From the IMG/VR virus record IMGVR_UViG_3300030372_002914, positions 865 through 64,864 of that record: a stretch of 64,000 nucleotides of DNA; one strand, written 5' to 3'. The notes beneath the pieces were generated by a model. That model made no database searches, was not told the DNA's origin, and saw only the letters and a list, made by a program, of their open reading frames with translations. The position numbers and the translations under genes were made by a program. Numbering within the stretch: position 1 is the first letter of the stretch; the number at the start of each line of letters is the position of its first letter. Below are positions 1 through 64,000 of this stretch, in pieces. Origin of the DNA: a virus. Taxonomy: Duplodnaviria; Caudoviricetes.

Positions 1-2
1 AG

Positions 3-431
3 CAATGGGTACAGGGTTTTTATGTAGATCAAAACTGGTATGATGTTAGTAGCGGTGATTCTATATTAATTGCTACATCAAATGATGAATTTTACAACTG
101 GCATTTTGGAGATGCTGTAGCAAGGTTTAATGCACAAGAATTAGATAAGCTAGGAATGCAGAAAGAGCTTAGCGCTGTTATAGGTTTAGCTTATTATAAA
201 TATACACCAACATTATGGATACACGCATGGTATAATTGTTTACCTTACCATCGTGGTTTAGATGACTACTCATATGATTATGAAGGTAGTACTATAGAAT
301 GGGATGCTGGTTTAGTATTTGGAACTAAAATAACAAAAAACCTTGGTTTATTCGTGGAAGGAACCCACATGAAGTATTGGGGTAAAAAAATATACGAAGT
401 AAAATTTGGGTTTAACTATTTAATATTTTAA
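3..431 (+). CDS. C-terminal part of a putative outer-membrane beta-barrel protein (5' truncated by window edge)
   Basis: Frame is open from base 3 (QWVQGFYVDQNWYD...) through the listed 156..431 ORF; amphipathic aromatic-rich strands; ends EVKFGFNYLIF, resembling a BAM beta-signal with terminal Phe. Confidence 0.55.
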   Translation, partial: QWVQGFYVDQNWYDVSSGDSILIATSNDEFYNWHFGDAVARFNAQELDKLGMQKELSAVIGLAYYKYTPTLWIHAWYNCLPYHRGLDDYSYDYEGSTIEWDAGLVFGTKITKNLGLFVEGTHMKYWGKKIYEVKFGFNYLIF

Positions 432-434
432 GAT

Positions 435-818
435 ATGGCATTTAAAATGAAAGGTTTTTCTGCTTTTACCAAAAAAACAGATAAAGATTATGAACCACAA
501 ACAAAGGCTGGTGGCCGTGAGTATGAAGATAAGGTAAGAAGATCAGATTTAGACGAAGAAGGGAAAAAGATATTTGACAGTAAGGGATATGAACCACAAA
601 CTCAAACTAGAGGTTATAAAGGTAGTGAACATACTGATTCTACACCTCAAACTGAAATGCAAAAAATGCCTTTATATAGATTAGAGGGAGAATTGGACGG
701 AATTATGGATAATGAATATATGGAGGCTAAAGAGAGGGGTGATAAAAGTGAGATAGCAAGGTATGAATCTCAAATGAATAAACTTAAAAAAGAAATAGAA
801 AGAAGAAAAAATAAATAA
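435..818 (+). CDS. Small charged protein with MAFKMKGFSAFTK leader (putative virion internal/cargo protein)
   Basis: N-terminal 13 aa identical to 822..1091; internal repeat K(D/G)YEPQT twice. Confidence 0.75.
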   Translation: MAFKMKGFSAFTKKTDKDYEPQTKAGGREYEDKVRRSDLDEEGKKIFDSKGYEPQTQTRGYKGSEHTDSTPQTEMQKMPLYRLEGELDGIMDNEYMEAKERGDKSEIARYESQMNKLKKEIERRKNK

Positions 819-821
819 GAT

Positions 822-1091
822 ATGGCATTTAAAATGAAAGGTTTTTCCGCGTTTACAAAAACAAACGGAGATGATAAAAAGAAAATAGCTGAAAATCAAG
901 ATCCAGGGTCTGGTAGAAGTAAGAAGGAAGAGATGGCACATGATATGCGGATGACTAGAAAGGAGATAGCTAGATTTGAGAAAGAGGGTAATAACAAGGC
1001 TATAGGCATGTTAAAAAGCGCTTTAGAAAGACAAAAGAAAGCATATATAGAATTATATGGTAAATTACCAGGTATGGGAACATTTGAATAA
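822..1091 (+). CDS. Small basic protein with MAFKMKGFSAFTK leader
   Basis: 5' nucleotide cassette taagatATGGCATTTAAAATGAAAGGTTTTTC shared with 435..818. Confidence 0.75.
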   Translation: MAFKMKGFSAFTKTNGDDKKKIAENQDPGSGRSKKEEMAHDMRMTRKEIARFEKEGNNKAIGMLKSALERQKKAYIELYGKLPGMGTFE

Positions 1092-1106
1092 ATTAAAACT
1101 AAAACT

Positions 1107-1865
1107 ATGAAAAAATACATTATAATATTATTTGCGCTTATAAGCTCGTTCGCTTATTCGCAATACGACTTTCAACAATTATGCTTAGACTGCGCTGAAC
1201 AAAACGGTTTTTATTGTGGAGATGATCCAGCAAACTGGACGCAATATTCTCCAAATGGATGTGTACCTAATGGTTTTCAAGGTTTATTTTATTTAAATGA
1301 TGGATGGGAAGACTGTGTAGATGGATCTGATGAAGCTGAAGCTGTACCAACAGTAGCAACTGATTGTGCTCCTCCACCACCTCCACCATGTGATACGGTT
1401 TACGTAGACATACCAGTTTATATCTATGAAACTTTATTCCAAACAGATACTATATACCAAACGGAGTATATCACTCAAATACTTTTTGATACTATAGTAG
1501 AAATTGAATATGAAACTATATTTGAAGAAATATTTGTTACAGATACATTGTGGATGGACGGGGCTTTAGATACTATGTACATTGATATTATTGAGTATGT
1601 AGATGTATTTGTTTATGATACAATAGTAGAAACAGAGACTGTTTATATAGAGTTTTTTACTACTGATACTATTGTGGAATATGTAGAGATTATAAATACA
1701 GAATATTTAGATTGTGATACGGGCTTACCTTGTACTTCAAATATACCTGAACTTATAAATAAATATAATAAAAATAGTGTAATCTATAATATTAATGGGC
1801 AGGCAATAAAAGAAAAAGAAGGATTGTACATTGAAGATGGTAAAATCAAATACAAACTAAAGTAA
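1107..1865 (+). CDS. Secreted protein: signal peptide + LDL-receptor class A-like domain + poly-Pro + DT(I/V) repeats + T9SS-type C-terminal sorting domain
   Basis: MKKYIIILFALISSFAYS/Q signal; FYC...CVP...NDGWEDCVDGSDE (LDLa-like); C-terminus TSNIPEL...IYNINGQAI...GLYIEDGKIKYKLK resembles a type A T9SS CTD. Confidence 0.7.
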   Translation: MKKYIIILFALISSFAYSQYDFQQLCLDCAEQNGFYCGDDPANWTQYSPNGCVPNGFQGLFYLNDGWEDCVDGSDEAEAVPTVATDCAPPPPPPCDTVYVDIPVYIYETLFQTDTIYQTEYITQILFDTIVEIEYETIFEEIFVTDTLWMDGALDTMYIDIIEYVDVFVYDTIVETETVYIEFFTTDTIVEYVEIINTEYLDCDTGLPCTSNIPELINKYNKNSVIYNINGQAIKEKEGLYIEDGKIKYKLK

Positions 1866-1866
1866 A

Positions 1867-2211
1867 ATGGCAAAAGAAATTTCAGAAGAAAGTAAGTTTC
1901 AAATTAGTATTAAAACATTAATAACTATAGTAGTTGCTGTTGCGACTGTTATATCTGCTTATTTTGGCTTAATGAGTAGTATTAATTCTAAGTTTGTAGA
2001 ACTTGAGGATAAAGTAGAAGAAGCTTTAGAAAAACCTAAACCAGGTACTGGTACTTATACTATAGATATGGGTGATCCAGCCGCTAGTAATTCTTGGCCA
2101 CCAACCCGTATGGAGTTTAATATGAAAGATCAAATGGCTCGTAATCAAATTGATGCGTTAGTAAAGGAGATAGATGAAATGAAAGAGGAAATAAAAGATT
2201 TAAGAAAATGA
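1867..2211 (+). CDS. Single-pass membrane protein with coiled-coil C-terminus
   Basis: Hydrophobic segment TLITIVVAVATVISAYFGLM; heptad-rich C-terminus. Confidence 0.6.
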   Translation: MAKEISEESKFQISIKTLITIVVAVATVISAYFGLMSSINSKFVELEDKVEEALEKPKPGTGTYTIDMGDPAASNSWPPTRMEFNMKDQMARNQIDALVKEIDEMKEEIKDLRK

Positions 2212-2609
2212 TTAAAAGAATAGACGTATCTAATTACCTTTATATACTAATGATGGTGTTCATGTTCTTATGTGGAACAGCATTTAGTCAAGATTTTGTT
2301 ACTGCTGATAACTTTAAAGATAAAATAGCTAAAGATATAACAATCATTGAATTCTGGGCTGAATGGAATCAAATGAATCAGTTTAATGAATTAATTAAAT
2401 TAAAAGGATGTAATGTATATCGAATCGATATTATGTCTTATATGGACATCCAAATGAATTATAACGTTACAGCTATACCAACTGTAATCATATTTGATAA
2501 TGGCGTTGAAAAAGAAAGATTTAATCCTAATGTAATGTTTAAACTAGACGCTGACAAAAAAACAGTACAACACTCGGTTGATACTATAACACTAAATAAA
2601 TTTCAATAA
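2208..2609 (+). CDS. Exported thioredoxin-fold protein lacking the CxxC motif
   Basis: Hydrophobic N-terminus ending AFS/QD; IIEFWAEWNQMN at the WCxxC position; cis-Pro motif AIPTVIIFDNGVEKERF. Confidence 0.7.
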   Translation: MIKRIDVSNYLYILMMVFMFLCGTAFSQDFVTADNFKDKIAKDITIIEFWAEWNQMNQFNELIKLKGCNVYRIDIMSYMDIQMNYNVTAIPTVIIFDNGVEKERFNPNVMFKLDADKKTVQHSVDTITLNKFQ

Positions 2610-2611
2610 TT

Positions 2612-2980
2612 ATGGCATTTAAAATGAAAGCAAAAGGATTTGGTAATAATCCTTTTAAAAAGAATTTTCCTGATTTAACAGGTGATGGCAAGGTAACTCA
2701 AGCTGATGTATTAAAAGGTAGAGGTGTATTTAAAAAAAATGGAAATGATGATAAGGTAGTTCCTAAATTTGAAAAACCTGAATTTATGTCTGATGACTAT
2801 TTTAAAAGTCTTTCTGATAAATATAAATTACCAGTTAGTGATATAAAAAACAAAATTAAATCTTTAAGCGACACTGGAGGCGGTGGAGAAGAAGATGATT
2901 TTGGGCCAGCTGATGTTAATAGCATTATTAGAGATATGGCTAAAGACAAGTACGAAAGCAACGTAGACGAAATAGATTAA
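2612..2980 (+). CDS. MAFKMK-leader protein with DxxGDG calcium-binding-like loop
   Basis: MAFKMKAKGFGNNPFKK then DLTGDGKVTQADVLKGRGV. Confidence 0.65.
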   Translation: MAFKMKAKGFGNNPFKKNFPDLTGDGKVTQADVLKGRGVFKKNGNDDKVVPKFEKPEFMSDDYFKSLSDKYKLPVSDIKNKIKSLSDTGGGGEEDDFGPADVNSIIRDMAKDKYESNVDEID

Positions 2981-2982
2981 TT

Positions 2983-3309
2983 ATGGCTTATGTACAAAAG
3001 AATAATCCGATACCTATAACCGGGTGTGGTAGACGTAGGGCGGAGCAAATGGCTAATCCATTTAAAAAAATAAGCAAAAGATCTTTATCTAAAGTATCTA
3101 CTCAATTAAAAAAAGCTAGTAAACTACACGCTGATCAAGCTAGTAAAATAGATAAAGCTATAGATAGTCCTTTAAAAAAAGGTATTAGCGGACCTTGTAA
3201 GTCTGCAGCAAAAAGAAAATTTAAAGTATGGCCAAGCGCTTACGCTTCTGGATGGGGCGTAAGGTGTACTAAAGCTGGTGGCCCAAGTAAATACGGAGGT
3301 AGTAAGTAA
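2983..3309 (+). CDS. Small basic protein of short modules (KRKFKVWPSAYASG module)
   Basis: MAYVQKNNP leader; NPFKK and SPLKK separators; Cys-flanked basic module of a type I recall from marine phages. Confidence 0.65.
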   Translation: MAYVQKNNPIPITGCGRRRAEQMANPFKKISKRSLSKVSTQLKKASKLHADQASKIDKAIDSPLKKGISGPCKSAAKRKFKVWPSAYASGWGVRCTKAGGPSKYGGSK

Positions 3310-4175
3310 TGTTTAAGGGTTTTAATATAGATAGATTTAAAAGAATGAAACCACCTTCTGACAACTCGTTTAATACGATGCAGGAGGTAAAGCAGCTTAA
3401 TAGTATACCTATGAATAAGTCTTCTGTTCAAAAGTACGATAACATAGAAAAAACCTTTGCTGATATAGCTGCTAAAAATAATATAACTAACTACGACTCT
3501 AAACTAGTAGGTGATTTAATTAAAAAATCAGCACCAATAATAACTAAGTTAAAAAAGCATTTTAATAGACCTAGACCTAAAGTAATGGCTAAAAAATTAG
3601 GTATACGTATGGCAGACTATGAAATGAACTCTATGAAAACACCATCATATCCTAGTGGTCATTCAACTCAAGGCGTTTTAATAGGTAAAGTATTAGCAGA
3701 TAAATACCCTAAAGCAGCCAAACAATTTATTAAGGCTGGTAAAAACATTTCTGATAGTAGAAGAATAGCTAAAGCTCACTACAAATCTGATAGTAAAATG
3801 GGTGAAATGCTAGGTAACGAAATGTACAAACATGCAAAAGCCTCACCATTGAAATGTTGGAAAGGTTACGAAAGAGTACCTGGTACAGCTAAAGGCTCTA
3901 AAGGTAGTTGCCGTAAGTCTTCGCCAATGAAAAAACAAAAAGGTGGTGGTACAACTAAAACTTGTTTACCTGCAGCTAAGATACGTGGCATGAGTAAAGA
4001 AAAAAGGCAAGAGCTAGTTAGCTCTAAAAAGGCAGCTGGTGCACAGGGTAAATATAAAAGATCATCTAAAACAAACGTTAAAGGCGCTAGAAAAAAAGGT
4101 GCTACGTTAAGAGACTGGTTTCAAAAAGAAGACTGGAGAAGAGTAGATGATCCTTCTAAAAAATGTGGAGAATAA
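3309..4175 (+). CDS. Soluble PAP2/acid-phosphatase-superfamily domain fused to basic peptide modules
   Basis: All three PAP2 motifs: KxxxxxxRP (KKHFNRPRP), PSGH (SYPSGHS), SRxxxxxHxxxD (SRRIAKAHYKSD); no TM helices; C-terminal CWKGY and LRDWFQKEDW modules after SPLK and SPMKK. Confidence 0.75.
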   Translation: MFKGFNIDRFKRMKPPSDNSFNTMQEVKQLNSIPMNKSSVQKYDNIEKTFADIAAKNNITNYDSKLVGDLIKKSAPIITKLKKHFNRPRPKVMAKKLGIRMADYEMNSMKTPSYPSGHSTQGVLIGKVLADKYPKAAKQFIKAGKNISDSRRIAKAHYKSDSKMGEMLGNEMYKHAKASPLKCWKGYERVPGTAKGSKGSCRKSSPMKKQKGGGTTKTCLPAAKIRGMSKEKRQELVSSKKAAGAQGKYKRSSKTNVKGARKKGATLRDWFQKEDWRRVDDPSKKCGE

Positions 4176-4489
4176 TGGCATATATACAATCAAATAATCC
4201 TTTTAAAAAATCAGCGGAACCAAGACGTACTATAGGTCCTGGTAAAAATTTTAATAAAGCTAGACCAACTGGAACTGGTGCTGCAGCTGGTGGAGGTATG
4301 ACTCAAAAAGGCGTTGATGAATATAAACGTAAAAATCCAGGAAGTAAATTGCAGACCGCTGTTACTACTAAGCCATCTGAATTAAAACCAGGTAGTAAAA
4401 AAGCTAATCGTAGAAAATCATTCTGCGCTAGATCAAGAAGTTGGAAAAGCGAAAGAGGTAAAGCTGCTAGAAGAAGATGGAACTGTTAA
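4175..4489 (+). CDS. Small Arg/Lys-rich protein (NPGSKLQTAVT...RRKSFCAR...RWNC family)
   Basis: ATG at 4175 overlaps the previous stop; MAYIQSNNPFKK leader; highly basic module. Confidence 0.7.
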   Translation: MAYIQSNNPFKKSAEPRRTIGPGKNFNKARPTGTGAAAGGGMTQKGVDEYKRKNPGSKLQTAVTTKPSELKPGSKKANRRKSFCARSRSWKSERGKAARRRWNC

Positions 4490-4520
4490 AAAAAAAGGGA
4501 GCAATTAAGCTCCCTTTATT
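4488..4520. terminator. Intrinsic terminator between the convergent arms (probably bidirectional)
   Basis: Hairpin AAAGGGAGC-aattaa-GCTCCCTTT (4494-4517); the A9 tract on + gives a U-tract for the minus-strand transcript; TTTATT follows on +. Confidence 0.8.
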
Positions 4521-4522
4521 AT

Positions 4523-4705
4523 TTACATACTATTTTTAGTATGCTGGACTTCAGTTCGAATATTCTGGGCTATACCTTTTATATTCTGCATATGTTTCCT
4601 AACTCTAGTACCAGCTGCTTTATTACCAGCGCTAAACTTATCAGCTTCATGTATTGCTACACTTACCTCATCTTTTATAGTTTCCATTAAATTTCCTAAA
4701 TTCAT
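4523..4705 (-). CDS. Histone H1-like (Hc1-type) nucleoid protein of the Bacteroidota type
   Basis: EADKFSAGNKAAGTRVRKHMQNIKGIAQNIRTEVQ matches the Bacteroidota Hc1-family pattern KF..GN.AAGTRVRK..Q..K..AQ..R..VQ. Confidence 0.75.
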   Translation of the reverse strand: MNLGNLMETIKDEVSVAIHEADKFSAGNKAAGTRVRKHMQNIKGIAQNIRTEVQHTKNSM

Positions 4706-4721
4706 ATTATATTATTTTAAA

Positions 4722-6587
4722 TTAAACAATTTCACAATTTCCACCAGCACAAGCTAACTCGCCTGATAGATCTGTATTATCATCACTTTCAATAACTCTC
4801 GTTAAATCAATATCAGATAACACTTTGGACATTTTGTTGTATTCAGCTTCGTTAATGTCCTCAAACGGAGCCTGAGTGTACGTACCACCATCGTATGGTA
4901 ATACTGATAACCCATTGTAATATTCTCTATTACTCCACATCCATTCCCCAGCTTCATCCCATTCATTTTCTTTAAGAGATATTGTAGCAGATACATTATG
5001 CGTATTACTACCTCGTCTATGACCAGGTTGTATCCATTCTAATGCTACACGTTTTACTCTTTCAAGAGTATCAAATGGTGATTCAGTTCTGAGTATTGAT
5101 TCAGCTGGAGCTTTCTGTGGTACAGAAATAACAGCTGTATCGTGTGGTCTGAAGTACTCATCTTCAATTAATTCAGGGTGTGACTTAGATAAATATTTAT
5201 ATATAGCCTCGTTTTTCCCTACACGCATCCTACGAACATAATAATCATTATGCCAAGCATGAATACCCGATGATGTCCCGAGGACCAGAGATGTTGTCCC
5301 TGCAGGTTTTACGGTTGTACATCTAGCTGATGCTTTTATCCCTATGATCTTTGCTACTCGTGCATTTTCTTTTGTCACGATATTTGCAGCGTCCTTCATA
5401 TCCATTTGGAGCACAGCGGCACTCCCTATTCCTGTCATTGACACACCTATAAGAGCGTCTTTTTCTGTTGTCTCTTTCCATATTTCTCTAAGATAATGAA
5501 AGTCGGTGTATCCAGCTTGCAACGTTCCAATTAACGCAGCAGCTTTTACTCTGTTATTAAAATCATTTTGATCTTCAATATCAGATACATTAACTTCACA
5601 TAGATTACAGAACTGAAATGGTCTAAGTGCTATCTCACAACAAGGATTAGTTCCCCAATCCTTATCGTTATTAAGATATATACCAGGTTCTCCAGCTCCA
5701 GATAATTCAACTCTTTTCCATAAGTCCATAAAGAACTCTTTAGTTACCTTATGTCTCATTAAAACAGCAGAATTATTTGCTCTACCTCTTTGTGGGTTAG
5801 TTTCCCACCAAGATCCAGATTTACACGCTATCATATCATTATCAGTAGCTGTAAACAAACTAATTAATGCAGCTCGTCTAATACCACCAGCTAATACAGC
5901 ATCTGCTATATGGCATATAATATCGTGTACCTCTAATGAAGTTAAAGCTACACCATCTTCTTTAGATTGAAGTATACCTTCAACTTTGGTTAAACATTCT
6001 TTTAAAGGCTGTGGACCAGGTGCCTTACCACCTGATGTCACTAGCCTAGCACCTTTTGGTCTAATACATGTATAATCAAAGTTTACTTTGGAAAGCTTCT
6101 TATTACTAAGATAAGTTTTCATAAGTACTTTAACCGCGTCAGACCAACCTTCAATTGAATCACCTATAACAAACCTTCTAGATCTTTTCATAAAAGGTTT
6201 TGTTACCATAGGTAAATCTTTTATATGATGCTGTTGAACCGAATAACCGACTCCACATCCTGAAAGTAATAGAAACATTATCTCATTGAAAGCATCTACA
6301 CCATCTACAGGTAAGTAAGAACAGTTATATAATCTATTTGGACTCACTTGAATAGGTTTACCAGCAAATTGTAAACTTCTCATTGAAGGTAATACCTTTT
6401 TAGTGAATACATATGTATAAGCTTTTCTTATTTCAATTTCTAATTTTGGATAATTCTTGATATGCATCTGCATATTTCTTTCAACTAGCTCGTCCCAAGT
6501 CTCTCTACGATTTAACTCAGGCATGTACCTAGCATATTTCATATGAACAGTGATATCAGAAAGTATGTTTCTATTTATATCTTTCAT
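4722..6587 (-). CDS. nrdJ: Class II (adenosylcobalamin-dependent, monomeric RTPR-type) ribonucleotide reductase
   Basis: VLPSMRSLQFAG, YNCSY, GCGVGYSV, RRAALISL, TNPCCEIAL, FCNLCEVN, TTVKPAGTTSL, C-terminal ACAGGNCEI; no beta subunit gene nearby. Confidence 0.92.
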   Translation of the reverse strand: MKDINRNILSDITVHMKYARYMPELNRRETWDELVERNMQMHIKNYPKLEIEIRKAYTYVFTKKVLPSMRSLQFAGKPIQVSPNRLYNCSYLPVDGVDAFNEIMFLLLSGCGVGYSVQQHHIKDLPMVTKPFMKRSRRFVIGDSIEGWSDAVKVLMKTYLSNKKLSKVNFDYTCIRPKGARLVTSGGKAPGPQPLKECLTKVEGILQSKEDGVALTSLEVHDIICHIADAVLAGGIRRAALISLFTATDNDMIACKSGSWWETNPQRGRANNSAVLMRHKVTKEFFMDLWKRVELSGAGEPGIYLNNDKDWGTNPCCEIALRPFQFCNLCEVNVSDIEDQNDFNNRVKAAALIGTLQAGYTDFHYLREIWKETTEKDALIGVSMTGIGSAAVLQMDMKDAANIVTKENARVAKIIGIKASARCTTVKPAGTTSLVLGTSSGIHAWHNDYYVRRMRVGKNEAIYKYLSKSHPELIEDEYFRPHDTAVISVPQKAPAESILRTESPFDTLERVKRVALEWIQPGHRRGSNTHNVSATISLKENEWDEAGEWMWSNREYYNGLSVLPYDGGTYTQAPFEDINEAEYNKMSKVLSDIDLTRVIESDDNTDLSGELACAGGNCEIV

Positions 6588-6590
6588 TTA

Positions 6591-6725
6591 TTACTTATTA
6601 TTTATTGTTAAACAAAAATCTACTAGTGGTAGATACATCACATAATTTACTTTTTTCCTTTCAACGTAGGTTCTAAAGCCGAAAAGAAATCCAGGGTAAA
6701 ACCCTATACTAAATTCCCAATCCAT
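6591..6725 (-). CDS. 44-aa aromatic/hydrophobic micro-protein (not in ORF track)
   Basis: MDWEFSIGFYPGFLFGFRTYVEGKKVNYVMYLPLVDFCLTINNK fills the gap between flanking genes exactly. Confidence 0.55.
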   Translation of the reverse strand: MDWEFSIGFYPGFLFGFRTYVERKKVNYVMYLPLVDFCLTINNK

Positions 6726-6726
6726 A

Positions 6727-7173
6727 TTATTTCGTTTTATTAGTTAATAATTCTATTACTTGATCACATTCCTTTTGGTTTTGAGGCTTATATAAAGTCA
6801 CACGTGGATAGCATTTGTTTATAAATCTTTTAAACAATTTCCATCTCATTGGGAAACTTTCATTAGCTCTACCTTTTGTTTCAATTATAAAATCTTCTCC
6901 AATAAAATCTGGAGTATATTTTATAGGTAAAATCTTTTTATTTCCTCTGTCTACAAACTGTCCTTTACCATTAGACTGCCTTTCATAACTTGAGGATTCA
7001 AAGTCAAAACCTTCTATTAAAGTATATGTTCTACCCTCATAATCAGCTTTTATTTTAGCCTTTTTTAAAGCTTGATACATATACTTCTCTAGACCGGACG
7101 CGAAGGTCACACCATCATATGTAACCTTCTTTGATCTTACTGGTCCTTTTTTTCTATTCTTTCGATATTTCAT
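6727..7173 (-). CDS. T7 endonuclease I-like PD-(D/E)xK nuclease / Holliday junction resolvase
   Basis: FASGLE...YTPDF...IIETKG motifs. Confidence 0.8.
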   Translation of the reverse strand: MKYRKNRKKGPVRSKKVTYDGVTFASGLEKYMYQALKKAKIKADYEGRTYTLIEGFDFESSSYERQSNGKGQFVDRGNKKILPIKYTPDFIGEDFIIETKGRANESFPMRWKLFKRFINKCYPRVTLYKPQNQKECDQVIELLTNKTK

Positions 7174-7432
7174 CTAATATATCTTTAAGTTCTTCTTGTG
7201 CTGTCTGTATATACAGAATTGCATCCATAAGCTCTTCTTGAATATCAACTAAATATTTCATTAGACCTTTCATTTTCGTTGTTCTCTCTTCGTGAAGAGT
7301 CGTGCCATATTTTCTAAATCCCTCATCGGATCTAGTTTTAAATTTATCTACTACACGTTTTACAACAGGATCTCTAAACTCGTCTTCATCAACGATAAAA
7401 CCCTTAGCGTCCATAATTTCTCTACTACTCAT
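7154..7432 (-). CDS. Small all-alpha phage protein, possibly MazG-like NTP pyrophosphohydrolase fold
   Basis: RS..G..KYGTTL and QEELMDAILY motifs; EExxD resembles the all-alpha NTP-PPase metal site. Confidence 0.45.
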   Translation of the reverse strand: MSSREIMDAKGFIVDEDEFRDPVVKRVVDKFKTRSDEGFRKYGTTLHEERTTKMKGLMKYLVDIQEELMDAILYIQTAQEELKDILDEISKE

Positions 7433-7433
7433 A

Positions 7434-8231
7434 TTAATTATTTTTTACAAATGTTCCATTAACCATCTTGCCTTGTCTATTAACTATCTCAGCATAAGCT
7501 CTTTCAGTACATTCCTCTATTGTAGTACCACAAAGTTCTGCTAAGTTAGTTAGCACAACTACCATATCACCTATACCGTCCATGATCTCGTCATCGTCGT
7601 CTTTTAATATAGCTCTACCAACTTCACCAGCCTCTTCCATTAGTTTAACGTATTGAGTTTTAGCATCACCGGATTCATATATCCCTCTTTGTTCCGCCCA
7701 TTCTCTAATCATATCAAACATAGGTACATACTCATGTTCAACAGGAGCTTGATTAGGTGTTGGTTTGTTTTTAAAATACTTAAGCATAGCTTTATTATAT
7801 ACATAACATCTATCATTGTTATACATAGAAGTTACTGCATTCTTAACTATCCACTTAGTAAGAGCAGGACCTAATATAACTGTACCATGATCTGTTTCCC
7901 AGCTCATTTCTTGGTTATCCATTAGTTGACCCTTTAATTTATTAAGTGGACATGGAAATGTTGTTGTTTGTTCTGTCACGTTTATCTTCATATTCTTATT
8001 AAATTTATTATTATTAAACAATTCACTATATGGTTTCATATCAACTCTGTAACCATATTCTTTTTGAAGCTCTAGTTCACGTTTAGATATATAATCTATA
8101 TCTTCAGATGATTCTAGAATTTCGTACTCACCTACCTCATATCCTTGTTGACACTCAACTCTATTATATAAGTCATTTGTAACTCCGATTTTTTTACCTG
8201 GTATGTGGTATAATATATATTCTTTATTCAT
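7434..8231 (-). CDS. Fusion: N-terminal GIY-YIG-like nuclease domain + linker domain + C-terminal MazG-like nucleotide pyrophosphohydrolase
   Basis: N-term YILYHIPGKKIGVTNDLYNR...RELELQKEYG; C-term KLMEEAGEVGRAILK...EIMDGIGDMVVVL (EExxE...ExxD MazG motif). Confidence 0.7.
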   Translation of the reverse strand: MNKEYILYHIPGKKIGVTNDLYNRVECQQGYEVGEYEILESSEDIDYISKRELELQKEYGYRVDMKPYSELFNNNKFNKNMKINVTEQTTTFPCPLNKLKGQLMDNQEMSWETDHGTVILGPALTKWIVKNAVTSMYNNDRCYVYNKAMLKYFKNKPTPNQAPVEHEYVPMFDMIREWAEQRGIYESGDAKTQYVKLMEEAGEVGRAILKDDDDEIMDGIGDMVVVLTNLAELCGTTIEECTERAYAEIVNRQGKMVNGTFVKNN

Positions 8232-8883
8232 TTATCTTTTCTATTATATTGTTATACAAATGCAAGTTATGTGCAAAATGGAAATATTCACCAACTAGTA
8301 ATCCAAGTTCATCGGCAACTAATAATTGTAATTTTGAAAAACAATATTGATCGTTGCAGAAACCATACCAGAGGTCATTAGAACGCATCGTAACACACAT
8401 ATTAAGCTTTTGACCTACAATTGTAAATTGTACAGCATAGGTACAAGGAGTATCATACTCATAAGCTTTCCATTCTTTAGCATCATAAATACTAATTGCA
8501 GCTTGTCTGGTTCTAGGGTTGTCTTTTAAAAGTTGAATAACCATATCTAATTGGTCGTTTCTTTTCCATTGCCAACCATAATTAGAATTAACATTGCCAT
8601 CTTCATCAGCCATATGTTTCCATATTTCAGGAACTTTACCATAAAGATCTTCTAACTTATGAACGTTTCTGTTACCAGATAAATACCACTGCCATTCAGC
8701 TTCAGCATATTCCTGTTTCCAGTTTCTAGTTTTAAGTCCGTCATGAATAACATTATCCATTGGTTTTTTTATAGTAAAACCCACATTAAATAATGCTAGT
8801 GTATCATCAAATGGTTTACCAAATGTTAATATCTGATTAACATAGTAATGAAATGCTCCGTCTGCGTTTTTAAAATTTATCAT
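8224..8883 (-). CDS. Thymidylate-synthase-superfamily enzyme most similar to T4 gp42 dCMP hydroxymethylase
   Basis: E63 (AEWQWY), PEIW..MA...GNVNSNYGW, catalytic C147 (TPCTYAVQF), MRSNDLWYGFCND with Asp178 31 residues after the Cys, where dUMP-specific ThyA has Asn. Confidence 0.75.
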   Translation of the reverse strand: MINFKNADGAFHYYVNQILTFGKPFDDTLALFNVGFTIKKPMDNVIHDGLKTRNWKQEYAEAEWQWYLSGNRNVHKLEDLYGKVPEIWKHMADEDGNVNSNYGWQWKRNDQLDMVIQLLKDNPRTRQAAISIYDAKEWKAYEYDTPCTYAVQFTIVGQKLNMCVTMRSNDLWYGFCNDQYCFSKLQLLVADELGLLVGEYFHFAHNLHLYNNIIEKINE

Positions 8884-9218
8884 ATCTTTTTTCTTTTTTT
8901 AGGATCGTATATATCTCCCCAAATTGGTTTACGTTTTCTTCTTGCGGCTTCTATTTGTTTGTTACTATATTTATCATAATAATACTCGCAATATTTGTAA
9001 ACTTTTTCCATGACATCTTTTTTGTCATAAATTTTAGGGTCGAGATTTTTTTTGCCCTTTATTGTTATACCTATTCTCCATTGAGAATCACCATTCACAC
9101 AGTGATACTCTGGGTTTATAATTATATCATTCTCATCACACCAAAAATAAGGTATTAAATCATTATTTTCTCTTGTGTGATCAGGAAAGTCCCAATTATC
9201 ATTATCTAACTTTCCCAT
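8880..9218 (-). CDS. Hypothetical protein
   Basis: Tightly packed ORF in the replication operon. Confidence 0.6.
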   Translation of the reverse strand: MGKLDNDNWDFPDHTRENNDLIPYFWCDENDIIINPEYHCVNGDSQWRIGITIKGKKNLDPKIYDKKDVMEKVYKYCEYYYDKYSNKQIEAARRKRKPIWGDIYDPKKRKKI

Positions 9219-10924
9219 GGCAAATCTCCTACATTAGTTTCTGTTACTATTGGTACATAACTACCAGACTTAGGCTCCCAGTTAAAATGAGCTTCAGCTT
9301 GATTCTCACCAAGGTTTTGAAATTTAACTTTCAATACCTTAACTTTAACGGTTTGAGCTTCATAATCTCTATGAACTAATAAACCGTGGTAACTAGCATC
9401 ATACCATTCACCGCCACCTTTAATGCTGTACATTGTTGGCTCTTCAATTTTACCTTCTTTGTCTCTGTACATTTTAGTAGGGTGAGCAACAACCATAACC
9501 AATACATCATACTTTTTAGCAAACGTCTCGATCTTAGTTAAATACTCCATAGTATAACGATTAACATCTTCTGTCTTGCAGTCAACATCTCTAATCTTAT
9601 TAAAAGGATCAATGACTAAACATTTAATACCTTTACGTTTAACAAGCTCAGCGCCTTTACGTAATACATTTTCTAATGTATACCTATCCATATCAATAAA
9701 ATAGTAATTATCATTAATATGATTTGTGACTTGTTTCCATTTAGCAGAACCAATATCATCTTTTGTTGGCATACCTTCCCATGTCTTACGTATCAACTTA
9801 TGAGCATGCAAAAAATTAGGTTTGTTCTCTGGTGACGCAAAAGCTGTTTTCCATCCGTAGTTTTTATTATAACCTATACACATTTGGTCTACAAAATCTG
9901 ATTTACCTGATGATGGTATACCTGTTACAGTAATAAACTGTGAGGTATATGTAGAAAATATCTTATCGAAATTATCTAAACCAACTTGAAAACCAGGTTT
10001 AAAACCATTGTGTACAAAGTCTAATAAATCAGCTTCTAAGTCTCTAAGAGTTGAAACTCCTTCTAATGGAACTTGAGTAGCAGATGTTATAACTTTTCTA
10101 AGTTCTTCTGCTCCGTGTTCTATTAAAAAGTCATTAGGATCTTTATTACCATTGAAATCTACTAAGTAGCAAACCTCAGCGCCAAGACGTCTAATGAACT
10201 CATATCTTAAAGCTTGTCCAGCCTCATCAGCATCAACTGCTAATATAATCTTTTCTTTATCTTCGAAATAATCAATACAATTATCTAAATAATCTAAATT
10301 ATTATTATTTAACGTAGCGCCGTTAGGAACTGATATCACGTTTTTAATTCCAGCTTCGTGTAATGCTAGAGCATCCATTTCACCTTCTGTGATAACACAC
10401 CAGTCATATCCTACAATACTATTAATATTATAGAATATTTTTTCAGCACCTTTGTACAGTTTAAAGTTTTTTCTACCATCTCTATACTTTATATTAATAA
10501 GTTCTTCACCCATAATATAATTAAATTGTATAGTATTTTCTTTTTGGCCAGTTTGAGGCATATACTCTTCACCTGTGGTAACATTTAAGTCACGAAGGGA
10601 AGCTGGTGATATGCCTCTAGTCTTAAACCATTCAACTGCCTTGTCTTTAACTGGCTCAAATATTTCAACCGGTATTGGTTTTACATATTCTCTAGTCGCA
10701 TTACCTTTACGTTGGTAAGTATGTAATTGAAAACTAGTATCACAGTTATGACAGGTACCGAGACCACGTTCCCAATCGTAAGAAGCGCATTGTGCTGTTC
10801 TGTTTTTAGGTTGTCTATTGTGGGAACACAGAGGACATATCCCCTGCGTTTTACCCGCTTCTAAACCGTGTTGATTGAACTGGTCAATCTTAAATCCATT
10901 GATCTCTGTATTCTCTATATTCAT
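9206..10924 (-). CDS. T7 gp4/Twinkle-type primase-helicase
   Basis: Zn-binding CPLC...CHNC, TOPRIM ITEGEMDAL and AVDADEAG, SF4 Walker A GIPSSGKS, VIDPFN, VAHPTK; start reassigned to ATG 10924 (MNIENTE) to avoid overlap with SSB. Confidence 0.92.
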   Translation of the reverse strand: MNIENTEINGFKIDQFNQHGLEAGKTQGICPLCSHNRQPKNRTAQCASYDWERGLGTCHNCDTSFQLHTYQRKGNATREYVKPIPVEIFEPVKDKAVEWFKTRGISPASLRDLNVTTGEEYMPQTGQKENTIQFNYIMGEELINIKYRDGRKNFKLYKGAEKIFYNINSIVGYDWCVITEGEMDALALHEAGIKNVISVPNGATLNNNNLDYLDNCIDYFEDKEKIILAVDADEAGQALRYEFIRRLGAEVCYLVDFNGNKDPNDFLIEHGAEELRKVITSATQVPLEGVSTLRDLEADLLDFVHNGFKPGFQVGLDNFDKIFSTYTSQFITVTGIPSSGKSDFVDQMCIGYNKNYGWKTAFASPENKPNFLHAHKLIRKTWEGMPTKDDIGSAKWKQVTNHINDNYYFIDMDRYTLENVLRKGAELVKRKGIKCLVIDPFNKIRDVDCKTEDVNRYTMEYLTKIETFAKKYDVLVMVVAHPTKMYRDKEGKIEEPTMYSIKGGGEWYDASYHGLLVHRDYEAQTVKVKVLKVKFQNLGENQAEAHFNWEPKSGSYVPIVTETNVGDLPWES

Positions 10925-10925
10925 A

Positions 10926-11237
10926 TTAAAATGGTAAATCCTCTTTAGCTGCAGCAGAAGCCTGAGGCGCTGCTTGCGGTTGATTATCTCTAGGTGCGGT
11001 ACCAACATTTTCACCGTTTGTCCACACTACTTTTACATTACCCAAGTAAGTCTTAGAAGCCTTAGCCTCTCTTTCTTCCTTCGTTTGCTCAACAACCACT
11101 GGACCTTGATTTCCAAACTGGTCTACATCATCATTAAGCGTTATTGTTATAGGTAGGTATTTACCTTTTTTACCTACAAATATTTTATCTTTCGGTATTT
11201 CAGAAAGATTTATTGAAGCTTTTATTATACTTGCCAT
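10926..11237 (-). CDS. Single-stranded DNA-binding protein (putative)
   Basis: Beta-rich core, Q/A/P-rich linker and acidic DLPF C-terminal tip; adjacent to primase-helicase. Confidence 0.7.
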   Translation of the reverse strand: MASIIKASINLSEIPKDKIFVGKKGKYLPITITLNDDVDQFGNQGPVVVEQTKEEREAKASKTYLGNVKVVWTNGENVGTAPRDNQPQAAPQASAAAKEDLPF

Positions 11238-11239
11238 AT

Positions 11240-11428
11240 TTATCCATTTATTAAGTTAACTAATTCTTTTACTTTATTAACAGACGCTCCCGTTGTACGT
11301 CTAAAATCATCATATTTTTTATGATACGGGTGTAATTTATCAGGAGAGTTAGCATTGTAATAAAAATTATCTTGCGTTGCTTTAAATCTCTTACCTGATA
11401 TCAAACAGGTTTTCATTTTATATCCCAT
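11240..11428 (-). CDS. Small hypothetical protein
   Basis: Packed ORF; KTC...NFY pattern. Confidence 0.55.
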   Translation of the reverse strand: MGYKMKTCLISGKRFKATQDNFYYNANSPDKLHPYHKKYDDFRRTTGASVNKVKELVNLING

Positions 11429-11432
11429 CGGT

Positions 11433-12152
11433 TTATAAGGTTTTTGTTATTAAATATTGCTTACTGTCAAAATCTTCTGTATTAAAGAACAGATCGTACG
11501 CGTCAGTAGCTTTACGTACTTTTTCTTCACCAGATTTATAAAAGTCCGGTGAACAGTCGAACAAACCTATTTGATGCGTTTCTTTGTCTATTACCATAAA
11601 CAACATCTCATAACCAAATAGGTTACTATAGATATAAGCTTGACTATCATAGTTAAACTTAGAGGCTGACCACCTGAATCTATCAAGATCACTAGTTGTC
11701 TTAAGATCTATGACAAGTTTTTCTTCATGGTTAATAATATCTGCTTTACCTTTCCATTTGTTACCAAATATCTCTGTAACACCAGGGACTTCAAAGTCCC
11801 CTTTTATAAGACCTCTACATATATTATTATCCATTACAATCTCTGTCATCAATTCTATTTTATCAACCTCATGCTGTAATAAACAGATCTCTCCTTCAGA
11901 CATTTCTTTATATTTCTTAGTATTTCTAGTGCTAGACTCTATAATCTTAAATCTTTTAAGTTTATCAGGTTCTAGTATTGCTGTATGAAAATAACCACCT
12001 ACAACCATAGCTGTAGTACGTTGTTTTTCTTTATGCAATAATTTAGGGTTTTTAAGTAATATTGATATATCTGAATTACTTAAGAACTGCTTACCATAGT
12101 CTCCATAGTAATGTTCGTCCTGTTTTAATTTCTCAATTATTTTTTTATCCAT
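11433..12152 (-). CDS. RecE/exonuclease VIII-like PD-(D/E)xK exonuclease (DUF3799-like)
   Basis: YY...LSNSDI, G..FHTAILEP, KGKADII...IDLKTT, YDSQAYIY. Confidence 0.8.
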   Translation of the reverse strand: MDKKIIEKLKQDEHYYGDYGKQFLSNSDISILLKNPKLLHKEKQRTTAMVVGGYFHTAILEPDKLKRFKIIESSTRNTKKYKEMSEGEICLLQHEVDKIELMTEIVMDNNICRGLIKGDFEVPGVTEIFGNKWKGKADIINHEEKLVIDLKTTSDLDRFRWSASKFNYDSQAYIYSNLFGYEMLFMVIDKETHQIGLFDCSPDFYKSGEEKVRKATDAYDLFFNTEDFDSKQYLITKTL

Positions 12153-12702
12153 TAACTCCGTTTTTTAATGTTTTCATTTGTTCGGGTGTAACGGTATATT
12201 TAGATTCAATAGCTGTTATGCTACCTCCTCCTTTAACAAAATCAACCGCTTTCTTGTATTGGTCTTCAGTCATTTTAACTTTAGCTTTATTCACAATTCT
12301 GCTTGCTTTCCCATGACTATTAGTCGAGTCAGCATCGGCCGTATCATCAATTAGAAATAAGTTGCCTAATGCATACTTTTTCCCGTAAGATGAAGCCGCT
12401 CCAAATTGTTGTGCGGTTTGCATACCTTTTTGTGTAAGGTCTACACCGACTATTGCTGTTGCTGTGATTGAATTTGCACCATCAGACAAGATGGCTGTTG
12501 ATTTAATTACAGGTACGTGAGTTGTATCAATTAATTCTTCTTCTACTCTAACTGATACTTTCTCTCGTAATAAAAAAGGCTTTACTGCCTCGAGTATATC
12601 TTCTGCTTTTCGGAAATAGTATTTTCCGAAAGAATTATAAGAAGACTTTTTTGCTTTTAGTTCAGTCTGTATGACTGCTAATTTTTGGTTTAAATCTTTC
12701 AT
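12145..12702 (-). CDS. erf: ERF-family single-strand annealing recombinase
   Basis: IQTELKAKK..YNSFGKYYFR.AEDILEAVKP and GAASSYGKKYALGNLFLIDD.ADAD. Confidence 0.85.
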   Translation of the reverse strand: MKDLNQKLAVIQTELKAKKSSYNSFGKYYFRKAEDILEAVKPFLLREKVSVRVEEELIDTTHVPVIKSTAILSDGANSITATAIVGVDLTQKGMQTAQQFGAASSYGKKYALGNLFLIDDTADADSTNSHGKASRIVNKAKVKMTEDQYKKAVDFVKGGGSITAIESKYTVTPEQMKTLKNGVNG

Positions 12703-12723
12703 GGTTTATTGGTTTTGGTCTAT

Positions 12724-12736
12724 AGATATAATTACA
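12724..12736 (-). promoter_or_regulatory. Putative middle/late promoter motif (TGTAATTATATCT)
   Basis: Same TGTAAYTA core as the plus-strand intergenic motifs; lies between the sigma gene and the ERF-to-RNR operon. Confidence 0.55.
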
Positions 12737-12775
12737 TATCTTTGTTAATATTTACATTAGTGGATCGAGTGTAAC

Positions 12776-13540
12776 TTACAGATAGTCAACCACTTGCGAG
12801 TACTCAACTTTCTCGATTAGTTTATCAATTGCAAGTTTTTTTAGCTGTGAAATACGCACGTAAGAGCTACTACCTTTTATCCCTAAAATATCAGCAATAT
12901 CTTTAGCTGAATGCTTTTCGCAGTCAAGCCCGTATGATAGTCTTAATACTTGAAACTCTTTAGGATTTAAGTATTGTAACATTAAAGCTTTTATATACAC
13001 TGATAATAATTGTTTGTTATAATTATTTTTATCTGGTATATTATAAGCAGCATTTTGTTGCTCTGGTGTACCATCATCAAGACTTGTAAACACTGAGTTA
13101 AAAAATAACTCTACAGCTTTTTTATCTTCACCGAAATCTTTTCTGATTTCATTTAGTTTGTGTTCAGGTATTCTCATGCTACCTCTATTGCTATCAATAC
13201 CTCTTCGTATAGCACCTTTAATTCTTTTTGATAGAAAAGATTTTAAAGTTTTTTCTTGATCTTTAGCTACTAATATAGTATCCCAATCTATTCTATCCGC
13301 TCCAGCCGTTAAACCATAATTACCTTCTTGTAAAAGATCATTAATAGTCATAACGCCACTAGCCGCTTGAGCTGTTGAGAATTTCCTAGCTAAATTTTCT
13401 ACAAGCGGTAGAAATCTAGTTATTAATTGATCTCTACTCAACTCTTCATAAGGTAGATCAGGTAATCTTTGTAATTCAGCACTCATATCGTGCTTATATC
13501 TTACATAATTCTGTACATTATACTTTTTCATATTTTTCAT
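12776..13540 (-). CDS. Phage-encoded sigma-70 family RNA polymerase sigma factor
   Basis: Region 2 LPLVENLARKF...DLLQEGNYGL...IKGAIRR...MRIPEH; region 4 LNPKEFQVLRLSYGL...AKDIADILG...RISQLKKLAIDKL. Confidence 0.88.
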   Translation of the reverse strand: MKNMKKYNVQNYVRYKHDMSAELQRLPDLPYEELSRDQLITRFLPLVENLARKFSTAQAASGVMTINDLLQEGNYGLTAGADRIDWDTILVAKDQEKTLKSFLSKRIKGAIRRGIDSNRGSMRIPEHKLNEIRKDFGEDKKAVELFFNSVFTSLDDGTPEQQNAAYNIPDKNNYNKQLLSVYIKALMLQYLNPKEFQVLRLSYGLDCEKHSAKDIADILGIKGSSSYVRISQLKKLAIDKLIEKVEYSQVVDYL

Positions 13541-13964
13541 TTAAGTTTTTAATATATTCTAAACATGCACTCCAGTTTCTATTGTCCCAGTTCTTATTAA
13601 ACCAAAACCAATTACCTTGGAAATCTGGTTGACCTCTGAATCTAGTATCATCTATTAGAACATCACCGATTAATAAATCTTTTCTATGTGTAAGAATTAA
13701 CCTACGTTTTAAGTATGGAAAATGCTCTTCAAGCCATTCTCTTTTATGACCCCATACTTCAGGTCTTGTCCAAGGAGGAGTTGATGCTATAAAAATCTCG
13801 TGGTCTGCATTTAGCTCGGCTAAAACTTCTATAGCACCTTCCATTACTGGTAATGTTCTGTAGTTTACTACAAGATCTGGTCTTTTACTAAGTTTGTAAC
13901 CTTGGTATTCTTGACCTTTTTTAAAGTCAGTAATAACTCCGTCCATATCTATATATATTCTCAT
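13518..13964 (-). CDS. HAD-family 5'(3')-deoxyribonucleotidase (NT5C-like)
   Basis: IYIDMDGVITDF, IASTP, K..W...HF, KDLLIGDVLIDD. Confidence 0.85.
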   Translation of the reverse strand: MRIYIDMDGVITDFKKGQEYQGYKLSKRPDLVVNYRTLPVMEGAIEVLAELNADHEIFIASTPPWTRPEVWGHKREWLEEHFPYLKRRLILTHRKDLLIGDVLIDDTRFRGQPDFQGNWFWFNKNWDNRNWSACLEYIKNLNEKYEKV

Positions 13965-14575
13965 ATTTCTTCGTTTAATCTTTCTTTTTCTTGTTTTAAT
14001 TCGTTATTCATATGACGGTATATTGTTCTTGGTGTCACATTTAACATTTTTGCAAGTTTTGATATTATTATCTTATAACCCTCGTAATTAATTTGTGTCA
14101 TAGCTTCATATATATCTGACTTATCTATACCGTTCATTTTACCTATTAATTGACCTACAATACTCAACTTCTCTGATTTAGTTAACCCACAATCCCATTT
14201 AAATATTATCTTTCTAAGTTTATTTGTTGGTGGATGTTCTAAATCTACAACACTTAAATCATCTATAAGTCTAGCTACATTCCATCTGTTAATATTAAAT
14301 GTTATAAAACCATTTTCTTTGTCAGTTATATACATTGCTATATCCATAGCTTTGTGTTCATCCCAATCAAGATTTAAATGCCATAACACTAACATATGCC
14401 ACTTTAAACTCCTGTAAGTTGTTATTTTAGCTTTACTTCTAAATAGATTATAACACTGGTATGTACCATCTTTGTAGAATAGATACTGATCTGTTTCTAT
14501 ATCTGGCTTGTCTGTAATAGGATCTCTTCTCCATATTACACGATTATTAATTAAGTAATCAAATTTTCTCTCCAT
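13961..14575 (-). CDS. DNA-binding protein with C-terminal HTH (candidate initiator/regulator)
   Basis: C-terminal ISKLAKMLNVTPRTIYRHM helix-turn-helix. Confidence 0.6.
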   Translation of the reverse strand: MERKFDYLINNRVIWRRDPITDKPDIETDQYLFYKDGTYQCYNLFRSKAKITTYRSLKWHMLVLWHLNLDWDEHKAMDIAMYITDKENGFITFNINRWNVARLIDDLSVVDLEHPPTNKLRKIIFKWDCGLTKSEKLSIVGQLIGKMNGIDKSDIYEAMTQINYEGYKIIISKLAKMLNVTPRTIYRHMNNELKQEKERLNEEI

Positions 14576-14583
14576 GTATTATT

Positions 14584-14631
14584 TGTGACATAAGCCTGTT
14601 ACTATTTAGATCTTTTCAGGCTGTTGTCACA
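14584..14631. promoter_or_regulatory. 48-bp dyad site TGTGACA-N34-TGTCACA (copy 1)
   Basis: Perfect 7-bp inverted ends plus inner AGCCTG/CAGGCT; a homologous copy with identical 34-nt spacing lies at 20294-20341. Confidence 0.55.
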
Positions 14632-14730
14632 GTTTGGTTTTAAGGTTCCTATAATAATTCTTTTAGAATTATCTTTTTTGTAGTTTATTTTATTAAACTT
14701 ATCTATTGTTAGTTTTAATCTTTTATTCAT
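14602..14730 (-). CDS. 42-aa basic micro-ORF (not in ORF track)
   Basis: MNKRLKLTIDKFNKINYKK...; start overlaps the ligase stop. Confidence 0.35.
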   Translation of the reverse strand: MNKRLKLTIDKFNKINYKKDNSKRIIIGTLKPNCDNSLKRSK

Positions 14731-15574
14731 AATTTCTTATACATTTAAATAGCGGGTGTCTGTAACTACCTGCTTTAGTTCTTTCAAAAAAAGTGAAGGT
14801 GGCACGTTGGCCCATATATTCATGGACGTTTTGTAACATTAATGCAAGATCTTTATAATTATGACCTTTTCCTGGTGGACAGCCGAACTGATTTCCATCA
14901 TCATCTTGCATTATAAACTTGCCTAACGTACCGGCTCTCTTGCCTTTACCTTCCTCATAACCAACTATGTTAGCTTCAGCATCGCTAAAATCTTTGAACT
15001 TTCTAAGACTATGTGAACGCTTTTGTTGATATGGCGTATTTAGTCTTACAATAGAACCTTCATAACCGTTATTTAAATTAGCTTTATGCATTCCTTTAGC
15101 TTCTTCCTCGTTACTAACAATCCATGCACTAACGTGTTTTACGCAATAACTTTCTGGTAAACAGAACTTTATAAAGTTGTTTCTGACATCGAAACAGTCA
15201 TTGTCAGGATGTATTATATCATAACAATGAAACTGTACCATTTCAACTGAATTAAGCATGTCTATATCATCAGGAGTTTGTCTTCTGACTATAGATATGA
15301 TTTGTTCGAAATCATTTCTTAGATCATGATTATACAGTTCGCCATCAAGTACAACTATTTGGTTATTTTTAAACCACGGTTCTAAATCGTTTAGTATATG
15401 GTCTATGTTTTTCCACACTTTACCTGTACGTGAATAAGCGGTAACTTTACCTTTATCATATTGTATAAGACAACGCACGCCGTCAAGCTTTGGTTGCATA
15501 TACACTTTATCAGTGTAATCTATTGGTTTTGCGCTTACTGGATAAGCTAACATTGGTTTATATTTCATCTTCAT
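14723..15574 (-). CDS. ATP-dependent DNA ligase
   Basis: Motif I QPKLDGVRC, III VLDGELY, IIIa FHCYDI, IV GYEGSIVR, V KFK, C-terminal YRHPLFKCIR. Confidence 0.92.
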   Translation of the reverse strand: MKMKYKPMLAYPVSAKPIDYTDKVYMQPKLDGVRCLIQYDKGKVTAYSRTGKVWKNIDHILNDLEPWFKNNQIVVLDGELYNHDLRNDFEQIISIVRRQTPDDIDMLNSVEMVQFHCYDIIHPDNDCFDVRNNFIKFCLPESYCVKHVSAWIVSNEEEAKGMHKANLNNGYEGSIVRLNTPYQQKRSHSLRKFKDFSDAEANIVGYEEGKGKRAGTLGKFIMQDDDGNQFGCPPGKGHNYKDLALMLQNVHEYMGQRATFTFFERTKAGSYRHPLFKCIRNYE

Positions 15575-15845
15575 CTTCTAAATTTGTTAAATCGGAGTCT
15601 ATATGCATATCTAATCTATCACATAACTCCATAATTCTTATTTTCATTATAGCACATTTTTCATATTCTTCACGATCTAAATATAGATTTTGAAGTGTGA
15701 CACAGCGTGCTAACTCACCTACTGTGTTATCTCTTATATTGGTTTCAAGCCAATCTTCTTGTTGTGTATTTTTAGCTAAATTTATAAGTTCTTCTGCTAT
15801 AAACTTAGCTAATCTTTTCAAATTGTCATCAGATATATTATCCAT
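15558..15845 (-). CDS. Hypothetical protein with UVR-like EEYEKCA helix
   Basis: YLDREEYEKCAIMK; similar motif in 19125..19397. Confidence 0.6.
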   Translation of the reverse strand: MDNISDDNLKRLAKFIAEELINLAKNTQQEDWLETNIRDNTVGELARCVTLQNLYLDREEYEKCAIMKIRIMELCDRLDMHIDSDLTNLEDEDEI

Positions 15846-15866
15846 TACTCTTCGTATTTATTTTGT
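15837..15866 (-). promoter_or_regulatory. Early promoter-like motif E6
   Basis: ACAAAA-TAAATACGAA-N8-GATAAT, embedded across two coding sequences. Confidence 0.6.
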
Positions 15867-16261
15867 AATTTACTTGGTTTACCTACAAATATGCAGTTTC
15901 TATTGTAATCAAATATGCTAATCCATACATCTTTACCTGTATCACCCCACACAACGTATTCATAATCTAACCCACCATGAGGGCAATCTAGATTATCTAT
16001 ATACACATTACCAGCTTCTTCTTTTAGTTCCGCAATTAATGAAGCTGCTAAACAGCCTAATCCATTAAATATACCACCTCTATCCCCACCTAATCCATTA
16101 ACTATTCTCTTACCATCAATATAATCAGCTATTGTCACACCTAAATACTCAGGATAACCATCGTAGTGATGATAAATACTTACTAATTTATTCTCTGGTA
16201 TTTCACTAAACGATACTCCTTCTTCACGTTTAGCAATATGTATTGTTGCTCTTGTTCCCAT
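15845..16261 (-). CDS. Phage early protein of the MGTR...YxHxDGYP type, function unknown
   Basis: MGTRATI...IYHHYDGYPEYLG...FNGLGCLAASLIAELK. Confidence 0.7.
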   Translation of the reverse strand: MGTRATIHIAKREEGVSFSEIPENKLVSIYHHYDGYPEYLGVTIADYIDGKRIVNGLGGDRGGIFNGLGCLAASLIAELKEEAGNVYIDNLDCPHGGLDYEYVVWGDTGKDVWISIFDYNRNCIFVGKPSKLQNKYEE

Positions 16262-16262
16262 A

Positions 16263-16364
16263 TTATTGTCTTTTTATATCTATTATTGCTATTATTATAA
16301 ATATTATTTTTAATACAGCTACCGCTGCAAGTGTTAATCCTGTTTCTGATATAGCCCACTCCAT
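16263..16364 (-). CDS. 33-aa single-TM micro-protein (not in ORF track)
   Basis: MEWAISETGLTLAAVAVLKIIFIIIAIIDIKRQ; translationally coupled to neighbours. Confidence 0.5.
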   Translation of the reverse strand: MEWAISETGLTLAAVAVLKIIFIIIAIIDIKRQ

Positions 16365-16615
16365 TAATCTAATAGTGCCATATAGGCTTTAATATTGTTT
16401 TTCCTGAACCAATCTAATCCTTTTCTAAGATTATCCACATCAGTATCTAATCCCATTTCCATTATAATACTAGCACCTATTATAAAATCATAAATACTAA
16501 GTTCTACGTTATTTAAATAGCAACTGTCACCACCAAATCTATTGGTAACTTCATTTCCTTTTTCGTATATTTGACCGTTAAACCATTCAGGTATTTCTTG
16601 TTTAATCTTCATCAT
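16364..16615 (-). CDS. Hypothetical early protein
   Basis: Packed ORF, coupled stop/start. Confidence 0.65.
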   Translation of the reverse strand: MMKIKQEIPEWFNGQIYEKGNEVTNRFGGDSCYLNNVELSIYDFIIGASIIMEMGLDTDVDNLRKGLDWFRKNNIKAYMALLD

Positions 16616-16841
16616 TTACTAAAAATTTATCACCATATAATAAATCCATATGACTGATAGTCAATAGATTAGTATGGTTGTGCAATATTATGCTATTAAC
16701 ATCATGTACTTTCAAGTCTGACCAAAAATTAACAGATTTTAAACCGTCAATTAAACTCATAGTTGAAGTAGGATATTTCTTTAAATCTTCCTGTATACTA
16801 TCGCGTATTTCAGGTTTTAGTTTATCATATAAGTTTTTCAT
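16602..16841 (-). CDS. Hypothetical early protein (probably leaderless mRNA)
   Basis: ATG lies 6 nt after GATAAT of motif E5. Confidence 0.65.
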   Translation of the reverse strand: MKNLYDKLKPEIRDSIQEDLKKYPTSTMSLIDGLKSVNFWSDLKVHDVNSIILHNHTNLLTISHMDLLYGDKFLVNDED

Positions 16842-16847
16842 ATTATT

Positions 16848-16877
16848 ATTATCTTACTTTATTCGTATTTAATTTGT
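16848..16877 (-). promoter_or_regulatory. Early promoter-like motif E5
   Basis: ACAAAT-TAAATACGAA-N8-GATAAT-N6-ATG. Confidence 0.75.
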
Positions 16878-16881
16878 ATTA

Positions 16882-16966
16882 GCAGCTTGGGGAGGAATCG
16901 AACCTCCCAACCCGTCAGTTAACACTACAGCATTATTATATTGCTTTAGGCACCCAGTTCAAGCTG
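16882..16966 (-). ncRNA. tRNA-like RNA / degenerate class II tRNA (possible Leu-UAA remnant)
   Basis: Perfect acceptor CAGCTTG/CAAGCTG, T-arm GGGAGG-TTCGATT-CCTCCC, variable-arm hairpin TAGT-GTTA-ACTG; anticodon arm AGCAA-TATAATA-ATGCT lacks U33; no D-stem. Confidence 0.55.
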
Positions 16967-17210
16967 ATCAGAGTCGTGAGTGTGGTTATTCCGTTTTATC
17001 TCACATTAGTCCACCTGACTCAAGAGTTATAGTTATTTGTCCGCTAATACTCGTGGTATTGTACACCCTTTCCAGGCGGAGTACTCACTTTTAACTCAAT
17101 TTAGGTATAATAAGAAGGATGTTTCAACCTATCGTTCTAACGGCAAGAAAGTGAGATGACACAAATGTCTACGCGTCTTTCGCCCGTACTTTAGTTCTAC
17201 TTATTATATG
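16967..17210 (-). ncRNA. Candidate array of three structured non-coding RNA domains
   Basis: ORF-free and GC-richer than flanks; closing helices TATAATAAG/CTTATTATA, GAGTTA/TAACTC, GAGTC/GACTC with internal GNRA hairpins and a predicted pseudoknot. Confidence 0.5.
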
Positions 17211-17297
17211 ATAATTATTAGTTTCTGCTGTATACTAGTACAAACATACTTACATCTCCAGCCACGTGAAGGCTATTATTGTTGGAGACTTACGGAA

Positions 17298-17471
17298 TTA
17301 GTTTCCGTATCTTTCGTGCAATGCACCATAATTCTGCATTATACTTACTATTTTATCTTTGCTTAGACCTGAGTAATCTGATACTACACTAGTATTAAAC
17401 ATGTTAGTTACTCCTGATTCTCTTACATCTTCGTAAGCTTGAAAGTCATCTTGTGTTATTTCTATTGTCAT
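17298..17471 (-). CDS. 57-aa DUF5049-like protein (not in ORF track)
   Basis: MTIEITQDDFQAYEDVRESGVTNMFNTSVVSDYSGLSKDKIVSIMQNYGALHERYGN; R.SG.TNMF signature. Confidence 0.7.
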   Translation of the reverse strand: MTIEITQDDFQAYEDVRESGVTNMFNTSVVSDYSGLSKDKIVSIMQNYGALHERYGN

Positions 17472-17487
17472 ATTTACTTATTTTTAG

Positions 17488-17703
17488 TTATTTTAACATA
17501 GTACCATATCCACGTCTACGCGTTTTCTTAAGTATATAAGCAGCATCTTCGCTTGACATGATTTGAATTTCGTTACCGGTCTTGTGATTTGTTATTGGTA
17601 TACAACCATAACGTATCACTGATGAGCAGTTAACGCAAACCTTGTAGCCAAGATCGAGTCGACCTTGTGGCATGGTACTATTACATTTTAAACATTCATT
17701 CAT
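17488..17703 (-). CDS. DksA/TraR-type C4 zinc-finger protein
   Basis: CLKCNSTMPQGRLDLGYKVCVNC matches CxxC..(I/M)P..RL......CxxC. Confidence 0.6.
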   Translation of the reverse strand: MNECLKCNSTMPQGRLDLGYKVCVNCSSVIRYGCIPITNHKTGNEIQIMSSEDAAYILKKTRRRGYGTMLK

Positions 17704-17709
17704 ATTATT

Positions 17710-17739
17710 ATTATCGGATAGTTATCGTATTTATTTTGT
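17710..17739 (-). promoter_or_regulatory. Early promoter-like motif E4
   Basis: ACAAAA-TAAATACGAT-N8-GATAAT-N6-ATG. Confidence 0.75.
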
Positions 17740-17740
17740 G

Positions 17741-17923
17741 TTAGTAACTATCATCTTCTGTTACATTTTCATTTACTATCATTAAAGCGGCTTTTAAACC
17801 ATCAATGTAACCAGATCTATAACACTGAGTTTCATCTTCTGATAAAATTGCTTCTTGATAATGTGAATAATCAAAGCATTGTTCCATTTCTGCTTCAATT
17901 AAATCTTTTATTGCTTGTTTCAT
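17741..17923 (-). CDS. Hypothetical early protein
   Basis: Packed ORF. Confidence 0.6.
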   Translation of the reverse strand: MKQAIKDLIEAEMEQCFDYSHYQEAILSEDETQCYRSGYIDGLKAALMIVNENVTEDDSY

Positions 17924-17924
17924 A

Positions 17925-18518
17925 TTAAGTTAAATTATAACGGTGACCGTTGATTATTACTTGAATATCATCTATATTATCTTCTAATATTCTATTCACT
18001 GCGTTGTCTACAAATGGTAATTGGTTACTCTTTTCGTTTTTCCAATACTCACTTCTATACATATCCATTAGTTTAATTTGATAATCATTTACTCTGTAAA
18101 AACTAGCACCAGTTTGTTTTCTGTAGTAGTTTTTAAGTATATAATTACAAAGGTAAACATAGCGATCTTCGTGAGTATCTATCATTATTCGCTCTTTTCT
18201 TTTGCTTTTACGATACTTACCTGTCCACTCACCTTCATAGTTATAGTCTTTAAGGTATTCGTCATTCACACGAGTTCTATTTAGTTGATAACAACACCAA
18301 CTAGCACCTTTGCTATTAACTAGCATTTTACGTACATAGCCACTTTTGTAAATAGAGAATCTATTTATTTCTTGTTGACCACCGGCGTACATAGTTTTAA
18401 ATGGTAGCTCAAATACTTGAGTACCTTGTTTACTTTGCCAATCTTTAGTGACATCTTTTATACCAAGCAAGTCGAATATCGCTCTTGCTTCGTGTATACT
18501 TTTTACTTTATTTTCCAT
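17925..18518 (-). CDS. Hypothetical early protein
   Basis: 197-aa ORF with phage codon usage. Confidence 0.7.
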   Translation of the reverse strand: MENKVKSIHEARAIFDLLGIKDVTKDWQSKQGTQVFELPFKTMYAGGQQEINRFSIYKSGYVRKMLVNSKGASWCCYQLNRTRVNDEYLKDYNYEGEWTGKYRKSKRKERIMIDTHEDRYVYLCNYILKNYYRKQTGASFYRVNDYQIKLMDMYRSEYWKNEKSNQLPFVDNAVNRILEDNIDDIQVIINGHRYNLT

Positions 18519-18523
18519 ATTAT

Positions 18524-18730
18524 TTAATATTTTAGTGGTTCTGGCAAGTATTTATCATACAAATCATCAGCTTCTTTGCCAAAACCTGCGTCTTTTAATG
18601 CATTTATTACTTTATTTATAGTATTCCAAGCGTTTTGACCACACTCATATACACTATAATCATCACTATATTGGTAAAACCAGTCGTGATTTTGTAGTAA
18701 TTTCTCTAATGTTTGTAATTTTGTTTTCAT
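18524..18730 (-). CDS. Hypothetical early protein (L..HDWFYQYSDD type); start reassigned to ATG 18730
   Basis: ATG lies 6 nt after GATAAT of motif E3. Confidence 0.65.
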   Translation of the reverse strand: MKTKLQTLEKLLQNHDWFYQYSDDYSVYECGQNAWNTINKVINALKDAGFGKEADDLYDKYLPEPLKY

Positions 18731-18736
18731 ATTATT

Positions 18737-18766
18737 ATTATCCACACTCATTCGTATTTATATTGT
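18737..18766 (-). promoter_or_regulatory. Early promoter-like motif E3
   Basis: ACAATA-TAAATACGAA-N8-GATAAT-N6-ATG; begins at the tRNA-Arg discriminator base. Confidence 0.75.
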
Positions 18767-18839
18767 GACTGAGGTAGGATTCGAACCTACACTCCATACC
18801 TTAGAAGGGTATTGCTTTATCCAGTTAAGCTACTCAGCC
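18766..18839 (-). tRNA. trnR: tRNA-Arg(UCU)
   Basis: Acceptor GGCTGAG/CTCAGTC, D-loop with TGG, anticodon arm ATACC-CTTCTAA-GGTAT, T-arm GTAGG-TTCGAAT-CCTAC; CCA not encoded; AGA is the visibly dominant Arg codon in the window. Confidence 0.93.
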
Positions 18840-18950
18840 ATAGTTTTTCCAGTTTTTTATGTAATAAATACACCAAATTATTGCTAAAGGAAATAGTATT
18901 TTTGTAAAAGTACCAGCTTCATTCAACTGACTCACCAATTCTCCTATCAT
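18834..18950 (-). CDS. 38-aa single-TM micro-protein (not in ORF track)
   Basis: MIGELVSQLNEAGTFTKILFPLAIIWCIIYIKNWKNYG; stop overlaps the tRNA 5' end. Confidence 0.45.
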   Translation of the reverse strand: MIGELVSQLNEAGTFTKILFPLAIIWCIYYIKNWKNYG

Positions 18951-18952
18951 AT

Positions 18953-19114
18953 TTAGTCATTTTTACTTGGATCATAATAGTATTCTATTATATATGTTTC
19001 ACCGGTTTCTATATCATAATTGTATTCTATTCTGTAAGGTTCTTCCTCAACCGTTAATCGCTGGCTAGCGCAAGAGCACATTAGTATGCATAAAATTGTT
19101 ATTAATTTCTTCAT
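18953..19114 (-). CDS. Small lipoprotein
   Basis: MKKLITILCILMCSC-ASQ signal peptidase II-type leader; start reassigned to 19114. Confidence 0.6.
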   Translation of the reverse strand: MKKLITILCILMCSCASQRLTVEEEPYRIEYNYDIETGETYIIEYYYDPSKND

Positions 19115-19124
19115 ATTATTTAAT

Positions 19125-19397
19125 TTAGTGGTTAGTAATTCCATTAGCTTCTGCTAAATTATGCAAGAATATATCAAATTCTGCTGTTTCTTTAGCTATT
19201 TTTTCATTTAATAGTTCACCACACTTCTCATATTCTTCGGTATTTTCAAAGTATTCTATTACTTCGTCAATATCTTCATTAGTATAATCAAATGGATCAC
19301 CATAAAACATTGCTTTTTTATTTTTACTTAAAATCTCATCTACAGTAGATTTTAAAGTCATCACTCTATACGAGTTGTTCATGCACTTATCTATCAT
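19125..19397 (-). CDS. Hypothetical protein with UVR-like YFE..EEYEKC motif
   Basis: IEYFENTEEYEKCGELL. Confidence 0.65.
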   Translation of the reverse strand: MIDKCMNNSYRVMTLKSTVDEILSKNKKAMFYGDPFDYTNEDIDEVIEYFENTEEYEKCGELLNEKIAKETAEFDIFLHNLAEANGITNH

Positions 19398-19534
19398 ATT
19401 AATTCTATTATTGCTTCTGGTTTTAGTTGTATGTTATCACTCATTGCACACTCATCTTTCATATATACTAGTTCACTTAATTGTAAAGTGTACAAGTATT
19501 CTTTAGTATAATTAGTGTCAAACTGTAATATCAT
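19394..19534 (-). CDS. 46-aa hypothetical micro-protein (not in ORF track)
   Basis: MILQFDTNYTKEYLYTLQ...; ATGA coupling with the next gene. Confidence 0.45.
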   Translation of the reverse strand: MILQFDTNYTKEYLYTLQLSELVYMKDECAMSDNIQLKPEAIIELI

Positions 19535-19550
19535 ATTTATTATATACTGT

Positions 19551-19697
19551 TTATAATTCATTTACTTTATTTTTAGTAGTGGATTCACTACAACATTTCA
19601 AGTTATGTGTCCATTTCTTGTCACCGTTAAGGTTATCAAGTAATATTAACGCTTGACTTGTTAAGTCTTTTCCACATTTTTTACATATTATTATCAT
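19551..19697 (-). CDS. 48-aa Cys-containing micro-protein
   Basis: MIIICKKCGK...KCC; start reassigned to the ATG just 3' of the minihelix. Confidence 0.45.
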   Translation of the reverse strand: MIIICKKCGKDLTSQALILLDNLNGDKKWTHNLKCCSESTTKNKVNEL

Positions 19698-19699
19698 AG

Positions 19700-19740
19700 T
19701 GGTAATGGTGAGAATCGAACTCACTTGAACCATTATTACC
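19700..19740 (-). ncRNA. tRNA minihelix-like element (acceptor stem + T-arm only)
   Basis: GGTAATA-ATGGTTCAA-GTGAG-TTCGATT-CTCAC-CATTACC-A. Confidence 0.55.
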
Positions 19741-19789
19741 GTTTGTCATTCATATTATTTTAAGTCATTAAATGTTACTCAACGCTGAC

Positions 19790-19900
19790 TTATACAACTG
19801 CATTGTACACTAATAGTCCGAGAAAATACACCAGTGATGAAGTAGTTATAAGTATAACTGATGTTACTATAATTTCCTCGTGTGAAAATTTATATTTCAT
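19790..19900 (-). CDS. 36-aa single-TM micro-protein (not in ORF track)
   Basis: MKYKFSHEEIIVTSVILITTSSLVYFLGLLVYNAVV; start overlaps the upstream stop. Confidence 0.45.
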   Translation of the reverse strand: MKYKFSHEEIIVTSVILITTSSLVYFLGLLVYNAVV

Positions 19901-20136
19901 TATACTATTTCTTCATTTCTCACTGATAATGGTAAGTTATTACTCGCAGTATATGATTTATACTTTGCCCAACACGCCATACTTTCAAGTTTTGATTTCA
20001 TTATTGAAAACACTTTGTCGTGATTATAAGTGGCAGTTTTACCATTTTTGAATTCAACATTGATAGTTACATTTTTACCTACAAGTGATTGTCTCACTAC
20101 AAATCTCTTGGAATTTATTACATTATTATTTGTCAT
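19900..20136 (-). CDS. First gene of the early arm, hypothetical
   Basis: Directly downstream of tandem motifs E1/E2. Confidence 0.65.
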   Translation of the reverse strand: MTNNNVINSKRFVVRQSLVGKNVTINVEFKNGKTATYNHDKVFSIMKSKLESMACWAKYKSYTASNNLPLSVRNEEIV

Positions 20137-20175
20137 AATTATTTATTTTAGTTATTATATTTTAGTTACATTATT

Positions 20176-20205
20176 ATTATCGAAATAGTTTCGTATTTAG
20201 TTTGT
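20176..20205 (-). promoter_or_regulatory. Early promoter-like motif E2
   Basis: ACAAAC-TAAATACGAA-N8-GATAAT. Confidence 0.75.
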
Positions 20206-20293
20206 AAAAGTATATTAATTGTTTATATATTTATTATTGTTAGTATATATTCCGCCACTTCTCTTTGTCCACAATTTGTTTACATAATTATTA

Positions 20294-20341
20294 TGTGACA
20301 TTAGTATGTTAAGTATTAAAGAGTAATAAGCAATTGTCATA
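20294..20341. promoter_or_regulatory. 48-bp dyad site TGTGACA-N34-TGTCATA (copy 2)
   Basis: Same 34-nt spacing as 14584-14631; the reverse complement of its core matches copy 1 at 19/34 positions. Confidence 0.55.
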
Positions 20342-20385
20342 CTTTATTATTATATTATTATTATATTAATTTCGTTTACAGTATT

Positions 20386-20415
20386 ATTATCGAATGAAAG
20401 TAGTATTTACTTTGT
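20386..20415 (-). promoter_or_regulatory. Early promoter-like motif E1
   Basis: ACAAAG-TAAATACTAC-N8-GATAAT. Confidence 0.65.
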
Positions 20416-20575
20416 AATATAATATATATATACTGGAAAATATATGATATATAAATTGCACGAAGAAAATACTTAAATGTATTGATAATATAATTGAATG
20501 TGTTTTTGGAAATGGAAATGCGGAAAAATGAAATATGGTATATGTATGCGGGCTGGCGAAGAGGTTTCAGTTTGA

Positions 20576-20622
20576 GGGGAGGGGTGGGTAGTCTGGGAGG
20601 TAGGGGGAGCACTTTACCCCTA
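20576..20622 (+). other. G-quadruplex-forming tract plus overlapping hairpin at the divergence point of the two arms
   Basis: GGGG-A-GGGG-T-GGG-TAGTCT-GGG-AGGTA-GGGGG; hairpin TAGGGG/CCCCTA (20601-20622). Confidence 0.55.
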
Positions 20623-20657
20623 TATTTATAATACGGCATTAAATATACCAAACACTA

Positions 20658-20670
20658 TGTAATTATGTAA
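20658..20670 (+). promoter_or_regulatory. Putative late promoter motif
   Basis: TGTAATTATGTAA upstream of the first plus-arm gene. Confidence 0.45.
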
Positions 20671-20725
20671 AGTATGGAATAACGGTAAGTAACCGTATAA
20701 TATTAAAGCTTTAAAACAATAGAAA

Positions 20726-21193
20726 ATGAGTAATTACATAAAACCAACTTTAACTATAACGTCAAACGCTAGTTCGGCTACTACAGATCCCGGACCATTA
20801 AGTGTTGCGTTAGCACTTTCTGCTGTCCCAGATGACAGTGGTAGATTAACAGTAGACAAAGTACAATCAAGAACACACACATTCGCAAGTGCAACAGATC
20901 ACTTCACAATAATCGATGCTAGTGCTGAGGATTTAGGATCGCAAGTAGCAGGTTTAAATGGGTGCTTTGTATATGCAAGAAACGCATCGGCCTCTGATTT
21001 AGATGTATATATTGGTAATACACACGATTTAGCGGCAGCAGATTTAGCCGCTAATGAAACTTACGACAGGCTATTTACACTAAGAAAAGGTGAATTTGCA
21101 TTTTTCCCATGGGATTATACTGGTGACCTCACTACAGACGGAGCATCTGGCGCTAAAATAGAGTACTTTGTGTTTAATAGAGCTAACTCATAG
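20726..21193 (+). CDS. Probable virion structural protein
   Basis: Ala/Thr/Ser-rich beta-type composition; first gene of the late arm. Confidence 0.55.
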   Translation: MSNYIKPTLTITSNASSATTDPGPLSVALALSAVPDDSGRLTVDKVQSRTHTFASATDHFTIIDASAEDLGSQVAGLNGCFVYARNASASDLDVYIGNTHDLAAADLAANETYDRLFTLRKGEFAFFPWDYTGDLTTDGASGAKIEYFVFNRANS

Positions 21194-21239
21194 AAATAAT
21201 AAGGAAAATCCTTATACCTAATTAACAAAACCAAATAAC

Positions 21240-21533
21240 ATGACATACATATACTATAAAAGTAGTACATATACTACAGAACCTAAAATTTCAGATAAAC
21301 AATTAGATGAGTGGAAGCACTTAGCTGAAAAAAAGAACTGGAGAATCACTCAATTACCTAATGGTTATTACCAAACAGAGGTAAATGCACCTGAAAATGC
21401 AGAAAAATGGGTTGATATCACCAGAAGAGAGACTCTAGAGGGTGCAGAAGCTGCAATAGAAGGCAGTGTTGAGCATTTTAGTAAAAAACTAGAGTACATT
21501 AAAGGCCCTAAAGTGGTAAAAACTTTTAAATAA
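21240..21533 (+). CDS. Hypothetical protein
   Basis: WRITQLPNGYYQTE...TRRETLEGAEAAI. Confidence 0.7.
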   Translation: MTYIYYKSSTYTTEPKISDKQLDEWKHLAEKKNWRITQLPNGYYQTEVNAPENAEKWVDITRRETLEGAEAAIEGSVEHFSKKLEYIKGPKVVKTFK

Positions 21534-21539
21534 AACTAT

Positions 21540-21896
21540 ATGGCGTTCAAATTAGGTAAAGAAAAGCGAAATTTCAAACATTCTGGTAATGTTAAGCTAG
21601 TTAGGACACCATTAGATAAAGGAACGATAGCAGAAGCCAGAAATGATGGTACTATAGCTGTTAATCCTGATGTAAAACCTAATAGCGCTTTAATGAAAAG
21701 AGTTATTAAACATGAAATGAAGCATCTTCAGGACATGAAAGACGGTAGAGCTGCATATGGAGACAATTGGGTCATGTGGGAAGATAAGATCTACTTTCGA
21801 AGAAATGGTATGATCGACGGTCCAGCGGGTAGATTACCTGAAGGACATAAAGATCACCCATGGGAGCAAGAAGCTATTGCTGCCGAAAAAGAATAA
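21540..21896 (+). CDS. Small zincin-like metallopeptidase with MAFKL leader
   Basis: HEMKH (HExxH) plus downstream PWEQEA third-ligand motif; preceded by G.IAVN strand. Confidence 0.7.
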   Translation: MAFKLGKEKRNFKHSGNVKLVRTPLDKGTIAEARNDGTIAVNPDVKPNSALMKRVIKHEMKHLQDMKDGRAAYGDNWVMWEDKIYFRRNGMIDGPAGRLPEGHKDHPWEQEAIAAEKE

Positions 21897-21927
21897 ATAA
21901 AAAATTAATCGATTAAACTTATAAAAA

Positions 21928-22464
21928 ATGGCATTTAAACTAAAAGGGATGGGATTCGGTGAAGGTACCGGATATAAATCCCCACAAATGATGAAAAAAG
22001 AAGCTGCAATGAAAATGAAAAAAGAAGCAGCTATGAAACTTAAAAAAGATTCAGCGATGGATATGAAAAAAGATTCAGCGATGAAAATGAAGGGGAAGTC
22101 TGCATACAAGAAAAATGGAAACGATAAAAAAATAGTGAACACAAGGACTTTAACAAAAGCTCAGTCAGCGCACCAAAACATAAGGAACATATTAGGACTT
22201 GATAAAAGAAAAAGGGACACCACTATTGGGACTAAAGGTGAAGGCAAATATTATTCCACAAAGGATATAAAGCCGTTAAAACATGAGACTCCTGAGCAAT
22301 TTAAAAAGAGAAAAAAGTCGGTATCTAAGTATATTTCTAAACAACAATTAAAGACACTTTCGGGAGACGGCCCTACAGATGTTGGTAAAATAAAGGATTT
22401 TGAAAAAGGTACAGAAGCTATTCATGCAGTTCAACATATGGCGAACAAAAGAAAAAAGAAGTAG
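21928..22464 (+). CDS. Lys/Met-rich basic protein with MAFKLKG leader and tandem repeats
   Basis: MAFKLKGMGFG; five 8-aa repeats followed by SAYKK-NGNDKK. Confidence 0.75.
   Translation: MAFKLKGMGFGEGTGYKSPQMMKKEAAMKMKKEAAMKLKKDSAMDMKKDSAMKMKGKSAYKKNGNDKKIVNTRTLTKAQSAHQNIRNILGLDKRKRDTTIGTKGEGKYYSTKDIKPLKHETPEQFKKRKKSVSKYISKQQLKTLSGDGPTDVGKIKDFEKGTEAIHAVQHMANKRKKK
21991..22110 (+). repeat. 5 x 24-bp coding tandem repeat (MKKEAAMK / MKKDSAMK units)
   Basis: atgaaaaaagaagctgcaatgaaa and four degenerate copies. Confidence 0.9.
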
Positions 22465-22510
22465 AACTTTAAATCTACAATAAATATAATCTAATTAAAT
22501 TAAATACATT

Positions 22511-24076
22511 ATGGAATACAACTTACCAAGCGAATTGGTTAAGAACTTAGACTTCGGTGGTGAAGCTAAAGATAGAGTTATCACCGGAGTTAATAAGTTA
22601 GCCCAAGCTGTTAAATCAACATTAGGCGCATCAGGTAAATGCGTTATTTACGAAGATGGCAGAGGCAAGCCGGTCATTACAAAAGATGGAGTAACCGTTG
22701 CAGAAAGCGTAGTCTTATATGACCCGGTCGAAAACATGGGCGCGACCTTAATCAAAGAAGCTGCTAGAAATACAGTAAAAGATGCTGGTGATGGCACAAC
22801 AACTGCTACAGTACTAGCTGAAGCAATAATCAAGCAAGTAGACACTGCGATCGCAGATGGTCTTACAATCAGAGAAATTAAAGATGGAGTAACAGAAACA
22901 CTAGATAGTGTCATTGGCTATTTAAATGATATAGCTATTGATGTAGAAGGTGATATGCTTAAATCTGTTAGTGCTATATCTTGTAACAACGATAAAGAGC
23001 TAGGAGCTATTATAGCTGAAGCTTACGATAAAGTTGGTAAAAATGGTGTAGTACTTATGGAAGAAAGCGAATCTGAAGATACATATGTTGACGTAGTTGA
23101 TGGTGTTAAAGTTGATTGTAACTTAACATCACCGCATTTTGTCACCAATACTGAAAAACAAACATGTGAATTAGACAAACCACTAGTTTTTATATGTTCA
23201 TCTGAAATACCTAATGTTCGTAAGATTCAGTCAATATTAGAATATGTTATTAAAAATAACAGAGCTTTATTAATTGTAGCACCAGTAGCACAACAAGTTA
23301 AAGCCGCTTTACTAATGAATAAAGTAAAAGGCACTATAAAGGTTAACGTTATTGATTTACCAGGCTTTGGTCCTACTAAAAAAGATGCCACTGAAGATCT
23401 AGCTATACTTACTGGAGCTACTGTTCTAAATGAAGAACTTGGTGATGATTTAGATCTTATGAAACCAGAACATTTAGGTGAAGCTGAGTTTGCTATAACT
23501 GATGATAAAAATACTGTACTAACTCTAGAAGGTATGACTGAAGGTATCGAAGATAGAATAGATGAGTTAAACAAACATTTAACCGAGGAATCAAACGGTT
23601 TTATTAAAAAGAAACTTGAAGATAGATTAGCTATGTTATCAGGTAGTGTAGGTATAATACGTGTTGGCGCTAATTCTAAAGTTGAACTAAAAGAAAAGAA
23701 AGATAGAGTTGAAGATGCTATATATGCAACTAAAGCCGCATTACAAGAAGGTATAGTACCAGGTGGTGGTATTGCATTACTAAATGCATCTCAAAAAATT
23801 TCGACCAGCAAGGCTGGTGAAGTATTACTTAATGCTTTATCTTCTCCATTTGAAGTAATTATGGACAATGCTGGATTAATGATGAATCCTAGTAATCTAA
23901 AAGAAGGTTATGGTTGTAACGTAATAGATGGAACGTTTCCTAATATGGTACGTGAAGGAATTATAGATCCTGTACTTGTAACTAAGTCTGCACTTAAAAA
24001 TGCTGTAAGTGTAGCATTAACTATTATGTCAGCAGATTGTGTAATCTCAAATATAAGAGTAAATGAAGGCGGTTAA
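22511..24076 (+). CDS. groEL: Phage chaperonin GroEL (Cpn60)
   Basis: [49 protein letters not shown]; lacks the GGM tail. Confidence 0.97.
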
Positions 24077-24320
24077 CGATTACGTAATAGTAGATATAAT
24101 AAAAGAAGGACCAAAAAAAGTTGGTGGCTTTATATTAACAGATGAAACAGATGAAACTAATAGATACAAAAAGGCTAATATCATATCTGCCGGGAATATG
24201 GTGGAAGTGGTTAAAACTGGGGATAGCATATACTATGATGCTGTTGCTGGTCATGATATTAGTTATAATGATAGTATGTACAGGGTAATACGTGCTAGAG
24301 ATATAGTTATAGTAGAATAA
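24063..24320 (+). CDS. groES: Co-chaperonin GroES (Cpn10)
   Basis: [10 protein letters not shown]...GGFILT...VKTGD.IYY...YRVIRARDIVIVE; overlaps groEL. Confidence 0.88.
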   Translation: MKAVNDYVIVDIIKEGPKKVGGFILTDETDETNRYKKANIISAGNMVEVVKTGDSIYYDAVAGHDISYNDSMYRVIRARDIVIVE

Positions 24321-24339
24321 TTACTATTCGCTAAAAACG

Positions 24340-24353
24340 TGTAATTACTATTA
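24340..24353 (+). promoter_or_regulatory. Putative late promoter motif
   Basis: CTAAAAACG-TGTAATTACTATTA, intergenic. Confidence 0.6.
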
Positions 24354-24436
24354 AAGTAGATTATACGTAAACTATAAACCATAAACAATAAACACAAAAT
24401 CAAAAATTAATTATTAATCATTAAAAAAAAATTAAA

Positions 24437-24850
24437 ATGGAAAAATTTTTATATTTTAGAAAGTCTTCGACTTTAACTGAAGATCATGATAACGAGACAG
24501 GTTCTGTTATGTACCCAGTGTCTGCCTTGAGAGGTATGGTTGCTGGTGATACTGACGCTACTGGAACTATTACTGATGATGACAGTAAGTTTTCTCTATT
24601 CTTTACTCCTATGGCAGCTATAGCAGCTGGAGCTGGAGCAGCTGCTGGTGCAGTTGACAATAACCCAGATATTGTAGTTATAGATATAACTACTGCAAAC
24701 ACTCAAAAAGATGTTTACAAAGCATTAGTTGATAAGATCAATGGTCAACCTCATGCTTCTGCTATGATAGACGTTTTCGATGCGGTAAATGGTGTTGGGA
24801 TTGATGGAATATCAGGAATACACGTAATTACAACTGTTGTTAACGACTAA
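24437..24850 (+). CDS. Probable minor virion protein
   Basis: MEKFLYFR start, Ala/Gly/Asp-rich. Confidence 0.55.
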   Translation: MEKFLYFRKSSTLTEDHDNETGSVMYPVSALRGMVAGDTDATGTITDDDSKFSLFFTPMAAIAAGAGAAAGAVDNNPDIVVIDITTANTQKDVYKALVDKINGQPHASAMIDVFDAVNGVGIDGISGIHVITTVVND

Positions 24851-24856
24851 TAACTG

Positions 24857-25297
24857 TTGAGATTAACTAGTCACGATTTACGTGATTTACAAATCCTTAA
24901 GTATTACAGGCTCGTTCGTAAATGGGCCTGTAAAACTTACGGGTTAACAGACGCTGATTTAGAACTTCTTATTTATTTAGATTGTAAAGGAAGATTTACG
25001 CGTCAAGAATTTATCGACGGAACATATACCATGAGTTGGGATAAGAACCGTTGGGAGAAATTAAGGAGGAATGGTTGGATAGAAACGTGGAGACACAGAA
25101 ACAGAACAACCATCAAATACTCAGTATTCAAAACCTCCTTTAAGTGTACACACTTAATTAGTAGAATATATCGAATACTTTTAGGGGAAGAAGATATACC
25201 TACTTCGGAAAGAAGTGTGTTTTTTACTAACCAATCATATACCGATAAGGTCATGAATAAGTCTATCGATGATATGATAAAAGATAATGAAAGATGA
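24857..25297 (+). CDS. Winged-helix (MarR-like) DNA-binding protein
   Basis: GLTDADLELLIYLD...FTRQEF...WEKLRRNGWI; TTG start. Confidence 0.55.
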   Translation: MRLTSHDLRDLQILKYYRLVRKWACKTYGLTDADLELLIYLDCKGRFTRQEFIDGTYTMSWDKNRWEKLRRNGWIETWRHRNRTTIKYSVFKTSFKCTHLISRIYRILLGEEDIPTSERSVFFTNQSYTDKVMNKSIDDMIKDNER

Positions 25298-25722
25298 TAA
25301 AAAATTTAGTAGGTGGCTTATTCGGTAAAGTAGTAGAAAATGCAGAAGGAATACTTGATAAAGTTATTACAACAGACAAAGAGCGAGATGAAGCCAAACT
25401 CGCGCTTAAAAGATTATTACTCGAAGCCGAAGCTGAAGCTTTCGCGAAAGAAGTCGAAGACAGAAAGAGCGCTAGAGATATGTATAAAGACGATGCGCTT
25501 ATTCAAAAGATACTTGCCTCACTCTTCACGATAGCATATTTTGCTTTAAGTTTCGTAATGTTTAGATTCTTCATGATGGGTGATATAGACCTAGGAGAAT
25601 TTGAAATAAGCTTTATATCAACAATATTCGGCGCTATGAGTGCTAAAGTAAATACGGTTGTCGATTTCTTTTTCGGCGGATCGTCTAAGAAAAATGAACA
25701 ACAACAAATAAATAATAAATAA
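25294..25722 (+). CDS. Holin (GTA holin-3TM-like family)
   Basis: G...DK..TTDKER...EVEDRKSAR, two or more TM segments, V..FFFGGS. Confidence 0.7.
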   Translation: MIKNLVGGLFGKVVENAEGILDKVITTDKERDEAKLALKRLLLEAEAEAFAKEVEDRKSARDMYKDDALIQKILASLFTIAYFALSFVMFRFFMMGDIDLGEFEISFISTIFGAMSAKVNTVVDFFFGGSSKKNEQQQINNK

Positions 25723-25724
25723 TT

Positions 25725-26093
25725 ATGGGAATAAATTCACAAGGAGTTGCTTATAACTTCGGACAATTAGGTAGTGCGTTTATGGGTACTGATCACAACA
25801 CGGCGTTAACACCACCTGATGGTATGGTTATTACAGCTATAACAATGGTTGGTGTCGATATAGTATTTGATGAATTAAAAGTTGACACATCTAAAAACTC
25901 ATTAGTATATAGTGGTACTGAAAGCAACAATGCTTATTTTGGCGTAACAAATACAAATACCGGTGGTAACGGTGAGGCTGTATTAGTTGGCACAAAATTT
26001 CCAGCTGGTCTAACTATATATGGAAGATGGACGGAGATTTCTTTACAAGCCCAAGATTTAGATGGTGGTATAATAGCTTATTTCGGGTATTAA
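25725..26093 (+). CDS. Probable virion structural protein
   Basis: FGQLGS...P.G.TIYGRW..I...G..IAYFG beta-sandwich pattern. Confidence 0.6.
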   Translation: MGINSQGVAYNFGQLGSAFMGTDHNTALTPPDGMVITAITMVGVDIVFDELKVDTSKNSLVYSGTESNNAYFGVTNTNTGGNGEAVLVGTKFPAGLTIYGRWTEISLQAQDLDGGIIAYFGY

Positions 26094-26470
26094 TGGCATT
26101 AGGTAATAATTTTAGTTTAGGTCATACTAGAGGTAAAAGTAAAGCTAGGGTTGCAAGCAGAGCTAAAGAATATAGAAACGCAGATGGTTTTCATGCTATA
26201 AGTGGTTCACTTATTGTACCTTCTGGGCCCCCTTGTGATGTTCACAATGGTCAGGTTACGGAAACTTACTATCATAATGCAACAAACGCGGGTATTTCAG
26301 CTTCAGGAGGCGCGATAGCTGGTACACACGTTTTCACGCGAAAAAGAGCTCATGAGGACTATTATTTGCCAAATGGTAATTATAAGGTAACACAAAATGG
26401 AACCAATTATTTTGCTATAATAATTGCAAATGGAAGAATTGTAGCTCCAACGCCAGAGGCTTGTAAATAA
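26093..26470 (+). CDS. Hypothetical protein (start reassigned to MALGNN)
   Basis: TAATG coupling with the previous gene. Confidence 0.55.
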   Translation: MALGNNFSLGHTRGKSKARVASRAKEYRNADGFHAISGSLIVPSGPPCDVHNGQVTETYYHNATNAGISASGGAIAGTHVFTRKRAHEDYYLPNGNYKVTQNGTNYFAIIIANGRIVAPTPEACK

Positions 26471-26497
26471 AAATTAAATTAAATTAAATTAAATATA

Positions 26498-26770
26498 ATG
26501 GGAAATAAAGAAAAGTTGGTTGACTTAAAACCAAAAGTAGACAAAATATCTGAGGAACATTTAAAACAATTACAAGAAATAGTAAACGTAATAAATAATG
26601 TTCAATTCAATATTGGTAAATTAGAAGGACAGAAACATAATCTATTACACGAATTAGGATTATCACAAAAGAAAATTATAGATTTTCAAGATGTACTTAA
26701 TAAAGAGTATGGATCTTTTGATGTTAATATAGCAGATGGAACCATAAACTGGCCAAAAGATGAAAAATAA
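26498..26770 (+). CDS. Small coiled-coil protein
   Basis: Heptad pattern; KEYG...VNI.DG ending. Confidence 0.65.
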   Translation: MGNKEKLVDLKPKVDKISEEHLKQLQEIVNVINNVQFNIGKLEGQKHNLLHELGLSQKKIIDFQDVLNKEYGSFDVNIADGTINWPKDEK

Positions 26771-26984
26771 TATCATAAGAAAAATAACTATAGGTAAAGA
26801 TTACAAGAATGATTCTATGCATTATGCCGTTGATCAGGAAGTATATGGCGGTCATAAAATCTGTGATATAATAGAAGAAGAAGATAAGTACTGTATATAC
26901 ATAAGAAAAGGTGATACAGTTATACCGTGGAAAGATTTCAATAAAAACATGGCTATATCTATTGAGTATAACTTAGAATACTAA
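26760..26984 (+). CDS. Hypothetical protein of the terminase neighbourhood
   Basis: IRKITIGKDYKNDSMHY...WKDFN.NMAISIEY. Confidence 0.7.
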   Translation: MKNNIIRKITIGKDYKNDSMHYAVDQEVYGGHKICDIIEEEDKYCIYIRKGDTVIPWKDFNKNMAISIEYNLEY

Positions 26985-27571
26985 TGAAAGCTTATAAAGA
27001 TTTTATAGTGTCACCTATAGGTGAGAGATATAATAATTCTAAAAAAGTTGATGGTAAAGAATTAATACTTAATACTGAAATTTTTAACCATCAGTTTATA
27101 AACAGATTAGCTTTAGTTCTAGAGACTCCAATACTATTTAATACCTCTATAAATAAGGGAGATGAAATAATAGTACATCATAATATATTTAGAAGATGGC
27201 ATGATGTTAAAGGTAGAGAAAGAAATAGTAGATCTTATTGGAAAGAAGATAAGTATATAATATCACAAGATCAAATTTTTCTTTATAAACAAAAAGAATG
27301 GAAAGCTACACCAGGATATAGTTTTGTTCAACCTATAGTTTCTGATAATAAATTAACTAACGAATCAGAGCAATCATTAGTTGGTATTATAAAATACTCT
27401 GATGGTACATTTAATAAAAATGAATTAGTTGGTTTTACACCTAATAGTGAATATGAATTCATTATAGAAGGTAAAAGATTATATAGAGTTTTAAATAAAT
27501 TTATTACAATTAAATATGAATATCAAGGAAACGAAAAGGAATATAATCCAAGCTGGGCACAAAGCGGTTGA
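26984..27571 (+). CDS. Tandem two-domain GroES-like protein
   Basis: Domain 1 MKAYKDFIVSP...INKGDEIIVHH; domain 2 ATPGYSFVQPI...NELVGF...EFIIEGKRLYRV, each following the GroES strand pattern. Confidence 0.5.
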   Translation: MKAYKDFIVSPIGERYNNSKKVDGKELILNTEIFNHQFINRLALVLETPILFNTSINKGDEIIVHHNIFRRWHDVKGRERNSRSYWKEDKYIISQDQIFLYKQKEWKATPGYSFVQPIVSDNKLTNESEQSLVGIIKYSDGTFNKNELVGFTPNSEYEFIIEGKRLYRVLNKFITIKYEYQGNEKEYNPSWAQSG

Positions 27572-27788
27572 AGAGCTAATTAAAGTTGCTAGAGAAGAGA
27601 TAGTTGATTCAGACGAAGATATATCAGCAGATAGATTAAAGAATGCAGCAGCTACAAAAAAGTTAGCTATATTTGATGCATTCGAAATATTAAACAGAAT
27701 CCACGAAGAAGAGAATATGTTAGAGGGTAAGGTTGAGGAAAAGAAAGAAAACAAGTTTAAAGGATTCGCAGAAGGAAGATCTAAATAA
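27516..27788 (+). CDS. Putative terminase small subunit
   Basis: Small helical protein directly upstream of and coupled to TerL. Confidence 0.5.
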   Translation: MNIKETKRNIIQAGHKAVEELIKVAREEIVDSDEDISADRLKNAAATKKLAIFDAFEILNRIHEEENMLEGKVEEKKENKFKGFAEGRSK

Positions 27789-30022
27789 TGTACGAACAAA
27801 CATTAGTTAAGGTCGTAGAGCCTATAAAATTAAACACCATTAAAAGGCTTAATAAGTCTAAAAAATGGGAGTACGGTTATAATAAAGAAGCTGATATAGT
27901 TTCTATATCTAAAACCGGGCAGATTGGCGAGGTGTTAGAGATACAGGGTTTTCAAATAGCCTTACCTAAGCAACCTAAGGAAATATACTCTTGTAGTAAA
28001 GTTAAGTCAGAACAGAAGTGGAAACAGTTTCCAGTTAATCCTGATTTTAAAAGAATTAAAACGGTATTTGATTGGCAAGATTATCCAGATGATTTTAAAG
28101 AAAAACATTATGGTTATATAGACGAAGAGTTTAGAAGAAGAGAAGAAGGTTTTTGGTTTATGAATAATGGTAAGCCAACATATATAACGGGTACACACTA
28201 TATGTACTTACAATGGAGTAAGATTGATGTTGGGGCTCCAAATTATAGAGAAGCAAATAGACTTTTCTTTATATTTTGGGAAGCTTGTAAGGCAGATAAA
28301 AGAAGTTACGGAATGTGTTATTTAAAAAATAGACGTTCTGGTTTTTCATTTATGAGTTCAGCCGAAACTGTTAATTTAGCTACATTAGCTAGTGATAGTA
28401 GATTTGGGATACTTTCTAAAACTGGTAGTGATGCAAAGAAAATGTTCACCGACAAAGTAGTACCAATTAGTTTAAATTATCCTTTCTTCTTCAAGCCAAT
28501 ACAGGACGGTATGGACCGGCCAAAGTCCGAACTCGCTTATAGAGTCCCTGCTAAAAAGTTTACTCGTAAAAAAATGAGGGAACGTGAAGAGCAAGATGAT
28601 ATGGAAGGACTTGATACAACTATTGACTGGAAAAATACTGGTGATAATAGTTATGATGGTGAGAAGCTTTCGCTATTAGTACACGATGAAAGTGGTAAAT
28701 GGGAGAGGCCTGATAATATAAAAAATAACTGGAGAGTTACAAAAACTTGTTTAAGACTAGGTAGTAGAGTAGTTGGTAAATGTATGATGGGATCTACTTC
28801 AAATGCGTTAGATAAAGGTGGTGATAATTTTAAAAACTTATATAATAATTCAGATGTTACAAAGCGAAACAGAAATGGACAGACTAAGTCAGGATTATAT
28901 TCTTTGTTTATTCCTATGGAATGGAATTACGAAGGCTTCATTGATGAATATGGACAACCTGTATTCAGCACTCCTAGAGAGCCCGCATTTGATCCACAAG
29001 GATTAGAAATAGATTATGGCGTTATAGATCATTGGGAGAATGAAGCACACGGTTTAAAAGATGATCAAGATGCTTTAAACGAATTTTACCGTCAGTTTCC
29101 TAGAACAGAAGAACACGCATTTAGAGATGAGACTGGTAACAGCTTATTCAATCTTGTTAAGATATATGAGCAAATAGATTATAACGAAGGTAATAGAAAT
29201 TCATCTGTATTAACACCTGGTAACTTTCAATGGACAAATGGAGTTAAAGATACTCAAGTTACTTTTAATCCAGATCCAAATGGACGGTTTAAAGTTAGTT
29301 GGGTACCAGGTGGAAAATTACAAAATAACGTTATATTAAAAAATGGCGTAAAATATCCAGGTAATGAACATATGGGCGCGTTTGGTTGTGACTCATATGA
29401 TATATCTGGAACGGTAGATAATAGAGGATCAAAAGGTGCTTTACATGGATTAACAAAATATTCAATGGAAGATGCTCCGGCTAATACATTCTTTTTAGAA
29501 TACATAGCAAGACCTCAAACTGCTGAAATATTTTTTGAAGATATTTTAATGGCATTAGTATTTTATGGGATGCCAATATTAGCAGAAAACAATAAACCTA
29601 GATTATTGTACTATTTACGAAGAAGAGGTTATAGAGGATTTAGCATGAATAGACCAGATAAGATTTGGAACAAACTATCTGTAGCAGAAAAAGAGGTTGG
29701 TGGAATACCCAACTCAAGTGAGGATATAAAACAAGCTCATGCCGCAGCTATTGAAATGTATATTAATGATCACGTTGGATTACTACAAGATGGTACTTAC
29801 GGTACCATGTATTTTAACGAGACATTAAACGATTGGTCAAAATTTGACATAAATAAAAGAACAAAACACGATGCTTCTATTAGTTCGGGTTTAGCAATAA
29901 TGGCTTGTAATAGACATTTATATAGACCTAATCCTAAGCAGAAAAAAGAAGCGTTAAATTTAAGTATATCAAAATATAATAATAAAGGATTTTCATCACA
30001 GATAATTAAAAATAAAATATGA
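27788..30022 (+). CDS. terL: Terminase large subunit
   Basis: Walker A variant KNRRSGFS, Walker B LVHDESGK, MGST coupling motif, RNase H-like GCDSYD, LAENN, HDASISSGLA. Confidence 0.92.
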   Translation: MYEQTLVKVVEPIKLNTIKRLNKSKKWEYGYNKEADIVSISKTGQIGEVLEIQGFQIALPKQPKEIYSCSKVKSEQKWKQFPVNPDFKRIKTVFDWQDYPDDFKEKHYGYIDEEFRRREEGFWFMNNGKPTYITGTHYMYLQWSKIDVGAPNYREANRLFFIFWEACKADKRSYGMCYLKNRRSGFSFMSSAETVNLATLASDSRFGILSKTGSDAKKMFTDKVVPISLNYPFFFKPIQDGMDRPKSELAYRVPAKKFTRKKMREREEQDDMEGLDTTIDWKNTGDNSYDGEKLSLLVHDESGKWERPDNIKNNWRVTKTCLRLGSRVVGKCMMGSTSNALDKGGDNFKNLYNNSDVTKRNRNGQTKSGLYSLFIPMEWNYEGFIDEYGQPVFSTPREPAFDPQGLEIDYGVIDHWENEAHGLKDDQDALNEFYRQFPRTEEHAFRDETGNSLFNLVKIYEQIDYNEGNRNSSVLTPGNFQWTNGVKDTQVTFNPDPNGRFKVSWVPGGKLQNNVILKNGVKYPGNEHMGAFGCDSYDISGTVDNRGSKGALHGLTKYSMEDAPANTFFLEYIARPQTAEIFFEDILMALVFYGMPILAENNKPRLLYYLRRRGYRGFSMNRPDKIWNKLSVAEKEVGGIPNSSEDIKQAHAAAIEMYINDHVGLLQDGTYGTMYFNETLNDWSKFDINKRTKHDASISSGLAIMACNRHLYRPNPKQKKEALNLSISKYNNKGFSSQIIKNKI

Positions 30023-32409
30023 GACTAGAACACTCTATAAATTTCCCATCACAAGCGGTAAGCGATTTAGAAAAACTAAGTGAAGACTACGGTTTAAAAG
30101 TAGCAAGAGCAATAAGACACGAGTGGTTTTCGGGCACTACATCTAAGTATAATAGTCATAGAAATAATTTCCACACGTTAAGACTATACGCAAGAGGAGA
30201 ACAGCCTATACAAAAATATAAAAATGAGTTATCTATAAATGGTGATTTATCTTATTTAAATTTAGATTGGAAACCTGTTCCAATTATTCCTAAGTTTGTT
30301 GATATCGTAGTAAACGGTATGGCACAAAGAAACTACGAAATAAATTGTTTCTCACAAGATGAATATGGAGTTAGTAAGCGTACAAAATATATGGAATCCA
30401 TGTTACGCGATATGCGTGCTAAGGATTTTGATAAAATGGCCTCAGAGCAACTAGGTATAGAATTAAGAGAAAATGACCCGGAAACGTTACCAGATACAGA
30501 AGAGGAATTAGCATTACACATGCAATTAAACTACAAGCAAGCTGTTGAGTTAGCTGAAGAGCAAGCTATAAATGTATTACTAGAAGATAGTGATTATGAT
30601 TTGATAAGAAGAAGAGTATTATATGATTTAACGGTTATTGGTATTGGAGCAACGAAAACTACGTTTGATTTTAGCAATGGAGCTAAAGCACAATATGTTG
30701 ATCCCACTGATTTAGTTTATTCACATACTGAATCACCTTATTTCGAAGACTTATATTATATTGGTGAAATGAAAGAAATACCAATAAATGAGTTAGTAAA
30801 AGAGTTTCCAGAATTAACAGAGTCTGATGTAAAAGATATAGTAGATAAATATTCTTATCCACTAGATTACGTAAACCATAAAGATAAAAACAAAGTTCAA
30901 GTTTTATATTTCAATTATAAAACATACATGAATAATGTTTACAAATTAAAATCAACAGCCTCCGGCGGTGATAGGATAATAGAAAAAGATGATACTTTTA
31001 ATCCGCCCTCTGATATGGAAGGAGATTTTGAGAAGTTAGAAAGAGTTGTTGAGACTTTATATGAAGGTGTTTATATAGTGGGCTCAGATAAAATACTAAG
31101 GTGGAGAATGTGCCCTAACATGATGAGGAGTGATTCTGATTTTGGTAGGGTTAAAATGAATTATCAAATTGTTGCGCCTAGAATATATGAAGGTAGGATT
31201 GAATCAATAGTTAGTAGAATAACAAGTTTTGCTGACATGATTCAGTTAACGCATTTAAAGTTACAACAAGTAATGGCGAGAATGGTACCGGATGGCGTAT
31301 ACTTAGATGCTGATGGTTTAGCTGAAATAGATTTAGGCAATGGAACAAATTACAATCCACAAGAGGCCTTAAATATGTTTTTTCAAACTGGTAGTGTTAT
31401 TGGTAGGAGTTTCACTTCTGAGGGAGATATGAATCCTGGTAAAGTACCAATACAACAAATAAGTAACGGTGTAAATAGTGGTAAATTACAAAGTTTAATT
31501 ACCACTTATAATTATTATCTACAGATGATAAGAGATGTAACCGGATTAAATGAAGCTAGAGATGCTAGTACTCCAGATAGAAACGCTTTAGTTGGTGTGC
31601 AGAAAATGGCAGCAGCTAACTCTAATACTGCAACTAGACATATATTACAATCCATGTTGTACGTTACAGCTGAAGTCGCAGAGTGTTTATCGCTTCGTAT
31701 AGCAGATATAATAGAATACTCTCCAACTAAAGATGCTTTTATTAGAGCTTTAGGTGCACATAACGTTGCCACGTTGGAAGAAATGAAAAATTTACATTTA
31801 TATGATTTTGGTATATTTATAGAGTTAATGCCAGATGAAGAGGAGAAAGCTTTATTAGAAAACAATATACAAGCTGCTTTAGCTCAGCAATTAATAGATT
31901 TAGATGACGCTATTGATTTACGTAATGTTAGAAACTTAAAGTTAGCTAATCAGTTATTAAAAGTAAAAAGAAAAGCTAAGCAAAAAAGAGATCAACAAAT
32001 TCAACAACAAAACATGCAAGCACAGGCTCAGGCTAATGCTCAAGCACAGCAAGCATCTGCTCAAGCTGAGATGCAAAAGAATCAACAAAAAATGCAAATT
32101 GAAGCACAGATAGAGCAAACTAAAAGTCAATTAAAAACACAGTATCTACAAGCTGAAGTTCAAGCTAAAAAAGAATTAATGCAATTTGAGTTTGAATTAA
32201 ACTCACAGTTAGAAGGAATGAAACAGCAAAACAACAATCAAATGGAAGGTATGAGAGAGGATAGGAGAGATCAAAGAGTTGATAGACAAGCAGGTCATCA
32301 AATGCAAATGATTGATAAAAGAAAAGAGGGTGAATCTCTTAAAAAATTCGAATCTTCTGGTAATGATATACTTACGGGAGGAGCGGGCATGGAAGATGTC
32401 CAACTTTAA
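30019..32409 (+). CDS. Portal protein
   Basis: Follows TerL; PVPIIPKFVDIVVNG, RDVTGLNEARD, long Gln-rich C-terminal coiled-coil barrel. Confidence 0.88.
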   Translation: MRLEHSINFPSQAVSDLEKLSEDYGLKVARAIRHEWFSGTTSKYNSHRNNFHTLRLYARGEQPIQKYKNELSINGDLSYLNLDWKPVPIIPKFVDIVVNGMAQRNYEINCFSQDEYGVSKRTKYMESMLRDMRAKDFDKMASEQLGIELRENDPETLPDTEEELALHMQLNYKQAVELAEEQAINVLLEDSDYDLIRRRVLYDLTVIGIGATKTTFDFSNGAKAQYVDPTDLVYSHTESPYFEDLYYIGEMKEIPINELVKEFPELTESDVKDIVDKYSYPLDYVNHKDKNKVQVLYFNYKTYMNNVYKLKSTASGGDRIIEKDDTFNPPSDMEGDFEKLERVVETLYEGVYIVGSDKILRWRMCPNMMRSDSDFGRVKMNYQIVAPRIYEGRIESIVSRITSFADMIQLTHLKLQQVMARMVPDGVYLDADGLAEIDLGNGTNYNPQEALNMFFQTGSVIGRSFTSEGDMNPGKVPIQQISNGVNSGKLQSLITTYNYYLQMIRDVTGLNEARDASTPDRNALVGVQKMAAANSNTATRHILQSMLYVTAEVAECLSLRIADIIEYSPTKDAFIRALGAHNVATLEEMKNLHLYDFGIFIELMPDEEEKALLENNIQAALAQQLIDLDDAIDLRNVRNLKLANQLLKVKRKAKQKRDQQIQQQNMQAQAQANAQAQQASAQAEMQKNQQKMQIEAQIEQTKSQLKTQYLQAEVQAKKELMQFEFELNSQLEGMKQQNNNQMEGMREDRRDQRVDRQAGHQMQMIDKRKEGESLKKFESSGNDILTGGAGMEDVQL

Positions 32410-32435
32410 TATTTAATATTTTATAAAATTTTATT

Positions 32436-33614
32436 ATGATAGAACTAAATGAAGAGGTTACTGAAGAAGTAACTGACTCTGTTGAAGAGACAACAGACGA
32501 AAATCAAGAGCAACCCGTTGAAGAGGTTGTAGAAGAAATAGATGAATCTAAGTTTGATAGTGCTGGTGATCCAGATGTTATTAAAATAGATTTAGACAAA
32601 AAGCCTCAAGTTGAACAAGGGGATAATGTAACAAAAGTAAACATAGACAAAAAGCTTGCTGAAGAAACAGTTGAAACTGAACAACCAGTAATGGAAGAAG
32701 TCACAGAGGAAGAAACACAAGAAGTACAAGAAGTAGTTGAAGAAGCAATAGCTGAATCAGAGGCAACTGGAGAGCCTTTACCAGAAGGCGTGCAAAAGTT
32801 AGTAGAGTTTATGAACGAAACTGGTGGTGATTTAAACGACTATGTAAAATTAAACAGAGACGTTAAAGAAATGGACGACTCTGATGTATTAAACGAGTAT
32901 TATCGAGAAACAAAATCTCATTTAACGCCAGAAGAAAGATCTTTTTTATTAGAAGATAATTTTGGTTATGATGATAGCGTTGATGATGAGAAAGATATAC
33001 GTAAAAAGAAAATAGCCCTCAAAGAGCAAGTTGCCGAGGCTAGAGCCCACTTAGACAGGCAAAGGTCTAAATACTATGAAGAAATTAAAGCTGGGTCAAA
33101 GTTGACCAATGAACAACAAGAAGCAATTAATTTCTATCATAAATACAACAAAGATTCTGAAAAACAGAAGAAGTTATCTGAAAAAAGCAAAAGAACATTT
33201 TTAAATAAAACTAATAGTTTCTTTGGACAAGATTTCAAAGGTTTTGAATACAATGTCGGGGATAAAAAATATAGATTTAATGTTAAAGATGCTGATAAAG
33301 TAAAGACAACCCAAAGTGATATTAATAATTTCGTTAATAAATTTGTTGGCGAAGACAAATCAACTATTGAAGATGCAGAGGGTTATCACAAATCTTTATA
33401 TACTGCTATGAACGCTGATAAGATTGCTAAACATTTTTACGAGCAAGGTAAAGCTGATGCAATCAAAGACAGAGTTGCTAGAGATAAAAATATTAATTTA
33501 GAGCCTAGGAAAACGCACGGCGAAACAAATGTTGGGGGTGTTAAGTATAAGGTTTTAGGTCAATCTTCTTCTGATATTAAAAACAGATCTTTTAAAATTA
33601 GAAAGAAAAATTAA
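32436..33614 (+). CDS. Capsid scaffolding protein
   Basis: Very acidic N-terminus, helical, located between portal and capsid genes. Confidence 0.7.
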   Translation: MIELNEEVTEEVTDSVEETTDENQEQPVEEVVEEIDESKFDSAGDPDVIKIDLDKKPQVEQGDNVTKVNIDKKLAEETVETEQPVMEEVTEEETQEVQEVVEEAIAESEATGEPLPEGVQKLVEFMNETGGDLNDYVKLNRDVKEMDDSDVLNEYYRETKSHLTPEERSFLLEDNFGYDDSVDDEKDIRKKKIALKEQVAEARAHLDRQRSKYYEEIKAGSKLTNEQQEAINFYHKYNKDSEKQKKLSEKSKRTFLNKTNSFFGQDFKGFEYNVGDKKYRFNVKDADKVKTTQSDINNFVNKFVGEDKSTIEDAEGYHKSLYTAMNADKIAKHFYEQGKADAIKDRVARDKNINLEPRKTHGETNVGGVKYKVLGQSSSDIKNRSFKIRKKN

Positions 33615-33633
33615 CTTAAAAAAATTATAAATT

Positions 33634-35133
33634 ATGGCAATTACAGCAGGACTTAATTTGAATAGTGTTCCAGCTCCAATACAGCAAACACTATCTACAA
33701 ATTATATCGATTTTACGAGTACAACCACTGCTGGTTGGGCTCAACAATACCTGCCTGACTTAATGGAGAAAGAAGCTGAAGTTTTCGGACCGAGAACTAT
33801 ATCAGGTTTTTTATCTCAAGTTGGAGCAGAAGAGGCTATGACTTCTGATCAAGTCGTATGGTCTGAACAAGGTAGATTACATTTATCTTATAAGTGTGAC
33901 ATAGACAGTGATCACGTTGTTACTATTCAGCAAGATATTGATGGTAATACGGTAACATCACATGGTGTTAGAGTAAATGATACTGTTATTGTTGCTGCAC
34001 CAACTGGTGTTTACAAAGGTGTGGTAACAAGTATTACTGGTTTAAATTGTACTATTAGAGCGTATGACGGTACTACAATACCAACATCTGGTAACACTGC
34101 AGATTTTGCAACTACTATATTAGTATATGGCTCTGAATTTGCAAAAGGAACTGGTTATTATCAAAATGTTGGTGACGGCGGTAAAACACAAGATTCTAGA
34201 ACAGCTAACGAACCATCATTCAAATCTTTTTCAAATAAGCCAATTATATTAAAAGATTATTACGAGGTATCTGGATCAGACGCTTCAAGAATTGGTTGGG
34301 TAGAAGTTTCGACTGAAATGGGCCAAAATGGTTATTTATGGTACTTAAAAGCTGAAGCTGATACAAGAGCTAGATTTAATGACTATTTAGAAATGGCTAT
34401 GCTAGAAGCAGTTATTGGATCTGACGCTGCTCATAACTATGGTGGTGGAATTGGTACTACTGGTGCTAATGAAGCTGATGCATTCCTTACTGATAATGGT
34501 GATGTTATTGGTACACAAGGTTTATTTGATGCTATTGAAAAAAGAGGTAATGTTACTACTGGTGTTACTGGTGTTAACGCTGCTACTGATTTAGCTGAAT
34601 TTGACGCTATACTAGCAGAGTTTGACAAGCAAGGTGCTATTGAAGAATACATGATGTTTATAAACAGAGCTACTAGTTTAGCAATGGACGATATGTTAGC
34701 TTCAATGAATTCTTACGGAGCTGGAGGTACTTCTTACGGAGTATTTGACAACGACGAAGATATGGCATTAAATTTAGGTTTCTCAGGATTTAGAAGAGGT
34801 TCTTATGACTTTTATAAATCTGACTTTAGATACTTAAATGATTTAGCTACAAGAGGTGGTATTAATGCTGTGGCTGGATCTAATGCTATTAGAGGTGTTA
34901 TGATTCCCGCAGGTGTTTCAACTGTTTACGATCAACAAATGGGTAAAAACATGAAAAGACCTTTCTTACACGTTAGATTTAGAGCTTCTGCTACTGATGA
35001 TAGAAGAATGAAGACTTGGACCACTGGTTCAGTTGGAGCTGCTACATCAGCATTAGATGCAATGCAGTTACACTTCTTATCAGAAAGATGTTTAATCACA
35101 CAAGGTGCGAACAACTTTATGTTAATGAAGTAA
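33634..35133 (+). CDS. Major capsid protein
   Basis: 499 aa after the scaffold; QQYLPDL...W.EQGRLH, GF..F.RG.Y.F, followed by a strong terminator. Confidence 0.85.
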   Translation: MAITAGLNLNSVPAPIQQTLSTNYIDFTSTTTAGWAQQYLPDLMEKEAEVFGPRTISGFLSQVGAEEAMTSDQVVWSEQGRLHLSYKCDIDSDHVVTIQQDIDGNTVTSHGVRVNDTVIVAAPTGVYKGVVTSITGLNCTIRAYDGTTIPTSGNTADFATTILVYGSEFAKGTGYYQNVGDGGKTQDSRTANEPSFKSFSNKPIILKDYYEVSGSDASRIGWVEVSTEMGQNGYLWYLKAEADTRARFNDYLEMAMLEAVIGSDAAHNYGGGIGTTGANEADAFLTDNGDVIGTQGLFDAIEKRGNVTTGVTGVNAATDLAEFDAILAEFDKQGAIEEYMMFINRATSLAMDDMLASMNSYGAGGTSYGVFDNDEDMALNLGFSGFRRGSYDFYKSDFRYLNDLATRGGINAVAGSNAIRGVMIPAGVSTVYDQQMGKNMKRPFLHVRFRASATDDRRMKTWTTGSVGAATSALDAMQLHFLSERCLITQGANNFMLMK

Positions 35134-35145
35134 GACTATTTACTT

Positions 35146-35178
35146 ATAAGGGCGGTCAAGTATCGCCCTTATATTTTT
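35146..35178 (+). terminator. Intrinsic terminator after the major capsid gene
   Basis: ATAAGGGCG-gtcaagtat-CGCCCTTAT then ATTTTT. Confidence 0.8.
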
Positions 35179-35202
35179 ATTAATTATATTATATATTATA
35201 TT

Positions 35203-36054
35203 ATGGCAAAGAAAAAAGTAATAACTAAGGTTGAAGAACCTATAGTTGAAGAAACAGTTGCTGTTGAAGAACAGCCGGTTGTAAAAGAACAACCTAAGGT
35301 TGAAGCTCCTAAAATAAAAGCTAAACAAAAAGACGATTGGGAAATAAAAGAAAGAGTTTATTATTTAAAAGGAAGAAATAAACCATTATCCCACTCTATA
35401 AGAACGTCAAATTTATTTTGGTTTGATGAAAAAAAAGGTTATGAAAGAGAAATAAAGTATTGCCAAAATCAAACAACTTGTTTTGTTGACGAGATGAAAG
35501 GTGTTCAAAGATTAGAGCATATTGTTTTTAGAAGTGGGAGTCTATATGTTCCTAAAGAAAAAGTAACTTTGCAAAAATTTTTATCATTATATCATCCTCA
35601 CAATGGAAAAATATTTTATGAACATAAGCCTGTTGAAATAGCTAAAAATGAAATTGAAATACTAGAAATGGAGGCTGATGCTATATTAATGGCTAGACAA
35701 ATGGATATTGATTTAGCTGAAGCTATTATGAGAGTTGAAAAAGGATCTGAAGTATCTATGATGAGTTCTAAAGAGGTAAAAAGAGATTTATTATTATTTG
35801 CTAGAAGAAATCCAAATTTATTTTTAGAATTAGCTAATGATGATAATGTTCAACTTAGAAACTTTGGTATCAAAGCTGTTGAAGAAGGAATATTAAAGCT
35901 GTCAAGCGACCAAAGGTATTTTACTTGGGGTTCAAATAATAGAAAAATAATGACAGTTCCTTTTGATGAGCATCCATATACAGCCTTAGCGCATTGGTTT
36001 AAAACTGATGAAGGTATGGAAATATACTCAAACATAGAAAAAAGATTTAATTAA
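35203..36054 (+). CDS. Protein downstream of the capsid gene (head assembly associated, function unknown)
   Basis: Position after MCP; N-terminal E/K/P-rich tail. Confidence 0.6.
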   Translation: MAKKKVITKVEEPIVEETVAVEEQPVVKEQPKVEAPKIKAKQKDDWEIKERVYYLKGRNKPLSHSIRTSNLFWFDEKKGYEREIKYCQNQTTCFVDEMKGVQRLEHIVFRSGSLYVPKEKVTLQKFLSLYHPHNGKIFYEHKPVEIAKNEIEILEMEADAILMARQMDIDLAEAIMRVEKGSEVSMMSSKEVKRDLLLFARRNPNLFLELANDDNVQLRNFGIKAVEEGILKLSSDQRYFTWGSNNRKIMTVPFDEHPYTALAHWFKTDEGMEIYSNIEKRFN

Positions 36055-36072
36055 TATCTTTTAACTAATATT

Positions 36073-36105
36073 AATAGCCACTCATTTTTGGGTGGCTATT
36101 TTTAT
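36073..36105 (+). terminator. Intrinsic terminator
   Basis: AATAGCCAC...GTGGCTATT followed by a T-tract. Confidence 0.75.
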
Positions 36106-36131
36106 TTAGGGGCTAACCTTCCGCTTTATTA

Positions 36132-36144
36132 TGTAACTATAATA
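36132..36144 (+). promoter_or_regulatory. Putative late promoter motif
   Basis: TGTAACTATAATA upstream of the tail genes. Confidence 0.6.
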
Positions 36145-36171
36145 TAGTAAAATATATTTAAAAATAAACAG

Positions 36172-36903
36172 ATGGCAGTAGATATAAATAGAGTATATCA
36201 AAAAGTTTTAGCTTTAGCTAATAAAGAACAAAGAGGTTATATAACCCCACAAGAGTTTAACTTATTTGCTGATAAAGCCCAAATAGAGATATTCAACAGT
36301 TACTTTCACGGAATTAAAATGGCAGAACGTAAGCCAAAAAACCAAATGAACTATGCTGACGAGGTGGAGATGTTAGAAGAAAAACTACATTCTTTTCACG
36401 TAGATGAATCTGTTGGTACAGCAACAGCTAGTTTAATACTTCCTACAAATACTCACAAATTAATAGGTGTAACAAGAAATGGTAATAAAGTAACGCAAAT
36501 AAATAAAAGTCAAGTTGCATATACTGAGAATAATCCATTATTAAAAGCTACACTAACTAGATCTACTTTTGTTAGAGAAGATTCTGGTATAGTCACTATA
36601 TATCCAGCCCCTTCTTCAACTACATACGATACTGATACTAACTCTGATAGCGTTTTTGACCAAGAAGTTTTTGAAGTAAGTTACTATAAAAGACCAACCG
36701 TTCCAAATTGGGGATATGTAGTAATTAGTGGTAAGGCTTTATACAATAGTGCAAATAGTACTAATTTTGAATTACACGAATCAGAAGAAGAAGATTTAGT
36801 ATACAAAATATTAATGTTAGCTGGGTTAACAATAAAACAACCTGACGTTCAACAATCAGCGGCGGCAGGTATGCAGCTAACTAAACAAGAACAAAATAGT
36901 TAA
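36172..36903 (+). CDS. Tail ring / adaptor protein (T7 gp11-like tail tubular A)
   Basis: VYQKVLALANKEQRGYITPQEFNLFA, Y.KRP..P.W. Confidence 0.7.
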   Translation: MAVDINRVYQKVLALANKEQRGYITPQEFNLFADKAQIEIFNSYFHGIKMAERKPKNQMNYADEVEMLEEKLHSFHVDESVGTATASLILPTNTHKLIGVTRNGNKVTQINKSQVAYTENNPLLKATLTRSTFVREDSGIVTIYPAPSSTTYDTDTNSDSVFDQEVFEVSYYKRPTVPNWGYVVISGKALYNSANSTNFELHESEEEDLVYKILMLAGLTIKQPDVQQSAAAGMQLTKQEQNS

Positions 36904-36905
36904 TT

Positions 36906-37811
36906 ATGGGATTACTAGACGGAACAACACAAGCTCAATATTATAACTCAAATAATTCTGGTAATTATGGTAATTATCAATTTACTTCTTTAGAGAATAT
37001 AATAAACGCATTTATGTATATTTACGTTGGTGAGGGAAAAATAATATCTAAAGCTAATAGAACTGACGTACAGTTTCACGCTATGAGAGCTATACAAGAG
37101 TTATCATATGATGTGCTAAAATCTTTTAAATCACAAGAGATAGAAGTACCTAACACATTATCTATGGTATTACCTCAAGATTATGTTAACTATATAAAAG
37201 TAGTAAGAATAGGTAGCGATGGTTTAGAAAGACCTTTATATCCAGCTAGAAAAACCTCAGATCCTTTTGCTATAACCCAAAATGATAATGGTGATTATTT
37301 ATTTGAAGATACAGATTTAGATGCTGAATTAGATTCTACAATAGAGCAAGCACCTAGTAATACTTCCGCAAACTTTGAATCACAAACCCCAGTTGATTAT
37401 CAATTATATGATATTAATTATTCGTCTGATATAGAAATATCTACTGAAGGTAGAAGATATGGACTAGAACCAGAGCATTCACAAATAAACGGTAGTTATT
37501 TTATAGATAATTTAAGGGGTGTTATAAAGTTTGGTTCTGCATTAGCTGGTAAAACAATAACACTACATTATGTTAGTGACGGACTAGGAACTGACTCTGA
37601 AATGATAGTACATAAGTTTTGTGAAGAAGCTTGTTATAAACATATAGCATATGGTATAATATCATCTAGATCAAATATACCAGAGTATATAGTACAAAGA
37701 TATAAAAAAGAAAGATTTGCTGAAACTAGAAAAGCAAAAATAAGATTATCAAATATTAAAATAGAAGAATTTACACAAGTACTTAAAGGTATGGGTAAAC
37801 AAATTAAGTAA
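36906..37811 (+). CDS. Second tail ring protein
   Basis: HAMRAIQELSYD, LPQDYVNY, position between ring and nozzle genes. Confidence 0.65.
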   Translation: MGLLDGTTQAQYYNSNNSGNYGNYQFTSLENIINAFMYIYVGEGKIISKANRTDVQFHAMRAIQELSYDVLKSFKSQEIEVPNTLSMVLPQDYVNYIKVVRIGSDGLERPLYPARKTSDPFAITQNDNGDYLFEDTDLDAELDSTIEQAPSNTSANFESQTPVDYQLYDINYSSDIEISTEGRRYGLEPEHSQINGSYFIDNLRGVIKFGSALAGKTITLHYVSDGLGTDSEMIVHKFCEEACYKHIAYGIISSRSNIPEYIVQRYKKERFAETRKAKIRLSNIKIEEFTQVLKGMGKQIK

Positions 37812-37813
37812 TT

Positions 37814-40800
37814 ATGCCGGAAATTAAAAGAACATTTACAGCCGGTAAGATGAACAAAGATCTCGATGAGAGATTAGTTCGTAACGGCGAATATAGAGAC
37901 GCTTTAAACATACAAGTTAGAACCACTAGTGGAGAAGACGGCATTGGTGATGCTGGTGTAGTTCAAAACATTAAAGGTAATAGTTATAAAGGTGTTGCAC
38001 ATATAACTAAGACCTATACGCTTCCCAATGAAGATGATGTTTTATTATACACTAAATTCGTAGGTAGCGTTGCTGATGAAAAAAATGATAAGGCTTATTT
38101 TTTCGCGGCATCACCTTTACCAGAAGGTGGATTTGATTCTATAACGCATACATATATAATGGGTGTATATTCTGGGAATCCAGATTTTTGGAATTCAGGT
38201 GATGGATTAAGACATTGGATAGATAGTATAATTGAATTAGACGCTACAACAGAAACTAGTACACCTATTTTTGTTGATAAATACGGAGTTACTGGTAGAT
38301 TGCATGATGTAATAGGTGCGGACAATGTAACCGCTACATCTATAGGTTTAGAATTAAAAGTATTAGACGGATCGCTGTATAGAATCGGCATGATTGCTTA
38401 TTTCTATAACAATGACGGTGAACATTTATTTGTTAATTCTCAAGGCAATGGGGTTAAAATAATAGATATACAAGAAAATAAATTAATTTTAGAATCAGAG
38501 CAAGACTTAAATTTACAAACTGAATTAACTAACGGCAACATAGATTATAGAAGTGCGTTTAAATTTATATATCCAGAAAGGGTTTTAGAATTTGATTATA
38601 ACTCTTTGATACCAAACATTAATATAATAGACAATCTGTTATTTTATACAGATGGTAAAAATGAGCCAAAAAAAATAAATATTGACAGATCTAAAGCTGG
38701 TACTATTTTTTCATTAATAGAAAGCTATATAGACCCTGACTCACAAGAAGATACTATAATAGAATTTCCAAATATCCAAACAGCTGAATCTTACCTTGAA
38801 AGACCTAAACACACAAAGTTATTTGTTAATAATACTATTATAGATGCTGATCAAGAACTTGTAGAAGTAAAAGAATTAGAATGGGACGTAAAAACATCTG
38901 ATATAAAAAGAGAGCATATTACAGTTATAAGAAAAGCTCCTTTATCACCACCAACATTAGAAATTAGTAACACAGATAGAGAAGGGAGTGTTAGTTTTCC
39001 TTTATCTTATTCTGGTTTTATACAAAATGGAGAACCTATATTTGGGGAAACTAGAGTTATACAAGCTAATATTCTTTTGAATCAAGATGTTAGATTAAAT
39101 GATGTATTAAGATTTACTAGCGATGAAAATAATAATAATCCAGTCACAATTGTAACTAGGGTAATTGGTATTAACGGGCCTAACGCTATAGAAGTTCAAT
39201 TAACTTTCATTGACCCTGATTTAATATCTCAAGAACCATCATTATGGAACGTAGAGGTAGAGCAAGAAAAACCTTTATTTGAAACTAAATTCGGTAGAAT
39301 AGGTTATAGGTATCAATATGAAGACAATGAATATTCTACTTTTTCTCCTTGGTCTGAATTAGCTTTTTTACCAGGGGGTTTTTCATATACACCTAGCAAA
39401 GGCTATAATGAAGGTATGTCTAATAACACTAGAAAACTAGTAATTAGAGATTTTATACCAGATAATTCTATAAGACCTATTGATGTTAAGAAAATTGATA
39501 TACTTTGGAAAACAACAGATGACCAAAATGTATATGTTATAAAAAGTATAACTAGAGGTAGAGATGTAGAGTGGGATGTTCTTGGCCAAGAAACTAAAGG
39601 TGAGCTAACTATGACATCAGAAATGATACATAGAGTGTTATCTAATGAACAATTATTAAGATCTTGGGATAATGTACCTAAAACAGCTTCAACTCAAGAG
39701 ATAACAGGTAGTAGACTTGTTTTTGGTAATTACACACAAGGATATGATATAAATAAAGTAGTAAATTTAGAACAATCATTATTATCAGATACTGTAATTC
39801 CTCTTGAGCCTAAAAAATCTATTAAATCTATTAGGAATTATAAATTTGGAATGGTATTTGGGGATAGATATGGTAGAGAAACGCCAGTGTTAGCAAGAGG
39901 TTATAATATAGGTGTTAATTCTGGCGTAACTGGAGATACTAGTATTGATAAAAGTTTAGCTAGTTTTTCTAATAAATTTAGAGTAAAACAAAATTGGGAG
40001 ACAGAACCAGAGGATTGGATGGAGTACGTAAAGTATTACGTAAAAGAAACTTCTAATGAGTATTATAATTTAGTAATGGACAGATGGTATATTGCTGACG
40101 ATGATAACTCAACAATATGGATGTCTTTTCCATCTGTCGATAGAAATAAAGTTGATGAAGAAACTTATTTGTTGTTAAAAAATGAACATGGATCACAAAA
40201 CGCTGTCGTAGACAGGGCTAGATATAAAATATTAGCAATAGAAAGTGAGGCTCCAGATTTTATTAAAACTGATTATAGAAAATTTGAAAAAGTTTTAATA
40301 GACCCTGAGAATGTTTTTAGTGACACAGATACATCAAGTGGTATTCCAGATAAATTAATTGGGAGTAAAACAATAAGGACAGACACTACTAACTGGGAGC
40401 TCGCTGAAGGTGGCTTGACTCCTGAAATACAAGCTGATCAGTTTAAAGGTACTATTAAAGTAAGAATAGTTGGAGAAGTTGCTGATAACCCAAGTGTAAC
40501 TTTACACACTCGTTGGATAACTGTTGCTAGAGTAAAAAGCGGACCAGGTAATGATAGAGGTTGTGATATGAAAGAAGAGTTCACTACTGAGGAAGCTAAC
40601 ATGTACATAAGGTTAGGTAACATATTTACAATTGACGCTGCGGCAAACGTAGCAGTAAATTATTATATGGAATTTATGGATGAGGTTGTAGAAAATAAAC
40701 CAGAATTTGACGGTAGATTTTTTGTAAAAATAGAAAAAGATCCAATACTAACTGAATACGTAGCGTCTTCTACTTCTGGTACTCAATGGCAACCGGAAAT

Positions 40801-43800
40801 GAGCACTAAAGTAGGTTATATAACCAACAAACCTGAAAATGACGCTTTTATATTACAAACTGGAATGGATGGTTTTCCAAGCGGATTTAATATTGCAAAT
40901 TATACTGAAGATTCAATTGACAATTATTATAGCGCTGTCCAAGCTGTTAACCTTGCTGGAGGAAATAATGATTGGGGTCTTACTGAAACTGGTTCTGGTG
41001 TGGTACCATCTTTTATTTGGGACGGTGGCATTAATGGTAATAGTAGAACTCAAGATTTTTGGAACTGGCACAATACACAAGTTTCAGAAGGAAATGCCCC
41101 TAAAATATTTATTGATGCTATACCTGCTTTCCGTGGGTGGAATAAAGTAGAGTCAGTATCGCTTGGAATTGGTTTTGGTGGAGTTGAAAATGATATACTC
41201 GTAGATCTCCCAAGCCGCTTTGATTCTAGAAATCCTTACGTAGCAGAACATCCAGACTACGAAGTTGACGCTCCTGGTAATTATGATCCGGGAGATCCTC
41301 CTAGATTACCAGTAAGTTTATGGTTTAACGACCAGTTTTATGCAGGAGAAGATTGGATAAATGGGTTTAGTTATATTGGTTCGAACTCTTACGTTTATGG
41401 CGGTGTTCCTTATGGACCGGGAAACAACCCGGAGCAACAAACAAAAAACTATTTACCGCCTGGGTTCTCACAAGGCTCAGGTAGTTCAGGTACTTACAAT
41501 CAATTTTGTTTTTCTGTAGTTGGGGAGACAAGTGGTTTTGGTACCGCCACTAGTAACGAACAAGAGTTCAAATCAAGAATGCAAAGTGTTGGTCAATGTT
41601 TTAGATTTCAAGAGGATGCAGATCAAACTGTTTACAAGATAATAGCAAATACACAACTTGTTAACCCAAATGCACCGGAAAATCAAGCTGCTATATTTAA
41701 TGGAGAAATATCTATAGATAGTATAAATTATCACACAGATAATTATCCCGATGATTTAGTTGCTAAAAGACACTCAATAGTTGTTAGATTTGTGAGATTA
41801 GATACTTTTGGTGGAGAAATGTATGATAATGGCTCGCCAGTTGGTATAGATTATAGTGAGTTTGATCCTAGAGGTTATGTTGGAAGTGATGGTATAGGTA
41901 ATTTTACAATAGAGTTTGTAACGGAATTAAATGAAAGTGAATTAATCGAAGACTCTATAAGAACTGATAAAGCTTGTTGGGAAACCGAACCTAAAAAAGA
42001 CATGGATATAGATATATACTATGAGGCTAGCGGGGCTATACCAATGAACTTAAAAGAAAATAACATACAAATTTATGCTCAACCTTCTAATTCCTTATTA
42101 TTAGAAAAAGCTAAATTAGCTAGTACAGTAGATATTCTTTCTAGAAAGATTGGTCCAGATCAAACTGTAGAAGTAAATATAAATAGTGGTTTAGATTATG
42201 GTTTTAGTAGTATATTTGCTTACGTGTGTAAAACTATAGGTAATAGAGGTATTATGATAGCGCATAATAATGATAATGCGTTCGCTGCTAATAATTTGAT
42301 TACTTTTCCAAGTATTAATGATGTAAATGAAATATATACAAGAAATTACCCAGCTATAGATGACTTTATAACATTCACACATCCAAATGGTTTAATAACT
42401 AGATCAAAAATAATAGATCATTTAGCGGTTAACTCGATAGCTCCTTTTGATAAAACAAACAATATAAGTCCATCATATAGAGACACAATTGATAGTGGTG
42501 CGACATTTAACGTCATAAACGATGGGCAACCTAGAGGTTATTTCTTTGCTCAAACTCCATCACCGCTTCAAGTTGGAATGGAATTAAGGGGAACTTTTGT
42601 TAAACCTGGGAGTTTTATATGTTTTCAAGTTGATTTTGGGTCATTTGGAACGCTTTTTGCTATTAATCAACATTTTAAAGAAGAAGTTGAGGGAATAGCA
42701 TACAACGAAGAATCATTAGTTTTAACAGGTATAGAAACAACAGGTTTTTTTGAAATAGATCCTGAGGTATGGAAGTATGAAGTTGATTTAAACTGGTTTA
42801 ATTGTTATTCATTTGGTAATGGTGTGGAATCAGATAGAATAAGAGATGATTTTAACGCGCCAACTATTGATAATGGTATAAAAGCTTCATCTACGTTTTT
42901 AGATTATAAAGAAGAAACTATAGGTAGTGGATTAATACACTCTTCTGAGCTATATAACGCTATATCTAGTGTTAATGGTTTAAATGAGTTCAGTATGGGA
43001 CAAAAAATAACTAAAAATTTAAATCCAATTTATGGCTCTATACAGGCTTTAAAAACAAGAGACACAAACTTGGTTACCTTCTGTGAAGATAAAGTTTTAA
43101 AAGTATTAGCAAATAAAGACGCTGTATTTAATGCTGATGGTAATCCACAATTAACAGCTACAAATAGAGTTCTTGGGCAAACAATACCATTCGCCGGGGA
43201 TTATGGTATATCTAAAAATCCAGAATCATTAGCTGTTGATCAATATAGAATGTATTTTACAGATAAACAAAGAGGTGCTGTATTAAGATTATCTGGAGAT
43301 GGTTTAACACCTATATCCAATGTTGGCATGAAAACATATTTTAGAGAAAATTTACGAGACTGTAGTTCTATAGTAGGTACTTTTGATGCTGAAAACGGTG
43401 AATACAATGCTACTCTTAATTTTAATGAGGAATCTCAAAAAAATTCTACAACTGTAAGTTTTAATGAAGGGGGTAAAGCTTGGGTTAGTTTTAAATCTTT
43501 TCTACCTAATTGTGGTGTTTCTGTAAGTGGTAAATATTTTACAACACCTACTATAGAACAGTCTTTAAATGCTCAAAACTATATAGCCGCGAGTAGTAAA
43601 ATTTGGCTGCATAATGCTAATGAAACGAGAAATAATTTTTATACAATTGATGAATTTAAATCAACTATAGAAGTCATATTTAATGATATGCCTAGTGTAG
43701 TAAAATCTTTTAAAGCTGTAAACTACGAAGGTACACAGAGTAGAGTTTTAGAAAACACAAGTACGTCGTATGGTGGTGATGGGGAATATTATAATATAGA

Positions 43801-44845
43801 AGGAAAAAATGGTTGGTATGTAAATGCGTTTAATACAAATACTCAATCTGGTAAAGTAAAAGAGTTTTTAGAAAAAGAAGGTAAATGGTTTAATTTTATA
43901 ACGGGTACCGTTGACACATCTGGTGATATAAGCGATTATGTAAATTCTAGTGAGTTTAGTGTACAGGGAATAGGTTTTCCACTATTAATAGGTGAAGGAT
44001 TTGAACAATCGCAGGCTATATTAGAAATAGAAGTACCCCAACCTACTATTGATCCTGTAACAAATGAAGCTGACGAAAACACTGCTGAAATTGAACTTGT
44101 TGAAAATACGGTTAATTATCAAATGCCTCAAGACGATGGTAGTACTATTCCTATGTGGGACTGGGATAGTTATAATATAACAGGAGGCAATTGGAGTGGA
44201 TTTGGTGATCTTTATCCTGAATTAGCTGAAATTTACAACTCTCAGTCTTTAAGATATTATCATGGAATTACAATTGAATTTATTTATAATGGTATAGCAC
44301 CGTTTACAGATGAAGATGGTTTAGAATATTTATATGTTACTATTATGAAAAATGGAGCCGCTTTACCAACATTCGAATTTCTTGACACAACTACGTATGC
44401 TGAATCAGGTTTTAATAATCTAGAATTGAGGGCTTATAGAGTTGAAGGAAGTAATATTTATGAATATGAATTTAAAAATGCTATGAATTCTAGCATGTTT
44501 TCTAATGCGGCAGGTTCAGGCGCTTTTGAAACCAGTGTATTTATTGGTGACACATTCCAATTGATAGTTGAGGATACAAGCAGCAACAAAGGGACAAAAA
44601 CTATAACTTTAACTGGTGATTATATTAACCCTGACCCGGCAGATGTGCCATTAGTAGATTGGAAACCTGGATTTCATGATGGAGATGGTCAAATTACTAC
44701 AGAAGGTACAATAGGTACAGGTGAAAACGATATAAACGATTCATACACTGGACCTTTAGGTGTACAAGTGAACTTAGATTGGAAATTTGGGCCAAATGGA
44801 GATCAAGAAATTACAGATCAAGAACCAACTGATATACTAGATTAA
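37814..44845 (+). CDS. Tail nozzle/muzzle (stabilisation) protein, enlarged by insertions
   Basis: F..GKMNKDLDERL..NGEYRDALN start; NGVESDRIRDDFNAP...; beta-propeller-type C-terminal part GDYGISKNPES...FTDK.RGAVLRLS.DGLTPIS. Confidence 0.75.
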   Translation: MPEIKRTFTAGKMNKDLDERLVRNGEYRDALNIQVRTTSGEDGIGDAGVVQNIKGNSYKGVAHITKTYTLPNEDDVLLYTKFVGSVADEKNDKAYFFAASPLPEGGFDSITHTYIMGVYSGNPDFWNSGDGLRHWIDSIIELDATTETSTPIFVDKYGVTGRLHDVIGADNVTATSIGLELKVLDGSLYRIGMIAYFYNNDGEHLFVNSQGNGVKIIDIQENKLILESEQDLNLQTELTNGNIDYRSAFKFIYPERVLEFDYNSLIPNINIIDNLLFYTDGKNEPKKINIDRSKAGTIFSLIESYIDPDSQEDTIIEFPNIQTAESYLERPKHTKLFVNNTIIDADQELVEVKELEWDVKTSDIKREHITVIRKAPLSPPTLEISNTDREGSVSFPLSYSGFIQNGEPIFGETRVIQANILLNQDVRLNDVLRFTSDENNNNPVTIVTRVIGINGPNAIEVQLTFIDPDLISQEPSLWNVEVEQEKPLFETKFGRIGYRYQYEDNEYSTFSPWSELAFLPGGFSYTPSKGYNEGMSNNTRKLVIRDFIPDNSIRPIDVKKIDILWKTTDDQNVYVIKSITRGRDVEWDVLGQETKGELTMTSEMIHRVLSNEQLLRSWDNVPKTASTQEITGSRLVFGNYTQGYDINKVVNLEQSLLSDTVIPLEPKKSIKSIRNYKFGMVFGDRYGRETPVLARGYNIGVNSGVTGDTSIDKSLASFSNKFRVKQNWETEPEDWMEYVKYYVKETSNEYYNLVMDRWYIADDDNSTIWMSFPSVDRNKVDEETYLLLKNEHGSQNAVVDRARYKILAIESEAPDFIKTDYRKFEKVLIDPENVFSDTDTSSGIPDKLIGSKTIRTDTTNWELAEGGLTPEIQADQFKGTIKVRIVGEVADNPSVTLHTRWITVARVKSGPGNDRGCDMKEEFTTEEANMYIRLGNIFTIDAAANVAVNYYMEFMDEVVENKPEFDGRFFVKIEKDPILTEYVASSTSGTQWQPEMSTKVGYITNKPENDAFILQTGMDGFPSGFNIANYTEDSIDNYYSAVQAVNLAGGNNDWGLTETGSGVVPSFIWDGGINGNSRTQDFWNWHNTQVSEGNAPKIFIDAIPAFRGWNKVESVSLGIGFGGVENDILVDLPSRFDSRNPYVAEHPDYEVDAPGNYDPGDPPRLPVSLWFNDQFYAGEDWINGFSYIGSNSYVYGGVPYGPGNNPEQQTKNYLPPGFSQGSGSSGTYNQFCFSVVGETSGFGTATSNEQEFKSRMQSVGQCFRFQEDADQTVYKIIANTQLVNPNAPENQAAIFNGEISIDSINYHTDNYPDDLVAKRHSIVVRFVRLDTFGGEMYDNGSPVGIDYSEFDPRGYVGSDGIGNFTIEFVTELNESELIEDSIRTDKACWETEPKKDMDIDIYYEASGAIPMNLKENNIQIYAQPSNSLLLEKAKLASTVDILSRKIGPDQTVEVNINSGLDYGFSSIFAYVCKTIGNRGIMIAHNNDNAFAANNLITFPSINDVNEIYTRNYPAIDDFITFTHPNGLITRSKIIDHLAVNSIAPFDKTNNISPSYRDTIDSGATFNVINDGQPRGYFFAQTPSPLQVGMELRGTFVKPGSFICFQVDFGSFGTLFAINQHFKEEVEGIAYNEESLVLTGIETTGFFEIDPEVWKYEVDLNWFNCYSFGNGVESDRIRDDFNAPTIDNGIKASSTFLDYKEETIGSGLIHSSELYNAISSVNGLNEFSMGQKITKNLNPIYGSIQALKTRDTNLVTFCEDKVLKVLANKDAVFNADGNPQLTATNRVLGQTIPFAGDYGISKNPESLAVDQYRMYFTDKQRGAVLRLSGDGLTPISNVGMKTYFRENLRDCSSIVGTFDAENGEYNATLNFNEESQKNSTTVSFNEGGKAWVSFKSFLPNCGVSVSGKYFTTPTIEQSLNAQNYIAASSKIWLHNANETRNNFYTIDEFKSTIEVIFNDMPSVVKSFKAVNYEGTQSRVLENTSTSYGGDGEYYNIEGKNGWYVNAFNTNTQSGKVKEFLEKEGKWFNFITGTVDTSGDISDYVNSSEFSVQGIGFPLLIGEGFEQSQAILEIEVPQPTIDPVTNEADENTAEIELVENTVNYQMPQDDGSTIPMWDWDSYNITGGNWSGFGDLYPELAEIYNSQSLRYYHGITIEFIYNGIAPFTDEDGLEYLYVTIMKNGAALPTFEFLDTTTYAESGFNNLELRAYRVEGSNIYEYEFKNAMNSSMFSNAAGSGAFETSVFIGDTFQLIVEDTSSNKGTKTITLTGDYINPDPADVPLVDWKPGFHDGDGQITTEGTIGTGENDINDSYTGPLGVQVNLDWKFGPNGDQEITDQEPTDILD

Positions 44846-44856
44846 AATTAAAAAAA

Positions 44857-46644
44857 ATGACTAATTATACAGTAACTAAATTCAAAATAATAGAAACTAT
44901 AGGTGACTCTATATTTAATAATAATATGGAGAAAGGTGGTACTTTAATTATAAAGCCTAAAAATAATTATGTTGTTTCAGCATCTGACTTTTCTATAAAT
45001 ACCTTACCAAATGACATAAGCTCCGTTGAGTTTTTTGATACAACTACTCCTGGTAAAATTGGAAACGAAGTTTATGTGTTTGCTGCATTAAAACCTGATT
45101 TTGTTCTTAGTAAAAATACTAAAATAAAACTAAGAATATTAGGTGATGCTAAAGTTTGGCGCGTAGAAGAGCAAAATATTGATATTAATATAAAATTAAT
45201 TGATGATAAAAATGTAAATGAGTTTGGGTCTGTTACAGTAACTAGCTTTGGTGACAATACAGTAGCAACAACTAATAATGTTGGTCGAGATGGAGTTTTA
45301 GATATTATTACAAGTATTATAAAAGGTAACGCAAAAAAAAATGTATCAACAAAAGTTGCAACGATATCAGTCGTGGCTAATGAAAATTATTTCTTTTCAA
45401 GTAAACCTTATTTAAAAAAACTTAATGTTAAAAACGTTTTATTAAAACAAACTAGCGTAACAAGGGATAGCAATAATAAAGCTACAGCATATTACTATGA
45501 TGTAATATTTAAAAGTAACGTTAACACATTTATCGAAGGTCAGCAACCTGTATTTATAGAGTATAAAGCCGTAGAACTACCAATAATAGAGAGTGAAATT
45601 ACACATGTAAGTTTCGGTGATACAATTGTTTCTGAATTAGGAGAAACTAGACCTATAAAAATATTTGGAACAGAAGGCGCTGAGTTCGACTTAACGATAA
45701 CTAAATCCAGTGATAGTGTAAGTTCTATTGTGAGCGGTAATACTAAAACATTTACTCCATATGGTACTATTAGTGCTATTAATAAAAAAATACCAATAAC
45801 ATCTTCAATTATAAAATCTGGTTTTTGTGAGTTTTTACAAGATTTCCCAATGAATATTACAGCAAGTACTACGCTAAGTGGTGCAATGTCTAATACGACA
45901 GCAATGAGTGTTACAAGTAACGCTGGTGTAGCGGTTGGTGATAGAGTCATAATGGGTCAAATAACAGGTGGTAAAATAATAAAGGTTACGGTACTAAACC
46001 CAGCTGGAGCAAATACACTTACTGTTTCAGGCAATATTACAGCTGGCAATAGTTCTAATGTAAAATTTATACGATCAGAAACGTATGATATAAATATATA
46101 CCCTAAATCAGGAACAACTTTAGGTTCTAATATAAATCAAATAAAACCTAATTTTACAATAAAACAACATATTAGCCCAACATTGAAATTGGCTTTAACG
46201 TCTTCTCATTGTACTAATCCAGGTAATGTTAAATACGTTGGTAGAGTAAATAAATTTGGTACAGAATTAAATACTATATCAGGTGCTGTTAGTGGGACGC
46301 ATGCAGTTGTTACTAATTATAGTACAAAAGATCGTTTTAAAATAACATATACTTTAGCAGCGACTAGTAGTATTTGGCGCGTTGCAGATGCTACTTTACC
46401 AAAATGGTCAAGTACTGATTCAACCGCTTCTAGTTGGACTAACTCCGTATATAAAGATACAGTTTCTAAATATGGAGCATCTACTGTAGCTGGGAATGGG
46501 GGTACACATATAGAGATATTCAATATAGCCGCAACTGGCGTAAGTAGCGGTACTTTAACTCTAACAATGGATGTAATAATTAAAAAATGGGGAACTGAAG
46601 ACGTTACTATGACTTTAGATTTAGACCCAGCTTATGACACTTAA
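44857..46644 (+). CDS. Tail-associated structural protein
   Basis: Thr/Ser/Asn/Gly-rich beta composition in the tail module. Confidence 0.55.
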   Translation: MTNYTVTKFKIIETIGDSIFNNNMEKGGTLIIKPKNNYVVSASDFSINTLPNDISSVEFFDTTTPGKIGNEVYVFAALKPDFVLSKNTKIKLRILGDAKVWRVEEQNIDINIKLIDDKNVNEFGSVTVTSFGDNTVATTNNVGRDGVLDIITSIIKGNAKKNVSTKVATISVVANENYFFSSKPYLKKLNVKNVLLKQTSVTRDSNNKATAYYYDVIFKSNVNTFIEGQQPVFIEYKAVELPIIESEITHVSFGDTIVSELGETRPIKIFGTEGAEFDLTITKSSDSVSSIVSGNTKTFTPYGTISAINKKIPITSSIIKSGFCEFLQDFPMNITASTTLSGAMSNTTAMSVTSNAGVAVGDRVIMGQITGGKIIKVTVLNPAGANTLTVSGNITAGNSSNVKFIRSETYDINIYPKSGTTLGSNINQIKPNFTIKQHISPTLKLALTSSHCTNPGNVKYVGRVNKFGTELNTISGAVSGTHAVVTNYSTKDRFKITYTLAATSSIWRVADATLPKWSSTDSTASSWTNSVYKDTVSKYGASTVAGNGGTHIEIFNIAATGVSSGTLTLTMDVIIKKWGTEDVTMTLDLDPAYDT

Positions 46645-46656
46645 AAATAATAAATT

Positions 46657-47085
46657 ATGCCAGATATAACAATGCAATTCGCAAGACAAGTATACCCATC
46701 TTTACAGATTGGTGACAAAGCGTATTATGCTATAATAAAGACTTCTGATGATGATGATTCTGTATTAGATGATATTAAAGGATTTAATATAAACGATCCT
46801 AGTGAAGATTACGTTGAAATAGGGAGTATAACCGCTATAACAGAAGCTTTTTTAGAAGATGGTGTAACACCAACTACTAGTATTACTATTAATGCAAATA
46901 GTAGTGTGGAACCTCCTACTACACAAAATTATATTTTCTTTAAAAAGAAATTTAGTAACTCGGGTTATGATCCTAATATGTCTTCTTTGTTAGGCTATTT
47001 TGGTTCTGCTAAATTTGAAAACAACTCTGAAGAAAAAGCAGAGCTGTATGCTACTAGCTGTGAAATATCAGAAAGTAGTAAATAA
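46657..47085 (+). CDS. Tail-associated protein
   Basis: SLQIGD.AYY...S.L.GYF..AKF.N.S..KAEL. Confidence 0.55.
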   Translation: MPDITMQFARQVYPSLQIGDKAYYAIIKTSDDDDSVLDDIKGFNINDPSEDYVEIGSITAITEAFLEDGVTPTTSITINANSSVEPPTTQNYIFFKKKFSNSGYDPNMSSLLGYFGSAKFENNSEEKAELYATSCEISESSK

Positions 47086-47096
47086 CCACTAAAAAA

Positions 47097-47109
47097 TGTA
47101 ATTATAATA
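47097..47109 (+). promoter_or_regulatory. Putative late promoter motif
   Basis: CTAAAAAA-TGTAATTATAATA upstream of the ejection protein genes. Confidence 0.65.
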
Positions 47110-47128
47110 TTAACAAATAAAGAACAAT

Positions 47129-47812
47129 ATGGACCCAATAACAGCATTAACTTTAGGAAAAGGTCTTTTTGATATAGGATCTAGTATTTTTAAAGGTAGG
47201 AAGGCGAGAAAACAAGAGAAAAAACAAAAAAGAATACTAAGAAAACAAAAAAGAAAGCAAAAAGAATTAGAAAATATTTATAAAAATATAGATACTAGTA
47301 ATCCATATTTGAACATGGAAAATACTATGGAAGACTTAACTGTTAATCAACAACAAGCTGATTTTGAAAGAGAATCGTTTCAACAAACTCAAGCTAATAT
47401 AATGGAAAATCTTAGAGGTGCGGCTGGAGGTAGTGGTATAGCTAGTTTAGCACAATCGCTAGCTCAACAAGGACAAATCCAAGCTCAAAAATCTTCAGCT
47501 AGTATAGGTCAGCAAGAAGCAGCTAATGAAAGAGCTCGTGCGGCTCAAGCTGGTCAAATACAATCAATGGAGAGACAAGGTGAAATAATGTCAAGAGATC
47601 AACAAAGAGATCAAACAGAAACTTTAATGGGATTACAATTACAAAAAATGGGTGGTACTAGCGAAAGATTAGCACAGGCTAGGCAAGCTAAAATGGATGC
47701 GGTATCATCAGGTATGAATGCTGGTTTGAACGCATTAACAGCTAATGTTGGTGGTATGGAGGGCGTTACCGCAGATACTTCCTGGCCCGATTTAGGATTT
47801 GGATCTGAATAA
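47129..47812 (+). CDS. Internal virion (ejection/DNA pilot) protein 1
   Basis: Gly/Ala amphipathic N-terminus MDPITALTLGKGL, basic stretch, Gln/Ala-rich helices. Confidence 0.7.
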   Translation: MDPITALTLGKGLFDIGSSIFKGRKARKQEKKQKRILRKQKRKQKELENIYKNIDTSNPYLNMENTMEDLTVNQQQADFERESFQQTQANIMENLRGAAGGSGIASLAQSLAQQGQIQAQKSSASIGQQEAANERARAAQAGQIQSMERQGEIMSRDQQRDQTETLMGLQLQKMGGTSERLAQARQAKMDAVSSGMNAGLNALTANVGGMEGVTADTSWPDLGFGSE

Positions 47813-47829
47813 ATTAATATTTTATAATT

Positions 47830-48900
47830 ATGGCAGAAGAAAAAATAGATAAAAGAGAAGCATCTAGACAATCGTTAATAAGCGCGGCAGCAGCAGCTGA
47901 AGGCGCTCAAACTAAAGCGCAGGCTAAAGGTATGGAAACTGGTGTTGGAACTTTTTTGAAAAGAAAAAAAGAATATGAAGAAAAGAAAAAAGAGTTTCAG
48001 GATTCAATGGAAGACGCTTTAGAGGTTGGTGAAAATGAAGAGCAAGATTTTAAAGATAAAATAGATCCTGAAGTAGTAGCGTTAAGAGAGGAATATATAT
48101 TAGCCGATACTCCTGCAGATCAAAATAATATAATGAATGATACTAAAAAAAGGGTAGAGGGAGAATTATCTGTAGTAGATGCTAAGAGCGAACTTGCTGA
48201 ATTAGCTTTAGACGAAATGGAGTTTGATGGAGATGATTTTATTTTCGATCAAATTAAAGAATTTACAGATGGTACTGGTACTTATGAGGTAAACCATGAT
48301 GGAAAGGTTGATCTAATTTTTAGTGATGGTAGTAAAATACCATTAAATCAATTTAAAAAAGAGATTAAAGCAAAAACAATAGATAGAGATAGTCAAAAAT
48401 CAATTACAGCTTTAGTAGACAATGTTACTGAACTTGCTGAAACTAGTGGTGGAGAATTTGATTATGCTAAGCATCAAAATAAAATAAATCAAATTATAAA
48501 TAATTCAGATGCTAGTTTACATTCTTTAGCTTCTCATAAACTAATTAATGGAAATTCTTTTAAAGATCACATGACTGAAGCTTTGTCTAAAGGTACTTAC
48601 GAGGATTTAGGTTTATCAACTGCAAAGGCTGAGGAACTAGATCCAACAAAGGAATCACCTATAACACCTGAAGATGCTATTAAAATAACACAAGCGCTAA
48701 TACAAGATAGCGATATGCTTAAAGAATATTTGGTAAAGTACTATACGGATGTTTTACAATTACAATATAATGTAAATTTACCAAAAGCACGAATCAACAC
48801 AAGTAAAAATACAGTAACAGCTGAAAATACTAATATTAATACCGATAATCAGAAAAAAGGACCGTTAAACATATACGATCCTAACACCACCACGCTTTAA
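47830..48900 (+). CDS. Internal virion (ejection) protein 2
   Basis: All-alpha acidic protein between ejection protein 1 and the giant protein. Confidence 0.6.
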   Translation: MAEEKIDKREASRQSLISAAAAAEGAQTKAQAKGMETGVGTFLKRKKEYEEKKKEFQDSMEDALEVGENEEQDFKDKIDPEVVALREEYILADTPADQNNIMNDTKKRVEGELSVVDAKSELAELALDEMEFDGDDFIFDQIKEFTDGTGTYEVNHDGKVDLIFSDGSKIPLNQFKKEIKAKTIDRDSQKSITALVDNVTELAETSGGEFDYAKHQNKINQIINNSDASLHSLASHKLINGNSFKDHMTEALSKGTYEDLGLSTAKAEELDPTKESPITPEDAIKITQALIQDSDMLKEYLVKYYTDVLQLQYNVNLPKARINTSKNTVTAENTNINTDNQKKGPLNIYDPNTTTL

Positions 48901-48936
48901 ATAAAGAATATAAACACGGGTAACTAACGAAACAGT

Positions 48937-51900
48937 ATGGACTTTGGAAAACACTTTGGAAAATTAGGTAAAATATTTAAATTATCTGATGGTAAATTAA
49001 TGACAATTTTGCCAGAAAATGAAAATCATTTTTTAAATCAATTAAAAGAAAAAGGTTTAAAGGCAACTTTAATGCTAGATTCAACTACTAATTTTGATGA
49101 AGTAAAAGGTTATACTAAAAAAACTACTGTATCTAAAGAAAAAGAAGAAAAAACTCAACCGGTAGATTTAACTATAAATCAAGAAGTTAAAACAGATCTA
49201 CCTCCCCCTATTAATTCATATAAATATAACAATCAAGAATACGTAAAATTAAAAACACCTAAAGAAGGTAAGGAGTATTTTGTTTTAAAAAGTGTAGCTG
49301 AAGAATTAGGTTATACTTTTGAAAACATTGATGGCGAGTACGAAAACATACCTACTATTAAAAACACAGATGACTTTATTAAAATACAAGACACTAACTA
49401 TCTTGAAGCAACTAAAGGTAATGAGCTGTTATTTGATAAATATGAAGAAGATTTTGATATTGAGCTTGAGCCTTCAAGCCAAATTGAAGATGAAATAGCA
49501 CCTGATGGGTCAGTTGAAGACTACATAATAGGTGATGGCTTTGATTTTTCAATACAAACTCCAGATAAAATTTTAACATACGAAAATGCTGCTGATTGGT
49601 TTAATTATAGATCTGAATTAGCTAATTATCCTTTTAAAGAAGAAATTATTTCGGAGCAAGGTTTTTTGGAATATACTGAATATAGTGTTTTGGATGATGA
49701 AACAGAAATTACGCCTGAAGGAGCATATTTTAAAAGTGGTTATTTATCAAAAGAAATATTTGGAACTATAAACACTTGGGATGAAAAAACTCATCTTAGA
49801 AACAAAGAAGTAAAAGAAAAAATATTTGCAGGAACTCATGGTTATAACCCTGCAACAGATACGTTATATAAATTATCTAAACCTGTAAAAGTTGATGAAG
49901 CTTCAAAATTATATGCTTTTCATAACCAAACAGAGTTTGTTGATTATGATAAATTTGTTGAGAAGGAAAACACAAAAACTATAGATTTACCACTTGTTCA
50001 AGACTACTTTTCTTCACCTAATGCAATACCAATATCATCTACCGCAAGTGTAGAATATCAAAAGAAACTTATAGATAGCATGGTATTAGATAAAAACGGC
50101 CAAGCAGCAGTTTTTGATGAGCGTTTATTTAATTTATCTTCATCTAATTTTGTAGAAACCGCTAGTGGTTTGTTAATGAAAAGTGGATTTTATATAAACC
50201 AAGGGGGTAAAGGTGTTGAAATTTATTCCCAAGATTACTATGAACATTTGTTAGAAGAAGAATTAAAACGTGTTGATAAAGAATTAGAAGATTTAGGTCC
50301 AAAGCCAACTTTTAGCAGTGCAGGTTTTTCAGTTAGAAATGCAACAACTCTTGATCAATTCGAAAAAATTTTAAATGATTATAATAAAAAATTAGAACCA
50401 TTACTTGAACAGAAAGAAAGTGCTAAGAAAAGAATGGAAGAAAAAGCTACTTTAAGTGTAAACACTTTAAATTATAATATTGAAGACGTAAGAGAGGCTG
50501 TTACAAAATTTAACAATTTTTTAAATACCGCAGGACAATATCATGACGCAGATATTGATACTTGGACTGAAAATTATATAGAGTTTGCTAAAACCAGAAT
50601 TACGAAGGAAGACAAAAAAGAAGCACATTTGAGAGTTGCGGGTGCATATGATTACATTGAATTATTACGTAAAGATTCTTTAACATACGAAATGATGATA
50701 AGCATGAGGATGTCACCTGATGAAATAATATCACTTGTGGAAAATGCTGATGAAAAAACAAAATCTCAAATTAATCGAGATATATTAGAAGTGTACGACC
50801 TTTTAACTGGCCCAGATGTAACAGTTACAGACGCGGAGCTATTAGATTTTTTAGATAGAACTAAACAAATGGAAAAAACCGAAGCAGGTTTTATACTCAA
50901 CGTGCTTAATACATCTATACTAGATCTTGAAAAAGACCACGTTAAAGAAGCTAGAAAAGAACACGCAAAGACATATTTTCCTAATTTAACTCAATCTAGT
51001 ATATTTGAAGACTACACAACGAGAGACGAAGAACTTTTGTATTTAAAATATGGTAGTAGTTATGATGAAAATAAAGCGCTAGCAATTCTTGAACTACAAT
51101 ATCCTGATGGTTTTCCTATTGATTCTACAAAATCAATAAAAATAGATGATGATCTTAGCCAACCTGATAGAGAAGCTATAATTAATACTGATAAATTTAA
51201 AAATTTAGTTAAATCGTTATATGAGACAGAGGGTTATTTAGAAGATAAAAAAAGCGAAGTAGACAAGCAAATGCGTGTAGATAAAGATCTTGAACTATTA
51301 AAATACGCATTAAACGAAGAGGCCACGAAGTTTTCAGCTAAGTTTTTTAGTGAAGGTAAATTAATTGATAATGTTAGCGATGATATAGATTTACAATTAG
51401 AAAATATTGGTGTAGAAAAAGCAAAGATAATTTATCAAATGAATGCAATAGAGGGAACTATGGGAGAACTCACGGTTAACCTTAAAGATTTGGAAGAAGA
51501 AATAAAATACTTTGATAAAAACATGGAAGTTGAAATAGAAAAGATAATGGAAAAATATAATATTGATCCAGAATCTCCAGGCGCGATGGATATGCTTAAA
51601 AAAAATCCAAAAGCTGTAGATGAGTTCAATGGGTTGGGATTGGCAAGAAACAGTCTTTTAAATCAATATAATTTATTGGCAACTGAAACAATACCTACTT
51701 ACGAGAAGTTAAAAGAAGAAATAACACAGGAATATATGACTATATTAAGTACTGAAGATGAGTATGCTTTAGCTAAGAATATAGCAGATAGAAAGCACGC
51801 TACAGGAACTTACTATGCTACAATGTTTGGTACATCTGTATTTGATATTTTTTATGGATCAGCTGCTGCTATTGCGTCTTCTGGATCTAGAACATTACAA

Positions 51901-54900
51901 ACACTAGGTGGTTTCGAGAAAGGTAGTATAGGTTATAGTTTACTACAAGACGTAGCTGAGTTTGGTGATTGGCTAGGAGATGATGTTGACAAAAAAGTTC
52001 AAAGATGGAACAATAGTTTAAGTTTGTCTACTAGATGGGAAGATGTTGATGACGCAGGATCAGCAGTAGATTATTTATTTACTGGATTTACTCAAAACGT
52101 ACCTTATGTTCTGATGATGATAGGTTCTGGTGGTATTGGTGGAGTGAGAGGTGCTACAGCGTTAATGGGTACTATTGCTTATGCTGACGATTTTGATCAA
52201 AAGTACAAAATGAACGAACTTTGGATAGAAAGTGGTGGTATGTATGGACAAGAATTTAGTTTCTTTGAAATGTTTAGTAGTGCTTTAGTATCTGGCGCGG
52301 CTGAAACGTTTTTTGAAAGAGTTTCTTTTGGTCAATTAAAAGCATTAGGTTATTTTGGTAAAACTGGACCAAGATCAATGAAGAATGCTAAAGAAGGTAT
52401 GAAAAAATCTATAAATAAAACATGTAAGTTAGATGTTTCTGAAGGTGGTAGATTAGACCTTTTAAGCAAAGCGTTAAAATATCCTAAAAATTTTGCGTCG
52501 GAAGGTTTTTCTGAGTTTATGACTGAATTTTCTAATAACTTTATGGACGTTATGATTGGTGTTGAAGGTGTTAGCATAGCAGATGGTTTAGACGAGGCAT
52601 TTATAAATGGTGCTTTTTTGTCGTCTATGTTACACGCCCCTGCAATGTTTAAAAAACCTTTTTTAGATGCATTTATATCCCCTGAAACAAATCAAAGGTT
52701 AGCTCAACAGAGTGAAAAAGTACAAAAATTAATGATACAGCTTAATGACGCATCAGTATCTACAAAACAAAAAGAAAAAATTGAAAAAGAAATAGAGCAA
52801 ATTGGTTTAGATATTAATCAAGCGTTAAGTAAAGATTTGTTTAAAGTAGATTTAATGACTAATGAGCAAAAACGTGAGTTACTTGATATACACCAAAAAG
52901 ATATAGATGCTAGAAAAAGAGTAACAGAAATAAATTCAGATAAAAGTTTAACTTCAGAGCAGAAAGCTCAAAAATTAATAGCTATAACAAATGGTATTAA
53001 TAAAAGAGCTGTTGAAAAGAATAAGTTATTAGCTACAGTAGATCCTAAAAAAGCTGAAGAACAGTATCAAAAATCTATGAATTATCATAATGATTTAGTA
53101 GCAATAAGTGTTGGTAAAATTGAAGTAGACATTATAGAAACAAATACTGACGAACAATTTGTTGAAGCTGGAATGGATAATTTAGATAAAATAGTAGAAG
53201 AAACATCTAAAAGTGAGGCAGCTTTAGAAGAAATTGAAAATGATATAAATGATTCTAAACAAAAAATAATTGATGCAAAAACAACAAAAGAAAATATAAA
53301 GATAAATTCAAAAAATAAAAACAAAGATGTTAACACTGATATAAAAGATATAGAACTTGAATCTAATAAAAAAATTGATGAAGCTAATAAAGAAATTAAT
53401 GATACTTTAAATAAAGAAAACTTATCTACAAAACAAAAAGAAAGTGCGGTAAATAGATTAAAGAATAATATTAAAGATTTAATCAATGAAAAAGTTGATA
53501 AAATAAAAGCTAAAAAACTTGAAAAGAAACAAATAAGAGAAGATAGACAAAATAATATTAAAGAACAAAATGATATTATTAATAAAGAGAAAAAGAATAA
53601 ACAAGAAGCTGAAGATGCATTAGCGATAAATGGTTCTCTTGAAACAAACGTTAGAATAGGTGGAAATATTTTAAATACTAATGCGTATGGTAAAATGGTG
53701 CCTATATACGATGGTAAAACTGGAGAAATAGTAAAATTAAAAGTAGTTATAAATAAACAAAAAGCTATAAAAGATGGAGTGTGGACTACAGTAGCACATG
53801 AATTTACACATGCTTTATTTGCTAATACTTTAAAGTCTGATTCTAAAATGCGAGAAGTATTAGGTGAATCAATGGCTGAAATGTTATCTAAAGGTAACTT
53901 AAAATTTAAAGATGGAACAGCTGAAAGTTTATTTTTTGCTAGAGTTGCGGGTTATGATGCTAATAAACAAGGCGAAGAAGCGTTAGCTATTGCGGCAGAG
54001 ATGTTGGTAAAAGGTGATTTAACTATAAAAGAAGGCATATTAAGCAAACTGGGTAACATGTTCAGAAGATGGTCTATGAACAGATACGGCTACGATTATA
54101 AATTTGATTCTACTAAAGATATAGAAAACTTTTTAAAAGACTACAGCTACTCTATTAAAAAACATAAACCTACTAAAGCTTTAGCTAATTTATTAGAAAA
54201 AGGCGCTGAGGGTAAAATGTTTAAAAACGCTAAAACACCTAAAGACAAGAGAGACTTACAAATGTATTACCAAGCCTCTAGCAATTGGATGGCTAGTAAT
54301 CCGGAGATCGTAAATAAATACGATAAGCATACTAGAAACGAGGATGGTTCTAAAAAATATAATAATAAGAAAGAGTGGAAAGAAAGGGGTGAAGTTGATA
54401 ATGTTGCTATATGGCAATATATTATGGAATCTGGTAAAAACTCTTTAGATAGTAGAATATTAGAAGAACAGGGCGATTTTGATCCTAAAGGTTTACCTAG
54501 AGAGGTACAGCAAGATTATATAAGAAAAGTAAAAGAAAATCTTCAAGATAGATGGTTAAAAAACTTTGATCCTAAGGAAAACGAAAGTGCAGCAGGTTAT
54601 TTGTTTGGAAAAAATGGTATATTATATTATGCAAAACAAGATGTTCAAAAAGATTACGTTGAAAAAGAAGGTGGTACAGATAAGCGATCTATAGATAGAC
54701 AAACATCTGATGGGCAAAGTTATGCTGACGTTATAGCTGCTGAAAAAGATAGTGCATTAGATAGAATAGATAATGCTGATTTATCAAAACAAGAAACTAA
54801 AGAACTTAAAAATACTGTTGATGATTTAATAATGGTAATAGAAATGTTAGATTTACCTAACAACACAAAAACAGTAATAAAGCAAACTATAGCAACCGCA

Positions 54901-57900
54901 TCTATACCATTAGATGGTTTAACTTATAAAAGTATTAAAAAGTTATTAATAGAAAAAGAGTTTGATCCTAACGTAAAAAATGAAAAAGGAGAACAAAAAA
55001 AATCATCAGAAGCTGTAATACCAACAGGTCCGTTATTTGAAATATTGAATGCTATATCAGCAGAATTTGGTGTTGATCCACTTAGAATATTAGCTTTACA
55101 AAATTTAGATGGAACGCAAAGAGAAGCTGCACAAAAATATATATTTACTAAATCAGTAAACGAAGACGGTTCATTTAATCCTAGAATTTTTGAAGCATTA
55201 CCAGAAGGTCAAGATCGAGATGGTAGAGCAGTTGGTATTTCTAAATCATTATTAGAAGCGTTTTACATTAAAAGCGGAAGAGTGAAAGTTGGTGAAGGAG
55301 CTAAGAAAAAGCTAGGACAAAAAGCAGCGCAAAATAAAAGAAAAAACGTAACTAAAGAACAATTTTTAGCCACGTTTGGTATAAATCCAGATGGTACGTT
55401 TCAATCAGGTACTGATGCTGACGGAGCTATTAGGGAGTTAATTATACAAATGTCTCAATTAGCTGCTAACCAAGAAATGAGACTAAACGCTATAGAAAAT
55501 AAATTAGAGTCAGCAAACATTATAGCTAAATTAAAAGATGGCACGTCGGAGGTTATGTATAATAAAGTAACTCCTAATGAAAGTCAAGCTAAACAAATAG
55601 GTCAGAAACTCAAAGAAATGTCTCAGACAGATTTATATGCGGTATACGACAGGGTAAGAGCTACAATGGATATACAAGAAGTTGGTAAAGATTCAAGAAT
55701 AAAAGATTTAGGTCAAATATTTGATGAGACTATAGCCTCAAGATATAATAAAGATATAACACAGGGCCAGCATTTAGATAACATAATTAATAGCTTTTTA
55801 GAAACAAATCCTGAATTTTATGATTTAATAATAAACAATAGCACTGGTAATATACAGCGTAGCGTTTATGGTGCTAAGCCGTTTTTTGAAAGTAGAATAA
55901 ACGAAAAACGTGGTAATCAAAAATACAAAAAAAGAAATGCTATATCTGCATCAAATAAACAGGGAGTACGAGTTCAAAATAAAGATTTCATTAAAGAATA
56001 TAATATTAAAGATGGTAAAGAAAGATTAAATATTTTATATCGTTTTGGAAAAGTTTGGGAATCACGTCTTAAAACTGGTAAAAACCCAAAACCGAATGAT
56101 GCTTGGGTTTTAGCTGCTATAATAAATGATACTGTTAATAATCAAAATGGTGGATTTTCTAGAATAAATATACCTTTTAATTTTATCATAAAAAACCCTG
56201 ACGGATCAATTGATATAAACACTCAAGTTATAGAAGAACATTCTACTCCTCAAAAACTAATTGCAACCTTAATATATGAGGGCGCTAGAACTGGTACTTT
56301 AGATAAAATTTGGCCAGTTATAGAAGCTGTAGCGTCCCAAGGTAATTTATCGCATGCTGATGATACTACTGTAGGTGTTAATTATGGCAAAACAATGCCT
56401 GATGTATTTTGGAGCGAGGTTGTACCTTTAATAGTTAGTGGTAAACTTAAATTAGATCAAGGTTTAGTATCCGTTATAAGATATGCTGTACCTCATAAAA
56501 TGAAAGATGGTACTACTGAATATATTAATTTAAATAAATATACTTGGCTTAGTAATGGTAAAACTATAACAGAAATGTTTGGTGTAAATGTAAAAGGAGA
56601 ATTAACAGATTCTATTGTTCAGTTTCAAAATGAACTTATAGTTTTACAATTAACTGGTAAAATAACTAAAGCTGAAGCTAAACAAGCTATACAAGATTTA
56701 AATGTGGATGGTTTAAGAAAGTTAGATAAAACTAAACAAACTAGTATTGTTAGAAATAAACTAGTAGCACTTAGCAATAATATTATGTATAGCAAACCCG
56801 TTGAAGTTAAAGGTATGTCTACTTTTGACTTTGATGATACTTTAGCAAGGACAAAATCAGGCGTTAGATATAGAATTAAAAATGATACAGGATTACCAGC
56901 TACTAGTAGAAAAGTTATATTCTTAGCAGGTAGTGCTGGTAGTGGCAAATCTAATGTTGTAAGGCAATTAGGTTTAGAAGGTCAAGGTTATAAAATGGTT
57001 AATCAAGATATTTCGCTAGAATGGTTAGCTAAGAACAGCGGATTGCCTACTGACATGAGAGACTTTACACCAGAGCAAATGAGTAAATGGGGTAGTTTAC
57101 AATGGGAGGCTAGAGATATAGCACAACGTAAAGCTACTAAATTTAAAGGAAGAGGTGATGGTGTTGTGGTAGACGGGACTGGCGCAAGTACTGTATCAAT
57201 GTTTACTCAGATGCAAAAATACAAAGATGCTGGATATGACGTTCAAATGTTATACGTAGAAAGTTCTTTAGAAACAGCATTAGAAAGAAATAAAGCTAGA
57301 AAAGAAAGATCATTAAAAGATTTTATTGTTGAACGTAATTGGAAGGCTGTACAAAAAAATAAAAAAGCATTTAAAGAAGAATTTGGTAATAACTTTGCAG
57401 AGGTAAATACTGACAATTTAAAACAAGGAGATCCAATGCCTACAGATCTTGTAAACAAGATAAATGACTTTTCAAATGGTTATATCAAAGGTAGATTAAC
57501 GGCTGAAGAGTTTGCTAGTCAAGGTAATACTTTATTAGAAAAAGGAGCTGAGTTTGATTTCTCAGAATTTAATAAAGTTGTAGATGGCACGCCAGGTCCG
57601 TTACTTGAAAAAGCTAGAAATAGAGCTAATAAGTTTGGAACAAAAGATATGTTTGTTTTAACAGCTAGACCAGCTCAATCAGCGTTTGCCATACAGCAAT
57701 TTTTAAAAGGACAAGGTTTAGATATACCTATAGAAAATATAACTGGTTTAGGTAATAGTACTGGAGATGCTAAAGCTCAATGGATGTTAGATAAATTTGC
57801 TGAAGGTTATAATGATATGTATTTTGTTGATGACGCTTTACAGAACGTTGAAGCGGTTCAAGCCGTATTAGGTCAACTTGATATAAAATCAAATGTTGTA

Positions 57901-60306
57901 CAGGCTAAGTTAAAAGAAAACGGTAAAATAGTTGAGCTTGGTGACAATACTATGTATAGTAAAGTTATTAAAGATGATGCTGCTGGTGAAACTAAAGATG
58001 TTAATACAGAGTTTAATGATATAATTGAGCGTAAGAAAAAAATAGGTTCTAAAAAAGTATTTTCATCTGCTGAGGCTAGAAAAAGAGGCGCTAAAATAGG
58101 TAAATTTAGATTTTATATACCACCATCTGCTGAAGATTTTAAAGGTTTAATATATTATTTCTTAGGTAAAGGCAAACAAGGTGATGCTGATATGAGGTTT
58201 TTTGAAAAAACTTTACTAAAACCTTTTGCACAAGGAATAAGATCATGGAATACGTATAAACAAAACATGGTTAATGAGTACCAAGCTTTAAAAAAACAAT
58301 TTCCTAAAGTTAAACGAACTAAAGAGGTGCCTGGTACTAGCTTTACTGTAGATACCGCTATAAGAGTATACTTATGGGATAAAGCAGGTTTTGAAATACC
58401 TGGTATATCAAAAACACTACAAAAAAAATTAGTGGCTTACGTTAATCAAAACGCTAATGTAAAAGGTTATGCAGAAGGTTTATCAACTTTAAGTCGTAGA
58501 AATGAAGGTTATGTTGAGCCTAGTAATAATTGGATGATGGAAAATATATCTTTTGACTTAAGAGATATAGTAGAGAGAGTTGGTAGGCAAGAGTTTTTAC
58601 AAGAATGGCTAGATAATAAAGATATAATATTTTCTCAAGAAAATTTAAATAAAATAGAGGCAGCTTATGGTACTGGTTTTAGAGACGCATTAGAAAATAT
58701 ACTTTTCCGTATGGAAAATGGTACTAACAGAACTTTCGGCCAAGATAAAGTAACGAACAGATTTACTGAATGGATAAACGGATCTGTCGGTGCAATTATG
58801 TTTTTTAATACTAGATCTGCGCTGCTTCAAACTATGTCTACAGTAAACTTTGTTAACTGGTCAGATAATAATCTATTTAAAGCTTCAGCAGCGTTCGCTA
58901 ATCAACCTCAGTTTTGGAAAGATTTTGCAATGATATTTAATTCACCACAGTTAAAGCAAAGAAGAAAAGGTTTACAAACAGATGTATCTGCTTCAGAATT
59001 AACTCAAACATTTGCTGATAATGGTTATAGCCCTAGAACTGTTATTAATTATCTATTACAAAAAGGTTTTTTACCTACACAAATAGCAGATAGTTTTGCT
59101 ATAGCTTTTGGTGGAGCTTCGTTTTATAGAAACAGATATAAAAAATATATAAAAGAAGGCATGTCTTCTAAACAAGCCGGTGATCAAGCTATGTTAGATA
59201 TGCAAGAAATTGCTGAAGAAACTCAACAGTCATCAAGAGAGGATTTAGTATCACAACAGCAAGCTGGACCACTTGGTCGTATAATATTAGCGTTTCAAAA
59301 TGTCACAATGCAATATGGTAGATTAACGAAGAAATCTTTATCTGATATTGTTAACAATAGAGGTGATATGAAAACTAACGTGTCTAAATTAATATATTAT
59401 GGAGCTGTACAAAATGCTATATTTTTATCACTTCAAAGTGCTTTAGCTTTTATGGTATGGGGTGACGATGAAGAAGCAATTGATGATAAAACAACTAGAG
59501 TAGCAAATGGTCTTTTAGATTCATTTTTAAGAGGTACTGGTTTATATGGTGCTGTAGTTTCTACTATTAAAAATACTGTTATACAATGGGATATACAGTC
59601 TAATAAAGGCTATGGACAACAAGATACTGGTAAAATAGCTCTTGAGCTTGTAAATTTATCTCCACCAATTGGTAGTAAAATTAGAAAAATAGTAAGCGCT
59701 TTTAAAACAGAACAATATAATAAGGGTGTTTCAGATGAACTAGGTTTAAGAGTTGAAAATCCTACAATTAAAAAATGGGCTAGTATAATTGAAGCAGCGA
59801 CTAACATACCTTTAGCTAGATTATTAAATAAAGCAAATAATATAGAAGAAGCTATTACGGGTCAACACGCTGTATTAGAGCGTATAGCAATGTTATTAGG
59901 TTGGAATGCTTGGGAATTAGGCGTTAAAGATGAAGAATTAGAAGCTGCTAAAGATGCTGCTGCAGAAAAAAGAGCTGAAGAAAAGAAAAAAGAAAAGGAA
60001 CAGAAAAAATTATTAGAAGAAAAAGAAAAAGAAGAGGAGAAAGAAAAAGAGAAGAAAGAAAAAGAAGAAAAAGGTATTAAAACAGTCAGGTGTTCTGGTA
60101 CTAGATCCAACGGTGAGAAATGTGCTATGACTACTGAAACGGCAGAAAAAACTTGGTTATGTGTTCACCATAGAGAGTTTAAAGATGGTAGTGACACAGA
60201 TGGTGATGGTATAAAAGAATATAGATGCACGGCTACTAAAGCTAATGGTGATAGATGTAAGAACAAAACTGAGAATGAGAACAAAAAATGTTATGCTCAC
60301 CAATAA
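48937..60306 (+). CDS. Giant (3789 aa) polyvalent ejection protein: zincin HExxH, HAD phosphatase with inserted P-loop kinase, helical C-terminal domain, two CCCH zinc-finger-like repeats
   Basis: HEFTH at aa ~1621; FDFDDTL (D2631), GSAGSGKS (G2665), LTARP (T2909), AKAQW, FVDD (D2965); terminal C-x8-C...C-x2-H repeats. Confidence 0.8.
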   Translation: MDFGKHFGKLGKIFKLSDGKLMTILPENENHFLNQLKEKGLKATLMLDSTTNFDEVKGYTKKTTVSKEKEEKTQPVDLTINQEVKTDLPPPINSYKYNNQEYVKLKTPKEGKEYFVLKSVAEELGYTFENIDGEYENIPTIKNTDDFIKIQDTNYLEATKGNELLFDKYEEDFDIELEPSSQIEDEIAPDGSVEDYIIGDGFDFSIQTPDKILTYENAADWFNYRSELANYPFKEEIISEQGFLEYTEYSVLDDETEITPEGAYFKSGYLSKEIFGTINTWDEKTHLRNKEVKEKIFAGTHGYNPATDTLYKLSKPVKVDEASKLYAFHNQTEFVDYDKFVEKENTKTIDLPLVQDYFSSPNAIPISSTASVEYQKKLIDSMVLDKNGQAAVFDERLFNLSSSNFVETASGLLMKSGFYINQGGKGVEIYSQDYYEHLLEEELKRVDKELEDLGPKPTFSSAGFSVRNATTLDQFEKILNDYNKKLEPLLEQKESAKKRMEEKATLSVNTLNYNIEDVREAVTKFNNFLNTAGQYHDADIDTWTENYIEFAKTRITKEDKKEAHLRVAGAYDYIELLRKDSLTYEMMISMRMSPDEIISLVENADEKTKSQINRDILEVYDLLTGPDVTVTDAELLDFLDRTKQMEKTEAGFILNVLNTSILDLEKDHVKEARKEHAKTYFPNLTQSSIFEDYTTRDEELLYLKYGSSYDENKALAILELQYPDGFPIDSTKSIKIDDDLSQPDREAIINTDKFKNLVKSLYETEGYLEDKKSEVDKQMRVDKDLELLKYALNEEATKFSAKFFSEGKLIDNVSDDIDLQLENIGVEKAKIIYQMNAIEGTMGELTVNLKDLEEEIKYFDKNMEVEIEKIMEKYNIDPESPGAMDMLKKNPKAVDEFNGLGLARNSLLNQYNLLATETIPTYEKLKEEITQEYMTILSTEDEYALAKNIADRKHATGTYYATMFGTSVFDIFYGSAAAIASSGSRTLQTLGGFEKGSIGYSLLQDVAEFGDWLGDDVDKKVQRWNNSLSLSTRWEDVDDAGSAVDYLFTGFTQNVPYVLMMIGSGGIGGVRGATALMGTIAYADDFDQKYKMNELWIESGGMYGQEFSFFEMFSSALVSGAAETFFERVSFGQLKALGYFGKTGPRSMKNAKEGMKKSINKTCKLDVSEGGRLDLLSKALKYPKNFASEGFSEFMTEFSNNFMDVMIGVEGVSIADGLDEAFINGAFLSSMLHAPAMFKKPFLDAFISPETNQRLAQQSEKVQKLMIQLNDASVSTKQKEKIEKEIEQIGLDINQALSKDLFKVDLMTNEQKRELLDIHQKDIDARKRVTEINSDKSLTSEQKAQKLIAITNGINKRAVEKNKLLATVDPKKAEEQYQKSMNYHNDLVAISVGKIEVDIIETNTDEQFVEAGMDNLDKIVEETSKSEAALEEIENDINDSKQKIIDAKTTKENIKINSKNKNKDVNTDIKDIELESNKKIDEANKEINDTLNKENLSTKQKESAVNRLKNNIKDLINEKVDKIKAKKLEKKQIREDRQNNIKEQNDIINKEKKNKQEAEDALAINGSLETNVRIGGNILNTNAYGKMVPIYDGKTGEIVKLKVVINKQKAIKDGVWTTVAHEFTHALFANTLKSDSKMREVLGESMAEMLSKGNLKFKDGTAESLFFARVAGYDANKQGEEALAIAAEMLVKGDLTIKEGILSKLGNMFRRWSMNRYGYDYKFDSTKDIENFLKDYSYSIKKHKPTKALANLLEKGAEGKMFKNAKTPKDKRDLQMYYQASSNWMASNPEIVNKYDKHTRNEDGSKKYNNKKEWKERGEVDNVAIWQYIMESGKNSLDSRILEEQGDFDPKGLPREVQQDYIRKVKENLQDRWLKNFDPKENESAAGYLFGKNGILYYAKQDVQKDYVEKEGGTDKRSIDRQTSDGQSYADVIAAEKDSALDRIDNADLSKQETKELKNTVDDLIMVIEMLDLPNNTKTVIKQTIATASIPLDGLTYKSIKKLLIEKEFDPNVKNEKGEQKKSSEAVIPTGPLFEILNAISAEFGVDPLRILALQNLDGTQREAAQKYIFTKSVNEDGSFNPRIFEALPEGQDRDGRAVGISKSLLEAFYIKSGRVKVGEGAKKKLGQKAAQNKRKNVTKEQFLATFGINPDGTFQSGTDADGAIRELIIQMSQLAANQEMRLNAIENKLESANIIAKLKDGTSEVMYNKVTPNESQAKQIGQKLKEMSQTDLYAVYDRVRATMDIQEVGKDSRIKDLGQIFDETIASRYNKDITQGQHLDNIINSFLETNPEFYDLIINNSTGNIQRSVYGAKPFFESRINEKRGNQKYKKRNAISASNKQGVRVQNKDFIKEYNIKDGKERLNILYRFGKVWESRLKTGKNPKPNDAWVLAAIINDTVNNQNGGFSRINIPFNFIIKNPDGSIDINTQVIEEHSTPQKLIATLIYEGARTGTLDKIWPVIEAVASQGNLSHADDTTVGVNYGKTMPDVFWSEVVPLIVSGKLKLDQGLVSVIRYAVPHKMKDGTTEYINLNKYTWLSNGKTITEMFGVNVKGELTDSIVQFQNELIVLQLTGKITKAEAKQAIQDLNVDGLRKLDKTKQTSIVRNKLVALSNNIMYSKPVEVKGMSTFDFDDTLARTKSGVRYRIKNDTGLPATSRKVIFLAGSAGSGKSNVVRQLGLEGQGYKMVNQDISLEWLAKNSGLPTDMRDFTPEQMSKWGSLQWEARDIAQRKATKFKGRGDGVVVDGTGASTVSMFTQMQKYKDAGYDVQMLYVESSLETALERNKARKERSLKDFIVERNWKAVQKNKKAFKEEFGNNFAEVNTDNLKQGDPMPTDLVNKINDFSNGYIKGRLTAEEFASQGNTLLEKGAEFDFSEFNKVVDGTPGPLLEKARNRANKFGTKDMFVLTARPAQSAFAIQQFLKGQGLDIPIENITGLGNSTGDAKAQWMLDKFAEGYNDMYFVDDALQNVEAVQAVLGQLDIKSNVVQAKLKENGKIVELGDNTMYSKVIKDDAAGETKDVNTEFNDIIERKKKIGSKKVFSSAEARKRGAKIGKFRFYIPPSAEDFKGLIYYFLGKGKQGDADMRFFEKTLLKPFAQGIRSWNTYKQNMVNEYQALKKQFPKVKRTKEVPGTSFTVDTAIRVYLWDKAGFEIPGISKTLQKKLVAYVNQNANVKGYAEGLSTLSRRNEGYVEPSNNWMMENISFDLRDIVERVGRQEFLQEWLDNKDIIFSQENLNKIEAAYGTGFRDALENILFRMENGTNRTFGQDKVTNRFTEWINGSVGAIMFFNTRSALLQTMSTVNFVNWSDNNLFKASAAFANQPQFWKDFAMIFNSPQLKQRRKGLQTDVSASELTQTFADNGYSPRTVINYLLQKGFLPTQIADSFAIAFGGASFYRNRYKKYIKEGMSSKQAGDQAMLDMQEIAEETQQSSREDLVSQQQAGPLGRIILAFQNVTMQYGRLTKKSLSDIVNNRGDMKTNVSKLIYYGAVQNAIFLSLQSALAFMVWGDDEEAIDDKTTRVANGLLDSFLRGTGLYGAVVSTIKNTVIQWDIQSNKGYGQQDTGKIALELVNLSPPIGSKIRKIVSAFKTEQYNKGVSDELGLRVENPTIKKWASIIEAATNIPLARLLNKANNIEEAITGQHAVLERIAMLLGWNAWELGVKDEELEAAKDAAAEKRAEEKKKEKEQKKLLEEKEKEEEKEKEKKEKEEKGIKTVRCSGTRSNGEKCAMTTETAEKTWLCVHHREFKDGSDTDGDGIKEYRCTATKANGDRCKNKTENENKKCYAHQ

Positions 60307-60309
60307 ACG

Positions 60310-60322
60310 TGTAATTATAATA
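60310..60322 (+). promoter_or_regulatory. Putative late promoter motif
   Basis: ATAAACG-TGTAATTATAATA upstream of the fibre/lysis genes. Confidence 0.65.
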
Positions 60323-60342
60323 AAGAACCAAAAAATAAAAAT

Positions 60343-60528
60343 ATGGTAAATTGGATAAATTCTTGGAAATCAAGTAATAAAAAAAATAAAATAGATTTTA
60401 CATTCAGATTTGGGTGGTTAACAATATGGGAGATAAAATGGTGTGCTGCTTGTAAAACGGATGATACGTGTTGTAAGAATAAATTTAGATTAATGCTATT
60501 AAACTTTGGATTTGAAATAGGATTATAA
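60343..60528 (+). CDS. Small aromatic/hydrophobic protein
   Basis: DFTFRFGWLTIWEIKW...FRLMLLNFGFEIGL. Confidence 0.6.
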   Translation: MVNWINSWKSSNKKNKIDFTFRFGWLTIWEIKWCAACKTDDTCCKNKFRLMLLNFGFEIGL

Positions 60529-60529
60529 A

Positions 60530-62965
60530 ATGAAATGGATAGGTCAACATATATGGGATTTTATATCTAGGTTTCGTTCTACAGTTTATATTGAGAACTT
60601 AGAAACGTCATCAGAAGAAAATGTACTTGTAGTTGACTCAGATGGTAAAGTAACAAAAAACACTACACTAGGTGGTGCTGACTTAACTTATAACGGATCA
60701 ACAGCTAATGGTATATTGACTTATGGTAGTGCTAGCGTAATTGATGTAGAATCCACCTTTACTTATCAAGGAACTAGTAGCGGTAGTCACTTATTACAAA
60801 GCCCGGTAATTAGTGTAAGTAATAGTATGTTTAACGCGTATGTATTAGACGTTAATGCCGCTTATGCTGGATCTCATACAGTTCAAGGTTTTAACATAGA
60901 TTATGATAAATCAACAGTAACAACTGGATCAGGTGAAGTTAATATAAAAGGACTAACAGTTGATTTAAACGATACTACAACAAACGACGTTGGAACAACT
61001 CATAATTACTTTGGGATAAAAAATATATTAACGCATGCTAACGCGCAAGGTACTATAACACATTACGGTCTACAAAATATTTTATCAGGTGGTGATGTAC
61101 AGTATGCGATCAAAAACTCTTGTGCTGGAGCTACAGCTGCGACAACTTACGGTTTACATCAAACTATAATAGATGGTGGTTATGATTTGTATTTTAGAAG
61201 CTCAGCAGATACTAATGATTATTTTTCGTTAAAAACTGGAGCAAATGGAGAAACAACGTTAACCACTGTAGATGGAGGTGCTACAGCAGGGCATTTAAAT
61301 CTTGTCGCTGACGGGAATATTACAATGAGTTATCCAAGTGAGCGTTTAGTTAATTTAATAAATAGTGGTAGTAGCCCTGGTATTTCCCACTCGTTTACAT
61401 CGGAAACTGGAGCAGAATCTCATTTATACATGTACCCAGGTGGTGATACGTCTACAGACTATTTTCATATAAGTGTTGCTGCAGACGGGGAAACAGCTAT
61501 ATCAACTGTGGATAATGGCCCTGGTCATGCTGCTAATTTAACTTTTAGCATAGATGGTTTCACTAAGTTTGATTCTACTGATGCAAACGGTGGTGGTGTT
61601 GAAATAGAAAATGGATCTGCCTCTGGTAACGCAGCTTTATTAATTGATAATGATGATACGGATCAAGTCGCTTTAGATATCGACGCTGCTAATATAACTC
61701 AGGACATAGTACAAATAGACGGCAGGACGTTAACAACTCATTATGCTATAAATACACCATTAGCAGATATTACAAATACAGGAGGGGGTATGAAGATTAG
61801 TTGGGGTGATGACCAAACAACTGATATGAATAGAACTGGTGGGGGAAGTGCTATGATCCATTTGGATTATGATAAATCTGGAGATGTTGCCGCGTCTAAT
61901 ACTGTTTCTGCTCAAGGGATATTACTCGACATGAGTAATAATGCCACTAATAACGCTGGCCAGATGGATATGTATGGTATGAACTTCAATTTAGCACATG
62001 CTAATGGTAATGGGACGATGAATAGCTATGGTATTAAAGGGGTTGTCACGGGTGGTGATTATAATGTTGGTTTAGAATTGCAATGCCAAGATGATAAAGG
62101 TGAAGACATAAGACTTTTAAGTTCAGCCAACTCATCAGATTACTTTTCTATAGCAACTAGAGACGATGGAGAAACAACATTAACGACATTTGAAAATGGA
62201 GGTGGTAGCACAGCACATATGAATCTTGTTGCTGATGGTAATATTAATTTAGATGCTGTTGGTGTTATGGAAATAAACGCTGATGGAGGTACTATAACAT
62301 TTCTAGATGACACTGCTGTATTAGCTAAAATAAGTAGTACCGGATTAAGTTTTTTAGATAACACTGGTGCTGGCATTGTATTTGAAGGAACCACTGATGA
62401 TTCTTATAATACTACATTAACAGCGGCAGATACAACTAGCTCAAGTAAAACAATAACATTGCCTGATGCTACTGGAACGGTTGCTTTACAGAATAAACAT
62501 TTACAAGTTGTTAGTTCTAACTTTTTTGATGATATAGGAACAACAAAGCACTATATACCAATAAGTTCTCAAAGTACTAGTGAACAAACGTCTGATGGTA
62601 ATACCATTACTGATTTTTTAGCTCCATGTAGTTTAAAAGTTAAAGAAGTTATGGTTAAGCTTCCTGGCACTACAAGTGGTAGTGGAGATTTAACTGTGGG
62701 TATAGAAACATCAAATATAGGTGCGTCTGTGTTTTCAAAATCTATTATAGAAACTGAAACAGTGTCTGTAACAAGTAGTAACGACAACGATATTGTTCAT
62801 TTTATGTTTGATGATACTACTCACGCAACCATAGGTCAAAATTTATCTATAACAATTCAATCCAGCGCGGATTTAAGTGGTTCTCAAAATTGGTATGTAA
62901 CTACTATATTTGAATTTGATTTCACAACAAGACATACTAGCGGTAGCGCTGTACAAACAAGTTAA
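60530..62965 (+). CDS. Tail fibre / receptor-binding-type protein with internal repeats
   Basis: Gly/Thr/Asn/Asp-rich; three ~48-aa repeats (DYF.I....GET...T...G.....H.NL.ADG). Confidence 0.65.
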   Translation: MKWIGQHIWDFISRFRSTVYIENLETSSEENVLVVDSDGKVTKNTTLGGADLTYNGSTANGILTYGSASVIDVESTFTYQGTSSGSHLLQSPVISVSNSMFNAYVLDVNAAYAGSHTVQGFNIDYDKSTVTTGSGEVNIKGLTVDLNDTTTNDVGTTHNYFGIKNILTHANAQGTITHYGLQNILSGGDVQYAIKNSCAGATAATTYGLHQTIIDGGYDLYFRSSADTNDYFSLKTGANGETTLTTVDGGATAGHLNLVADGNITMSYPSERLVNLINSGSSPGISHSFTSETGAESHLYMYPGGDTSTDYFHISVAADGETAISTVDNGPGHAANLTFSIDGFTKFDSTDANGGGVEIENGSASGNAALLIDNDDTDQVALDIDAANITQDIVQIDGRTLTTHYAINTPLADITNTGGGMKISWGDDQTTDMNRTGGGSAMIHLDYDKSGDVAASNTVSAQGILLDMSNNATNNAGQMDMYGMNFNLAHANGNGTMNSYGIKGVVTGGDYNVGLELQCQDDKGEDIRLLSSANSSDYFSIATRDDGETTLTTFENGGGSTAHMNLVADGNINLDAVGVMEINADGGTITFLDDTAVLAKISSTGLSFLDNTGAGIVFEGTTDDSYNTTLTAADTTSSSKTITLPDATGTVALQNKHLQVVSSNFFDDIGTTKHYIPISSQSTSEQTSDGNTITDFLAPCSLKVKEVMVKLPGTTSGSGDLTVGIETSNIGASVFSKSIIETETVSVTSSNDNDIVHFMFDDTTHATIGQNLSITIQSSADLSGSQNWYVTTIFEFDFTTRHTSGSAVQTS

Positions 62966-62969
62966 AATT

Positions 62970-63359
62970 ATGGCATTAACAAATAAAAAATACGAAAGAA
63001 TATTTTCAAAAACAGGTAGCGACGCTGACTTAGTGAGTGCAGATACTTTTGATGAAATGAAAAAAAGCTTTGATGAAAATATGTATTTAAATGACGTTTC
63101 GCAACTTTCTATGCTTGGGCCAGTCTTGTATCAATTACAACAAATGCAAGATGAAATAGATTACCTTAGAACAGAGATATTATCTAATAAAAATAAGGTA
63201 ATACCAAACGTAACAGGCACAGCTAATCATGCTATATCATTTGGAGCATTGACAACAACTTTGGTAAAAGGTAAACCAGTTTACAGCGTTGTTATGACAG
63301 TAACAGATAGCTCAGGTACTAAAGTTGTAGCAAAAACAATAACACTAACACTAGCATAA
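62970..63359 (+). CDS. Probable structural protein (start reassigned to MALTNKK)
   Basis: A-rich TIR aaaattATG; short coiled coil plus beta C-terminus. Confidence 0.6.
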   Translation: MALTNKKYERIFSKTGSDADLVSADTFDEMKKSFDENMYLNDVSQLSMLGPVLYQLQQMQDEIDYLRTEILSNKNKVIPNVTGTANHAISFGALTTTLVKGKPVYSVVMTVTDSSGTKVVAKTITLTLA

Positions 63360-63649
63360 TGGCAATATATAAAAATATATCTTCACCAACTACAACTACT
63401 TTAATAACTAAAGGTGGGAACCGCGCTGGTGGTATTAAAAAAATAACTATAGCTAATAAAGCTACTGCTACATCAAATGAAATATTATTACACTTAGATG
63501 ATGGAACAAATGTTTACACTATTCTAAGAACAGATATGCCACCTAAAACTACTCTTGTTTTAGATGATAATTTAAATTTTGATTCATCAAAATATGATTT
63601 AAAAATAACAACTAGCAGTGTTGCTGATATAACCGTAATAATTAAATAA
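63359..63649 (+). CDS. Small probable structural protein
   Basis: TAATG coupling; beta-sandwich composition. Confidence 0.55.
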   Translation: MAIYKNISSPTTTTLITKGGNRAGGIKKITIANKATATSNEILLHLDDGTNVYTILRTDMPPKTTLVLDDNLNFDSSKYDLKITTSSVADITVIIK

Positions 63650-64000
63650 ATGAATTTAGAAGTAATTAGATTTTCTAGTGGTACTGATAGTACTAACGGA
63701 ATGCTGTTAGAAGCAATAGAACAAGGTAACGATATAGATGGGATGTTCTTTCAAAAAAAATTTTTAGCATATACATTAGAAGATGAAAAAAGAGATACAA
63801 AAGTTCTTGGAGAAACGAGAATCCCAGACGGTAATTATAAACTGGGTCTTAGAAAAGTTGGAGGATATCACGCAAGGTACACGAAAAGATTTCCTCACAT
63901 ACATATTGGTATGTTGCATGTTCTTGATGTTCCTGGCTTTGAGTATATACTTATCCATTGTGGAAACACCGATGAGCATACAGCAGGTTGTTTGTTGGTA
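63650..64000 (+). CDS. DUF5675-like (L,D-transpeptidase-fold) protein, candidate endolysin; 3' truncated
   Basis: T.G.L...F..YTLED...ETRIP.G.Y...L.DVPGFEYILIHCGNT.EHTAGCLLV (IHxGN...GC motif). Confidence 0.75.
   Translation, partial: MNLEVIRFSSGTDSTNGMLLEAIEQGNDIDGMFFQKKFLAYTLEDEKRDTKVLGETRIPDGNYKLGLRKVGGYHARYTKRFPHIHIGMLHVLDVPGFEYILIHCGNTDEHTAGCLLV

Follow-up and report, generated by a model that had tools for sequence, protein, structure and literature searches.

An envelope-directed gene cassette next to a candidate endolysin gene was found in the genome of a marine flavobacterial phage. It comprises a predicted outer-membrane β-barrel, an inner-membrane coiled-coil protein, an exported thioredoxin fold and a variable secreted protein. 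The cassette is phage-specific and recurs in hundreds of uncultured phages, the barrel being carried by apparently virulent phages of ~30–90 kb. Based on its gene neighbourhood, the cassette is tentatively assigned, with a probability of roughly 0.4, as a spanin-like device for outer-membrane lysis with an accessory surface protein. Three of the four parts fall outside all described families, and no publication describing the trio of barrel, coiled coil and thioredoxin was found in the literature. To our knowledge, next to nothing has been described on how Bacteroidota phages breach the outer membrane during lysis.

The window analysed here is a stretch of 64,000 nucleotides (positions 865 to 64,864 of IMG/VR record IMGVR_UViG_3300030372_002914) from a complete, circular phage genome of 64,765 bp with a 99-bp end overlap. 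Integrase models gave no match in this genome, and its closest relative among GenBank phages, MW202828.1, has none of the cassette genes. Four envelope proteins encoded on the + strand had been described in the first-pass annotation and are present at the positions given there. The open reading frame at 3–431, however, is only the C-terminal part of the barrel, as the first 624 nt of the gene precede the window. Furthermore, two small hydrophilic genes absent from that annotation separate the barrel from the secreted protein p252. The features are:

63650..64000, + strand: DUF5675 protein (PF18925), N-terminal 117 of 163 amino acids; the gene spans the circular junction, with its end at G000 240
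3..431, + strand: predicted barrel (AlphaFold2, VIA, Foldseek), C-terminal 142 of 351 amino acids; full gene at G000/L001 240-1295
435..818, + strand: p127, hydrophilic, with a MAFKMKGFSAFTK N-terminus; inserted gene outside the conserved cassette
822..1091, + strand: p89, a p127 paralogue sharing that N-terminal motif; inserted gene
1107..1865, + strand: p252, the variable 'cargo', with Q-rule leader and acidic repeats
1867..2211, + strand: p114, type II inner-membrane coiled coil (TM scan, family alignment)
2208..2609, + strand: p133, exported thioredoxin fold without CXXC (PF00085)
2612..4489, + strand: p122, p108a, p288 and p108b, co-transcribed downstream, recurring near the cassette, not exported
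4494..4517, unstranded: bidirectional terminator-like hairpin with a 9-bp stem, closing the + strand late unit that holds the cassette
25294..25722, + strand: holin candidate of 142 amino acids with weak matches to phrog_3427 and PF11351

The inserted genes p127 and p89 are 78% identical across their first 18 residues and have no family match; p127 is missing from this position in most related loci. Among the downstream genes, p122 has the N-terminus MAFKMK, p108a is DUF5872-like, p108b belongs to DUF6321 and p288 is a soluble PAP2/acid-phosphatase-like protein with a basic tail. The cassette also adjoins length-variable tail-fibre-like genes (p811/p149).

The 351-residue protein is predicted to form a closed, antiparallel outer-membrane β-barrel of about 12 strands with a non-barrel insertion of ~80 residues. 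VIA alignments of its AlphaFold2 model (pLDDT 76.8, pTM 0.71) cover model residues ~26–351 and are best for the 12-stranded barrels KdgM (Z 14.1), the EstA autotransporter barrel (13.7) and NanC (13.7), with further scores of 11.2 for LpxR, 11.0 for FapF and 10.8 for OMPLA. The barrel is closer to these 12-stranded structures than to the 14-stranded FadL/PorV type (FadL homologue, Z 8.0). Foldseek assigns a probability of 1.00 to porins, FapF and autotransporters and yields 142 matches at E≤1e-3, the top ones among the matches listed being outer-membrane barrels. The previously proposed β-signal is also apparent, since the chain ends in ...KFGFNYLIF with the family consensus G(F/I)NY(L/Q)(I/F)F. 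The leader MKKILLLLVVLLISCATPKKCCA↓Q combines a lipobox-like LISC with a Q-rule site and ends in ...CCA↓Q (VNG↓Q and similar in homologues). Leader and C-terminal amphipathic strand with its aromatic end would mark the protein as a generic BAM substrate; signal peptides of all cassette proteins were judged from the rule and the family alignment alone. Near-invariant polar residues of the barrel family are E108, R73/K74, R117, R131, R159, R176, H178, S266, H283, E328 and N347.

A Pfam search with 30 barrel family members gave no match. PF24653 (Phage_OMP, cyanophage OMP-like) surfaced for the barrel only as a language-model look-alike with a score of 0.93 and has no match in the genome at E≤10. 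The protein resembles other phage outer-membrane proteins (lambda Lom/Bor; those of huge phages, bioRxiv 10.64898/2026.10.24.761521; PF24653) in being a phage-encoded barrel for the host outer membrane. In contrast to these, it represents a separate, unannotated family and is part of a fixed, endolysin-linked multi-gene set. The arrangement of a barrel gene directly beside a gene for a secreted repeat protein is shared with the PorP/SprF-like barrels and their type B cargo. Nevertheless, the barrel is not PorP/SprF, as PF11751 has no match in the genome at E≤10; TIGR04131 is unmatched as well, and the cassette barrel resides in phage DNA.

The single-pass coiled-coil protein recognised at first pass is p114. 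Its only transmembrane segment comprises residues 18–36 (TM scan), and heptads span residues 39–54 and 95–112, with a/d positions I95-L98-I102-M105-I109-L112 read from the sequence. A conserved cytoplasmic N-tail of 15 residues is followed by the transmembrane segment, helix 1, a Pro-containing linker and the C-terminal heptad coiled coil. The published i-spanin plan consists of TMD, CC1, linker and CC2, with 117 amino acids in the T4 i-spanin (PMC6139136); p114 shares the N-terminal membrane anchor and periplasmic coiled coils with it in architecture only. PF03245 (Rz family) finds no match in the genome, and p114 itself shows weak coiled-coil family matches and belongs to phrog_20984, to which no function is attached. 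The protein is 87% identical to its copy in the unrelated phage L004.

The start codon of p133 overlaps the p114 stop codon (ATGA). As proposed earlier, p133 is a thioredoxin fold with a signal peptide that has lost its cysteines, matching PF00085 with 32.4 bits (cut-off 23.5) and, at E≤0.01, 37 thioredoxins of the PDB. It retains the cis-Pro loop, while the CXXC is deleted or replaced, FWAEW-NQMN aligning with FWAPWCGPC with a gap over the motif. CXXC is likewise lost in the homologues of L004, L011 and L014. The leader ends in AFS↓Q, an SPI/Q-rule site, and has no lipobox. The retained fold and cis-Pro loop together with the lost CXXC suggest a binding or chaperone role, similar to the non-catalytic PDI b/b′ domains and CnoX-type chaperones. 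Unlike those, p133 is a small, stand-alone, Sec-exported phage protein whose gene is in every case translationally coupled to that of an inner-membrane coiled coil.

The secreted protein p252 carries the putative Sec-type leader MKKYIIILFALISSFAYS↓Q, which ends in AYS↓Q, agrees with the n-h-c layout and with the Q-rule of Bacteroidota and is preserved across 14 homologues. It contains 9 Cys, ~107 residues of DT(I/V)-rich acidic repeats, a CDTGLPC motif and an LDLa-like acidic Ca-site motif (NDGWEDCVDGSDE), and the mature protein has a net charge of -37. It is not an LDL-receptor class A module, as Pfam gives no match and Asn stands in place of the Cys that precedes DG. AlphaFold2 with 14 homologues gave an uninformative pLDDT of 39, hence no fold can be stated for this cargo. 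Its 1441 homologues in the protein collection show high microdiversity with many single-member 90% clusters, and p252-type proteins range from 191 to 310 amino acids across loci, varying with repeat number.

While the signal peptide assigned to p252 at first pass agrees with rule and alignment, the T9SS C-terminal domain (CTD) assigned to it is not found by any model. TIGR04183, TIGR04131 and PF18962 do not match p252 at E≤1, and searching all six reading frames of the genome with these models yields nothing at E≤10. Alignment with the genuine phage CTD of L014 by hhalign has a probability of 0.3%, and against an HMM built from 11 phage CTDs the p252-type tails score no better than shuffles. 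The 28-residue tail IYNINGQAIKEKEGLYIEDGKIKYKLK has a motif-level likeness to a CTD and nothing more. As all CTD tests were negative or shuffle-like, the label of T9SS cargo was dropped for p252. A type B T9SS cargo with a PorP/SprF partner was also rejected, TIGR04131 and PF11751 being unmatched in the genome at E≤10. For the 207-residue TM protein of MW202828.1, which has DT-rich repeats and is encoded beside the M15 peptidase, alignment with p252 by hhalign was not significant (probability 5.8%, 19 columns). A role of the acidic protein in Ca/Mg chelation was not retained, given the millimolar divalent cations of sea water. Probably, p252 ends up on or in the outer membrane or at the cell surface.

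The relatives of this cassette are numerous and confined to phage DNA. The barrel has 663 homologues, with relatives on 377 IMG/VR viral contigs, and coiled-coil relatives occur on more than 460 contigs. Megablast, blastn and tblastn searches with the region, both barrel clades and p114 plus p133 found nothing in 50,697 GenBank phage records, so that no cultured phage there carries the barrel. Only 2 of 401 Flavobacteriales genomes contain barrel relatives, at least one of them on a phage-like contig, and the explanation as an AMG-type host-porin copy was therefore rejected. The invariant core consists of barrel, coiled coil and thioredoxin, while the fourth gene varies. In clade 1 the cargo lies within three genes after the barrel in 72 of 74 loci; the coiled coil is directly followed by the thioredoxin in all 66 loci that have the pair (74 in total), as well as in 38 of the 41 clade-2 loci. 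Barrel, coiled coil and thioredoxin are contiguous in 27/41 clade-2 loci, and a large Q-rule secreted protein is found beside the trio in 27/41. Four of seven such proteins tested pass the Pfam/NCBIfam cut-off for a T9SS CTD (L014, L145, L164, L142), and one has a MAM domain (4.7e-21). Judged from these sequences, the T9SS idea often holds for the sister-clade neighbours and not for p252.

Module proteins of this phage and L004 are 56–87% identical, whereas their TerL proteins share only 21%, which indicates mobility of the cassette across unrelated phage backbones. The envelope-protein cluster proposed at first pass is hence strongly co-conserved, with parts placed to reach from the inner to the outer membrane. 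In a mirror-tree comparison of pairwise identities every pair correlates significantly, pairs with the flanking DUF5675 gene among them. As the correlation among the parts is no higher than that with DUF5675, it reflects common descent with no sign of specific co-evolution and was not used as evidence for interaction.

Superinfection exclusion, surface remodelling and lysis control had all been suggested for the cluster; among these, the genomic context favours a link to lysis. The TAA stop of the DUF5675 gene overlaps the barrel ATG (TAATG). PF18925 matches the two halves of the DUF5675 gene with E-values of 8.5e-21 and 2.6e-13, and its product is a candidate C82/YkuD-like endolysin; in a lysin screen, DUF5675 clustered structurally with C82 peptidases (bioRxiv 10.64898/2026.04.11.717860). 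Across loci the cassette adjoins at least four endolysin families (DUF5675, M15, amidase and SLT) and also holins. In loci of the L004/L009 type DUF5675 lies two small genes upstream, while the L011 type has the order barrel, cargo, coiled coil, thioredoxin, M15_3 and holin (phrog_3427, 9.5e-30). L014 shows the order holin-like gene, CTD protein, barrel, coiled coil, thioredoxin and an amidase with a PG-binding domain, and a 31%-identical barrel is found two genes away from an SLT protein. In clade 1, a recognised lysin or holin-like gene is present within 6 kb in 63 of 74 loci, and in 24/74 a 2-TM holin-like gene lies between barrel and thioredoxin. The remaining 11 loci have an unannotated, virus-only gene of 200–202 amino acids, which elsewhere replaces M15 beside the holin and has no match in Pfam, among PDB sequences or in the ESM Atlas; from its position it may be a lysin.

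The phage's own holin candidate (142 amino acids, TM 70–88) matches phrog_3427 (E 1.5e-4) and PF11351 (E 0.008) weakly and is encoded ~25 kb from the cassette in the GroEL–TerL interval. In the same interval of sister phages barrel, cargo, coiled coil, thioredoxin, M15 and holin are kept together. No canonical spanin was detected in the genome, which has no Rz-family match and no small lipobox ORF on a coding strand; the gene following p114, where an o-spanin would be sought, encodes a thioredoxin fold with no lipobox. A Pro-rich lipoprotein of 59–63 amino acids occurs only in some sister loci (L004, L009, L037–L041). Phages of Gram-negative hosts in which no spanin is recognisable amount to ~13% (91/677; PMC6139136; also 10.1101/515445).

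In the proposed mechanism the cassette would be transcribed late, its translation being coupled to that of the endolysin gene. The barrel would be inserted into the outer membrane in a Sec/BAM-dependent manner, and the coiled coil of p114 would extend upwards from the inner membrane. Acting as an adaptor or chaperone, p133 could contact the barrel or its ~80-residue insertion, such that barrel, p114 and p133 would together bridge the periplasm. After firing of the holin and cleavage of the peptidoglycan by the DUF5675 peptidase, this bridge would bring about destabilisation or fusion of the outer membrane, a task that falls to spanins when other phages lyse diderm hosts. A variable secreted partner of the barrel, here p252, would come from the fourth gene.

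Such a device resembles the spanins (lambda Rz/Rz1, T4 PseT.3/PseT.2, T7 gp18.5/18.7) in its late genes in or beside a lysis cassette, in its type II inner-membrane subunit with linker-split periplasmic coiled coils (114 amino acids in p114, 117 in T4 PseT.3) and in a partner in the outer membrane with which the periplasm could be spanned. In contrast to the ~60-residue o-spanin lipoprotein, the partner is a 351-residue BAM-type barrel, and two further exported proteins are present. Moreover, PF03245 is absent, there is no embedded or overlapping o-spanin gene, and p114 has no cysteines for disulfide links. That the trio adds to spanins and disruptin-type peptides a third class of machinery for outer-membrane lysis, based on a BAM-inserted barrel, specific to Bacteroidota phages and with a variable fourth subunit sent to the surface, in many variants by T9SS, is an idea to be held with considerable doubt.

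Several observations speak against a lytic function. Lysis cassettes are known landing sites for unrelated accessory genes, such as lambda bor beside Rz/Rz1. Spanins need no barrel, thioredoxin or secreted acidic protein, and two of the four parts are consequently left roleless in a lysis model. Furthermore, the phage's own holin candidate is 25 kb away, its closest relative lacks the whole cassette, and the T9SS-tagged neighbour recurring in the sister clade points towards surface display.

The main rival explanation, possible yet rather unlikely in our assessment, is accordingly that a secreted adhesin-like protein decorates the infected cell. The displayed protein might be p252 here and, in sister cassettes, the large MAM/TSP3-like proteins with a T9SS tag; the barrel might serve as dedicated anchor or shuttle, like PorP/SprF-like barrels with type B cargo, and thioredoxin and coiled coil as periplasmic chaperone and tether. 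The pay-off might be receptor masking against superinfection, or progeny kept off debris, following the logic of T5 Llp and lambda Lom. This is consistent with the proximity of cargo and barrel in clade 1 and of the large secreted proteins and the trio in clade 2, with the CTD and MAM domains of the latter, with the microdiversity of p252 and with the neighbouring tail-fibre-like genes p811/p149. T9SS cargo encoded by phages is documented (PMC7468147), and receptor blocking by phage outer-membrane proteins has been both proposed and demonstrated (bioRxiv 10.64898/2026.10.24.761521). The published 'Cryophage' type A cargo (Bellas et al. 2020, PMC7468147) likewise comprises secreted proteins of Bacteroidota phages using host export signals, and sister cassettes carry bona fide PF18962/TIGR04183 CTD proteins by the same trio. 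Those cases, however, are enzymes in flexible islands for which no barrel, coiled-coil or thioredoxin partners are described, whereas no CTD, be it type A or type B, was detected in p252. The barrel is not PorP/SprF and is less like the 14-stranded FadL/PorV type than like 12-stranded barrels, and the cargo is only loosely placed with respect to the trio. Receptor masking normally takes one protein, not a set with an inner-membrane coiled coil and a conserved cytoplasmic tail, and late-operon expression in an integrase-less phage leaves exclusion little time to matter.

A regulator of lysis timing, with p114 and p133 as antiholin or periplasmic sensor in the style of T4 T/RI and with barrel and cargo relaying an outer-surface signal such as superinfection, is considered very improbable. 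The topology of p114 with its strongly conserved cytoplasmic N-tail would fit a class III holin or a holin partner, p114 is always paired with a soluble periplasmic protein, and a 2-TM holin-like gene often lies directly upstream of the coiled coil (L019, L021, L084, L087, L091, L093). Yet p114 has no sequence or family link to a known holin or antiholin, known lysis-inhibition systems need no outer-membrane barrel, and this model leaves the acidic repeat protein roleless. Hardly to be expected, finally, is a barrel active by itself, either as an OMPLA/LpxR-like lipid hydrolase weakening the outer membrane or as a FapF/autotransporter-like porin or exporter whose basic pore would suit the extremely acidic cargo: the near-invariant polar residues and the fold matches given above agree with it, but 12-stranded barrels all score alike and the matches are silent on activity, no HxS-type catalytic motif is found in the barrel sequence, and coiled coil and thioredoxin are left unexplained.

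The cassette is abundant in ocean viral DNA and restricted to phage DNA. If the spanin-like device is the missing lysis step, it would provide a new mechanism as well as a new set of marker genes with which lysis cassettes could be annotated in Bacteroidota phages of the sea and perhaps of the gut. Should it instead serve surface display, virulent phages would be remodelling the surface of their host at a late stage of infection by means of BAM, joined in some variants by T9SS.

All four open reading frames proposed in the first-pass annotation are present in the window and form a cassette at the 3' end of the late block, preceded by a gene encoding 3789 aa and by two genes of tail-fibre-like type.

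3-431, plus strand: barrel protein, truncated by the window edge
1107-1865, plus strand: p252, the variable fourth ('cargo') gene
1867-2211, plus strand: p114, coiled-coil protein
2208-2609, plus strand: p133, thioredoxin-fold protein
4494-4517: hairpin closing the late unit

The window comprises 64,000 bases of an IMG/VR record that is 64,864 bases long and whose ends overlap by 99 bp, thus indicating a complete circular genome of 64,765 bp. It is organized into a replication block on the minus strand and a single long late block on the plus strand, and encodes GroEL, a large terminase and virion proteins of the Cellulophaga phi38:1/Flavobacterium 'elemo' podovirus group. No integrase was found in the genome by model search. 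The nearest record is MW202828.1 with a TerL identity of 64.5%. The phage's own GroEL (22511-24076) matches phrog_5725 with an E-value of 3.6e-132, and the two giant late proteins comprise 2343 aa (37814-44845) and 3789 aa (48937-60306). On the early strand a 63-aa ORF (18953-19144, minus) combines a hydrophobic leader (..KKLITILCILMCSC..) with a Tyr/Glu-rich body, has no canonical lipobox and may, judged from its sequence, be a small exported protein.

The complete barrel gene encodes 351 aa (240-1295 in the record's own numbering). An AF2 model calculated from a 30-sequence alignment depicts a transmembrane barrel (pLDDT 76.8), in agreement with the OMP-like character assigned to it in the first pass. 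The structures that match it best are 12-stranded barrels of the outer membrane, namely KdgM (Z 14.1), the EstA translocator and NanC (both 13.7), NalP (12.7), LpxR (11.2), FapF (11.0) and OMPLA (10.8), and Foldseek concurs with such neighbours. In the model, residues ~179-261 lie outside the barrel strands as an insertion rich in helices. Pfam and NCBIfam gave zero matches for the barrel protein and 29 relatives. In the leader (...LLISCATPKKCCA|Q, 240-320 in the same numbering) a lipobox-like LISC is combined with an SPI site that follows the Q-rule and with two additional cysteines. Leaders of the LISC type are common to a subgroup of relatives (L017-L022 and L042), most relatives having a plain SPI leader; in some lineages a separate Pro-rich lipoprotein of 59-63 aa is encoded between barrel and cargo instead. 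A barrel homologue of 40% identity on a short metagenome contig (L097, 112-1200) matches its database protein only if TGA is read as Trp, which points to stop-codon recoding in a carrier phage or host.

The two smaller proteins of the trio are encoded by overlapping genes, the stop of p114 overlapping the start of p133. p114 contains a single TM helix and clean a/d heptads, as assigned from the sequence, and its plan and size are those published for i-spanins (PMC6139136). p133 passes the thioredoxin model and is devoid of CXXC. Cleavage of the leader at the predicted position would expose a glutamine in each of the barrel protein, p252 and p133, corresponding to the Bacteroidota Q-rule, which has been noted in other Bacteroidota phages (PMC10367356).

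That these genes form a module is borne out by synteny over 74 and 41 loci and by their presence in an unrelated phage backbone. Barrel relatives number 663 in the protein collection (247 clusters at 50% identity) and are found on 377 IMG/VR contigs; p252 has 1441 relatives, and the coiled-coil gene occurs on more than 460 viral contigs. For 74 loci the flanking sequence was sufficient; in 72 of them a gene of the p252 type is located no more than three genes after the barrel, and the coiled-coil and thioredoxin genes, present in 66, are adjacent in every case. An unrelated phage type of 80-90 kb, the TerL of which is 21% identical, carries the cassette genes in the same order, with identities of 64% for DUF5675, 74% for the barrel, 56% for the cargo, 87% for the coiled coil and 67% for the thioredoxin. 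In a second clade, obtained via a coiled-coil alignment search and with barrels ~31-35% identical to that of the window, barrel, coiled-coil and thioredoxin genes are contiguous in 27 of 41 loci. The trio thus represents the invariant core, to which a varying fourth gene is added. A published description of the cassette was not found.

Neither barrel clade occurs in any GenBank phage record. In 185,579 species genomes three loci were detected by scanning, each on a phage-like MAG contig, and a profile search of Flavobacteriales genomes gave 2 carriers out of 401. This phage-restricted distribution rules out that the barrel is a porin captured from the host in recent times or that it belongs to the common PorP/SprF family. 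A MAG assigned to 'Candidatus Woesearchaeota' includes two contigs (PBPJ01000041.1 and PBPJ01000028.1; L015, L016) that both carry the barrel beside ~2450-aa proteins, one of them the coiled-coil gene as well, and are almost certainly misbinned phage DNA.

The fourth protein, p252, has a leader ending in AYS|Q, nine cysteines, an acidic LDLa-like motif and a short conserved C-terminal tail. A stretch of ~107 residues is built nearly exclusively from T, I, E, D, V, Y and F; DT recurs in it at a spacing of 9-18 residues, and the net charge is -37; an AF2 model was unusable. All tests for a T9SS C-terminal sorting domain (CTD) were negative, and the designation of p252 as T9SS cargo is therefore unproven, whereas it is valid in sister cassettes. 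There, in 27 of the 41 loci of the second clade, the trio is adjoined by a secreted Q-rule, Cys-rich protein of 600-1150 aa. Four of the seven such proteins scanned against Pfam pass the Por_Secre_tail cut-off, and that of L014 passes TIGR04183 (NCBIfam) too. Another one displays a MAM domain and a tail of ~35 residues resembling both the p252 tail and the last strands of a CTD, although shuffled controls give a resemblance that is statistically indistinguishable. There is one report of T9SS cargo encoded by a phage, namely 'Cryophage' (PMC7468147). The T9SS-tagged neighbours in sister cassettes, together with recent work on phage OMPs (bioRxiv 10.64898/2026.10.24.761521), speak for the main alternative to a lysis role, namely a surface-display or exclusion device, which we consider somewhat less likely. 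The window's copy is set apart from others by a small LDLa/acidic-repeat cargo in which no CTD was detected, a DUF5675 candidate lysin joined by overlap and inserted MAFKMKG genes, as well as by the LISC-type barrel leader and a distant holin candidate.

These inserted genes, two in number and hydrophilic in product, lie between barrel and p252, start with MAFKMKGFSAFTK and are not conserved in position. The N-terminus MAFKMKG(F)SAFTK is common to otherwise dissimilar hydrophilic proteins (window 435-818, 822-1091 and 2612-2980; L031 5363-5971), and the downstream proteins p108a and p108b have MAY(V/I)Q..NNP..PFKK in common. Attached to bodies that are unrelated, such a shared tag could serve in targeting or processing, e.g. 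for capsid packaging. A recurring set beside the cassette (window 2983-4489) encodes a DUF5872-like protein (p108a), a soluble PAP2/PhoC-like phosphatase and a DUF6321 protein (p108b). The order of these genes varies between the many related contigs that carry them. The phosphatase has the motifs KX6RP, PSGH and SRX5HX3D and a very basic tail, with neither TM helix nor signal peptide.

Directly upstream of the barrel, over the circular junction, a DUF5675 protein of 163 aa is encoded, the TAA of its gene overlapping the ATG of the barrel gene. DUF5675 has been grouped structurally with C82 peptidases among candidate lysins in a 2026 preprint (bioRxiv 10.64898/2026.04.11.717860). Altogether, known or candidate peptidoglycan hydrolases of at least four families adjoin the cassette:

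Window's phage and L004 type: DUF5675
L011 type: M15_3, then a phrog_3427 holin
L014 and L178: amidase-type enzyme with PG-binding domain
Near a barrel 31% identical to that of the window: SLT

In 24 loci a holin-like gene of 70-95 aa with two TM helices is placed after the gene for one of barrel and thioredoxin and before that for the other. In the 11 loci without a recognised lysin the slot is filled by an unannotated virus-only gene of 200-202 aa, which elsewhere stands in for M15 next to the holin. It either precedes the barrel or separates thioredoxin from holin (L025 5391-5999, L089 8181-8789, L047 11827-12435); its product belongs to no Pfam, PDB or Atlas family and may represent a lysin family not yet described. 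In related GroEL phages, cassette, M15 and holin lie between GroEL and TerL. In the window's phage only a weak holin candidate (25294-25722) is left in this interval, ~25 kb from the cassette, which has moved together with a different lysin. The closest relative, MW202828.1, is without the cassette. Beside its M15 peptidase it encodes a 207-aa protein (35390-36013, minus strand) that starts with a TM helix, contains repeats of the DT(I/V) type with eight DT dipeptides in all, and has YWKLRLK as the last residues of a C-terminus rich in beta structure. Its similarity to p252 is not significant; the protein could be a single-chain counterpart. In the genome of the window's phage, genes of the Rz family are absent, and a small lipoprotein ORF was not found on a coding strand.

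Control of lysis timing and an enzymatic or channel role of the barrel are only minor alternatives. Because the cassette adjoins hydrolases of several families, a role in lysis is suggested, and from architecture and neighbourhood the most likely single explanation, with a probability of roughly 0.4, is that the trio acts in a spanin-like manner at the outer membrane. p252 would then be an accessory outer-membrane or surface partner of the trio.

What the first reader, a model, noticed from the sequence alone, without database searches (positions are those of the whole stretch)
435..4489. Shared MAFK(M/L)K / MAY..NNP N-terminal leader: candidate capsid-cargo targeting peptide
Unrelated small proteins start with near-identical leaders: 435 and 822 (MAFKMKGFSAFTK, also near-identical at the DNA level), 2612 (MAFKMKAKGF), 21540 (MAFKLGK), 21928 (MAFKLKGMGF), plus variants 2983 (MAYVQKNNP), 4175 (MAYIQSNNP) and 3309 (MFKGF). 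The bodies differ: acidic/basic peptides, a Ca-loop, a phosphatase and a metallopeptidase. T4 internal proteins provide a precedent for a short N-terminal capsid targeting sequence. Inference: a modular packaging tag that lets the phage swap cargo, including anti-defence enzymes, into the head. The duplicated DNA cassette suggests the leader is shuffled by recombination.
Basis: partly seen in the sequence, partly recalled or inferred. Interest (0 to 1): 0.8.

Follow-up and report, generated by a model that had tools for sequence, protein, structure and literature searches.

The report
Portable N-terminal tag on phage proteins
An abundant group of uncultured ocean phages puts the same 8-13-residue start (MAFKMKGF...) on about a hundred unrelated small late proteins; this is most likely an address label that brings them to the forming virus particle, but packaging has not been shown.

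Summary
Five late ORFs of this 64.9-kb marine phage start with MAFK[ML], and FK[ML]K occurs nowhere else in the six-frame translation.

A degenerate-DNA scan for MAFKMKGF found more than 119 IMG/VR contigs, mostly relatives of this phage. It found only 2 chance-level hits in 596 Gb of bacterial and archaeal genomes.

In those loci 298 ORFs carry the leader, always at the N-terminus, and 283 of 284 are co-oriented with the late genes. Their bodies fall into about 100 unrelated clusters. Synonymous sites vary, so selection acts on the peptide. AlphaFold2 leaves the leader disordered.

MAY[IV]Q..NPFKK is a diverged form of the same tag: orthologous DUF6321 bodies carry either form. MFKGF at 3309 is probably not a tag.

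New circumstantial support for a virion address:
- A clade-specific mini-metallopeptidase carries the tag when free-standing. In 37 other proteins it is untagged and fused to the C-terminus of homologues of this phage's 3,789-aa giant late protein.
- The tag resembles the scaffold's conserved C-terminal tail.

There are no virion data, no T4-type protease and no cleavage motif. Packaging remains an inference (about 50%). This scan has noted analogous tags before, on other DNA from T4-like marine phages.

The parts
435..818 (+). Tagged small protein (127 aa); leader MAFKMKGFSAFTK encoded at 435-473
   Evidence: The body has no homologue outside close relatives.
822..1091 (+). Tagged small protein (89 aa); identical 13-residue leader encoded at 822-860
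   Evidence: Orthologues are found in ENA, JGI and Tara metagenomes.
2612..2980 (+). Tagged protein (122 aa): MAFKMKAKGF, then NNPFKK, then a DLTGDGKVT Ca-loop-like module shared with Pelagibacter phage HTVC027P gp44
2983..3309 (+). Variant-tag protein (108 aa): MAYVQKNNPIPITGCGRRR module, NPFKK and SPLKK junctions, and a DUF5872-like C-terminal module
3309..4175 (+). Soluble PAP2-type phosphatase (residues 1-~180) fused to two basic modules. In other genomes these modules are separate genes with their own MAFKM or MAYIQ leaders. Its own MFKGF start is probably not a tag.
4175..4489 (+). Variant-tag protein (104 aa): MAYIQSNNPFKK + DUF6321. The start overlaps the previous stop codon (TAATG).
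   Evidence: In the AF2 model residues 1-22 are disordered.
21540..21896 (+). Tagged mini-metallopeptidase (118 aa; MAFKLGK leader; HEMKH at residues 58-62; invariant E109)
   Evidence: Alignment A1. AF2 pLDDT 77.5 with residues 1-16 disordered. Weak matches to minigluzincins. 592 relatives in 1.84 billion proteins.
21928..22464 (+). Tagged Lys-rich protein (178 aa) with internal leader-like AAMKMKK repeats
32436..33614 (+). Acidic scaffold-like protein between the portal and major capsid genes. Its conserved basic C-terminal tail (SFKIRKKN here, SFKFKIKNKK in relatives) resembles the leader.
48937..60306 (+). Giant late protein (3,789 aa). Its homologues in other phages carry the peptidase domain as their C-terminal domain. 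Here it ends in a K/E linker plus Zn-ribbon-like modules.
37814..44845 (+). 2,343-aa virion structural protein with a weak crassvirus muzzle C-terminal domain match
   Evidence: PHROG 14478, E 3e-103. PF25729, E 4.5e-4, below the gathering score.

Best explanation
The MAFKMKGF[SP]xF[TK]K N-terminus, and its diverged form M(A)[YF][IVK]Q..NPF[KT]K, is a portable, intrinsically disordered address tag used by one clade of uncultured marine phages. By their A-rich, Shine-Dalgarno-less start contexts and their isolated relatives, these phages probably infect Flavobacteriia. The tag brings many unrelated, mostly small, Lys-rich late proteins, together with a mini-metallopeptidase, to a common phage-encoded partner during particle assembly. 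The most likely partner is the procapsid interior (coat, scaffold or portal) or the giant late protein. The tagged proteins would then be stored in the virion and delivered with the DNA, as T4 does with its internal proteins. Shown here: the tag is real, strictly N-terminal, selected at the peptide level, portable between unrelated bodies, restricted to late genes and specific to this clade. Also shown: the peptidase is tagged when free and untagged when covalently fused to giant-protein homologues. Inferred: the partner, packaging into the virion, any cleavage, and ejection.
For: (1) The tag sits on many unrelated bodies. More than 119 IMG/VR contigs hold MAFKMKGF. 298 tagged ORFs (270 unique) form about 100 body clusters, 77 of them singletons. 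Of 142 representatives, only DUF6321 and a few unknown PHROGs are recognised.
(2) Selection acts on the peptide. The third base of the Gly-7 codon is A .17, C .26, G .27, T .30, and information content falls to background after residue ~11.
(3) The tag is virus-specific. There are 2 chance-level hits in 596 Gb of prokaryote genomes, and it is absent from six isolated relatives.
(4) Tagged genes are late genes. 283 of 284 tagged ORFs are co-oriented with the nearest late gene. They cluster in the stretch of late genes upstream of the terminase gene (around the GroEL gene), near the portal and scaffold-like genes, and at the end of the late operon.
(5) The tag is swapped and moved. Orthologous DUF6321 bodies carry different leader forms. 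Pelagiphage HTVC027P gp52 starts exactly where the body begins. Modules fused in window ORF 3309 are separate, individually tagged genes in L039, L055, L044 and L017.
(6) Tag-or-tether pattern. Among the best 150 of 592 peptidase relatives, 40 of 63 short free-standing forms are tagged. None of 37 giants (1,000 aa or more) is tagged; in most of them the domain lies at or near the C-terminal end, and in all 37 it comes directly after a region homologous to residues ~3020-3665 of the window's giant protein. In 14 tag-positive loci that cover the giant's C-terminus, it never ends in the peptidase. Fused-type genomes showed no tag.
(7) The tag is disordered in both AF2 models.
(8) All 17 full-length scaffold homologues carry a basic C-terminal tail with alternating hydrophobic and K/R residues, FK[FVI][KR] in 16 of them, much like the leader's AFKMK.
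(9) The bodies are Lys-rich (16.6% against 8.1%) and poor in hydrophobic residues, a composition like that of T4's basic internal proteins (from my own knowledge). [quoted passage not shown]
(10) The phage has a muzzle-like tail protein. Crassvirus virions store about 5.5 MDa of cargo protein (PMC10172136).
Against: - There are no proteomic or structural data for any tagged protein, and no isolate carries the tag.
- No prohead protease family was found in any late ORF that was scanned. The leader has no T4-type L/I-x-E site.
- The same body modules occur without this tag in pelagiphages and cyanophages, and in many close metagenomic relatives. Only 4 of the best 120 longer DUF6321 proteins are MAFK-tagged.
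- The tag-or-tether pattern rests on one family.
- That the giant protein is a virion protein is itself inferred from size and gene position only. It has no homologue in isolates.
- The scaffold-tail resemblance is a short motif noticed after the fact.
- The fused-type records examined are incomplete (15-83%).
Confidence: 0.5

Rival explanations
1. The tag is a docking or recognition handle for a phage enzyme rather than a packaging signal. The enzyme could be the co-distributed mini-metallopeptidase (processing) or a domain of the giant protein (for example its kinase). The tagged proteins would act in the infected cell.
For: The peptidase family, the giant protein and the tag are all specific to this clade and absent from isolates. 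The peptidase is the most conserved tagged gene, found in 55-71 loci. The giant protein has an AAA_33/zeta-toxin-type kinase domain.
Against: The peptidase itself carries the tag, so it would be both enzyme and substrate. No conserved cleavage site follows the leader. The tag-or-tether pattern points to co-location with the giant protein rather than catalysis. This rival is not exclusive of packaging.
Confidence: 0.2
2. The shared N-terminus is an expression feature. It would be an optimised start region, or a nascent-peptide or stability element, for small late genes in a host without Shine-Dalgarno-led initiation. It would have no addressing role.
For: The upstream region is A-rich with A at -3 and at -11 to -13. 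The leader codons are AT-rich and Lys-rich. Tagged genes are short and tightly packed, some with overlapping stop and start codons.
Against: Highly expressed late genes such as the major capsid protein, the portal and the scaffold lack the leader. Gly-7, Phe-8 and Phe-11 are conserved while synonymous sites drift. The upstream DNA of tagged genes in the window is not conserved. This rival does not explain why the peptidase loses the tag when fused to the giant protein.
Confidence: 0.1
3. The tagged proteins are one fast-evolving family of disordered proteins, and only their N-terminus has stayed recognisable. The leader would be a relic of common descent, not a portable module.
For: Most bodies are low-complexity, Lys-rich and probably disordered. 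Such sequences lose detectable similarity quickly. The largest cluster is a network of shuffled short modules.
Against: The tag also sits on folded, unrelated domains: the peptidase and DUF6321. These exist without it in other lineages. Orthologous bodies carry different leader forms.
Confidence: 0.08

Closest known systems
Capsid targeting sequence (CTS) of T4 internal proteins IPI, IPII, IPIII and Alt
   Same: A short conserved N-terminal leader is the only thing shared by a diverse, fast-changing set of small, mostly basic late proteins (PMC3012670). There are several tagged genes per genome, and the tag is portable between bodies.
   Different: The sequences are unrelated: MAFKMKGF against T4's MKTYQEFIAE (the latter from my own knowledge). 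There is no L/I-x-E cleavage motif and no T4-type prohead protease was found. The phage lineage is different: a podophage-type relative of Cellulophaga and Flavobacterium phages with a muzzle-like tail protein. Packaging has not been shown here.
Cargo proteins of crassviruses (PhiCrAss001 gp45, gp46 and the RNA-polymerase-related proteins)
   Same: Both infect Bacteroidota and have a large terminase and portal. This phage has a weak muzzle-domain match, and giant and small genes follow the muzzle-like gene. The crassvirus virion stores about 5.5 MDa of cargo in capsid and tail (PMC10172136).
   Different: No shared N-terminal tag is described for crassvirus cargo. The terminase is only distantly similar (23.6% to cr272_1). 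The muzzle match is below Pfam's threshold.
Encapsulin cargo-loading peptides
   Same: A short, Gly- and Lys-containing, disordered peptide suffices to dock varied cargo to the inside of an HK97-fold shell (from my own knowledge). The leader resembles the scaffold's C-terminal tail here.
   Different: Encapsulin peptides are usually C-terminal. No binding has been tested here.
Minigluzincins (selecase, abylysin, jannalysin), for ORF 21540 only
   Same: A soluble peptidase of about 110 residues with an HExxH helix and a downstream Glu. These are the top Foldseek and PDB-profile matches.
   Different: The matches are weak (E 0.002 by sequence profile, Foldseek E 0.1, TM about 0.36). The family is viral, and is either tagged or fused to a giant protein.

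Membership tests
T4-type capsid targeting sequence | Conserved N-terminal leader of about 10 residues on otherwise unrelated small late proteins | tested here: met
   298 tagged ORFs in about 100 body clusters. Conservation is confined to residues 1-11.
T4-type capsid targeting sequence | The leader ends in the prohead-protease site (L/I-x-E) and is removed | tested here: not met
   The consensus MAFKMKGF[SP]xF has no such site. Whether the leader is removed could not be tested.
T4-type capsid targeting sequence | The phage encodes a gp21-type prohead protease | tested here: not met
   Pfam and/or PHROG scans of the late ORFs examined found none. Coverage was incomplete: ORFs 24063 and 63359 were not scanned and several others were scanned with only one library. 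The only peptidase found is the HExxH mini-peptidase.
T4-type capsid targeting sequence | Tagged proteins are present in virions and injected with the DNA | not testable with these tools
   No isolate carries the tag. No proteome is available.
Encapsulin-type cargo-loading peptide | The peptide binds the inner face of the HK97-fold shell protein | not testable with these tools
The only hint is the resemblance to the scaffold's C-terminal tail.
Crassvirus-type virion with cargo zones | Muzzle protein with the crass domain | tested here: inconclusive
   PF25729 matches at E 4.5e-4, 21 bits against a gathering score of 27, in the 2,343-aa protein. A relative's 1,034-aa protein carries the precomputed hit.
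Minigluzincin peptidases (ORF 21540) | Fold of about 100-110 residues with HExxH and a third zinc ligand on a downstream helix | tested here: inconclusive
   H58, E59, H62 and E109 are invariant in 36 sequences. The model has a strand, active-site helix and C-terminal helix arrangement. The best matches are abylysin and selecase, but they are weak.

The most novel reading that the evidence does not exclude
A cargo-loading system previously undescribed in non-T4 phages. A disordered N-terminal peptide that mimics the scaffold's coat-binding tail loads dozens of interchangeable small basic proteins, plus a mini-metallopeptidase, into the virion of an abundant ocean phage group. The peptidase may process the cargo there. 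The same peptidase is delivered by covalent fusion to a giant ejected protein in sister lineages.
Probability: 0.25. Interest if true: 0.8.

Novelty: new variant of a known kind. Interest (0 to 1): 0.68.

Why it matters
If the tag is a packaging address, it marks the injected-protein repertoire of a very common uncultured marine phage group. That repertoire is about a hundred dark-matter families, which could then be found directly from sequence. It would also show that leader-directed cargo loading is not peculiar to T4-like phages, and it would give a very short, portable peptide for loading foreign proteins into capsids. The tag-or-tether pattern of the peptidase offers a simple comparative rule for finding such systems elsewhere. 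Even if packaging is wrong, a 10-residue, virus-only signal conserved on hundreds of unrelated proteins must have a specific partner worth finding.

Tried and rejected
- Host-type signal: rejected. There are only 2 chance-level matches in 185,579 species genomes.
- Isolates with virion proteomes that carry the tag: none found. tblastn of ORFs 435, 21540 and 21928 gave no match, and ORF 2612 matched only a pelagiphage body module. Whole-genome pattern and ORF scans of MW202828, elemoE, phi40:1, phi18:3, Gundel and Panino were negative.
- Literature: the strings AFKMKG, FKMKGF, MAFKMK and MAFKLK do not occur in a relevant paper. DUF6321 and DUF5872 are essentially unmentioned.
- Function of the bodies: Pfam and PHROG recognise almost nothing. 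The DUF6321 model has no Foldseek match in the PDB. The giant protein has no PDB sequence match.
- One of 142 tagged representatives hits phrog_36695, 'virion structural protein' (E 1e-6). I could not identify which one.
- Internal [SNGTD]P-hydrophobic-K[KQM] motif as a general polyprotein code: it is enriched (16 observed against 4.3 +/- 1.9 in shuffles) but present in only 15 of 270 tagged proteins beyond residue 15. In most cases it belongs to the extended leader. In the giants the SPxKKL just before the peptidase is part of the domain's first strand.
- Tag-or-tether for other bodies: only the peptidase family shows it in the giants available.
- The word-index search with the leader region returned only orthologues of ORF 822, so it gives no global count of tagged proteins.
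Full report
**What the window is.** The window is 64,000 of the 64,864 bases of a circularly assembled phage genome; the assembly has a 99-base terminal overlap. Early genes lie on the - strand (4722-20651). One long late operon lies on the + strand, running 20726-64000 and wrapping round to 1-4489. It encodes:
- GroEL and GroES
- a 744-aa terminase and a 796-aa portal
- an acidic scaffold-like protein
- a 499-aa major capsid protein
- a 2,343-aa virion protein with a weak crassvirus muzzle match
- a 3,789-aa giant protein with an AAA_33/zeta-type kinase domain

The nearest isolates are Maribacter phage Panino, the Flavobacterium 'elemo' phages and Cellulophaga phages of the Pervagoviridae and Pachyviridae, at 38-46% capsid protein identity. 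An uncultured freshwater podophage, MW202828, has 64.5% terminase identity. Start contexts are A-rich and lack Shine-Dalgarno sequences, which fits a Bacteroidota host.

**The observation.**
- FK[ML]K occurs in the six-frame translation only at the N-termini of ORFs 435, 822, 2612 and 21928.
- AFK[MLK] adds ORF 21540.
- NP[FLIM]KK occurs only in ORFs 2612, 2983 and 4175.
- None of the early genes carries the motif.
- Six related isolated genomes have no comparable shared N-terminus.
- ORFs 435 and 822 share 36 of 39 nt over codons 1-13. All three differences are at third positions. They share only 6 nt upstream and nothing downstream.

This last point argues for selection on the peptide, not for a recently copied DNA cassette.

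**How far the tag reaches.**
Every site lies at an ORF start, with an in-frame stop between 1 and 28 codons upstream.
- The same scan of 596 Gb of bacterial and archaeal genomes gave 2 hits, about what chance predicts for a 40-bit pattern.
- Most of the contigs are relatives of this phage: 56-71 of the 119 loci hold homologues of its GroEL, terminase or ORF 21540 in the flanks.
- In the loci plus the window, 298 ORFs (270 unique) start M[AGS][FY]K[ML]. The consensus is MAFKMKGF[SP]xF, and information content reaches background by residue ~12.
- The third base of the Gly-7 codon is evenly spread over the four bases.
- Bodies taken from residue 15 fall into 100 single-linkage clusters, 77 of them singletons.
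- Of 142 representatives, Pfam recognises only DUF6321 (3 members) plus one borderline AIP3 hit, and PHROGs recognises a few unknown families.
- 283 of 284 tagged ORFs point the same way as the nearest late gene.
- Complete relatives carry 1-5 strict copies.

**Portability.** The tag moves between bodies, and bodies exist without it.
- The DUF6321 body of ORF 4175 has MAYIQSNNPFKK here and in L017 and L044. It has MAFKMKGFTPFTK in L055, MAFKMKGWSPYTK in L039 and the hybrid MAFKQINNPFTK in L020.
- In Pelagibacter phage HTVC027P the protein begins exactly where the body begins.
- The PAP2 phosphatase is a 173-184-aa gene in eight loci. In the window it is fused to two basic modules. In L039 and L055 these form a separate MAFKM-tagged gene. 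In L044 and L017 the distal module is a separate MAYIQKSNPFKK-tagged gene.
- The largest cluster is a network of short modules shuffled among small tagged proteins. Several of those modules occur as untagged mini-genes in pelagiphages and cyanophages.
- The tag is not universal on these modules. Among the best 120 longer DUF6321 proteins, only 4 start with MAFK. Many start M[YF]KQKxNPF or directly with a module.

**The peptidase and the giant protein.** ORF 21540 belongs to the most conserved tagged family (55 members in the loci).
- It has invariant H58, E59, H62 and E109.
- It gives a confident compact model whose first 16 residues are disordered.
- It has weak but consistent matches to minigluzincins, and faint Pfam hits to M91, M90 and the eCIS core domain.
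- A profile search of 1.84 billion proteins found 592 relatives.

The best 150 relatives divide as follows:

| Class | Number | Leader-like N-terminus | Notes |
|---|---|---|---|
| Short free-standing forms | 63 | 40 | |
| Mid-sized proteins | 50 | 9 | About 27 start MA[KN]PITN[KR]VK |
| Giants (1,000-4,039 aa) | 37 | 0 | Peptidase at or near the C-terminal end in most |

In every giant the peptidase directly follows a region homologous to residues ~3020-3665 of the window's 3,789-aa protein. In 14 tag-positive loci that cover the giant's C-terminus, it ends instead in a K/E linker plus zinc-ribbon-like modules.

Five fused-type IMG/VR records showed no leader pattern. Full ORF scans of two of them found none. 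Two complete sister genomes with a free peptidase have the tag on the peptidase and on at most one other real gene.

So the same domain is either tethered to the giant protein or tagged. That is what one expects if the tag brings a protein to where the giant protein goes. The giant is placed among the tail and virion genes, downstream of the muzzle-like gene, where PhiCrAss001 encodes its cargo proteins (PMC10172136). This is an argument from position only; the giant has no homologue in isolates.

**Other hints.**
- All 17 full-length scaffold-like homologues end in a basic tail of the form S/D-F-K-[FVI]-[KR]-I-K (SFKIRKKN in the window). Relatives without the tag end in similar tails that alternate a hydrophobic residue with K or R.
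- In well-studied phages the scaffold's C-terminus binds the coat protein (established for P22; my own knowledge). The leader AFKMK could therefore use the same site. This is a post hoc resemblance between short motifs.
- Tagged bodies are twice as Lys-rich as the other proteins and poor in hydrophobic residues. T4's internal proteins are likewise basic (my own knowledge).
- Both AF2 models leave the leader unstructured.

**What is missing.**
- No tagged protein has been seen in a virion.
- No isolate carries the tag.
- No prohead protease family was detected among the late ORFs that were scanned.
- The leader has no recognisable cleavage site.
- Membership in the T4 CTS family therefore fails on sequence, protease and cleavage motif, although the logic of the system is the same.

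**Verdict.** The 'portable tag' reading is well supported. 'Capsid cargo targeting' is the best single explanation at about 50%. A docking or processing handle for a phage enzyme comes next at about 20%, followed by an expression element at about 10% and a relic of common descent at about 8%. Earlier notes of this scan describe analogous leaders in T4-like marine phages on other DNA; I did not test those. This case differs in lineage, in sequence and in lacking a T4-type protease.

Noticed in passing
window 27516-27788: The 90-aa protein encoded just upstream of the large terminase ends in a conserved tail, FKGFAEGRSK, in 48 of 51 unique homologues (KQGFAERRSK in MW202828). It may be a docking tail of a small terminase or an assembly factor.
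   Followed up: partly
window 59932-60306 (residues 3666-3789 of the giant protein): The giant protein ends in a K/E-rich linker and two Cys/His zinc-ribbon-like modules (the last ends ...KKCYAHQ). Sister lineages have the metallopeptidase domain at this position.
   Followed up: partly
window 2612-4489; L003 6690-9001 (Pelagibacter phage HTVC027P gp44-gp52): A set of short basic modules is shared, as fused or separate mini-genes, with pelagiphages, cyanophages and a Methylophilales phage. The modules are a DLTGDG loop, a KKASK..H..QA helix, DUF5872 (KFKVWPSAYASG), a CWKGY...GSC module, a TCLPAAKIR module, a LRDWF...KKCGE module and DUF6321. DUF6321 is found in 48 phage records and in 4,595 longer metagenomic proteins. 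The function is unknown.
   Followed up: partly
window 21928-22464 and relatives (L008, L020, L025, L046, L110): A tagged protein family contains tandem internal repeats, (E/S)AAMK[ML]KK, that look like the leader. It may be a multivalent version of the same binding motif.
   Followed up: no
G011 (L177-L180) and the mid-sized peptidase relatives P0035-P0094: Sister lineages use another shared N-terminus, M-x-(x)-P-I-T-[NSK]-[KR]-V. It appears on the peptidase, on DUF6321 and DUF5872 proteins and on a 45-aa Cys-rich ORF (MAKPITNKVK, MNDPITSRV, MKPITSKTS, MDLPITKKV).
   Followed up: partly
window 3-2609 (the gene starts in the 864 bases before the window): A late-operon block encodes envelope-directed proteins: a beta-barrel-like protein with a lipoprotein-type signal that ends in Phe, a signal-peptide protein rich in DT(I/V) repeats, a membrane-anchored protein and a signal-peptide thioredoxin-fold protein. 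The tagged genes are interspersed with these. The block is conserved in 12-17 of the loci.
   Followed up: no
alignment A3 (142 tagged representatives): One unidentified member matches phrog_36695, annotated 'virion structural protein' (E 1.2e-6). It is not one of the ten largest proteins.
   Followed up: partly
window 2980-2983, 3307-3311, 4173-4177: The stop and start codons of ORFs 2983, 3309 and 4175 overlap (TAATG), and only two bases separate ORF 2612 from ORF 2983. This suggests translational coupling along the tagged-gene row.
   Followed up: no

What the first reader, a model, noticed from the sequence alone, without database searches (positions are those of the whole stretch)
1107..1865. 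Phage T9SS substrate carrying a eukaryote-like LDL-receptor class A domain
After a clean Sec signal the protein has F-x-C...C-V-P...N-D-G-x-x-D-C-x-D-G-S-D-E, the LDLa Ca2+-binding signature with one Cys replaced by Asn. A Pro6 hinge, about six DT(I/V)-x repeats and a C-terminus matching type A T9SS sorting domains follow. LDLa modules are mainly eukaryotic and bind basic ligands through Ca-coordinated acidic residues. A phage using the host T9SS to display or secrete such a module would be highly unusual; it could bind incoming phage fibres, algal surfaces or grazer receptors (inference).
Basis: partly seen in the sequence, partly recalled or inferred. Interest (0 to 1): 0.8.

Follow-up and report, generated by a model that had tools for sequence, protein, structure and literature searches.

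The report
Phage surface protein built from host parts
A widespread group of marine phages of Flavobacteria-type bacteria carries a small exported protein assembled from pieces of the host's own surface proteins (a calcium-cage head, a sugar-site-rich acidic stalk and a miniature secretion tail), so the phage probably uses the host's own export machine to plant this protein on the infected cell, for a purpose still unknown.

Summary
ORF 1107-1865 encodes a 252-aa protein with five parts:
- a Bacteroidota-type signal peptide with Gln at +1;
- a Cys-rich head whose family profile hits only LDL-receptor class A repeats in the PDB, with all acidic Ca2+-cage residues kept and the C4-C6 disulfide lost as a pair;
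- a Pro6 hinge;
- an acidic stalk with seven D-T-(I/V/L/M) triplets, which match the Bacteroidota O-glycosylation sequon;
- a 41-50-aa C-terminal tail.

The tail fails the Pfam and TIGRFAM type A T9SS models. It does keep their motifs B, D and E, with the spacing of the published "short" CTDs. A tail-only HMM picked out bona fide Por_Secre_tail domains in 22 of its 29 best hits across the phylum.

The head is not a eukaryotic import. Head, stalk and tail all occur in surface proteins of streamlined marine Flavobacteriales MAGs (GC 31-32%, SprA present), which are the likely hosts.

The gene sits in a conserved four-gene envelope cassette: a 12-strand outer-membrane barrel, this gene, a membrane-anchored coiled-coil protein and a Cys-less thioredoxin. 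The cassette often lies beside the lysin.

T9SS export, glycosylation and function are all inferred. The scan found this family before on other DNA.

The parts
1107..1865 (+). Whole ORF, 252 aa: exported mosaic protein (head, hinge, stalk, tail)
   Evidence: There are 1442 near-length homologues in marine metagenomes. 158 of 165 family members keep 9 cysteines.
1107..1160 (+). Sec/SPI signal peptide, residues 1-18; predicted cut A-Y-S|Q19 (Bacteroidota Q-rule)
   Evidence: Read from the sequence. 173 of 176 family members have a signal peptide with Gln near the predicted cut. The Q-rule is described in PMC5837995 (listed; the rule itself is from my own knowledge of that paper's abstract).
1182..1367 (+). 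Cys-rich head, residues 26-87: LDLa-derived Ca2+-cage module with a 14-residue C2-C3 loop and no C4-C6 disulfide
   Evidence: The family profile hits only LDLa repeats in the PDB. Homologous modules in bacterial proteins pass the PF00057 cut-off (26-44 bits). C4/C6 covariation is shown.
1290..1334 (+). Ca2+-cage signature, residues 62-76 (Y-L-N-D-G-W-E-D-C-V-D-G-S-D-E)
   Evidence: PF00057 scores 15.1 bits at residues 65-77. The motif is kept throughout the family.
1371..1388 (+). Pro6 hinge, residues 89-94 (close relatives only)
   Evidence: It is absent in the 55-58%-identical relatives P0121 and P0122.
1389..1712 (+). Acidic stalk, residues 95-202: seven D-T-(I/V/L/M) triplets, no basic residue, bracketed by Cys95 and Cys203
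   Evidence: AF2 pLDDT is below 35 here. Stalk length varies from 14 to 138 aa among tail-bearing proteins.
1713..1733 (+). Invariant C-D-T-G-L-P-C loop, residues 203-209, always 48-50 aa from the C-terminus
1734..1862 (+). Short T9SS-CTD-like tail, residues 210-252: candidate cleavage site S211|N212-I213, helix 213-223, motif B (Y227...G231), motif D (G239-x-Y-I242), motif E (K248)
   Evidence: Compared with PMC11969387.
3..431 (+). C-terminal 142 aa of the phage outer-membrane barrel (full gene L007:240-1295, 351 aa, first gene of the genome)
   Evidence: AF2 gives pLDDT 67.5, pTM 0.65 and 12 long strands. Best structural matches: Tsx Z 15.4, KdgM 13.4, autotransporter barrels 12-13. It lies upstream of the cargo gene in 77 of 77 IMG/VR loci.
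1867..2211 (+). 114-aa protein with one N-terminal membrane helix and a coiled-coil-like periplasmic part; starts 1 nt after the cargo gene's stop
   Evidence: sequence inspection. A homologue is present in 68 of 72 loci. The pairwise match to a distant relative gives E 3e-6.
2208..2609 (+). Exported thioredoxin-fold protein without a CxxC motif (signal peptide ends A-F-S|Q)
   Evidence: PF00085 scores 32.4 bits. Present in 67 of 72 loci.
63650..64000 (+). DUF5675 protein (candidate C82-like peptidase lysin) at the genome's right end, next to the barrel across the terminal repeat
   Evidence: PF18925 at E 8.5e-21. The lysin proposal is in bioRxiv 10.64898/2026.04.11.717860. DUF5675 or Peptidase_M15_3 lies within 5 kb in 49 of 80 loci.

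Best explanation
The gene encodes a phage copy of a host-type cell-surface protein, reduced to three borrowed modules.

Proposed pathway:
1. During infection the host Sec system exports it and signal peptidase I cuts before Gln19. (Signal shown by sequence; export inferred.)
2. In the periplasm the Cys-rich head folds into an LDLa-like Ca2+ cage held by two of the three canonical disulfides.
3. The host's general O-glycosylation system decorates the seven D-T-(I/V/L/M) sites of the acidic stalk. (Sequon match shown; glycosylation inferred.)
4. The last roughly 41-50 residues act as a miniature type A T9SS signal. The motif B loop and the two final strands (motifs D and E) dock on PorV. SprA passes the protein across the outer membrane. 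PorU probably cuts near S211|N212 and links the new C-terminus to a surface glycolipid. (Inferred by analogy with the Prevotella short CTDs.)

The outcome would be a Ca2+-loaded acidic binding head on a glycosylated stalk on, or released from, the infected cell.

It acts together with three co-inherited phage proteins: a 12-strand outer-membrane barrel, an inner-membrane coiled-coil protein and a redox-dead thioredoxin-fold protein, which may be a folding helper for the 9-Cys cargo. The most likely purpose is to alter the infected cell's surface late in infection, by masking or competing with the host surface proteins it imitates. This last step is the weakest inference.
For: Head:
- The profile of 26 head sequences hits only LDLa repeats in the PDB (LRP2 3e-35; two-repeat VLDLR constructs about 1e-7; single repeat 2knx 4e-5).
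- Homologous modules inside six of the ten large bacterial proteins scanned are called Ldl_recept_a by Pfam, four of them above the cut-off (26-44 bits).
- Cys at the N64 position co-occurs with a Cys 2-7 residues after D-E in 20 of 21 cases. N/G/A/D/V at that position co-occurs with no such Cys in 215 of 215 cases. This is what loss of the LDLa C4-C6 bridge predicts.

Stalk:
- D-T is followed by A/I/L/V/M/T in 938 of 947 cases.
- Acidic residues outnumber basic ones 3581 to 43.
- Length is variable.
- The sequon is published in PMC8550257 (abstract) and PMC12871550.

Tail:
- It always lies at the extreme C-terminus of signal-peptide proteins.
- Passengers are typical surface domains: Laminin_G_3, trypsin, SprB repeats, DUF285, LRR, thyroglobulin-1.
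- Invariant residues fall on motifs B, D and E, with 3-4 residues between B and D. This matches the experimentally cleaved short CTDs of P. intermedia.
- A 45-position tail HMM run on 400 Bacteroidota genomes placed 22 of its 29 best non-self hits on the motif B strand 28-55 aa before a stop codon. Ten of these were scanned and nine pass the PF18962 cut-off.
- AF2 models the tail at pLDDT 74-83 as a helix plus short strands.

Host:
- Tail-bearing proteins occur in 4 of 151 relatives of a Flavobacteriales MAG. All four are 1.0-1.5 Mb and all encode SprA; the three loci measured have GC 31-32%.
- One of these MAGs has at least 36 canonical CTDs. Another has the head module at 69% identity.
- The terminase's 87 hits in the GenBank phage set are 86 phages of Flavobacteriaceae and one uncultured Caudoviricetes record.
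Against: - The protein fails every curated model: no PF18962, TIGR04183 or DUF6383 hit at E<=10, and PF00057 only 15 bits.
- An unbiased profile-profile comparison with six canonical CTDs gave only 10% probability (P 0.003). The 95% value used CTDs pre-selected by the tail HMM, so it is inflated.
- AF2 confidence is low overall (mean pLDDT 50). The head reaches only 52-70 and the stalk is unmodelled. Foldseek found nothing.
- The stalk uses Thr almost exclusively (938 D-T-sequon triplets against 3 D-S), whereas published glycoproteomes slightly prefer Ser. The repeat may therefore be structural rather than, or as well as, a glycan acceptor.
- The strict pairing with a phage-specific barrel, and the frequent neighbouring lysin, fit a lysis or private-anchor role as well.
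- No expression, export or binding data exist.
Confidence: 0.6

Rival explanations
1. The cassette is part of the phage's lysis machinery for a Bacteroidota envelope. The membrane-anchored coiled-coil protein acts like an i-spanin or holin. The barrel and this protein supply the outer-membrane or surface partner that breaks the outer membrane after the lysin has cut the wall.
For: - The cassette lies at the end of the long + strand late block and, across the terminal repeat, next to a DUF5675 lysin candidate.
- In 55-58%-identical relatives a Peptidase_M15_3 lysin follows the thioredoxin gene directly.
- A lysin-type gene lies within 5 kb in 49 of 80 loci.
- The 114-aa neighbour has the i-spanin layout: an N-terminal membrane helix and two helical segments with a Pro/Gly linker (by inspection).
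- The two genes abut here (1 nt apart) and overlap in the distant relatives L008-L010 and L013.
Against: - This protein has no lipobox.
- It carries a cargo-type secretion tail that would take it outside the cell, away from a periplasmic partner.
- Host proteins with the same stalk and tail are ordinary surface proteins with no lysis context.
- No known spanin uses a barrel or a Ca-cage head.
- 31 of 80 loci show no lysin within 5 kb.
Confidence: 0.15
2. The tail does not engage the host T9SS. It docks on the phage's own 12-strand barrel, which exports or anchors the protein, as a private two-partner or autotransporter-like pair.
For: - The barrel lies upstream in 77 of 77 loci, and within 100 nt in 49 of them.
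- The barrel was not found in four host-like MAGs or in GenBank phages.
- Its best structural matches include polypeptide-exporting 12-strand barrels: FapF, and the NalP, EstA and AIDA autotransporter domains.
- Type B T9SS cargo is known to pair with adjacent PorP-like barrels (my own knowledge of the F. johnsoniae literature; not checked here).
Against: - The same tail serves many cellular proteins that have no barrel gene nearby, so it works with general host machinery.
- Its motif B is nearly identical to that of canonical PorV-binding CTDs.
- The top barrel match is Tsx, a nucleoside channel, and Z-scores among 12-strand barrels are close together, so the fold does not indicate a function.
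Confidence: 0.12
3. It is a virion component, a decoration or fibre-associated protein, rather than a protein delivered to the host envelope.
For: It lies on the same strand as, and in circular continuity with, the structural gene block. Its neighbours with MAFKMK-type leaders may be packaged proteins (a first-reader note that I did not test).
Against: - A cleavable signal peptide with the Q-rule is kept in 173 of 176 members.
- It has nine cysteines, periplasm-type sequons and a secretion tail shared with cellular surface proteins.
- It matches no PHROG of known function.
Confidence: 0.03

Closest known systems
'Short' T9SS C-terminal domains of Prevotella intermedia (Ye et al. 2025, PMC11969387)
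   Same: - 40-55 residues long, at the extreme C-terminus of signal-peptide proteins.
- Motif B with conserved Tyr and Gly followed by a basic residue.
- Only 1-6 residues to motif D (G-x-Y-I), then motif E with a conserved Lys/Arg.
- Predicted small sheet, sometimes with a helix.
- Passengers include DUF285, LRR and proteases.
- Coexists with long CTDs in the same genome.
   Different: - Found in marine Flavobacteriales and their phages, not in Prevotella. [quoted passage not shown]
- Preceded by an invariant C-D-T-G-L-P-C loop and an acidic D-T repeat stalk.
- About 15 residues, including a helix, lie between the candidate cleavage site and motif B, against 6-11 in Prevotella.
- No experimental cleavage or glycosylation data.
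Type A T9SS sorting domain (Pfam PF18962 Por_Secre_tail / TIGR04183)
   Same: - Motif B segment (I/L)-Y-N-(L/I)-x-G-Q-x-(I/V), nearly identical to that of many canonical CTDs.
- G-x-Y motif D and the basic motif E.
- Same position and same host phylum.
   Different: About half the length. It lacks strands 1-2 and the roughly 20-30 residues between motifs B and D, and gets no score from either curated model.
LDL-receptor class A (complement-type) repeat, Pfam PF00057
   Same: - C3-(V/I)-P...aromatic-x-[C4]-D-G-x-x-D-C5-x-D-G-S-D-E, with all four acidic Ca2+ ligands and the aromatic residue kept.
- C1-C3 and C2-C5 cysteines are in place.
- Bacterial relatives with the full six cysteines pass the Pfam cut-off.
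   Different: - C4 is Asn64 and C6 is absent, so one disulfide is lost.
- The C2-C3 loop is 14 residues instead of 4-6, and this phage has 5 extra residues between C3 and the cage.
- It is a single copy at the mature N-terminus.
- It derives from bacterial surface proteins and is carried by a phage.
General protein O-glycosylation of Bacteroidota at D-(S/T)-(A/I/L/V/M/T) (PMC8550257, PMC12871550)
   Same: Seven exact sequons in an exported protein. D-T is followed by an allowed residue in 99% of stalk occurrences.
   Different: The sequons are packed into a repeat with Thr only and an extreme acidic and hydrophobic composition. That density and bias are not described for known glycoproteins. 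Glycosylation is not shown.
Two-component spanins (Rz/Rz1 type) of phages of Gram-negative bacteria
   Same: Gene pair, abutting here and overlapping in distant relatives, near the lysin. One partner has an N-terminal membrane helix and a coiled-coil periplasmic domain.
   Different: The other partner (this protein) is not a lipoprotein, is four times larger and carries a secretion tail. An outer-membrane barrel and a thioredoxin-fold protein are also conserved in the set.

Membership tests
LDL-receptor class A repeat (PF00057) | Score at or above the Pfam gathering cut-off (24.1 bits) | tested here: not met
   There is no hit in hmmscan at E<=10. The six-frame genome search gives 15.1 bits, E 0.0027, at residues 65-77. 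Homologous modules in bacterial proteins do pass: 26.1, 30.4, 32.0 and 44.2 bits.
LDL-receptor class A repeat (PF00057) | Six cysteines forming C1-C3, C2-C5 and C4-C6 | tested here: not met
   C4 is Asn64 and no Cys follows D75-E76 within 10 residues. Four of the six positions are kept. The loss is paired across the family (215 of 215 against 20 of 21).
LDL-receptor class A repeat (PF00057) | Acidic Ca2+ cage: aromatic-x-C4-D-x-x-x-D-C5-x-D-x-S-D-E | tested here: met
   Y62, D65, D69, D72, S74, D75 and E76 are present and near-invariant in 165 family members.
LDL-receptor class A repeat (PF00057) | Detectable sequence relationship to solved LDLa repeats | tested here: met
   The family profile against PDB sequences hits only LDLa-containing chains. 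Single or double repeats score E 4e-5 to 1e-7. The alignment covers C3 to D-E only.
LDL-receptor class A repeat (PF00057) | LDLa fold in a structure model | tested here: inconclusive
   AF2 pLDDT is 52-70 over the head. Foldseek against the PDB gave no match at E<=0.001.
Type A T9SS CTD (PF18962 / TIGR04183) | Score at or above the curated cut-off of either model | tested here: not met
   There is no hit at E<=10 on the protein, on 15 tail-bearing fragments, or on the genome.
Type A T9SS CTD (PF18962 / TIGR04183) | A seven-strand beta-sandwich of about 70-80 residues | tested here: not met
   Only 43-50 residues follow the invariant Cys loop. AF2 shows a helix and about three short strands.
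Type A T9SS CTD (PF18962 / TIGR04183) | Conserved motifs B, D and E at the extreme C-terminus of a signal-peptide protein | tested here: met
   Y227 99%, G231 100%, G239 97%, Y241 and I242 100%, K248 95%. 22 of 29 best tail-HMM hits lie on motif B of real CTDs. Signal peptides are present in 173 of 176 phage-type members and 44 of 59 others; the remaining 15 start mid-domain and look N-terminally truncated.
Short T9SS CTD (Ye et al. 2025) | 40-55 residues from cleavage site to C-terminus, with 1-6 residues between motifs B and D | tested here: met
   41 residues run from the candidate S211|N212 site to the end. Residues 236-238 separate the basic residue after motif B from G239.
Short T9SS CTD (Ye et al. 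2025) | A single three-stranded sheet that docks on PorV | tested here: inconclusive
   AF2 at pLDDT 74-83 gives helix 213-223, strand fragments at 227-233 and strands 239-243 and 246-250. No complex model with PorV could be made with these tools.
Short T9SS CTD (Ye et al. 2025) | T9SS-dependent export, PorU cleavage and C-terminal glycan attachment | not testable with these tools
   This needs secretion assays and mass spectrometry.
Short T9SS CTD (Ye et al. 2025) | The organism that makes it has a T9SS | tested here: met
   SprA_N scores E 1e-162 to 1e-171 in all four tail-bearing MAGs. One of them has 36 canonical CTDs over the cut-off. That these MAGs represent the phage's host is an inference from shared modules, GC content and terminase relatives.
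Bacteroidota O-glycoprotein | D-(S/T)-(A/I/L/V/M/T) sequon in a non-cytoplasmic protein | tested here: met
   There are seven sequons against 1.1 expected, and a signal peptide is present.
Bacteroidota O-glycoprotein | Glycan actually attached | not testable with these tools
   This needs glycoproteomics.
Two-component spanin (o-spanin role for this ORF) | Outer-membrane lipoprotein signal (lipobox Cys) | tested here: not met
   The signal peptide ends A-Y-S|Q with no Cys. The same holds in relatives.

The most novel reading that the evidence does not exclude
The four co-inherited genes (12-strand outer-membrane barrel, short-CTD cargo with Ca-cage head and glycan stalk, inner-membrane coiled-coil protein, redox-dead periplasmic thioredoxin) may form a phage-built trans-envelope device specific to T9SS-bearing Bacteroidota. 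It could be a new kind of outer-membrane-breaching (spanin-equivalent) lysis system. Alternatively it could be a phage-private docking station that captures the host T9SS/PorV pathway, so that a phage protein replaces host adhesins on the cell surface.
Probability: 0.18. Interest if true: 0.85.

Novelty: new variant of a known kind. Interest (0 to 1): 0.58.

Why it matters
Three points would follow if the reading holds.
- It would be a case of a lytic phage sending its own protein through the Bacteroidota-specific type IX secretion pathway. My literature searches found no described case.
- It would extend miniature "short" secretion tails from one oral Prevotella species to abundant marine Flavobacteriales. 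Curated HMMs miss these tails, so T9SS cargo in those bacteria is under-counted.
- The family is very common in ocean metagenomes (1442 near-length homologues, including Tara Oceans). It is always linked to a phage-specific outer-membrane barrel. Whatever it does (surface masking, exclusion, lysis) is likely a regular part of how these phages treat an ecologically important host group.

It also gives a compact natural scaffold (tail of about 45 aa) to test the minimal T9SS signal.

Tried and rejected
Searches that found nothing:
- Pfam, NCBIfam and PHROGs on the protein. The only hit was phrog_24164 at E 0.054, of unknown function.
- GenBank phage collection by DNA and by protein, for the cargo and for the barrel: no match.
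- PF18962, TIGR04183 and PF19910 (DUF6383) on the genome at E<=10.
- Pfam on 15 tail fragments: only unrelated hits. Thymidylate synthase and glycosyltransferase appear on what look like chimeric or overlapping fragments.
- Literature searches for phage-encoded T9SS cargo or LDLa in phages.

Structure attempts:
- AF2 of the whole protein gave mean pLDDT 50 and left the stalk unmodelled. Foldseek with that model found nothing at E<=0.001.
- The protein-language-model atlas, queried with the tail, put Por_Secre_tail clusters first, but at scores of 0.77-0.79. The tool says these are leads only.

Calls that failed and were redone:
- The alignment-based locus searches with A1 and A4 failed for lack of conserved stretches. 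They were redone with A2 and A6.
- Two cellular tail proteins sat on contigs under 2 kb and gave no context.

Ideas rejected:
- PorV/FadL-like or PorP/SprF-like identity of the barrel. Pfam gave no hit. Structural matches are 12-strand barrels, and the one FadL homologue listed scores only Z 7.2. This does not exclude a distant relationship.
- A pentapeptide-repeat or RTX-like reading of the stalk. I considered this by eye and dropped it, because there is no Pfam hit and the register does not fit.
- A eukaryotic origin of the head. The closest relatives are bacterial surface proteins of the likely host lineage.

Caveat on one result:
- The hhalign result (95%) is not independent, because its CTD set was chosen by the tail HMM.
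Full report
WHAT IS THERE

The window is nearly the whole of a 64,864-bp IMG/VR virus record with direct terminal repeats; the window's GC is 32%. ORF 1107-1865 (+) encodes 252 aa.
- a signal peptide ending A-Y-S with Gln19 at +1;
- F35-x-C37, C52-V-P, and N64-D-G-W-E-D-C70-V-D-G-S-D-E76;
- Pro89-94;
- seven D-T-(I/V/L/M) triplets between residues 96 and 189;
- a Lys-rich, strand-prone C-terminus.

The gene is real. It has 1442 near-length homologues in marine metagenomes, including Tara Oceans. Nine cysteines are conserved in 158 of 165 family members.

THE PROTEIN IS A MOSAIC OF TWO MOBILE MODULES

An exhaustive search of 1.84 billion representatives showed two independent modules.
- Residues about 25-88 recur inside many unrelated, often very large proteins.
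- Residues about 150-251 recur only at the C-terminal end of other proteins.

HEAD

The protein itself gets no Pfam hit. In a six-frame search it scores only 15.1 bits with PF00057, on residues 65-77, against a cut-off of 24.1.

The evidence for an LDLa origin comes from the family:
- The homologous segment in six of the ten large bacterial proteins scanned is called Ldl_recept_a by Pfam. Four pass the cut-off (26-44 bits). Seven of the ten carry Por_Secre_tail and six carry Dockerin_1.
- A profile of 26 head sequences, searched against all PDB sequences, hits nothing but LDLa repeats (LRP2 3e-35; two-repeat VLDLR constructs about 1e-7; single repeat 2knx 4e-5). The aligned part runs from C3 to the D-E of the Ca2+ cage.
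- The aromatic residue and all four acidic ligands are kept throughout the phage family.
- The missing cysteine is one half of a pair. In the 236 modules counted, Cys at the N64 position goes with a Cys shortly after D-E in 20 of 21 cases. N/G/A/D/V goes with none in 215 of 215. That is the signature of losing the LDLa C4-C6 bridge. These counts are not phylogenetically independent.

Differences from the textbook repeat:
- a 14-residue C2-C3 loop carrying the conserved N-W-T-x-Y-S-P-N-G;
- five extra residues before the cage in this phage.

I therefore call the head LDLa-derived. It is not a member in good standing.

STALK

Between Cys95 and Cys203 there are 27 acidic residues and no basic ones.

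Across 157 tail-bearing proteins:
- the stalk is 14-138 aa long;
- acidic residues outnumber basic ones 3581 to 43;
- D-T is followed by A/I/L/V/M/T in 938 of 947 cases, whereas T after Q, I, N, V or T is followed by other residues.

The phage protein has 7 such triplets against 1.1 expected from shuffles (0 of 5000 shuffles reach 7). D-(S/T)-(A/I/L/V/M/T) is the sequon of the phylum-wide Bacteroidota O-glycosylation system, which acts in the periplasm on exported proteins (PMC8550257; PMC12871550).

The near-exclusive use of Thr (only 3 D-S) is not what published glycoproteomes show. AF2 gives no confident structure here (pLDDT below 35). A structural role for the repeat therefore remains open.

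TAIL

- The heptad C-(D/E)-(T/S)-G-L-P-C lies 48-50 residues from the C-terminus in all 157 proteins that have it.
- The carriers have Bacteroidota-type signal peptides.
- Their passenger domains are typical of surface proteins: Laminin_G_3, trypsin, SprB repeats, DUF285, LRR, thyroglobulin-1.
- Curated CTD models see nothing.
- The invariant positions are Y227, G231 (then Q232, I234 and a basic residue), G239-x-Y241-I242, and K248.

P. intermedia has 48 "short" CTDs of 43-55 aa, five of them with cleavage sites determined by mass spectrometry. These keep exactly these features:
- motif B with conserved Tyr and Gly plus a basic residue;
- 1-6 residues to motif D (G-x-Y followed by Ile);
- motif E with a conserved Lys/Arg;
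- a predicted three-stranded sheet, sometimes with a helix;
- a cleavage site with a small residue at +1 and Ile at +2.

The present tail fits each point. It has S211|N/G212-I/M213 as a candidate cleavage site. AF2 gives pLDDT 74-83 with a helix at 213-223 and strands at 239-243 and 246-250.

As an independent test I built a 45-position HMM from 11 tails (A7) and ran it on 400 genomes sampled across the phylum. Of the 29 best non-self hits, 22 lie on the (I/V)-Y-N-(I/L)-L-G-Q-E-(I/V) strand, 28-55 residues before a stop codon, followed by G-x-Y and a basic end. Ten were scanned and nine pass the PF18962 cut-off; the tenth scores 23.7 bits. CTDs occupy well under 1% of a proteome, so this enrichment is far beyond chance.

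Profile-profile comparison with an unselected set of six CTDs was weak (10%, P 0.003, same segment). The 95% obtained with the HMM-selected set is inflated by that selection.

My reading is that the tail is a type A CTD pared down to the motif B loop and the last two strands.

ORIGIN AND HOST

- The tail was found in a Flavobacteriales MAG (SP3073) and in 4 of 151 of its relatives. All four are 1.0-1.5 Mb; the three loci measured have GC 31-32%.
- Tail-bearing genes also lie among housekeeping genes on a 128.6-kb and a 1.61-Mb contig.
- All four MAGs encode SprA. One has at least 36 canonical CTDs.
- One MAG also has the head module, 69% identical, directly after the signal peptide of a protein of at least 492 aa next to a housekeeping-type gene (by my reading of its sequence, a phosphoglycerate mutase).
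- The terminase's 87 hits in the GenBank phage set are 86 phages of Flavobacterium, Cellulophaga, Tenacibaculum and Maribacter, plus one uncultured Caudoviricetes record.

So the phage protein is a minimal chimera of host surface-protein parts, and the head is not a eukaryotic import. The host lineage itself is rich in "eukaryote-like" Cys-rich domains: Kazal, Kunitz, thyroglobulin-1, somatomedin B.

NEIGHBOURHOOD

The first gene of the genome (L007:240-1295, 351 aa) ends in an aromatic-rich F-G-F-N-Y-L-I-F.
- AF2 models it as a 12-strand barrel with an insert of about 85 aa (pLDDT 67.5, pTM 0.65).
- The best structural matches are Tsx (Z 15.4), KdgM, NanC, autotransporter barrels and FapF.
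- It has no Pfam or PHROG match.
- It was not found in the four MAGs or in GenBank phages.

In 80 IMG/VR loci with a relative of the cargo at 50-88% identity, the neighbourhood is as follows:
- the barrel lies upstream in 77 of 77 loci with enough sequence, and within 100 nt in 49 of them;
- the 114-aa membrane/coiled-coil protein lies downstream in 68 of 72;
- the Cys-less thioredoxin lies downstream in 67 of 72;
- a lysin-type gene (Peptidase_M15_3 or DUF5675) lies within 5 kb in 49 of 80.

Here the DUF5675 gene (63650-64000) sits at the right genome end, adjacent to the barrel across the terminal repeat. In cells, tail-bearing genes have no such barrel nearby.

HOW IT MOST LIKELY WORKS

Steps, with the basis for each:
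1. Sec export and cleavage before Gln19. The signal is shown by sequence; export is inferred.
2. Disulfide formation and Ca2+ loading of the head. Inferred from conserved residues.
3. O-glycosylation of the stalk. The sequon match is shown; glycosylation is inferred.
4. Recognition of the short tail by PorV/SprA, then cleavage and anchoring by PorU. Inferred by analogy with the Prevotella work.
5. Display or release of a Ca-cage binding head.

The purpose is unknown. Because the protein imitates host surface proteins and is carried by a lytic-type phage in a late-operon position, I favour masking of, or competition with, host surface functions (exclusion, or preventing loss of progeny on debris). 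The lysis-device and private-anchor readings are live rivals.

NOVELTY

Each part belongs to a known kind. What is new is their combination in a phage, the short tail outside Prevotella, and the fixed four-gene cassette. I found no paper describing it. Within this scan the same family was already noted and followed up on other genomes. My results agree with those notes and add three things: the phylum-wide tail-HMM test, the C4/C6 covariation and the synteny counts.

Noticed in passing
window 435-818, 822-1091, 2612-2980 (also 2983-3309, 4163-4489): Several unrelated small basic proteins begin with the same M-A-F-K-M-K-(G/A)-F leader, or with M-A-Y-x-Q-x-N-N-P. Two of them interrupt the barrel-cargo pair, which is directly adjacent in most relatives. 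DUF6321 matches 4163-4489.
   Followed up: no
window 3309-4175: A 288-aa protein with a PAP2-superfamily match just under the cut-off (26.5 against 27.2 bits), followed by basic Lys/Gly-rich modules.
   Followed up: no
L007:240-1295 (window 3-431 is its C-terminal part): In this phage the barrel's signal peptide contains L-I-S-C, a lipobox-like motif, followed by C-C-A-Q. In the 63%-identical relative the signal ends V-G|Q with no Cys. Lipidation, if any, is therefore not conserved.
   Followed up: partly
window 22511-24076; L008 1193-3057, L013 1-1482: The phage encodes a Cpn60/GroEL-type chaperonin. Relatives also carry a Cpn10 gene beside it.
   Followed up: no
window 37814-44845 and 48937-60306: Two giant ORFs of 2343 and 3789 aa lie in the structural block. 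The first matches a virion structural PHROG; the second matches nothing.
   Followed up: no
L022 (128.6-kb bacterial contig), L021 (1.61-Mb contig), proteins P0130, P0166, P0234: The likely host lineage carries many Cys-rich domains usually thought of as eukaryotic: Kazal, Kunitz_BPTI, Thyroglobulin_1, Somatomedin_B and LDLa. They sit on secreted proteins, several of which have T9SS tails.
   Followed up: partly
proteins P0216 and P0143 (metagenome fragments): Two short predicted proteins join a thymidylate-synthase or glycosyltransferase-2 N-terminus to the conserved tail. These are most likely assembly or gene-calling chimeras at a repeated module.
   Followed up: no
window 1389-1712 and relatives (e.g. 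P0157): In some cellular proteins the stalk is an exact 10-residue repeat (D-T-I-Y-V-D-N-F-I-I), while in phages it is degenerate. Cys residues bracket the stalk at both ends. AF2 drew residues 131-172 as one long hairpin at very low confidence. A disulfide-closed hairpin is possible.
   Followed up: no
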